Program-made: the position numbers and the translations under genes
Shown: positions 1 to 29,155 of the stretch, one piece after another
Layout of the letters: each line of letters opens with the position of its first letter
How positions within the stretch are numbered: the stretch's first letter is position 1
Assembly (NCBI GenBank): GCA_002269645.1
Contig: NIVC01001298.1
Span: forward strand, 320,242-349,396
Origin: Macrostomum lignano
Taxonomy: Eukaryota
Direction of reading: 5' to 3'
Length of the DNA: 29,155 nucleotides
The notes under the pieces: model-generated
The model's database searches: none
What the model was told of the DNA's origin: nothing
Seen by the model: the letters and a program-made list of their open reading frames with translations, nothing else

Positions 1-364
1 GATGGGTGTGGGGAGATGGATTTGGGGATATGGTGTGGGGAGATGGATGTGGGAAGATGGTTTGGGAGATGGGTGTGGGGAGATGGGTGTCGGAAGATGG
101 GTGTGGGAGATGAGTGTGGGGAGATGGGTTTGGGGAGATGGGTGTGGGAGATGGGTGTCGGAAGATGGGTGTGGGAGATGAGTGTGGGAGATGGGTTTGG
201 GGAGATGGGTGGGGATATGGGTTTGTGGAGATGGGTGTGGGGAGATGGATTGGGGATATGGGTGTGGGGAGATGGATGTGGGAGATGGGTTTGGGGAGAT
301 GGGTGTGGGAGATGGGTGTCGGAAGATGAGTGTGGGAGATGAGTGGGGAGATGGGTGTGGGGAG
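1..364. repeat. G-rich minisatellite, ~13-15 bp unit GGGAGATGGGTGTG, left part (intronic, ENaC-family gene)
   Basis: Direct tandem repetition; the same unit resumes at 2658 after the LTR element. Confidence 0.95.
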
Positions 365-483
365 TGTAGTAACTGAGTCAGAGGCCGTGTTTGCTGTGTA
401 GCCAAACTCTTACAAATCTCGCCGCGCTGGGCACGCGTCTATATATTTTGGAGTTAGAATTGGGGTGGCGGCACCCACCCCAC
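365..483 (-). repeat. 3' LTR, truncated to 119 bp (first 54 nt of U3 lost)
   Basis: Identity to the other LTR stops at 483, where sequence switches abruptly to RT coding sequence (KCRLARSSI). Confidence 0.9.
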
Positions 484-1041
484 CGATGCTGCTGCGCGCC
501 AGTCGGCATTTTCGAGCGTTCAGCGTGATGCCGTGCTGCGCCAGGCGGGCCAGACATGCCTCGAGGCTGCTGTTGTGCTCCGCCATCGTGCGCCGAACAC
601 GACCACGTCGTCGTGGATCCATTTGACGTTGGGCAGGCCTGCCAGCACTCGACTCATCACATTCTGCAGGATCTCCTGGGAGGTGGACAAGCCCATGCAT
701 AGCCGGGTGAGACGGCGAAGCCCGCGAGGCGTCGAGAATGTTAGCAGGTTGCGGCATTTCTCGGCGACAGGCACCTGGTAGAACGCCTTCGCGATGTCCA
801 GCTCTGAGAACACAGTGCTGCCAGCCATGTCCCCGGTCACCTCCTCGAAAGTCGGAATCTGGTGTCGCTCGCGGATGACAAAGCGGTTGACATCGCGGAG
901 GTCCTGCGTGATGCGCACCTCGCCCGGCTCCTTCTTGGGCACGACGACCATCCGCGCGACCCACGACGCCGGGCCGTCGACGGGCTCAATGATCCCGAGC
1001 TGCTCTAACAGCTGCAGTTCCTTGTCCACCGCATCTGCCAG
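484..1041 (-). pseudogene. pol: Reverse transcriptase fragment (frameshifts at ~1041 and ~591, truncated at 484)
   Basis: IIEPVDGPASWVARMVVVPKK, DLRDVNRFVIRERHQIP, FSELDIAKAFYQV, TFSTPRGL, WIHDDVVVFG, then EHNSSLEACLARL..LNARKC. Confidence 0.9.
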
Positions 1042-2452
1042 TGGATCGGCACCTTCGAAGGCGCATGGCAGACCGGGCGGGCGCTGTCGGTGAGGTGGAT
1101 GTCGGCAGGCGGCCCGGTGAAGCAGCCGATTCCGCTGAACACGCTGGCGTGCTTGCGCAGCACCCTGCCGATGTCCTCGACGTGTCCTTGAGGCACTCCG
1201 CTGGATCTCGTGCCGCTGAGAAGGCCATCGACCGCCGCCTCCGCTCCAGCGACCTGCAGCACCTGCTGTCCGGCTGTCGGTGGTGGCCCGACCCGCAGGA
1301 TGTCCATCTGAGTGGCCGTCTGCCTGCCGATGATGGTGATGCCTCTCCCTTTGACGACGTGGAACGTGGCGACTGCCTGCCGGCCGAAAATGCGGACGTC
1401 CATCGCCGCCTTGCCCAGCAACTGCATCGGCCGGTCCGACCCGTACGCGAACAGCCTGTCCGAGGTGGTCTGCAGGTGCGGCCGCTGTCTCAGACTCTCG
1501 AACGTAGCCCGGTTGATCACATTTTGAGCCGCGCCGCTGTCGATCAACACCGACAGTCTGGAGCCGTTGATCTCGGCTATTGTGTGGGCCGACTGCTCAC
1601 CCTGATCGACCTCGAACACGCCGGAGTCCGGGTCGTCCACCTTCTGGTAGCTGGTTTCGCCTTGCAGAGTTGCGACGGCGTCGGCGCCGCTCTGCGGGGC
1701 GCCCTGCTTGGACCTGCAGGCTCGCGCGAAGTGGCCCGGCTTCCCGCACTTTCTGCAGCTCTTGCCCTGCGCTGCGGTGCACGTGGGGTGCCCTGGCCTG
1801 CCGCAGCGATCGCACGATACGTGCTGCGTTGGTGTCTGCGGCATCTGTGGCTTCTGGTCTCTTCTGACTGCTGCGAGCTGCTGCGGTTCTCCTGGTCTGT
1901 CGCTCTCCATTGCGGTGGCCTGCTGCTCCGCGGCTTCTTTCGCCCTCGCCTTTTTGAGCACATCTGCCAGGGAGATGTTGTTGGTCTGCAAGAAGTCTCT
2001 CCTGAGTCTCTCAGACTCGCAGTAGGCGATGATTTTGTCAGGGATCAGTGAGTCTCTGAGGGTGCCAAACTCACACGGCTCCGCCGCCTTGCGCAGACGC
2101 TGATACCACTGGTCGATCGGCTCGCCAGGCTGCTGTCTGCAGGTCTCAAACTTGAAACGCAGGAACACAATGTTATTCTTTCCGTCCCAGAACGTCTGGA
2201 TGTTTTTCGCGAGGCTGCTGTGGTCCTCTCCAGAGGCGATTTCGTTCTCTTCGACAACAGCCTGCAGCTCCTCTCCTGCGGCGTACCGCAGCAGCTGATG
2301 CCCTCGAGTCTTGTCGGTGATTCCAGCTGCATTGATGTACGCTCGTACGTGGCGAAGCGACGAGTCCATGCAGTCCAGCGCTGTGCTGTGGAGTGGCAAT
2401 CGCTATCGATTGTAAACGGCCCAGGTGGCGCGAGTGAAATTTGCTGAGTCAT
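1041..2452 (-). pseudogene. gag: gag-protease region with a frameshift near 2340
   Basis: MTQQISLAPPGPF..RWTAWTRRFATY joins frame ..YINAAGITD. Zinc knuckles CDRCGRPGHPTC and CRKCGKPGHFARAC. Aspartic protease VLIDSGA. Confidence 0.88.
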
Positions 2453-2465
2453 GATTTTTAAAGGT

Positions 2466-2483
2466 TCAGTTCTTGCGACGCCA
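2466..2483 (-). promoter_or_regulatory. Primer-binding site (TGGCGTCGCAAGAACTGA); cognate tRNA not identified
   Basis: Starts with TGG one nt after the LTR-terminal CA, 31 nt upstream of the gag ATG at 2452. Confidence 0.7.
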
Positions 2484-2484
2484 T

Positions 2485-2657
2485 TGTAGTAACTGAGTCA
2501 GAGGCCGTGTTTGCTGTGTAGCCAAACTCTTACAAATCTCGCCGCGCTGGGCACGCGTCTATATATTTTGGAGTTAGAATTGGGGTGGCGGCACCCACCC
2601 CACTCCGCAGCCAATCAGACTGCTCGGGCGTACCATACTGTGCATACGCACACTACA
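2485..2657 (-). repeat. 5' LTR, complete, 173 bp
   Basis: TG...CA with 6-bp terminal inverted repeat. On the element strand it carries CTGATTGGCT (reverse CCAAT), GGGGTGGG and TATATA. Confidence 0.92.
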
Positions 2658-3164
2658 GGGAGATGGGTGTGAGAGATGGGTGGGGGGATGGGTGTGGGGA
2701 GATGGATGTGGGGAGATGAGAGTGGGGAAGATTGGTGTGGAGAGATACGAGGTGTGTGGAGATGGATTTGGGGATATGGGTGTGGGGAGATGGATGTGGG
2801 GAGATGGGTGTGGGAGATGGGTGTTGGAGATGGGTGTGGGGATATGGGTGTGGGGATATGGGTTTGGGGATATGGGTGTGGGGAGATGGATTTGGGGATA
2901 TGGGTGTGGGGAGATGGATGTGAGGAGATGGGTTTGGGGAGATGGGTGTGGGAGATGGGTGTCGGAAGATGGGTGTGGGAGATGGGTGTGGGAGAAGGGT
3001 GTGGGAGATGGGTGTGGGAGATGGGTGTCGGAAGATGGGTGTGGGAGATGGGTGTCGGAAGATGGGTGTGGGAGATGGGTGTCGGAAGATGGGTGTGGGA
3101 GATGGGTGTCGGAAGATGGGTGTGGGAGATGGGTGTCGGAAGATGGGTGTGGGAGATGGGTGTG
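2658..3164. repeat. G-rich minisatellite GGGAGATGGGTGTG, right part, with GGGTGTCGGAAGAT variants
   Basis: Direct tandem repetition ending ~30 nt before the acceptor at 3192-3193. Confidence 0.95.
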
Positions 3165-3193
3165 GCAGCTGAATTTCTCACCTGACTCCCCAG

Positions 3194-3988
3194 ATCGACC
3201 GCAAGCGCGCCGCCCTGCCCAACTGCCTTGACGTGCGGCAGCCGAACTTCCTGGTCAGCAGCGCCTGCTACCTCGCACTGAAGAAATTCGTGGCGCAGCG
3301 GGCGGACACCAGCGGCTGCCGCAGCCAGTGCGAGCAGCGAGCCTACTCCATCCAGGTGACCGGGACCAAGTGGCCCCTGCAGAGCAACATCCAGTCCATG
3401 GTGAAGATGATGATCAAGTCCAGGCTGGCGGAGCTGGAGGCCGAGTACGGCCGGCCGATGTACGGCCTGCGCTACATCCAGCAGGTTGACGCGCTGCTGC
3501 AGGAGGCCCCAGCTGCCAACGCCAGCTCCGGGGCGGCCGCGCTGATGAAACCCTTCAACCATTCGGTGTTCGACAGCGTCCAGATGGACATGAACTCCAC
3601 GCAGCTCAGCCTGCTGAACAAGCTCAGCAGCATCGTCACCTCGAACTTCGTGAAGCTGCAGGTGCGCGCGGACTCAAACACGGTGCAGTCAATCATCGAG
3701 ACGCACAAGTACGCTCTGAGCAACGTCATGAGCGAGATCGGAGGTCTGCTCGGCCTGTACCTGGGCTGGAGCGCCATGACCTTCGTGGAGCTGCTGCATC
3801 TGCTGCATCTCATGTGCCGCTTCGTCTCCTACAGGCTGGCCGGCCGCGCCGGCAGGGCGGCTGGCGGACCGGCGCCCGACCGAGCCGCGGAGGAGGCGCT
3901 CGAAGTGCCGAGTGTCTCCGGCTCGCTGAAGCCGGTGCGCGTGCACCCGGCGGGTGGGGACAGCGGGGAGAGCAGAATGGCCTGGTAG
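3194..3988 (+). CDS. Last coding exon of a DEG/ENaC/ASIC-family cation channel (upstream exons outside window)
   Basis: Acceptor ctccccAG|ATC. Cys-rich ectodomain (C..C..CRSQC), NFVKLQV, and TM2 signature SEIGGLLGLYLGWSAMTFVELL. Stop TAG at 3986-3988. Confidence 0.9.
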   Translation: MDRKRAALPNCLDVRQPNFLVSSACYLALKKFVAQRADTSGCRSQCEQRAYSIQVTGTKWPLQSNIQSMVKMMIKSRLAELEAEYGRPMYGLRYIQQVDALLQEAPAANASSGAAALMKPFNHSVFDSVQMDMNSTQLSLLNKLSSIVTSNFVKLQVRADSNTVQSIIETHKYALSNVMSEIGGLLGLYLGWSAMTFVELLHLLHLMCRFVSYRLAGRAGRAAGGPAPDRAAEEALEVPSVSGSLKPVRVHPAGGDSGESRMAW

Positions 3989-3992
3989 GTGG

Positions 3993-4813
3993 GAGATCCG
4001 GGATCGGAAAGAAATTCGGGATCTGACAGTCCGGGAGCGGGATTTGGGATCTGACAGTCTGGGAGCGGGATTTGGGATCTGAGTCTAGAAGCGGGATTTG
4101 TGATCTGACAGCATAGGATCTGGAATTGGAATCTGACAGTCTGGGAGCGGCATCCGGGATCTGAGAGTCTGGGAGCGGGATCCACGATCTGACAGTCTGG
4201 GAGCGGGATCCAGGATCTGACAGTCTGGGAGCGGGATCCAGGATCTGACAGTCTGGGAGCGGGATCCGGGATCTGAGAGTCTGGGAGCGGGATCCAGGAT
4301 CTGACAGTCTGGGAGCGGGATCCAGGATCTGACAGTCTGGGAGCGGGATCCAGAATCTGACAGTCTGGGAGCGGGATCCGGGATCTGAGAGTCTGGGAGC
4401 GGGATCCGGGATCTGACAGTCTGGGAGCGGGATCCAGGATCTGACAGTCTGGGAGCGGGATCCAGGATCTGACAGTCTGGGAGCGGGATCCAGGATCTGA
4501 CAGTCTGGGAGCGGGATCCAGGATCTGACAGTCTGGGAGCGGGATCCAGGATCTGACAGTCTGGGAGCGGGATCCAGGATCTGACAGTCTGGGAGCGGGA
4601 TCCAGGATCTGACAGTCTGGGAGCGGGATCCAGAATCTGACAGTCTGGGAGCGGGATCCGGGATCTGACAGTCTGGGAGCGGGATCCAGGATCTGATATT
4701 CTGGGAGCGGGATCCAGGATCTGACAGTCTGGGAGCGGGATCCAGAATCTGACAGTCTGGGAGCGGGATCCGGGATCTGAGAGTCTGGGAGCGGGATCCG
4801 GGATCTGACAGTC
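3993..4813. repeat. 28-bp minisatellite GGGAGCGGGATCCAGGATCTGACAGTCT, ~29 copies
   Basis: Period 28 (e.g. 4201 vs 4229); begins just after the channel stop codon. Confidence 0.95.
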
Positions 4814-5196
4814 GGACAGGATTGCCACCACACTGCACAATACAATTCAAAGAAACAACGCTTACAAACTCCCAATGCCCAGAATAGAATGTATTATTCA
4901 GTTGCAATGCCTGACACTCGCACACGATATTTCCAGATTTACATGTACCACTACTGTAACTACATGTAGTAGCACAAAAGTATTGCTAAAATCTTGCACC
5001 CGTAAAGCACGCACACATGTTCGCTGGCACACCCTGATATTGCGATGGCTGGAAAGCGATTACTTGGCAATCGTGACCTTATCGACTCAATAAGATTAAT
5101 AATAATTTTCTGCACTGAAGATCCTGCATTAAGCAGAGTATTTTTTGACTTCTAAATTTCGATCTCTGTGGACTCCTGCACAGTCAGCAGCAATAT

Positions 5197-5202
5197 TTAT
5201 TT
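5197..5202 (-). terminator. Candidate AATAAA poly(A) signal for SMAD4
   Basis: TTTATT on + in an AT-rich tract ~640 nt downstream of the SMAD4 stop. Confidence 0.35.
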
Positions 5203-5556
5203 TTAGATAGAACAGGACACAGACGGTTAAATATAGCATTTTATGCATAAATAATATGTACTAATTATATTTACTAATATACGAGTCAGCAAACTACACC
5301 AACAGGCGGACAAAAATTGCACACAGAGCATCTCCTGAGAACGGCTAAGAAATGAGAAAAATCTTGTCGATAAAAGCGGCATAGATGACAGTTGACTGAC
5401 TGCAGACAGGCTGTACAAGTTGTGTTGCTAAAAATTGCTACCACATATGACAAGCAACTACTGACTGAGTAGTACAGCTGGCGTTTATATACACAAAAAC
5501 AACTGTACAATAAGGAGAGAATGAAGACGTAATACTCGCTTGATGCAAGCTTCAGC

Positions 5557-5840
5557 CCTGACAATGCGAGAGTCAGCTGACCCACCAGCCTGACAATGTG
5601 AGAGTCAGCTGACCCACCAGCCTGACAATGCGAGAGTCAGCTGACCCACCAGCCTGACAATGCGAGAGTCAGCTGACCCACCAGCCTGACAATGTGAGAG
5701 TCAGCTGACCCACCAGCCTGACAATGTGAGAGTCAGCTGACCCACCAGCCTGACAATGCGAGAGTCAGCTGACCCACCAGCCTGACAATGTGAGAGTCAG
5801 CTAACCCACCAGCCTGACAATGTGAGAGTCAGCTGACCCA
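5557..5840. repeat. 32-bp minisatellite CCTGACAATG(C/T)GAGAGTCAGCTGACCCACCAG, ~9 copies
   Basis: Direct repetition abutting the SMAD4 stop codon. Confidence 0.95.
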
Positions 5841-6161
5841 TCAGGAGTCGCTGACGGGCAGACTCTGCAGCAGGTCATCCAGCAGCTTGAGCGGCAGGTG
5901 CAGCTGCACTTCAATCCAGCAGGGCGCCTCCCGGATAGTCTTGCGCGGGTAGTCGGGCCCCCAGCCCTTCACGAAGCTCAGACGCAGCTGGCACAGCCGC
6001 CGGCGAAGCTCGTCAACAGCGGCGCCCTGGAGACGCGGCCCGGCCGGCAGCGAAGTGAAGGACGAAGATGTGCTGGTTGCCGCGGCGGTGGCCAGGGAGG
6101 CGCGATGGGCCTGGAGAGCCTGGGTGCGCATCTCCGAGTAGCACTGGCGGATGTCGAAAAC
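5841..6161 (-). CDS. SMAD4: SMAD4 last exon (VFDIRQC..LPVSDS*)
   Basis: ccccgtcAG|GTT acceptor; TGA at 5841-5843; 321 nt. Confidence 0.93.
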   Translation of the reverse strand, partial: VFDIRQCYSEMRTQALQAHRASLATAAATSTSSSFTSLPAGPRLQGAAVDELRRRLCQLRLSFVKGWGPDYPRKTIREAPCWIEVQLHLPLKLLDDLLQSLPVSDS

Positions 6162-8808
6162 CTGACGGGGTGTCGGGACCACAGGTGGGCGTGCGTAAAC
6201 TGCGCGTTCGAGCATCAACTTGCTGAATAAATTTTTAGGCACTACTAATAGTAGAAGAGCCGTATACATGCACAAAAACCACACAGTACACATGCACTAA
6301 TATCACACGGTACAGATGCACCAATACCACACAGTACACATGCACGAAAACCACACAGTACACATGCACCAATACCACACAGTACACATGCACGAAAACC
6401 ACACAGTACACATGCACCAATACCACACAGTACACATGCACGAAAACCACACAGTACACATGCACCAATACCACACAGTACACATGCACGAAAACCACAC
6501 AGTACACATGCACCAATACCACACAGTACACATGCACGAAAACCACACAGTACACATGCACCAATACCACACAGTACAGATGCACGAAAACCACACAGTG
6601 CACATGCACTAATACAATGCAGTACAGATGCACCAAAACCTCACAGTACAGATGCACCAAAACCACACAGTACACATGCACCAATACCATACAGTGCACA
6701 TGCACTAATACAATGCAGTACAGATGTACCAAAACCACACAGTACACATGCACCAATACCACACAATACACATGCACCAAAACCACACAGTACAGATGCA
6801 CAAATACCACACAGTACACATGCACCAAAACCACACAGTACAGATGCACAAATACCACACAGTACAGATGCACCAATACCATACAGTGCACATGCACCAA
6901 TACCATACAGTGCACATGCACTAATACAATGCAGTACACCTGCACCAAAACCACACAGTCCAATGCACTAAATAACTTAATACGAGTAAATGTACTTATT
7001 CAGTTCGCAACTCTTATTTATTGGTCAACCAGCGCCAACCTTAATGTAAGTCCCAGGATAAATCTTGTGCACCAGATCGCCAGACGCCCGCCCGGCCTCC
7101 CGGTCCAGGAAGGCGGTGCTGACGAACACGGCGTGGTCGGAGAGGACCGCAGCCAGACGTCTCCGTCGCCAACCAGGCTCAGTTGGACGCCTTTGCCGAT
7201 GTGCAGCCGGGCGCGCTCGGCCACGTCGCTGCGGTGCACGTTGCTGAGCTGGCCGAGGCAGAACCGGTGGCTGGAGGACGGGTCCGTGTAGCCGTCAATG
7301 GTGACCGTGGCCTGCTGGTAGGGCGCCTTGAATGTGTCGCCGATCTGAAGGGCGTGATTCGCCGACAATTTGAGAACGTTCGATGAAATCTGCGTGCTAT
7401 GTAAAGATGGGGATTTCCCATGGGGTGTGTGTACACAGGAGGGTGGGGATTTCCCATGGGGTGTGTGTACACAAAAGGGGATTTCCCATGGGGTGTGTAC
7501 ACAAGAGGGAGGGATTTACCATGGGGTGTGTGTACACAGGGGAGGGGATTTCCCATGGGGTGTGTGTACACAAGGGGAGGGGATTTCCCATGGTGTGTGT
7601 ACACAAGGGGAGGGGATTTCCCATGGTGTGTGTACACAAGGGAGGGGATTTCCCATGGTGTGTGTGTACACAAGGGGAGGGGATTTCCCATGGTGTGTGT
7701 ACACAAGGGAGGGGATTTCCCATGGTGTGTGTACACAAGGGAGGGGATTTCCCATGGGGTGTGTACACAAGGGAGGGGATTTCCCATGGGGTGTGTACAC
7801 AAGAGGGAGGGATTTACCATGGGGTGTGTACACAAGAGGGAGGATTTACCATGGTGTGTGTACACAAGGGGAGGGGATTTCCCATGGGGTGTGTACACAA
7901 GGGGAGGGGATTTCCCATGGTGTGTGTACACAAGGGAGGGGATTTCCCATGGGGTGTGTACACAAGGGGAGGGGATTTCCCATCGGGTGTGTGTACACAA
8001 GGGGAGGGGATTTCCCATGGGGTGTGTACACAAGGGGAGGGGATTTCCCATGGGGTGTGTACACAAGAGGGAGGGATTTACCATGGGGTGTGTGTACACA
8101 GGGGAGGGGATTTTCCATCGGGTGTGTGTACACAGGGGGGTGGGGATTCCCATGGGGTGTGAATACAAGGGGGAGGGGATTTCCCATGGTGTGTGTACAC
8201 AAGAGGGAGGTATTTCCCATGGGGTGTGTACACAAGAGGGAGGTATTTCCCATAGGGTGTGTACACAAGGGGAGGGGATTTCCCATGGGGTGTGTACACA
8301 AGAGGGAGGGTAGTTCCGAAATGTTGAGGGCTTTCTACTTTCAGATCTATTCCCAATTTAAAGTAAACAATGGTCATACCCGCTCCGTCTGCTCATAGTA
8401 GGAGATGCTGCACCAGAACAGCAGCTGCTGCTGCGGTATCGGCGGCAGCGCCGTCTGCTTCGCCACCGCGGCTGCCCCGGCCGACTGTTGCTGCGGCATC
8501 AACAGCGGCGGCAGCGGCGGTGAAATTCCCTCGATGCCGCCGTGATCGTCCGTGGGCCCGGAGTCCTCGTCCAGGCTGAGCGACGACAGCTCCAGGCCGG
8601 TGCAGGCGATGCGCTCGTAGTGGTGCGGGTTCACGCAGACCGCGTCCTGCTTCAGGTCGAAGGCGAACTGGCACTGGCGGGTGTGCCGCAGCTCGTTCTT
8701 GTGCAGGTCCGGCCAGCGCCAGATGCGCGCGTACACCACGTGAGGAAAGCCTTTGCGGCCAGCCACCTGGGGGAGAGGGGTGGCGATTGAGGGATGGACA
8801 GACAGTCG

Positions 8809-8840
<32 letters not shown>

Positions 8841-9227
8841 GGCAGACAGACAGACAGACAGACAACAGACAGACAGACAGACAGGCAGACAGACAGACAG
8901 ACAGACCTGCAGCCGGCCGTCTAGAGTCCTGGGGATGGTGACGCAGATGCCGGGCTGGGCGCCGTTGCTGGTCACCGCCAGGATCAGCGCGTCCAGCTCG
9001 TCGCGCTTGTCCTTGAGCTTCTTCACCAGCGACTCGACCGCCTTCCGACTGAAGCTCTCGGAATCCGGGCCGCCCTGCCGGTGGCACATCAGCGAGTGCA
9101 CGATGGACAGGCAGGCATCCGATGACGTCACCGGCGACGCGACGCCAACGGCGGAGACTGGAGAGGTCGCGGCGCTGGCAGCTGGGGCCAGGGACAGCAG
9201 TGGCTGCTGCTGCTGCTGACTGGGAAT
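5841..9227 (-). CDS. SMAD4: SMAD4/Medea (co-SMAD); exons 8907-9227, 8380-8766, 7040-7344 (1 nt short), 5841-6161; ~445 aa; start codon not located
   Basis: MH1 [25 protein letters not shown]|[20 protein letters not shown]; MH2 [31 protein letters not shown]; no C-terminal SSXS. All introns GT-AG, phase 0. Confidence 0.95.
6275..6958. repeat. 24-bp minisatellite CACACAGTACACATGCAC(CAATAC/GAAAAC), partly alternating as a 48-bp dimer
   Basis: Fills the SMAD4 intron 6162-7039. Confidence 0.95.
7040..7344 (-). CDS. SMAD4: SMAD4 MH2 exon ([16 protein letters not shown]) with an apparent -1 frameshift at 7145/7146
   Basis: ttcAG|ATC and AAG|GTTGGC; 305 nt. Restoring one G gives [13 protein letters not shown] as in SMAD4 orthologues. 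Confidence 0.9.
7406..8310. repeat. ~32-35 bp minisatellite GGGGATTTCCCATGGGGTGTGTACACAAGGGA
   Basis: Fills the SMAD4 intron 7345-8379. Confidence 0.95.
8380..8766 (-). CDS. SMAD4: SMAD4 exon: MH1 second half, short linker, start of MH2
   Basis: ctctcccccAG|GTG to CGG|GTATGA; 387 nt. Confidence 0.92.
8797..8906. repeat. (GACA)n microsatellite filling most of the 140-bp SMAD4 intron
   Basis: ~27 tetramers; the intron donor GTCTGT is itself the first repeat unit. Confidence 0.95.
8907..9227 (-). CDS. SMAD4: SMAD4 first identifiable coding exon; 5' boundary inferred
   Basis: Conserved MH1 from 9131 down; frame open up to a TGA at 9264-9266; pyrimidine-rich acceptor cccgccttcccctcaactgcAG| at 9228-9229. 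Confidence 0.75.
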
Positions 9228-9324
9228 CTGCAGTTGAGGGGAAGGCGGGCATTTCGGCTGCCTTCAGAGGTCTGAAGGATGTCTTTCGAACCATTTGTAT
9301 GAGCTTACAGAGCCGAGGAGCTGG

Positions 9325-9560
9325 GAAGGCAGTGGCCCAGCAACTGAGGATTTGGAAGAGCAGTGGCCCAGCAACTGAGGATTTGGAAGAGCAGTGGCCC
9401 AGCAACTGAGGATTTGGAAGGGTGGCCCAGCAACTGAGGATCTGGGAGAGCAGTGGCCCAGCAACTGAGGATCTGGGAGAGCAGTGGCCCAGCAACTGAG
9501 GATCAGGGAGAGCAGTGGCCCAGCAACTGAGAAGCTAGGAGAGTAGTGGCCCAGCCTGAG
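9325..9560. repeat. 31-bp minisatellite CAGTGGCCCAGCAACTGAGGATTTGGAAGAG, ~7 copies
   Basis: Period 31 (9361 vs 9392). Confidence 0.93.
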
Positions 9561-9956
9561 GATCTACAGGCCTTAGCAGAAAATGGACCCCAAAATTGTT
9601 CAGAAATCAGAAAGTCCGAGTCGGATAAAATCAAACACGAGAAAGGCGTATTTATTTTTGTTTTAGCCAGCTTGACGCATTGAGGGGAGACAATTAAGAC
9701 GGTGCATTTAACAAAATGCTAAGCTAACTAAAAACTTACAGAAATGTCAGCGGTTCAGCAGTGCAAGTGCACTTGGAATTTTAATTGTAGGGCACAGTGG
9801 CGGAGAGTGCTATTGAATAAGGGTGAGTATAGTGAAGCAGAAGGACCAGTTAGCATTTCAGCATTGAATAATCTTTCAGATATAAGCACGCTGCTTTCGA
9901 AGAAACTCATTTGATGTGACTGCGCTTAGAAACTTTTTTACATGTACATTGCAATG

Positions 9957-10598
9957 AGGTTTTTGTGGGGCCGTGTGTACACTAGGGGGTAGGGGTTTTG
10001 TTGGGCCGTGTGTACACTAGGGGGTAGGAGTTTTGTTGAGCCGTGTGTACACTAGGGGGTTGGGGTTTAGGAGTTTTGTTGGGCCGTATGTAATAGGGGG
10101 TAGGGGTTTTGTTGGGCCGTGTGTACACTAGGAGGTAGGGGTTTTGTTGGGCCGTGTGTACACTAGGGGGTAGGGGTTTTGTTGGGCCGTGTGTACACTA
10201 GGGGGTAGGGGTTTTGTTGGGCCGTGTGTACACTAGGGGGTTGGGGTTTAGGAGTTTTGTTGGGCCGTATGTAATAGGGGGTAGGGGTTTTGTTGGGCCG
10301 TGTGTACACTAGGAGGTAGGGGTTTTGTTGGGCCGTGTGTACACTAGGGGGTAGGGGTTTTGTTGGGCCGTGTGTACACTAGGGGGTAGGGGTTTTGTTG
10401 GGCCGTGTGTACATTAGGGGGTAGGGGTTTTGTTGGGCCGTATGTAATAGGGGGTAGAAGTTTTGTTGGGCCGTGTGTACACTAGGGGGTAGGGGTTTTG
10501 TTGGGCCGTGTGTACACTAGGGGGTAGGGGTTTTGTTGGGCCGTGTGTACATTAGGGGGTAGGGGTTTTGTTGGGCCGTATGTAATAGGGGGTAGGGT
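9957..10598. repeat. 35-bp minisatellite GGGGTTTTGTTGGGCCGTGTGTACACTAGGGGGTA, ~18 copies
   Basis: Period 35 (10141 vs 10176). Confidence 0.95.
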
Positions 10599-11550
10599 TC
10601 ATGATAATTAAGGCGTTTCTCTCTGCCACTAAGGCTGCTGTGGAATTTTTAATTTAAGTTTCATCACGGAAAGGCATCACAGCTACATTTAGTGAAGGAA
10701 AGTACGTCATGCATTTATAATAATGTATACAAGTTGAATTGCAGACAGTACAAAAGAGGGAGAGGTGCAGCACAGCTAAACGGGGGTTACGCCGACTGCA
10801 AACTGAAAAATGAGAGTAATAAAAATTAACAAACTTAATAAATAAAAAAATATTTAGAGAACAAAAGGCACGGATCAGGGTTTAACTAGCAGGGCATGTG
10901 ATTTATTATGTAGTCACAAACTCGAGAACCGCAAAGGAATGCTCGAATACATAAAAAAGACATTGAAAAAATCAGGTGGTCGAGCAGGTGACAGACAATC
11001 CAGGGCCATCGGACGGAGTAAAATTTACAGTTTTTTAATTACAAAAAAACGAGGTGCAACAATGTGCACTGGATAAATTTGCTCCATCAAAATAGGGAGC
11101 AGTGATGATTAGTAAATATGGATACGAGGCGATTAAATATATTAGTTCAACGGCCTGCGCATCTAGGTGCTACGTTGATATGCAGCGGCAGTCGCAACAC
11201 ACTGCTGCTAGTAGAAAAAGACCAGTGCGAGCCAGTAGTGAGAAAAACGGATAGCAAAAAACACAAAAGACAGCAAAGGCTGTAGAAGCAAACTAAACAA
11301 TCATTAACTAAATGAACTGAAGAGCGAAACAGTTTGCCAAATTAGAACGGGTGGACAAAGTCAGTCACGGAATTAAGGAATAAAACAGATTGTTGGAAAG
11401 CGGGCTCAGGGTCACGGGAGCTGGCACAGCACTAGGTAATTAGCGGTTAAAATAGAAAAGACTATATTAAATATCTAAACACCGCGTCAGCCAATCAGAA
11501 TAGAGACTCAGCAATAAACCAATCAAAATCATTTCAAACCTGCCGATTCA

Positions 11551-11556
11551 TTTATT
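11551..11556 (-). terminator. Candidate AATAAA poly(A) signal for PCM1
   Basis: TTTATT on +, ~410 nt downstream of the PCM1 stop, just beyond the 20-bp array. Confidence 0.45.
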
Positions 11557-11604
11557 CACTATACTAAAATGAGTTGATTCTATCTTAAGAATTATATTCT
11601 AAAG

Positions 11605-11895
11605 CCTAGCCAATCAGAATCAAGCCTAGCCAATCGGAATCAAGCCTAGCCAATCAGAATCAAGCCTAGCCAATCAGAATCAAGCCTGGTCAATCAGAAT
11701 CAAGCCTAGCCAATCAGAATCAAGCCTAGCCAATCAGAATCAAGCCTAGCCAATCAGAATCAAGCCTAGCCAATCAAAATCAAGCCTGGTCAATCAGAAT
11801 CAAGCCTAGCCAATCAGAATCAAGCCTAGCCAATCAGAATCAAGCCTAGCCAATCAGAATCAAGCCTAGCCAATCAAAATCAAGTCTAGCCAACC
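11605..11895. repeat. 20-bp minisatellite AGCCAATCAGAATCAAGCCT, ~14-15 copies
   Basis: Direct repetition; degenerate copies extend to 11970. Confidence 0.95.
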
Positions 11896-11965
11896 AGAAT
11901 CACACAATTTAGAATGTAGTCAAGTCAAAAGCCAGCCAATCAGAACAAAGCCAGGGCGCAGCCAA

Positions 11966-12298
11966 TCAGGACTCAGTCTCCTCAGCCGTGGCGTCCTTCA
12001 GCGTGACCGTGACGAAGCCGTTGTTGCTCTTGCCATCAGCCGAGGACACCTCGTACTGGTCGGCGTCGGCCGCGGCCGAGCCAACTAGGCCAGCCCCGTT
12101 CTCGGGCCCGACCAGCGTCTCCAGCATCTCGGAGCGCAAGTCGGCAGCTGGTGGCGACTCTCCGCCATCGCCGCTGCCGCTGCCGCCGTCGCCAGTCTCA
12201 GCCTCGACTGCCTGAGCAGCCTGGACCTGAGGCCGCTTCTCGCTAGGCCGCTGCGCGTCCTTCTCCTCGGCGTCGATTACCGCGGCCACCGCGGTGAG
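11966..12298 (-). CDS. PCM1: PCM1 exon 9 (terminal)
   Basis: cgccgccAG|CTC; ends ..FVTVTLKDATAEETES, TGA at 11966-11968. Confidence 0.8.
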   Translation of the reverse strand, partial: LTAVAAVIDAEEKDAQRPSEKRPQVQAAQAVEAETGDGGSGSGDGGESPPAADLRSEMLETLVGPENGAGLVGSAAADADQYEVSSADGKSNNGFVTVTLKDATAEETES

Positions 12299-15200
12299 CT
12301 GGCGGCGAATCGGAGAGTTTAGGACACTTATTTGATGCCAACACCCGCCAATGCCTACTTGTAGTAGTAATTGACAGTCAAAGTTCTTAGCGGGATAATT
12401 TTTCCAGCAAGTTACTAATATCGCGGAGCAAGAGATTTTAAGTGCATTGTGATGCATCCCAGGCCAGTCTTTGTCCTCTATCCCAGCCCAGTCTTTGTCC
12501 TCCTCACCCCTTCCGTATCCTCTCCACCACCGTCGCTGTCGTCACCGGCCGCGGCCACGGAGCCGCCCTCGACCTCCTCCTCTTCGGAGCCGATCAGTGT
12601 CATCTCGCGTGTCTCGCTGGCCGCCAGCTGTACCGCCACGCCGACGTTGCCGCCTTCAGCCTCCTCGTCCTGCTGATCCTCAGCCTCCTCTTCATCAACT
12701 TCCTCCTCTTCATCATAGTCTTCCTCTTCCTCCTCCTCCTCCTCCTCGTCATCGCCAGTTTCCTCCGCTTCGTAGTCGACGCCGCTGCCATCGACACCCT
12801 GCCGGTTGGCCTCATCCAGACTGGCGATCAGGCGGTGGAAGGCCAGTTCGTTGAACAGGGTCTCGCTGAGGTCCACCAGCAGGTCCTCCAGGCAGTCCGT
12901 GAGACGGCGGCCCTGGTATCTGAAAGGCAAAGGGGAACCGATGGGTTTTGGGTCTGGACCAATCAGAGAACAGCAGGCTATTCTGGACCAATCAGAGAAC
13001 AGCAGGCTATTCTGGACCAATCAGAGAACAGCAGGCTATTCTGGACCAATCAGAGAACTGCAGGCTATTCTGGACCAATCAGAGAACAGCTGGCTATTCT
13101 GGACAAATCGGAGAACTGCAGGCTATTCTAGACCAATCAGAGAACTGCAGGCTATTCTAGACCAATCAGAGAACTGCAGGATATTCTAGACAAATCAGAG
13201 AATAGCAGGCTATTCTGGACCAATCAGGGAAATCAGACAGACTCACTTGGCCAGCGCGTCGGTCACCAGGCTGGTAAGCTGCCGAGAGAACAGCCGCTCA
13301 AACTCGTCGTCGGAGTCAGCCGACCGCGCCATCGTGGCCGCGGCCGCTGACTGCTGGGCTGCCATGATGAGGCGAACCCGGCGCAGTGCCAGGTCGCGCA
13401 GCCAGGTGAGGAACTGCGGAGTGGCGGTCTCGTGCGCGTGCGCCTTAACCAGCGGGATGAGGTGGTGCACCACCGCTTTGATCTGCGCGTCAAGGCGGCG
13501 ACTGTCGAGCAGCGGCTGGCGTGGCGGCACCGGCGGAGGTGGCGGCTGCTGCTGGCGCCGCTCACGCAGGATTTGCATGGCTCTGCGGGAGATTTGATTC
13601 AGACATAGGCTGGCAGTGTTAAACATAGGATCTAGTCGATAGCAATTCCGACTCCTGCACCAAAGTCCCGGGTTAGATTTTGCGGCCCGGCCACGTGAAC
13701 TTGGGTTTCTCGAACATGAGGGTCAGCCCCATAGGCAGCGTGCACAGGTCTTTCAAAATCCAAATCGCTCACCGGCTGAACTCTAAATCCAAAATCTCTT
13801 GATCTGTGAAACTCCTAAATCACGCACCCCACTTTCCAAACTCCCTAATGAAGTCCCAGATCCCTCACCAGCAAAACTCCCTAATGAAGTCCCAGATCCC
13901 TCACCTGCAAAACTCCCTAATGAGATCCCAGATCCGTCACCTGCAAAATTCACTAATGAAACCCAGATCCCTCACTTGCAAAACTCCCTAATGAAATCCC
14001 AGATCCCTCACCTGCAAAACTCCCTAATGAGATCCCAGATCCCTCACCTGCAAAACTCCCTAATGAAATCCCAGATCCCTCACCTGCAAAACTCCCTAAT
14101 GAGATCCCAGATCCCTCACCTGCAAAACTCCCTAATGAAATCCCAGATCCCTCACCTGCAAAACTTTCTAATGAGATCCCGAATCCCTCACTCTCACCTG
14201 CAAAACTCCGTAACGAAATCCCGAAACTCTCGTCTTCTAAACTCCTAATTCTAAATCCCTCACCTGTCCAGGTGCACTACGGTGTCGCCCAGGGAGTCCC
14301 TGGCAAACAGGGTGCCACCGCTGGCCGCGGCCGCAGCGCTAGGCGTGGTGGACACGGAGCTGCTGGCATCGTAGTAGGCCACGGGCTCTGCGTAGTCGGC
14401 CGCGCCGCCGCCAGCCAGCCGCCGCGCCAGGGCGCGGGCCGCCGCTCGCCTCACCGCGTCTTCGTCGCCAACACCCGCCGCAGTGTTGGAAGTCGCCGTG
14501 GTGGTGGCGTAACTCTCCGAGGGCGTCTGTTCGAAGCCGGCGCCGCCTGCCGCAGCGGAAGCGCCGGTGTCGCGAAGCCACGGCGGCTGGCGACGGCTGC
14601 CACCGGCTGCGCTGCCGACCGAGCTCACCTGCCTGCCGTGGGGTAAAGGGAACGTAGTGACTAGATCTGGTTGCTATGCTCTTGACACTACGCACCTCTG
14701 AATCGGCTGCTATGGTCTAAGTTGGTTGCTATGGTCTGAGTTGGTTGCTATGGTTTGAGTTGGTTGCCATGGTCTGCTAGTTGGTTGCTATGGTTTGAGT
14801 TAGTTGCTATATATTCTGTTAGTTGCTATGCATCCTGAGTTAGTTGCTATGCAGTTAGTTGCTATGCATCTGAGTTAGTTGCTATGCATCCTGGGTTAGT
14901 TGCTATGCATCCTGAGTTAGTTGCTATGCATCCTGGTTAGTTGCTATGCATGAGCTACATCCTGAGTTAGTTGCTATGCATCTGAGTTAGTTGCTATGCA
15001 CTCTGAGTTAGTTGCTATGCATCCTGAGTTAGTTGCTATGCATCTGTTAGTTGCTATGCATCTGAGTTAGTTGCTATGCATTCTGAGTTAGTTGCTATGC
15101 ATTCTGAGTTAGTTGCTATGCATCCTGGGTTAGTTGCTATGCATCCTGGTTAGTTGCTATGCACTCTGAGTTAGTTGCTATGCATTCTGAGTTAGTTGCT

Positions 15201-18200
15201 ATGCATTCTGAGTTTGCTATGCATCCTGAGTTAGTTGCTATGCATTCTGAGTTAGTTGCTATGCATTCTGAGTTAGTTGCTATGCATTCTGAGTTAGTTG
15301 CTATGCATTCTGAGTTAGTTGCTATGCATTCTGAGTTAGTTGCTATGCATTCTGAGTTAGTTGCTATGCATTCTGAGTTAGTACGAACCCCCAATGTTAA
15401 TGGATGACTAGGCTGATGCTCATTTCCGGCTAGGCTCTTTGAATCGTCAAACCCACAGTAATCGGAATAAGAACAGGCGGTTAACTTAAAAGAAGAAATG
15501 ATGGCAAAGCATACCGCACCTGCTCAGGTGCCTGTTGACCAGCTCCTGCAGGGCCAGCAGGGCTCGCTGGCGCAGAAAGTCAGTTGACAGCAGCTGCAGC
15601 TCGCGGAACAGCTCAACCAGGTAGTGGGGCCGAGCCTCGTTTTGTGAGATCAGCGCCGCCACCTCCGAGTAGATGCTCTCCCTCAGGCTCTCAAAGCCGC
15701 CGCGGCCGCCGACACCAGAGCCGCCCGCAGCAGCAGCGACAGCCTCCTCTTCTTCGTCGATCTCTTCCTCCTCGTCCACGTCCTCCTCCTCGTCGTACGG
15801 CACGGGCCCGGTGCCCGCGATGCCCGAGGAGACGCCGCCGCGGCCCAGCGGAGGAGTCCGGCGGCCCCGGAGCTCCTGCTGCCGCTCATCGGCGTAGGGC
15901 AAAGTGCGGGGCGAGCGGAGCGACCCGAGGTCCAGACGGGGCAGCGACTCGGTCTGCGAGCCGGCGGCTGCTGTCGCTGTGGGCTGCTGCTGCTGCTGCC
16001 TGTGGCACTGCTGGTGTGGACAGCTGGGAGGCTGCCAGTACCAGCAGGGCGGTGGCGGTGGTGGAGGCGGCGGCGGCGGCGGCATTCCGGCATGCGGGGA
16101 GTTGAAAGCCGCCAGACCGCTGACCTGCTGAGACAGGCGGCTCATCTCCTGCTGCTGGGCAGCCAGCATGGAGCAGCACTGCTGCAGGCACAGCAGCACC
16201 TGCGTGGCTGAGCCCACACCGCCCAACGGGTCCGGACGGCGTTGCTGGCGCCGGCGCCGACGCGCGTTTGCAGCCTCCTCCTCTTCCTCTTCATCGTCGT
16301 TGTCGTCGTCGTCATCGTCGATGTCCTCCTCTTCCTCCTCGGCGTCGGCCGTGTCCTCAAAGTTGGAGGCCGAAGTGGAGCCGCCCCAGGTGGCCGCGGC
16401 CGAGGCGGTGGTGGCGGCCGTCGGGTCCCCGCCGATGCCGCGCCGGCCGCCACGCAGCTCCTCGCGGAGCAGCTTCTCGGTGCGCATCCGGCCGTAGACG
16501 GTCTCGTTGGTGAGCAGCGAGGTGGTGGCCACCGGCTCCTGGAAGGTGACGCCGGCGCCGCCGACGGTCGCGGGCTCGGCAGCCCTGCGAGCGGCCTGTC
16601 CGCCGTCATCGTCATCGTCTTCGATCTCCTCTTCGTCGTCGTCGTCTTCGTCGCCGACCTCGCGGATTTCGGCAACCCGAACTCCGCCAGCCGACCGGAC
16701 AGCCCCGCCACCGCCACCAGCCCTGGCTTTCTCGGCCGCCTCGACGGCTTCGGCGTCGCGCAGGCGGCTCTGCAGCTGCTCCAGCTGGCCCTGCAGCTCC
16801 GACAGGCGCTCCCGCTCTTCCATGAGCTGGCGCAGCTCCTGGGACTGCTCCAGCACGGCCAGGTCGTACAGCTGCTGCTCCGGCAGGTCGGCCGGGGCCT
16901 CCATGCCGCCAAGGGAGGAGACGCCCTCCAGCAGGGACTGCAGCCTGGCCAGCTTGGCCTTGGCGTCCCGCAGCTGCAGCGCCCGCTGCTGGGTCAGCGG
17001 GTCCGCATCCGCCCACTGCCCGCTGTCGGCCTCGGAGGAGGCGGACGCGCCGCCGCCTTTGAAGCCTCCAGATGAGACAGCAGCAGCGGCAGCAGCGGGA
17101 GCGGCGCCCCTTTCAGAGCCGTCATCGCCGTCCAGGCTGCTGCCGTAGTTCAACAGTCGGCGACGCGCCCGATCCTCCTGCTGCGACATCGTGGCGCTGG
17201 TGGAACTGCGGCCCGACGTGGCCGAGGCCGGGGCCGCCGGCAGCGACGATTTGGCAGCCGCGGCTGCCGCTGCGCCTCCTCGATCGGACGCGGCATCAGA
17301 GTCTGCGGACCGATGAGATTTGGATTTGAGAGAGCTCGAGACGGCACAGCTAAGTTTTAGGCAAGTTATAGGGATCCGGGCCGGTGAGACTGGGATCCGG
17401 GCCGGTGAGACTGGGATCTGGGCCGGTGAGACTGCGATCCGGGCCGGTGAGACTGGGATTCGGACCGGTGAGACTGGGATCGGGGACGTTGAGACTAGGA
17501 TTCGGGCAGGTGAGACTGGGATCCGGGCCGGTGAGACTGGGATCGGGGACGGTGAGACTGGATCAGTCAGAGAGATTTGGAATCTATCAGAGATTGGGGA
17601 TCTTTCAGTGAGATTTGGGATTTGTCAGTGAGATTTGAGATCTGTCAGTGAGATTTGGGATCTGTCAGTGAGATTTGGATTTGTCAGTGAGATTTGGATT
17701 TGTCAGTGAGATTTGGGATCTGTCAGTGAGATTTGGGATCTGTCAGTGAGATTTGGGATCTGTCAGTGAGATTTGGGATCTGTCAGTGAGATTTGGGATC
17801 AAATAGAGGTCAGAAATCATAAATCCAATGACTGACCACCCTGGCCGTGAATGAAGTCGGCCGCTTCCTGATAGTAGGACACCAGCTGCCGGATGCCGCT
17901 CAGGCGGTCCCGCACGGAGCGCAGCTTCTCCAGCTGGGCGCGGGCGTCCATGGCGCCAAGGAGGTTGGCGGCCTCGCCGGCGGTGTTGCTGGCTCGCTGG
18001 GAGCTGGCGAGCGCCTGCGGCAGCAAAGATGGCGGAAGGTTTGAGACTAGTAAACCGTTAAATGCTTAATGCTGTGGTCGAACCTTCCGCAGGTTTTAAA
18101 CGCGCTAAATTACAATCCCCGGAACTACTTCGTATTTCTGCATACATCTTTCATCTGAAGGCATAATCGAACAAAACCTGCTACAGAAACAGCAGGACTA

Positions 18201-20899
18201 CTACAGCCTGTGCTACAGAAACAGCAGGACTACTACAGCATGTGCTACAGAAACAGCAGGATTACTACAGCCTGTGCTACAGAAACAGCAGGACTACTAC
18301 AGCCTGTGCATACACTGTCAAGGTGATTCCCACCTGTTGCTCCGTGCTGGTGGTCGACGCCTCCACCCCAGCGGCCCTGAGGGCGCTCAGTTCGCCAAGC
18401 GCCGCGTCCAGACGCGCCTTCTTGGCCTCCAGGTCAGTCAGGCGGCGCGCCAGCCGCGCCTCCGGGTCCGCCGAGGCGCCAGCGGTGGACGAAGCGGCCG
18501 CCGATGTCACAGTTTCGCGCTCCTCCAGCTCCGAGTCCTCGCGCATCGGCGGCGGCGGCGGAGGCGGCTGGTCGTCATCCTCCTCTTCCTCGTCATCCTC
18601 GGCTTCGGCAGCAGCGGCCAGCCGGCCGGCCAGCTTGGCGCCGGCCTCGGCGCGCATCGTCTCACGCTGCCTGGCCAGATGCAGCTGGCGCCGCTGCTCC
18701 GCCTGCTCGCCCTGCATGGCGGCCACCGCCTGGCCCTGCTTGGCCCGCAGCCGCTCCTGGCGCAGCAGCATGTCGCGCAGGTTGTCCCGCTGCTCGCGGA
18801 GTTCGCCCAGCTCGCGCCGGCGGCTGCTCAGCGCCTCCTGAGCGTCGGCCTACAGGCACAGCAACAGGGAGTGGCGTGGTTCTGAAACTCTCAGCTTAAG
18901 CTTGATCAACAATAGTTATCACCGACCTGAGGCTGGTGTCACTGACCTCAGGCTGGTGTCACTGATCTCAGGTTTGGGAGTCACTGACCTCAGGTTTGGG
19001 AGTCACTGACCTCAGGTTTGGGAGTCACTGACCTCAGGTTTGGGAGTCACTGACCTCAGGTTTGGGAGTCACTGACCTCAGGCTGGTGTCACTGACCTCA
19101 GGTTTGGGAGTCACTGACCTCTTGTTGAGGTCACTGACCTATCACCTATCCAGGGTGCCCTGGACTCAGAGAGAAAAAGGGCTTAGGAAAGCTTTCATGA
19201 CCTTAAAAAGGTCCCCCAGACTTCAAGAGGCTCGTAAACCTCAGAAATACTTTTCAGACCCTTTTTAAGTCCAGAAAAGCCTTCCTGACTACATGGGGGG
19301 TTTCCAGGCAACAGGGGAGCTTTCATGATCTCAATGAGTTATAGCCCAGACCGGGCCAGACCTGCAAGGCCTGCCGCTCGGCCAGCAGTTTCCGCATCCG
19401 CTCCTGCTCGGACCGCAGCGCCGCCAGCTCTCGCTCGACGCTCTCGTCAACCGGTGCTTCGGAGCCGCCGGTCTCCTCGCCTTCGCCATCAAATTCGTCA
19501 TCATCATCGTCGCCGTCGTCTTCGGCGCCAGAGGCGGGCGGCGCTGCCACGGCGGCCTCCGGCACGTCGCCGCTGCCTGGAAGCAGACGGCCTAGCAAGC
19601 TGATGTACTCCTCCTCCTGGGCGGCCAGCTGCTGCATCAGGCTGTCCAGATTCCTACCCTGTTCGCCGCCAACGGAACGGCGCAGGGCCTGGGCCTGTGG
19701 GGAAGAGAAAGTTTTATTGTCTCGCGTTGCGATTCAAAATAAATTCAGAAGCAAATATACTTTTATTGCCATTTGAAGTAGGATAGTTGAAAGTTTACTT
19801 ATTTAAGTTATCATTTTTATCTAACAAATTGCTACTGCTGCTACTGTCAGTAGAGTAGTGAGAAAAAACTGTAAAATAGAGCTAAAAAATTCTGCTTTGG
19901 CTGCGGCTTGACTCGATGGCGTGGTTTAAAAGCGATTCCCAACATTTATTTTCGCTACCTAAAGTAGGGTAGTCAACGTTTGTCTAAAGTTCCAGGCGGC
20001 ATCAATAAAAAAAGAAATTTTAGTAGGCTCACACACAGATAGTGATTCATCATGCAGACTCTCACACCGGCAGTGACTCATTATGCAGACTCTCACACCG
20101 GCAGTGACTCATTATGCAGACTCACACTAGCAGTGACTCATATAGATTCTCACACTAGCAGTGACTCATATAGATTCTCACACTAGCAGTGACTCACTAT
20201 GCAGACTCTCACACTCACTATGCAGACTCACACTAGCAGACTCATATAGATTCTCACACTAGCAGTGACTCACTATGCAGACTCTCACACTCACTATGCA
20301 GACTCACACTAGCAGACTCATATAGATTCTCACACTAGCAGTGACTCACTATGCAGACTCTCACACTCACTATGCAGACTCACACTAGCAGACTCATATA
20401 GATTCTCACACTAGCAGTGACTCACTATGCAGACTCTCACACTCACTATGCAGACTCACACTAGCAGACTCATATAGATTCTCACACTAGCAGTGACTCA
20501 CTATGCAGACTCTCACAGTCACTATGCAGACTCACACTAGCAGTGACTCATTATTCAGACTCACACTAGCAGTGACTCACTATGCAGACTCACACTAGGA
20601 GTGACTCATTATATAGATTCTCACACTAGCAGTGACTCACTATGCAGACTCTCACACTCACTATGTAGACTTACACTAGCAGTGACTTGAACCCCAGCAA
20701 AGAAAGTTCAACAGGCCACAAAAAGCGAGAAAATTCGCACCTGTCGCTGATAATCCCGAATCTGCAGCAGCTTGGCAACCAGCTCGTTCACATCCCGGCC
20801 ACTGCCAATTGCAACGCGGTCCCCAGCTGGCCGCCTCTGGCCGTCACCAGCGCCGCCTGGGCCCTGTGGCTGTCTGGAGTTGGCGCTGCTCTGAGACAT
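11966..20899 (-). CDS. PCM1: Pericentriolar material 1 (centriolar satellite scaffold); exons 20741-20899, 19362-19694, 18334-18849, 17837-18014, 15520-17302, 14264-14632, 13247-13582, 12508-12919, 11966-12298; 4419 nt, 1472 aa
   Basis: Recognisable PCM1 blocks: LVAKLLQIRDY, EKLRSVRDRLSGIRQLVSYYQ, ATWGGST, SIYSEVAALISQNEARPHYLVELFRELQLLSTDFLRQRAL, LGDTVVHLD, LDAQIKAVV..IP, EDLLVDLSETLFNELAF. All 8 introns GT-AG with matching phases (0,0,0,1,2,2,2,0). Further upstream exons cannot be excluded. Confidence 0.93.
12508..12919 (-). CDS. PCM1: PCM1 exon 8 (C-terminal domain, acidic tract)
   Basis: cctttcAG|A TAC and GGG|GTGAGG; YQGRRLTDCLEDLLVDLSETLFNELAF. Confidence 0.9.
12953..13226. repeat. 29-bp minisatellite CTGGACCAATCAGAGAAC(A/T)GCAGGCTATT
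   Basis: Period 29; fills PCM1 intron 7. Confidence 0.95.
13247..13582 (-). CDS. PCM1: PCM1 exon 7
   Basis: ctcccgcAG|A GCC and AA|GTGAGT; RLDAQIKAVVHHLIP..FSRQLTSLVTDALAK. Confidence 0.9.
13835..14215. repeat. 36-bp minisatellite CCCTCACCTGCAAAACTCCCTAATGA(A/G)ATCCCAGAT, 10 units
   Basis: Within PCM1 intron 6 (13583-14263). Confidence 0.95.
14264..14632 (-). CDS. PCM1: PCM1 exon 6
   Basis: cacggcAG|G CAG and GAC AG|GTGAGG; ends LFARDSLGDTVVHLD. Confidence 0.87.
14700..15381. repeat. ~21-bp minisatellite TGAGTTAGTTGCTATGCATTC
   Basis: Fills PCM1 intron 5; more degenerate at the left end. Confidence 0.95.
15520..17302 (-). CDS. PCM1: PCM1 exon 5 (1783 nt)
   Basis: gtccgcAG|AC TCT and AGC AG|GTGCGG; coiled coils, ATWGGST, start of the conserved C-terminal domain. 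Confidence 0.92.
17370..17800. repeat. Two adjacent minisatellites: 21-bp GGGATCCGGGCCGGTGAGACT (~17370-17560) and 20-bp GTCAGTGAGATTTGGGATCT (~17562-17800)
   Basis: Fill PCM1 intron 4. Confidence 0.93.
17837..18014 (-). CDS. PCM1: PCM1 exon 4
   Basis: tgccgcAG|GCG and GGT G|GTCAGT (an in-phase alternative donor lies 3 nt upstream); AQLEKLRSVRDRLSGIRQLVSYYQE. Confidence 0.87.
18178..18308. repeat. 32-bp minisatellite TGCTACAGAAACAGCAGGACTACTACAGCCTG, 4 copies
   Basis: PCM1 intron 3. Confidence 0.92.
18334..18849 (-). CDS. PCM1: PCM1 exon 3
   Basis: gtgcctgtAG|GCC and CAG|GTGGGA; 516 nt, coiled coil. Confidence 0.87.
18922..19140. repeat. 22-bp minisatellite GTCACTGACCTCAGGTTTGGGA
   Basis: PCM1 intron 2; period 22. 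Confidence 0.93.
19362..19694 (-). CDS. PCM1: PCM1 exon 2
   Basis: ctcttccccacAG|GCC and CAG|GTCTGG; LDSLMQQLAAQEEEYISLL. Confidence 0.88.
20040..20686. repeat. Complex minisatellite (CACTAGCAGTGACTCACTATGCAGACTCTCA family) with a 76-bp higher-order unit
   Basis: 76-bp period seen from 20181 (next copy 20257); PCM1 intron 1. Confidence 0.92.
20741..20899 (-). CDS. PCM1: PCM1 first identifiable coding exon
   Basis: ATG at 20899; DVNELVAKLLQIRDYQRQ|GTGCGA. Confidence 0.8.
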
Positions 20900-21434
20900 G
20901 AGTAGCTGTGAGCTGAGCAGCTGTGAGCTGTGGGATAGAGCAGGGTTACTCGTACTATAATTTAAAAATGTCTGTAAGCATCAAAATCACTCTGATAAGG
21001 TATCAGCTTGCCCTACATTATCATAATTTCTATATATCAAGTGAATTGCACTTTTTCTTTAATTACTTTTACCAATTTGGCCCCATTTAGTATATGCAAG
21101 TCATTAAAGTCAATATTTTATACTATAAAAGCTTCAAGAAGTTAAGCAAAGTAGAATACCTTTCTTATCTATAATTATTATCATCCATTTTCATCCTTCT
21201 TTTTAAATGCCTAATACAGCAATCCTTTTATTTGATTTTCGTTATTTACTGAATAATACCATTGCTACTTGTAATTCTATGTAAAAATTGAGATAAATAT
21301 GCAACAAGTGTATTTATTTTGTGCTAGGCTACTTGCTTTATGTAATGAATAAATATCTATATATAGTATAGGTCAGGCTACAATAAAAGCTAAAGCCAAA
21401 GGAAATGATTATAATAAAATAAAATTAACAATTT

Positions 21435-22009
21435 GGCTATCCTGCAGAATGGTCTGTTAAATTCACTGTATGTATATTTTTTATCTATTGACATGAAACT
21501 TGCCAAAAATGAATACTTTCATTATGCCAACATTTTAGAAGTGTTTCAGTATTAAAATTCTATTTGTGGGGGTTGTAATTTAAATTCTTGGTTTCTTGGC
21601 AATTTCTTGGTTTTTTCTGGATTTTTCCAAAATTTAACAACTATTAACAATTAGGCCTATGCAATTTTGAATTTATGCACTGATGTCACTGGCAAAAATT
21701 ATGTCTATGACCAAAATTAGTTATGAACTCTGGGGCTTTAAGGAGAGGGACGCTGCTAAGCTACAAATACTGCAAATAAAGTGCTTTCTACTTAAAAATG
21801 GCTGGTAAACAACCTTCTACCCTAACATAGATTATGCCATCTCAAGAGGTTCATCTAGGTCTAGCCTTTGAACTAACAAATATGGACACTTCTAAACATT
21901 TCTAAAATGTTGGCATACCTAATGAAAACATTCATTTTTGGAAAGTTTCATGTCAATAGTTAAAAAATATACATTCAGTGAATTTAATAAATGATTCTGC
22001 AGGATAGCC
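21435..22009. mobile_element. MITE / non-autonomous DNA transposon, ~575 bp, ~110-bp imperfect TIRs
   Basis: GGCTATCCTGCAGAAT..TTAAATTCACTG..CTATTGACATGAAACTT..CCAAAAATGAAT..ATGCCAACATTTTAGAA is mirrored at ~21885-22009. Flanks AACAATTT / AACAATTC (7/8 TSD). No ORF. Confidence 0.85.
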
Positions 22010-25000
22010 AACAATTCCAATATAATATCTTATAGCATCTGTTTCCCTAATTACTACCAATAGAAAATGAATGAAATATATAGAACTAGGCTTATTATCA
22101 TCTATTTAGACATAGAGCTATAGCTAGGCGCCTATCTTGGTATCTGGCCATTTTGGTCATGCGCCTTTCATTTTACCTTTTTATCTCTTGTCTTTCTTTT
22201 ATATTTCTTATTCCCATTGTGTTTAAAGCCCAGAAAAACAGAAACAAATAAAACAAACAAAAAACTGTTGGTTTAGACTGACATCATGCAAATAAGGTTT
22301 TTCACTTATGTTATTATCCCATAAGCCCTTGAAAAATTTGGCTATTAATTTGGATTTAAAGGGTTACTAATCCCTATAGGTTTAATAACCTAGGCAGATG
22401 CAATAGAGCTAGAATTCATGAGGGCAAGATAGCTAGTTAGGCAATTGCCTGCCTAATAATTTAATTGTTTAGAGAGCTATGAGCATTGCCTTCCCAAAAT
22501 TTCAATGACATCAATGAAATTATATCAGAGCATTTGGTCTATGTCTATATTTGTTGTTTTGCCATTTGGCTTCTATATCCAAAAAATCAAATTTTGCCTT
22601 GGTGTTACCATTGCGTGGCATGCCTGAACCTAGACTAGGCCTAGGCCTAGATATAATTATGGAAAACAATTTCACTGCCACATATTGATCATTTTTATTT
22701 TAATTGCACAAGTATGAAATCTTGACTTGTTCAAATTTGAATAGGGGAGGGGCTACATGAAATTGTAATAGGCCTAGGCCTTACCCCAATTTGCCCAGGC
22801 TCACGGACTCCTACCTAAGCTACTGGCTATTTATTATTAGAGGCAGGGGGTTGTGTGCACCCTGGCACACTTTAAGCGACATCAACATACAACCGGCGAG
22901 AGGCAATACTGCCCACTCCACTGACTCCCCTGAGCAGGCATAGGCCTATAGCTAGTATAGGCTATAAGCGCGCGGATATGTACGCAGGCACACACTCACA
23001 CAGGAGTGTACAGCGGCCCTAACTTTATTTTATCATTAGGCATGTACACTTCACTGTGCCTTGGGGGTTGGCTCTCAAGGCTCTCAAGCTACGGCCCCCC
23101 TAAGCCACTGGCTAACACACTAAGCGGCGCGGTAATGTCAAGTTTCCCGCGTTTATACGCCTCCTAGCTCCTAAAATAAAAGGCACAATTACAATTATGT
23201 GCATTACTTGTACTACTCTGTACAGACTTTATAGTCACAATTCGAAAAAAAGAAAAACAACCTGAATTTTGAAAATGTATTCACTGGTAATATAATGATG
23301 AATTTTTATTTAATATAATATATTGAATACGATCGTAACAGAAAAATCTGACAGTTCCCACCAGAAATTCCCACGGAGGGAGGGACGGCCACCTGGTTGA
23401 CATAAAATTGTTCTTTTGAAAGAAGTACAAAATGCTAAAATCTACAAATTGAGCTGATTAAAAGTCTAGATTTACTTTTTCAAATGTACATTCATGACAT
23501 ATCAACTTATATAGTTTCAATGTATAAGTCGATTTGTTTTTTTATTGATTTTTTTTTGTTTAAACTTTTTACATTCACTTTTAAAAATACAATTTGGCTA
23601 TTATTGGTTTTGAAATTAAAATGCTCGCTTAAAACAACCGGATTTTTCTTCATAATCATAAGTCACCATAAGGTTACCTTCTTCTCACAAGCAAAACTTC
23701 TCCAAAAATATTTTCTTCGAAAAGCGCTAGAAAATGCATGCAGTTGGTTAGTTATCTTGCTACGAATTGAAAAACTCTCAGATTATTATTATTGCCGATA
23801 CTACACAGTCTTTTGATTCGGCATCTGCATCTCCTACACCTAGCTTATACCCTGACATGAACTTAGGTCATTGAACTCACAGATGATATGTTTGAAAGCT
23901 TTCCTTGCAACCCATTATTTTATTCATATGGGTCTACAAAGAATGATTTCAGCAGCTGATGTTGTAATTTAGTATGTGTTCAAGCCCAAGCGTTCCTATG
24001 CGTTCTATTGTAGCTCGTATTCTATGTCCTAAATTCCCGCGTTGCCGATGTCCACTTGCTGTAATACCAGCCTCGCCTCATTTTCAAATAGAAAAGCTTT
24101 TGCCCGGCTATATGATGTAGCCATCTGCGAAAAACATACGTTAATAGGCTTTCCTGCACAGTTAGTGCATCCTATCGGTCACAACAGTTGTCTAATACAG
24201 ATTAAACCTGATCCTAAGCTTAGGCCGCAGAATTTTTCGAAAAATTTTTGAACAGCGGAACTGATCGCTGGCTGCTGCATAGGAACGCCAATTGGCTGCG
24301 TAACCCACATATGTCAGTTTCCAAATCAGGGTCATATATTTACATCACCCGCGGCCCCTATCCTATACGCACTGATAATAAAATTATGCTTAATTTGTAT
24401 TAAACGTTATGCGTTAAAGTAGTTTGCTTTCAAACATTACTTTCACTGGGATCCTCGGTGCGATTACTAAGTAATTTTCAAGAATATACCAATTCTTTTT
24501 TCAAGCAGCTTGTGGGGCTGAGCAGGCCAGAGTCCGACCCCCCCCCCCCAAGGCCAAAGTCACCAGCGGGTTTGAATTCTTGCGAGGCCCACATTACCTG
24601 GGCGCTCGTTCACAAAATTTTGCCTAAGGCTTGGGCGATTCTTAACAAGACGTAGAAGGGCCAAGCAAAGGCATTCCTGCAACGAGAAAGTCAAGGCTGC
24701 TGCATGTACACCATGTGTAAGCGCGTACTCGCGTAGTACGCATCCGCTCAGGGGTCAGCGGAATGGTCGCTTGCCTCATCGCGGCTTTGCTATCTACAGT
24801 CTTTATCCATATGCTCAAGCAGCAAAGGTACATCTAGGCATTTACGTTAGGTGTCATGCATGAGAAGTTGAGTCGAGTTGAACATTCGGGCACAGACTTT
24901 GAGCTTTGATTATAAGACACCCTAATTTCTTAGCCTTCAGCAAAACTCTTGCTCCTCGCGTGCAAGTTCAGTCGAGTTGATGTGAAAAAACTCACTAAGA

Positions 25001-25418
25001 TAAACAAAAGTCTGGACCGGCGCCACAGTCGTGCCCCTGCAGCTCAGTGAAGCCTCAGCGCTTTCTTGATTGCCTTAAGCAGCCTTTTTATCGCTGGATG
25101 GAGCGGAGCCCCCGCCCTCTTAATTGTTGACACACGCGGATCGCCTGGGTCAACGCGCAGCACTCGGGGCACTCAGCTGGAACGGTCTTTCACACTGCGA
25201 AGCCCGCTCCGAGCTGACAGGCGAGTCGCTAAGTCCCTCTCCTGGCCCATATTGTTCTTGTGGTCAAGTAGCCTCTAAATTTCTTACTTTGAATGCTGAG
25301 AATTTCTCCGCTGCGCAAGATATTTAAAAAATGGAGGAGGGTTGAAAACTGAGCTGACCCACACGGCCGGTAAACTCTTCAACTTGAGCAGCTCTCGCTG
25401 TCTCCGCTAGGGCCAAGC

Positions 25419-27493
25419 ATGCCAGCCATTCCCAGGCAAAGGCGCTACGATCAGGTGATGGGCGATCGAGAGCCCAAAATCACCGACAAGCGTTTCGCGC
25501 AGGAGCTGCAGCAGAAGCTGGAAGATAAGCAAAGAGTGAGCGGTTTTCTTGCCTGTTTGAGTCTGTCCGAGTACAGCTTCTCTTTCATGTTCATGAAAAC
25601 GTCACGTCAGAGATATCGGTATTCTGATCTTCAATCAGGTCCACTAGACCATCCACTAGGTCACTCGAACATCCACTAGGTCACTCGACCATCCACTAGG
25701 TGACTCGACCATCCACTAGGTCACTCGACCATCCACTAGGTCACTTGTTCATCCACTAGGTCACTCGACCATCCACTAGGTCACTCGACCATCCACTAGG
25801 TCACTTGTTCATCCACTAGGTGACTTGACCATCCACTGGTCACTTGACCTTCCACCAGATGAATATAGACCCCAATCAGACTCAATTACTGACCAGTGCT
25901 CCAACAAAACCCCATCAAGATGATGCAGCAGCAGAAGGAGCGCCGCCTGGCCGAGGCTGAGTCCCGCCGGGTCCGCAAGCTGGTGCTGGATGGCGTCATC
26001 GAGCCGGGCGAGGCCAAAGGCGCAGCTGCAGCCGGCGAGGGCCGCCGCGGCCGGGACGCCGAATGGAAGGAGTTCTGGCCGCCGAATCCGTACAAGACGG
26101 TGAGGCTCCGCAAAGAATCCTTTCTTTTAATTTGTGGCTCAGTTCAGGAAAGTCTCAAGAACACCTGGGAAGCAGATGTTCAGTGCGGCATGCAGATACC
26201 AAGCCATATGTGATTGGCACCTGAATTTCAATAATCCATTCCGAGTGGACAGCAAAGTTTAGCTGCAGTTTCGGAAAGCTGAAAATGTCCTGCAAGCGGC
26301 CACCAGTGCAACTCATGCAGCTTCCCTCTCACATTAGCTGTCCATGAATCGGCTCAAAGCATAAATGCACCCACCAACCCTGCCGCCCTCAGCTGGCTGA
26401 GTACGAAGAGGAGAAAAAGCGGAAGGCGGACGAGGCCGGGCGGCAGCCGCACTCGGAGCCGGCGGAGACTCAGAAGGTGAGGCGTCGGACTGTCTTGCAG
26501 TTTGCGTGCAGCTCATTTGCCAACGCTCTTTGCCCGATTTGACGCCACTAGGCGTTGGGGGCCACTAGGGTTGGCGCCACTAGGGCTGGTGTAACGAGGG
26601 CTTGCGCCTCTAGGGTTGGCGCCACTAGGGTTGGCGCCACTAGGGCTGGCGCCACTAGGGCTGGTGTCACGAGGGCTGGCGCCTCTAGGGTTGGCGCCAC
26701 TAGGGTTGGCGCCACTAGGGCTGGCGCCACTAGGGTTGGCGCCACTAGGGCTGGCGCCACTAGGGCTGGTGTCACTAGGGTTGGCGCCACTTGGGTTGAT
26801 GTCACTAGAGCTGGTGTCCCTAGGGCTGTCGTCCATGTTTTGGAGACACTAGGGCTGCCGTCCCATGTTTTGGAGACACTAGGGCTGCCGTCCCATGTTT
26901 TGGAGACACTAGGGCTGCCGTCCCATGTTTTGGAGACACTAGGGCTGCCGTCCCATGTTTTGGAGACACTAGGGCTGTCGTCCCATGTTTTGGAGACACT
27001 AGGGCTGTCGTCCCTTGTTTTGGCGCCACTAGGGCTGCCGTCCGTTGTTTTGGAGACACTAGGGCTGCCGTCCGAATTGTTTTGGAGACACTAGGGCTGC
27101 CGTCCCATGTTTTGGCGCCACTAGGGCTGGCTCGAAGATTCAAAACAACGAAATCGCAAGGTTTCGAGCTGGTGGAAATGATGTGCAATTTCTGATGAGC
27201 CTTTTTAAATTGCCGGGGTGTCAACTCAGTGCCCGCCTGCTCCATTCCAGCTCGCAGAGTCCGAGCCGGCCACCGAGGAAGCCCAGGCCACTTCGGCAGC
27301 CGCCACCGCGGGCGAGCACCGAGCAGCGGAGTCGGCCGCGCCCGCTGGCCGCTACGAGGGCACCCAGTCGCCGCGCATCGAGGAGCTGATGCGCGAGGAG
27401 GACCTCGACCAGCTGTACAGCAAGGCCTCGCAAATCGTGTACATCATGACGCCGCCAGCGAAAAGGCAGCAGGCCGCCAAGTTGCACCGCTGA
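25419..27493 (+). CDS. Gene of unknown function, ~215 aa, charged/coiled-coil; exons 25419-25535, 25897-26099, 26393-26476, 27251-27493
   Basis: GC-rich coding-like exons with GT-AG sites (AGA|GTGAGC, ACG|GTGAGG, AAG|GTGAGG; ccctcAG, ttccAG). The exon 1/2 phase is off by one, fixed if accAG|TG is really accAG|GTG. Confidence 0.72.
25638..25856. repeat. 20-bp minisatellite CATCCACTAGGTCACTCGAC
   Basis: Intron 1 of the unknown gene. Confidence 0.93.
26544..27128. repeat. 15-bp array CCACTAGGG(T/C)TGGCG (~26544-26830) grading into a 30-bp array GAGACACTAGGGCTGCCGTCCCATGTTTTG
   Basis: Intron 3 of the unknown gene; both share CACTAGGGCTG. Confidence 0.93.
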
Positions 27494-27805
27494 AGCAGCC
27501 ATTCAGGAGATGGGACAATGAAAACAGACTCTCAACACTTGCTGCATGTGCACCATTGTCAACGTCTGTAACCGTATTTTCACACCCAATCAAATATTTT
27601 CTCAACCACTGAGAAATCTGCAAGTTTCTCCCGTTTGTCATCTCGTCACTGCAGACAGAATCAGCACTCGCTATAAGATTGGGAGTTTTCCATGTTTAGC
27701 CCAAAACATTGGCGATATCTCACCTCCCGGATTTCCAACTTGCAAATGAAGCACGTTCAAAGCACGTGTGTTTTCAAGCTGAAGTGATAAAGAAAGTTCT
27801 AGCGA

Positions 27806-28695
27806 ATACCACAGATACTGTATACCCTAGATGGCTGACTCCACAGATACTGTATACCCTAGATGGCTCACTCCACAGATACTGTATACCCTAGATGGCT
27901 CACTCCACAGATACTGTACACCCTAGATGGCTCACTCCACAGATACTGTACACCCTAGATGGCTCACTCCACAGATACTGTACACCCTAGATGGCTCACT
28001 CCACAGATACTGTATACCCTAGATGGCTCACTCCATAGATACTGTATACCCTATAGATGGCTCACTCCACAGATACTGTATACCCTAGATGGCTCACTCC
28101 ACAGATACTGTATACCCTAGATGGCTCACTCCACAGATACTGTATACCCTAGATGGCTCACTCCACAGATACTGTATACCCTAGATGGCTGAATCCACAG
28201 ATACTGTACACCCTAGATGGCTCACTCCACAGATACTGTACACCCTAGATGGCTCACTCCACAGATACTGTATACCCTAGATGGCTCACTCCACAGATAC
28301 TGTATACCCTAGATGGCTCACTCCACAGATACTGTACACCCTAGATGGCTCACTCCACAGATACTGTACACCCTAGATGGCTCACTCCACAGATACTGTA
28401 TACCCAATAGATGGCTCACTCCACAGATACTGTATACCCTAGATGGCTCACTCCACAGATACTGTATACCCTAGATGGCTGAATCCACAGATACTGTATA
28501 CCCTAGATGGCTCACTCCACAGATACTGTATACCAATAGATGGCTCACTCCACAGATACTGTATACCCTAGATGACTCACTCCACAGATACTGTATACCC
28601 TAGATGGCTGAATCCACAGATACTGTATACCTAGATGGCTGAATCCACAGATACTGTATACCCTAGATGACTCACTCCACTGATGGCTCACTCCA
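27806..28695. repeat. 32-bp minisatellite CTAGATGGCTCACTCCACAGATACTGTA(T/C)ACC, ~27 copies
   Basis: Period 32 (27841 vs 27873). Confidence 0.95.
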
Positions 28696-29155
28696 CATAC
28701 TCGTAGAATAAGAAAATTGTCTAAACGAAAAGCTGTATGAATAGCACTGGAGCTATAAGAAAGGCAAAAACATATCAAGCAGACATGTATATGCAAAACA
28801 AAACATAAACATAAGATGAACATTGGGTCTGCTTCTATCGAAAGCAATACCAATTTTTGTGCTGAAAAATGAAAACCTTTCTATCTCCGTAGTGTATTTT
28901 TCAGAAAAAACCTGCCTCCTAATTTTTTTCCAAAACGAGGTTTCCTGTCCTACTTGAGTAGTCCTTGCGCTACTACCGACTGCGGGACCTGGAGACAGGC
29001 AGGCAGGCAGGGCTGGGAAACTAATCGTTTCAAAGGCGCGGTTTGAACAGTACCGGCATTAGTAATCAGTAAGCGGTCCTTATGTGCGTCCTTGTTCGAG
29101 TACTTTAGACTTTCGGGATGCATCTCTCAGTCTGACTGACTCGCCAGTAGCCGCC

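Follow-up and report, generated by a model that had tools for sequence, protein, structure and literature searches.

The SMAD4 Locus of Macrostomum lignano

The window considered here is a stretch of 29,155 nucleotides that matches contig NIVC01001298.1 of the Macrostomum lignano assembly Mlig_3_7 (GCA_002269645.1) base for base. The minus strand of the window carries a SMAD4 gene of four coding exons. With human SMAD4 as the query, tblastn placed MH1 and MH2 segments between 9128 and 5847, and the exons were then delimited from the splice sites in the sequence. All of the exon boundaries are in phase 0, and all of the acceptors are CAG. Coding exon 1 (9227-8907, minus strand) is 321 nt long, equal to 107 codons in phase 0, and ends in TLDGRLQ followed by a GT donor. 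The intron after ...DGRLQ occupies what we take to be the position of a human SMAD4 intron. Coding exon 2 (8766-8380) completes MH1 and, after a short linker, begins MH2. The MH2 domain continues in coding exon 3 (7344-7040), which at 305 nt is 1 base too short, and its C-terminus is encoded by coding exon 4 (6161-5841), with the stop codon TGA at 5843-5841.

The conceptual product possesses both of the domains found in the SMAD4/Medea co-SMADs. In a Pfam search, MH1 (PF03165) was assigned to residues 62-161 (E=1.1e-38) and MH2 (PF03166) to residues 225-427 (E=1.3e-61, with a 1-bp deletion at 7148 allowed for). The top solved structure was the human SMAD4 MH1 domain 5mey (E=9.5e-70), and among the structures SMAD4 scored 237 bits, compared with about 130 bits for SMAD1/3/5/9. 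Additionally, the named best matches of the gene product are SMAD4/Medea without exception, and the MH1 of this product is 65-78% identical to that of SMAD4 in other animals, the value for human fragments being about 69%. As in other co-SMADs, the SSXS phosphorylation motif is absent from the C-terminus, which reads ...LQSLPVSDS. The gene is one of two SMAD4 (co-SMAD) paralogues in M. lignano. Unlike other co-SMADs, however, the M. lignano protein has only 445 aa with a very short linker, its N-terminal tail contains poly-Q, and a genomic start codon is absent. With the 65-aa N-terminus as the query, a homologue search retrieved other animals' proteins of 85-114 aa and nothing else, missing even the gene's own model; because this search seemingly gathers candidates near the query length, its result for the N-terminus is uninformative.

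A PCM1-like gene lies upstream on the same strand (11966..19224, minus strand; stop codon at 11968-11966). Its model has 1479 aa with a PCM1_C domain, and the locus-tag numbering indicates that it is probably in the same transcriptional unit, Mlig001167. About 2.7 kb separates PCM1 from SMAD4, and minisatellite accounts for roughly 1.2 kb of this distance. Such minisatellites are abundant in the window (56 TRF rows), filling introns as well as intergenic space, and one with a 31-nt unit is found on the minus strand at 9315..9565, in presumed outron or intergenic sequence. Two further copies of the SMAD4 gene were available for comparison. L002, on contig NIVC01000939.1, is a second genomic copy with about 5% divergence, the identity of its non-coding sequence to the window being about 93-96%. 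The other, L003, is on contig NIVC01000290.1.

The Reading Frame and the Candidate Acceptor at the 5' End

The earlier note on this DNA had claimed that the MH1 frame is open from a TGA at 9264-9266 and holds no ATG until the conserved SLMCHR. This description holds on re-reading of the sequence. The TGA that closes the frame (9266-9264, minus strand) is 13 codons upstream of the acceptor described below and is the same in L002 and L003. The first in-frame ATG (9089-9087) is codon 47 and encodes the M of SLMCHR in MH1 helix 1. Alignment with the SMAD4 MH1 structure begins 14 residues upstream of this Met, and initiation there would sacrifice 14 residues of structured MH1, making it a poor start. 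The nearest upstream ATG (9252-9250) is located in the presumed outron in frame +2 relative to MH1. That it is out of frame, as previously stated, was confirmed in both the window and L002. The +2 frame of this ATG is open across the whole of exon 1, and the removal of 1 base would be needed to bring it into the MH1 frame. As a consequence, neither the window nor L002 contains a gene-derived in-frame AUG able to give a complete protein. The codon-position GC of the low-complexity N-terminal segment did not distinguish among the three frames.

The sequence CTGCAG (9233-9228, minus strand) is a candidate acceptor for spliced leader (SL) trans-splicing, and the gene models begin here. Upstream of its AG (9229-9228) is a pyrimidine tract, and the exon opens at ATT 9227 in phase 0. 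An acceptor at 9228-9229, in phase 0 and ahead of ATT CCC, was also part of the earlier reading and was confirmed in the sequence. The only spliced leader of M. lignano, CGGTCTCTTACTGCGAAGACTCAATTTATTGCATG, is 35 nt long and ends in ATG; trans-splicing affects about 30% of the genes, and [T/C]TNCAG is the top motif of the SL acceptors (PMC8629364). CTGCAG fits this motif, which occurs only 6 times on the minus strand between 12100 and 9220 (2.9 kb), last of all at 9233-9228. If joined at 9227, the SL AUG would share the frame of the main ORF; no stop codon intervenes, and 107 codons are open into MH1. A phase-0 acceptor by itself has a chance expectation of 1 in 3, so its weight derives from its combination with the absent ATG and the annotated transcript starts. 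Moreover, CTGCAG resembles the gene's own cis acceptors, and for this reason cis- and trans-splicing are not separable by sequence alone. The context of the SL AUG, read from the SL sequence, is weak, with U at -3 and A at +4. Neither the SL nor a fragment of it occurs in the window or the fetched loci.

Annotated Gene Models

Six independent models of the gene, three from GenBank and three from UniProt, represent three genomic copies in two assemblies, and all of them lack an initial Met. Five of the six start at the acceptor or one codon later, and the sixth starts in the CAG repeat of the N-terminal tail. Residues from an upstream exon are absent from every one of them. Specifically, the window copy is represented by the GenBank 'partial' protein PAA69714.1 (BOX15_Mlig001167g2, NIVC01001298.1), whose CDS begins at 9224, one codon past the acceptor, with PSQQQQQ. 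The BOX15_Mlig001167g2 protein is 100% identical to the N-terminal 236 residues of the gene product. With this match, a vertebrate-like source such as lamprey, which the composition had suggested, was rejected. The L003 protein, PAA86243.1 (Mlig001167g4, NIVC01000290.1), is likewise 'partial' and starts with PSQQQQQ, and the 'partial' L002 protein, PAA74554.1 (Mlig032210g3, NIVC01000939.1), starts with PLLSL. The UniProt proteins A0A1I8GYA9, A0A1I8GG00 and A0A1I8GHM2 all start with IPSQ, exactly at the acceptor, with I (9227) as the first codon after the AG. These UniProt models presumably trace to the earlier ML2 assembly via WormBase ParaSite.

The manner in which the Mlig_3_7 annotation was made gives these starts their meaning. 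In the TBONE procedure, the SL was trimmed from RNA-seq reads of the public sets SRP082513 and SRR2682326, the reads were mapped, and transcriptional units were cut at the resulting peaks; ORFs were called with TransDecoder (PMC5730564). A transcript that included upstream genomic sequence would meet the in-frame TGA, and its model would then start at a Met. Conversely, when an ORF is 5'-partial and opens at the acceptor, it follows that the transcript model begins there too. For a start at an acceptor in this pipeline, the expected cause is an SL site, and the models look SL-trimmed. It is indirectly but strongly suggested that SL reads defined 9227 as the 5' end and that translation begins at the SL AUG. 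The one-codon offset of the GenBank models and the L002 start at PLLSL, where the CAG repeat ends, depart from this pattern, so the exact position of the acceptor depends in part on the UniProt models, which start at I.

If the L002 model has the same one-codon offset, its AG would be inside the CAG repeat, and an acceptor at this place would likewise keep the frame. The model hints at alternative AG acceptors in the repeat.

Duplicate Contigs and Assembly Errors

Mlig_3_7 was assembled from PacBio data with Canu and polished with Pilon. Over 14,306 aligned nt, L003 and the window differ by 0 substitutions and 30 indels, nearly all of which are in homopolymer runs. This pattern indicates that the two are one sequence assembled twice and that their differences are consensus errors, which amount to about 1 indel per 480 bp. 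One of the differences is in the run of C between the upstream ATG and the acceptor (9241-9238, minus strand), which is C4 in the window and L002 and C3 in L003. The CCC of L003 puts ATG 9252 in frame with MH1. In contrast, L002 keeps the same configuration as the window, with the TGA, the out-of-frame ATG, the CCCC, and the acceptor.

The diverged copy L002 was used as an outgroup to polarize the indels. The longer run was the state shared with L002 in all seven indels located in unique sequence (13539, 12249, 11261, 9687, 9241, 8773, and 7148) and in 15 of the 17 polarisable sites overall. Because the longer state is the shared one, the error mode is single-base deletion. By this comparison of copies, the CCCC of the window is probably correct, ATG 9252 is probably out of frame, and L003 is probably in error.

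An error of the same kind affects the window itself. At 7148-7147 (minus strand), the window has GG, and the other copies have GGG. With the additional base, the other copies read CGG GTC, encoding ...WLRVLSDH.... MH2 is shifted out of frame by this 1-bp assembly deletion, both in the window and in PAA69714.1; the deletion explains why the MH2 exon was split in the tblastn search and why PAA69714.1 ends in about 100 out-of-frame residues.

The differences between the window and L002, its homeologous copy, bear on the functional state of the gene. Within the CDS there are 11 differences, 10 of which are synonymous in the MH1/MH2 frame. The change in the N-terminal tail at 9183, from CCA to CCG, is among the synonymous ones, and the sole nonsynonymous change is D to N near the C-terminus. 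That 10 of the 11 are synonymous indicates purifying selection and a functional gene.

Proposed Initiation at the Spliced Leader AUG

We consider it likely that translation of SMAD4 starts at the AUG of the trans-spliced leader and that the gene has no start of its own. The earlier note had taken it as established that flatworm spliced leaders end in an AUG usable as the initiator. This agrees with the literature, in which the work of Cheng et al. (2006) is described by papers that cite it, and with the M. lignano SL, which ends in ATG. It had also proposed that the SL AUG joined to ATT CCC AGT CAG would give M-I-P-S-Q5. The frame fits this proposal, which finds further support in the Met-less gene models that start at the acceptor.

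According to this mechanism, the pre-mRNA would be trans-spliced to the SL at CTGCAG/ATT (the slash marks the splice junction), so that the exon starts at 9227. Trans-splicing would remove the outron that holds both the in-frame TGA and the out-of-frame ATG, and the leader AUG would join in phase 0 to form a mature mRNA reading ...UUGCAUG/AUU CCC AGU CAG.... The predicted SL-exon junction in DNA letters is TTGCATG/ATTCCCAGTCAG, which may also be written TTATTGCATG/ATTCCCAGTCAGCAG; a variant junction in the CAG repeat would read ...GCATG/CAGCCACTG. A scanning ribosome would meet the SL AUG first, and the predicted product is M-I-P-S-Q5-PLLSL... followed by complete MH1 and MH2, for a total of 445 aa. 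Its first tryptic site would be about 50 residues from the N-terminus.

Several collections were searched for traces of such products. The SL-exon junction TTGCATGATTCCCAGTCAGCAGCAG had 0 exact matches in metagenome contigs, which is as expected and uninformative. An exact look-up of seven guessed transcript-derived products (including M+IPSQ..., MQPLL..., MPAFPQLQ..., MCHRQ..., and the SL read-through VSYCEDSIYCM...) found none of them in the protein collection. Furthermore, the M. lignano paper supplements that were searched have no entry for Mlig001167, Mlig032210, or SMAD4.

Alternative Explanations

The absence of a start codon could be an artefact of assembly. If the run at 9241-9238 were truly CCC, as in L003, ATG 9252 would be the gene's own start on those mRNAs that are not trans-spliced at 9228. 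A 1-bp error setting this ATG in frame was anticipated in the earlier note, and that part of its caution was warranted to the extent that the variant exists in L003. The window is also not free of 1-bp errors, as 7148 shows, and 30 indels with 0 substitutions amount to a consensus indel error for about every 480 bp. However, the variant is most likely L003's own deletion error. L002 likewise has CCCC, and the sharing of the longer run in 7/7 unique-sequence indels identifies the errors as deletions and points to L003 as the faulty contig. Moreover, the L003 model PAA86243.1 is 'partial' and begins past the acceptor, so that the transcript evidence leaves out the ATG, and the UniProt models begin at I. 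Even with a true CCC, ATG 9252 would be in the outron, and the L003 model would still start past the acceptor. An artefact at this run is accordingly quite unlikely. The same contigs bear on whether the window copy is a decaying pseudogene, as a frameshifted MH2, an absent start codon, and a GenBank protein that runs out of frame after the 1-bp deletion might suggest. This reading was rejected. The 0 substitutions over 14.3 kb relative to L003, whose MH2 is intact, mark the deletion as a consensus error, the 10:1 excess of synonymous over nonsynonymous changes relative to L002 reflects purifying selection, and the absent start is common to copies with an intact MH2. Decay of the gene is therefore very improbable.

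Two other explanations place the start codon elsewhere in the transcript. An upstream exon joined by cis-splicing could provide the ATG, and the acceptor is indeed not distinguishable from the gene's cis acceptors. For example, ATG 9294-9292 (ATG/GTTCGA) with a mini-intron of 64 nt would yield the identical M-I-P-S product, and it is one of 13 weak phase-0 candidates in which an ATG precedes a GT donor (ATG/GT at 9294-9291). The top cis-donor motif in M. lignano is GT[AG]AG, found in 122,399 of the 187,627 cis-splice regions analysed (PMC8629364), but none of the phase-0 candidates in the interval from the PCM1 stop to the acceptor has this consensus donor. An upstream exon with an ATG had been named beforehand as the finding that would speak against SL initiation, and no open phase-0 stretch with a consensus donor was encountered from the PCM1 stop to the acceptor. 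In addition, residues of an upstream exon appear in 0 of the 6 gene models, and the locus-tag suffixes g2, g3, and g4 fit a transcriptional unit cut at an SL site, all of which makes a cis-spliced start improbable. Alternatively, the SL could be added and initiation could still occur elsewhere, either at a near-cognate codon such as CUG 9200-9198 or at the internal Met 9089, which leaky scanning would reach and which would leave an N-terminally truncated MH1. The CTG at 9200-9198 is the homologue of the start codon of the paralogue described below, and the U at -3 of the SL AUG is a weak context. Nevertheless, a ribosome scanning from the cap would meet the SL AUG first, after 32 nt and in frame, and the use of SL AUGs has been demonstrated in schistosomes, according to papers that cite Cheng et al. 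(2006). As for the internal Met, an out-of-frame AUG at 9118 precedes it, and its use would delete 14 residues that align to the solved SMAD4 MH1 structure. Initiation at another codon of the trans-spliced mRNA thus seems unlikely, and the SL AUG is retained as the preferred start.

The Paralogue and a Possible History of the Start Codon

The second SMAD4 paralogue, BOX15_Mlig031006g2, has 591 aa, is about 60% identical, and possesses its own Met. Its 5' end (L004, with the ATG at 4210) reads ...GAC TTCCCAGTCA A TGCTGTCCCT AAAC, and the corresponding part of the window reads ...CAG/A TTCCCAGTCA GCAGCAGCAGCAGCCAC TGCTGTCCCT GGCC. Two exact 10-mers, TTCCCAGTCA and TGCTGTCCCT, are therefore present in the same order in both. 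A single 10-mer of such length was reached in 5 of 5000 shuffles. In the paralogue the two 10-mers bracket the 'A' of the ATG, and in the window 17 nt stand there instead, including the CAG repeat. This repeat, (CAG)5 at 9218-9204 on the minus strand, encodes Q5 and has 6 units in L002; it is within the 17-nt segment missing from the paralogue. As defined by the flanking 10-mers, the homologue of the Mlig031006g2 initiator ATG is CTG at 9200-9198.

The net insertion is 16 nt. The acceptor precedes by 8 nt the AG that corresponds to CCCAG/TCA of the paralogue, and the sum of 16 and 8 is 24 nt, which places the SL AUG in frame. From the alignment of the two genes, with polarity assigned from these two paralogues only, we infer that an insertion containing the CAG repeat may have destroyed the original ATG and that the acceptor 8 nt upstream would restore the frame. 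A segment that was formerly 5'UTR would now be translated as I-P-S-Q. The AG at 9221-9220, the homologue of CCCAG/TCA in the UTR of the paralogue, was also considered as the acceptor and was rejected; from this site the SL AUG is out of frame, and the starts of the models disagree with it.

These steps can tentatively be combined into a takeover of the start codon, a scenario that is plausible and for now somewhat short of an even chance. A CAG insertion at the ATG would have been followed by rescue through the SL AUG, giving a protein with a poly-Q N-terminus whose output is fully dependent on trans-splicing. The repeat would then represent a ladder of in-frame AG acceptors.

Relationship to Known Systems and Implications

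The closest known parallel is provided by the SL-AUG 'slORFs' of Schistosoma mansoni (Cheng, Cohen, Ndegwa & Davis 2006), as they are portrayed in later papers. There, as proposed here, the leader ends in AUG, the acceptor keeps this AUG in frame, and the recipient gene lacks a usable AUG of its own, so that its translation depends on trans-splicing. In the account given by PMC9851317, Cheng et al. (2006) found the SL AUG in frame in 28% of S. mansoni's trans-spliced transcripts, along with over 40 cDNAs that need it. Experimental demonstration of SL-AUG initiation in schistosomes is attributed to the same study (J Biol Chem 281:733) in PMC9851317 and PMC12582326, and the work is also cited by PMC5832876. 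In contrast to S. mansoni, the present case involves a free-living macrostomorph and a co-SMAD gene, and it draws on the genome and its annotation. It also differs in that a paralogue retaining the ATG may allow the loss of the start to be traced to the insertion of a CAG repeat.

Within M. lignano, the locus shares features with the downstream genes of transcriptional units or operons that are trans-spliced to the SL (PMC5730564, PMC8629364). These features are the upstream gene on the same strand, the g2 suffix, and the fit of the acceptor to [T/C]TNCAG. Additionally, SMAD4 is a conserved gene, the class that is enriched among trans-spliced genes, and repeats are found in the intergenic space here as well. 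However, even after the repeats are subtracted, the spacing exceeds the 1-kb operon threshold of Wudarski et al. (2017) and Ustyantsev & Berezikov (2021). The use of the SL AUG is a topic absent from the M. lignano operon papers PMC5730564 and PMC8629364, and the literature searched yielded no paper on this gene or on SL-AUG use in M. lignano.

Initiation at an SL AUG has been known in flatworms since 2006, and SMAD4 of M. lignano would add an example rather than a principle. The view of the field is thus unchanged, given that the mechanism was already established and that trans-splicing in M. lignano is well described. For annotation, the 'partial' flags and the Met-less UniProt models would represent the footprint of SL trimming before ORF calling, and adding the SL ATG ahead of ORF calling would complete such models genome-wide. 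If confirmed, SMAD4 would be a testable example of a gene of an essential pathway whose translation depends wholly on SL trans-splicing, and the transgenesis possible in M. lignano makes such a test feasible. Its evolutionary history would also be visible, in a paralogue that still carries the ATG.

Duplicate Assembly and a Frameshift in MH2

The SMAD4 locus is assembled twice, on two contigs of the same assembly. Positions 1-14288 of the window align with positions 1-14292 of the duplicate contig L003 (NIVC01000290.1) with 0 substitutions and 30 small indels, and the two are otherwise identical over 14.3 kb. Judged from this comparison, the consensus still contains errors at a rate of roughly one indel in every 480 bp, for the most part homopolymer deletions. 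Within exon 3, the G run at 7147-7148 (minus strand) reads GG in the window but GGG in both L003 and L002, the approximately 5% diverged copy of the locus. This 1-bp deletion shifts the frame of the MH2 domain, and because of it roughly 100 C-terminal residues of the GenBank model PAA69714.1 are out of frame and end at an early stop.

Repeats, Neighboring Genes, and Composition

Minisatellites make up the bulk of every SMAD4 intron and of the intergenic space (8797-8906, 7410-8310, 6262-6968, 9315-9565, 9961-10597, and 11602-11902). They comprise (GACA)n arrays and repeats with unit lengths of 33, 24, 31, 35, and 20 nt, and the copy number of the arrays varies between homeologous copies. Downstream of SMAD4 lie a minus-strand retroelement Gag/protease-like ORF (1005-2399; zf-CCHC and a weak aspartyl protease match) and a convergent plus-strand exon (3233-3988) whose match (ASC, E = 2e-13) is to the C-terminal portion of an amiloride-sensitive sodium channel. 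An AT-rich stretch at 21000-24000, with a GC content of 29-38% compared to 55-65% elsewhere, contains no ORF of at least 130 aa and falls either inside the 5' portion of the region that holds the PCM1-like gene or upstream of that portion.

The 5' End in the Paralogue and the Third Copy

The paralogous SMAD4, Mlig031006g2, possesses its own ATG, and the sequences TTCCCAGTCA and TGCTGTCCCT surrounding it (L004, the paralogue's locus, 4200-4225) are common to window positions 9226-9190. In the window, a 17-nt segment with the CAG repeat breaks up the position of this ATG, and the codon there is CTG. With a hypothetical spliced leader (SL) acceptor in the paralogue, CCCAG/TCA, the AUG of the SL would come in frame and directly precede the paralogue's own ATG by one codon. 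The CAG repeat itself is (CAG)5 at window position 9203 and (CAG)6 at position 10001 of L002 (NIVC01000939.1). The partial CDS annotated in L002 begins with the residues PLLSL, directly past this repeat. From this start, an AG within the repeat may be an alternative in-frame SL acceptor, but the PLLSL start may also be an artefact of read mapping in the repeat.

Upstream ATGs and Open Frames

On the minus strand at 9291-9294, GT comes immediately after an ATG (CAAATG/GTTCGA), an arrangement resembling the SL exon's 3' end, GCATG/GTAAG. If this ATG were joined to the acceptor at 9228 by removal of an intron of 64 nt, the protein would again begin M-I-P-S. The donor, GTTCGA, is a weak one. The +2 frame from the out-of-frame ATG at 9252 (minus strand, to 8900) is open across all of exon 1 for more than 115 codons, an openness that probably just follows from the GC-rich sequence. 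In RNA that is not trans-spliced, this +2 frame would be the first ORF.
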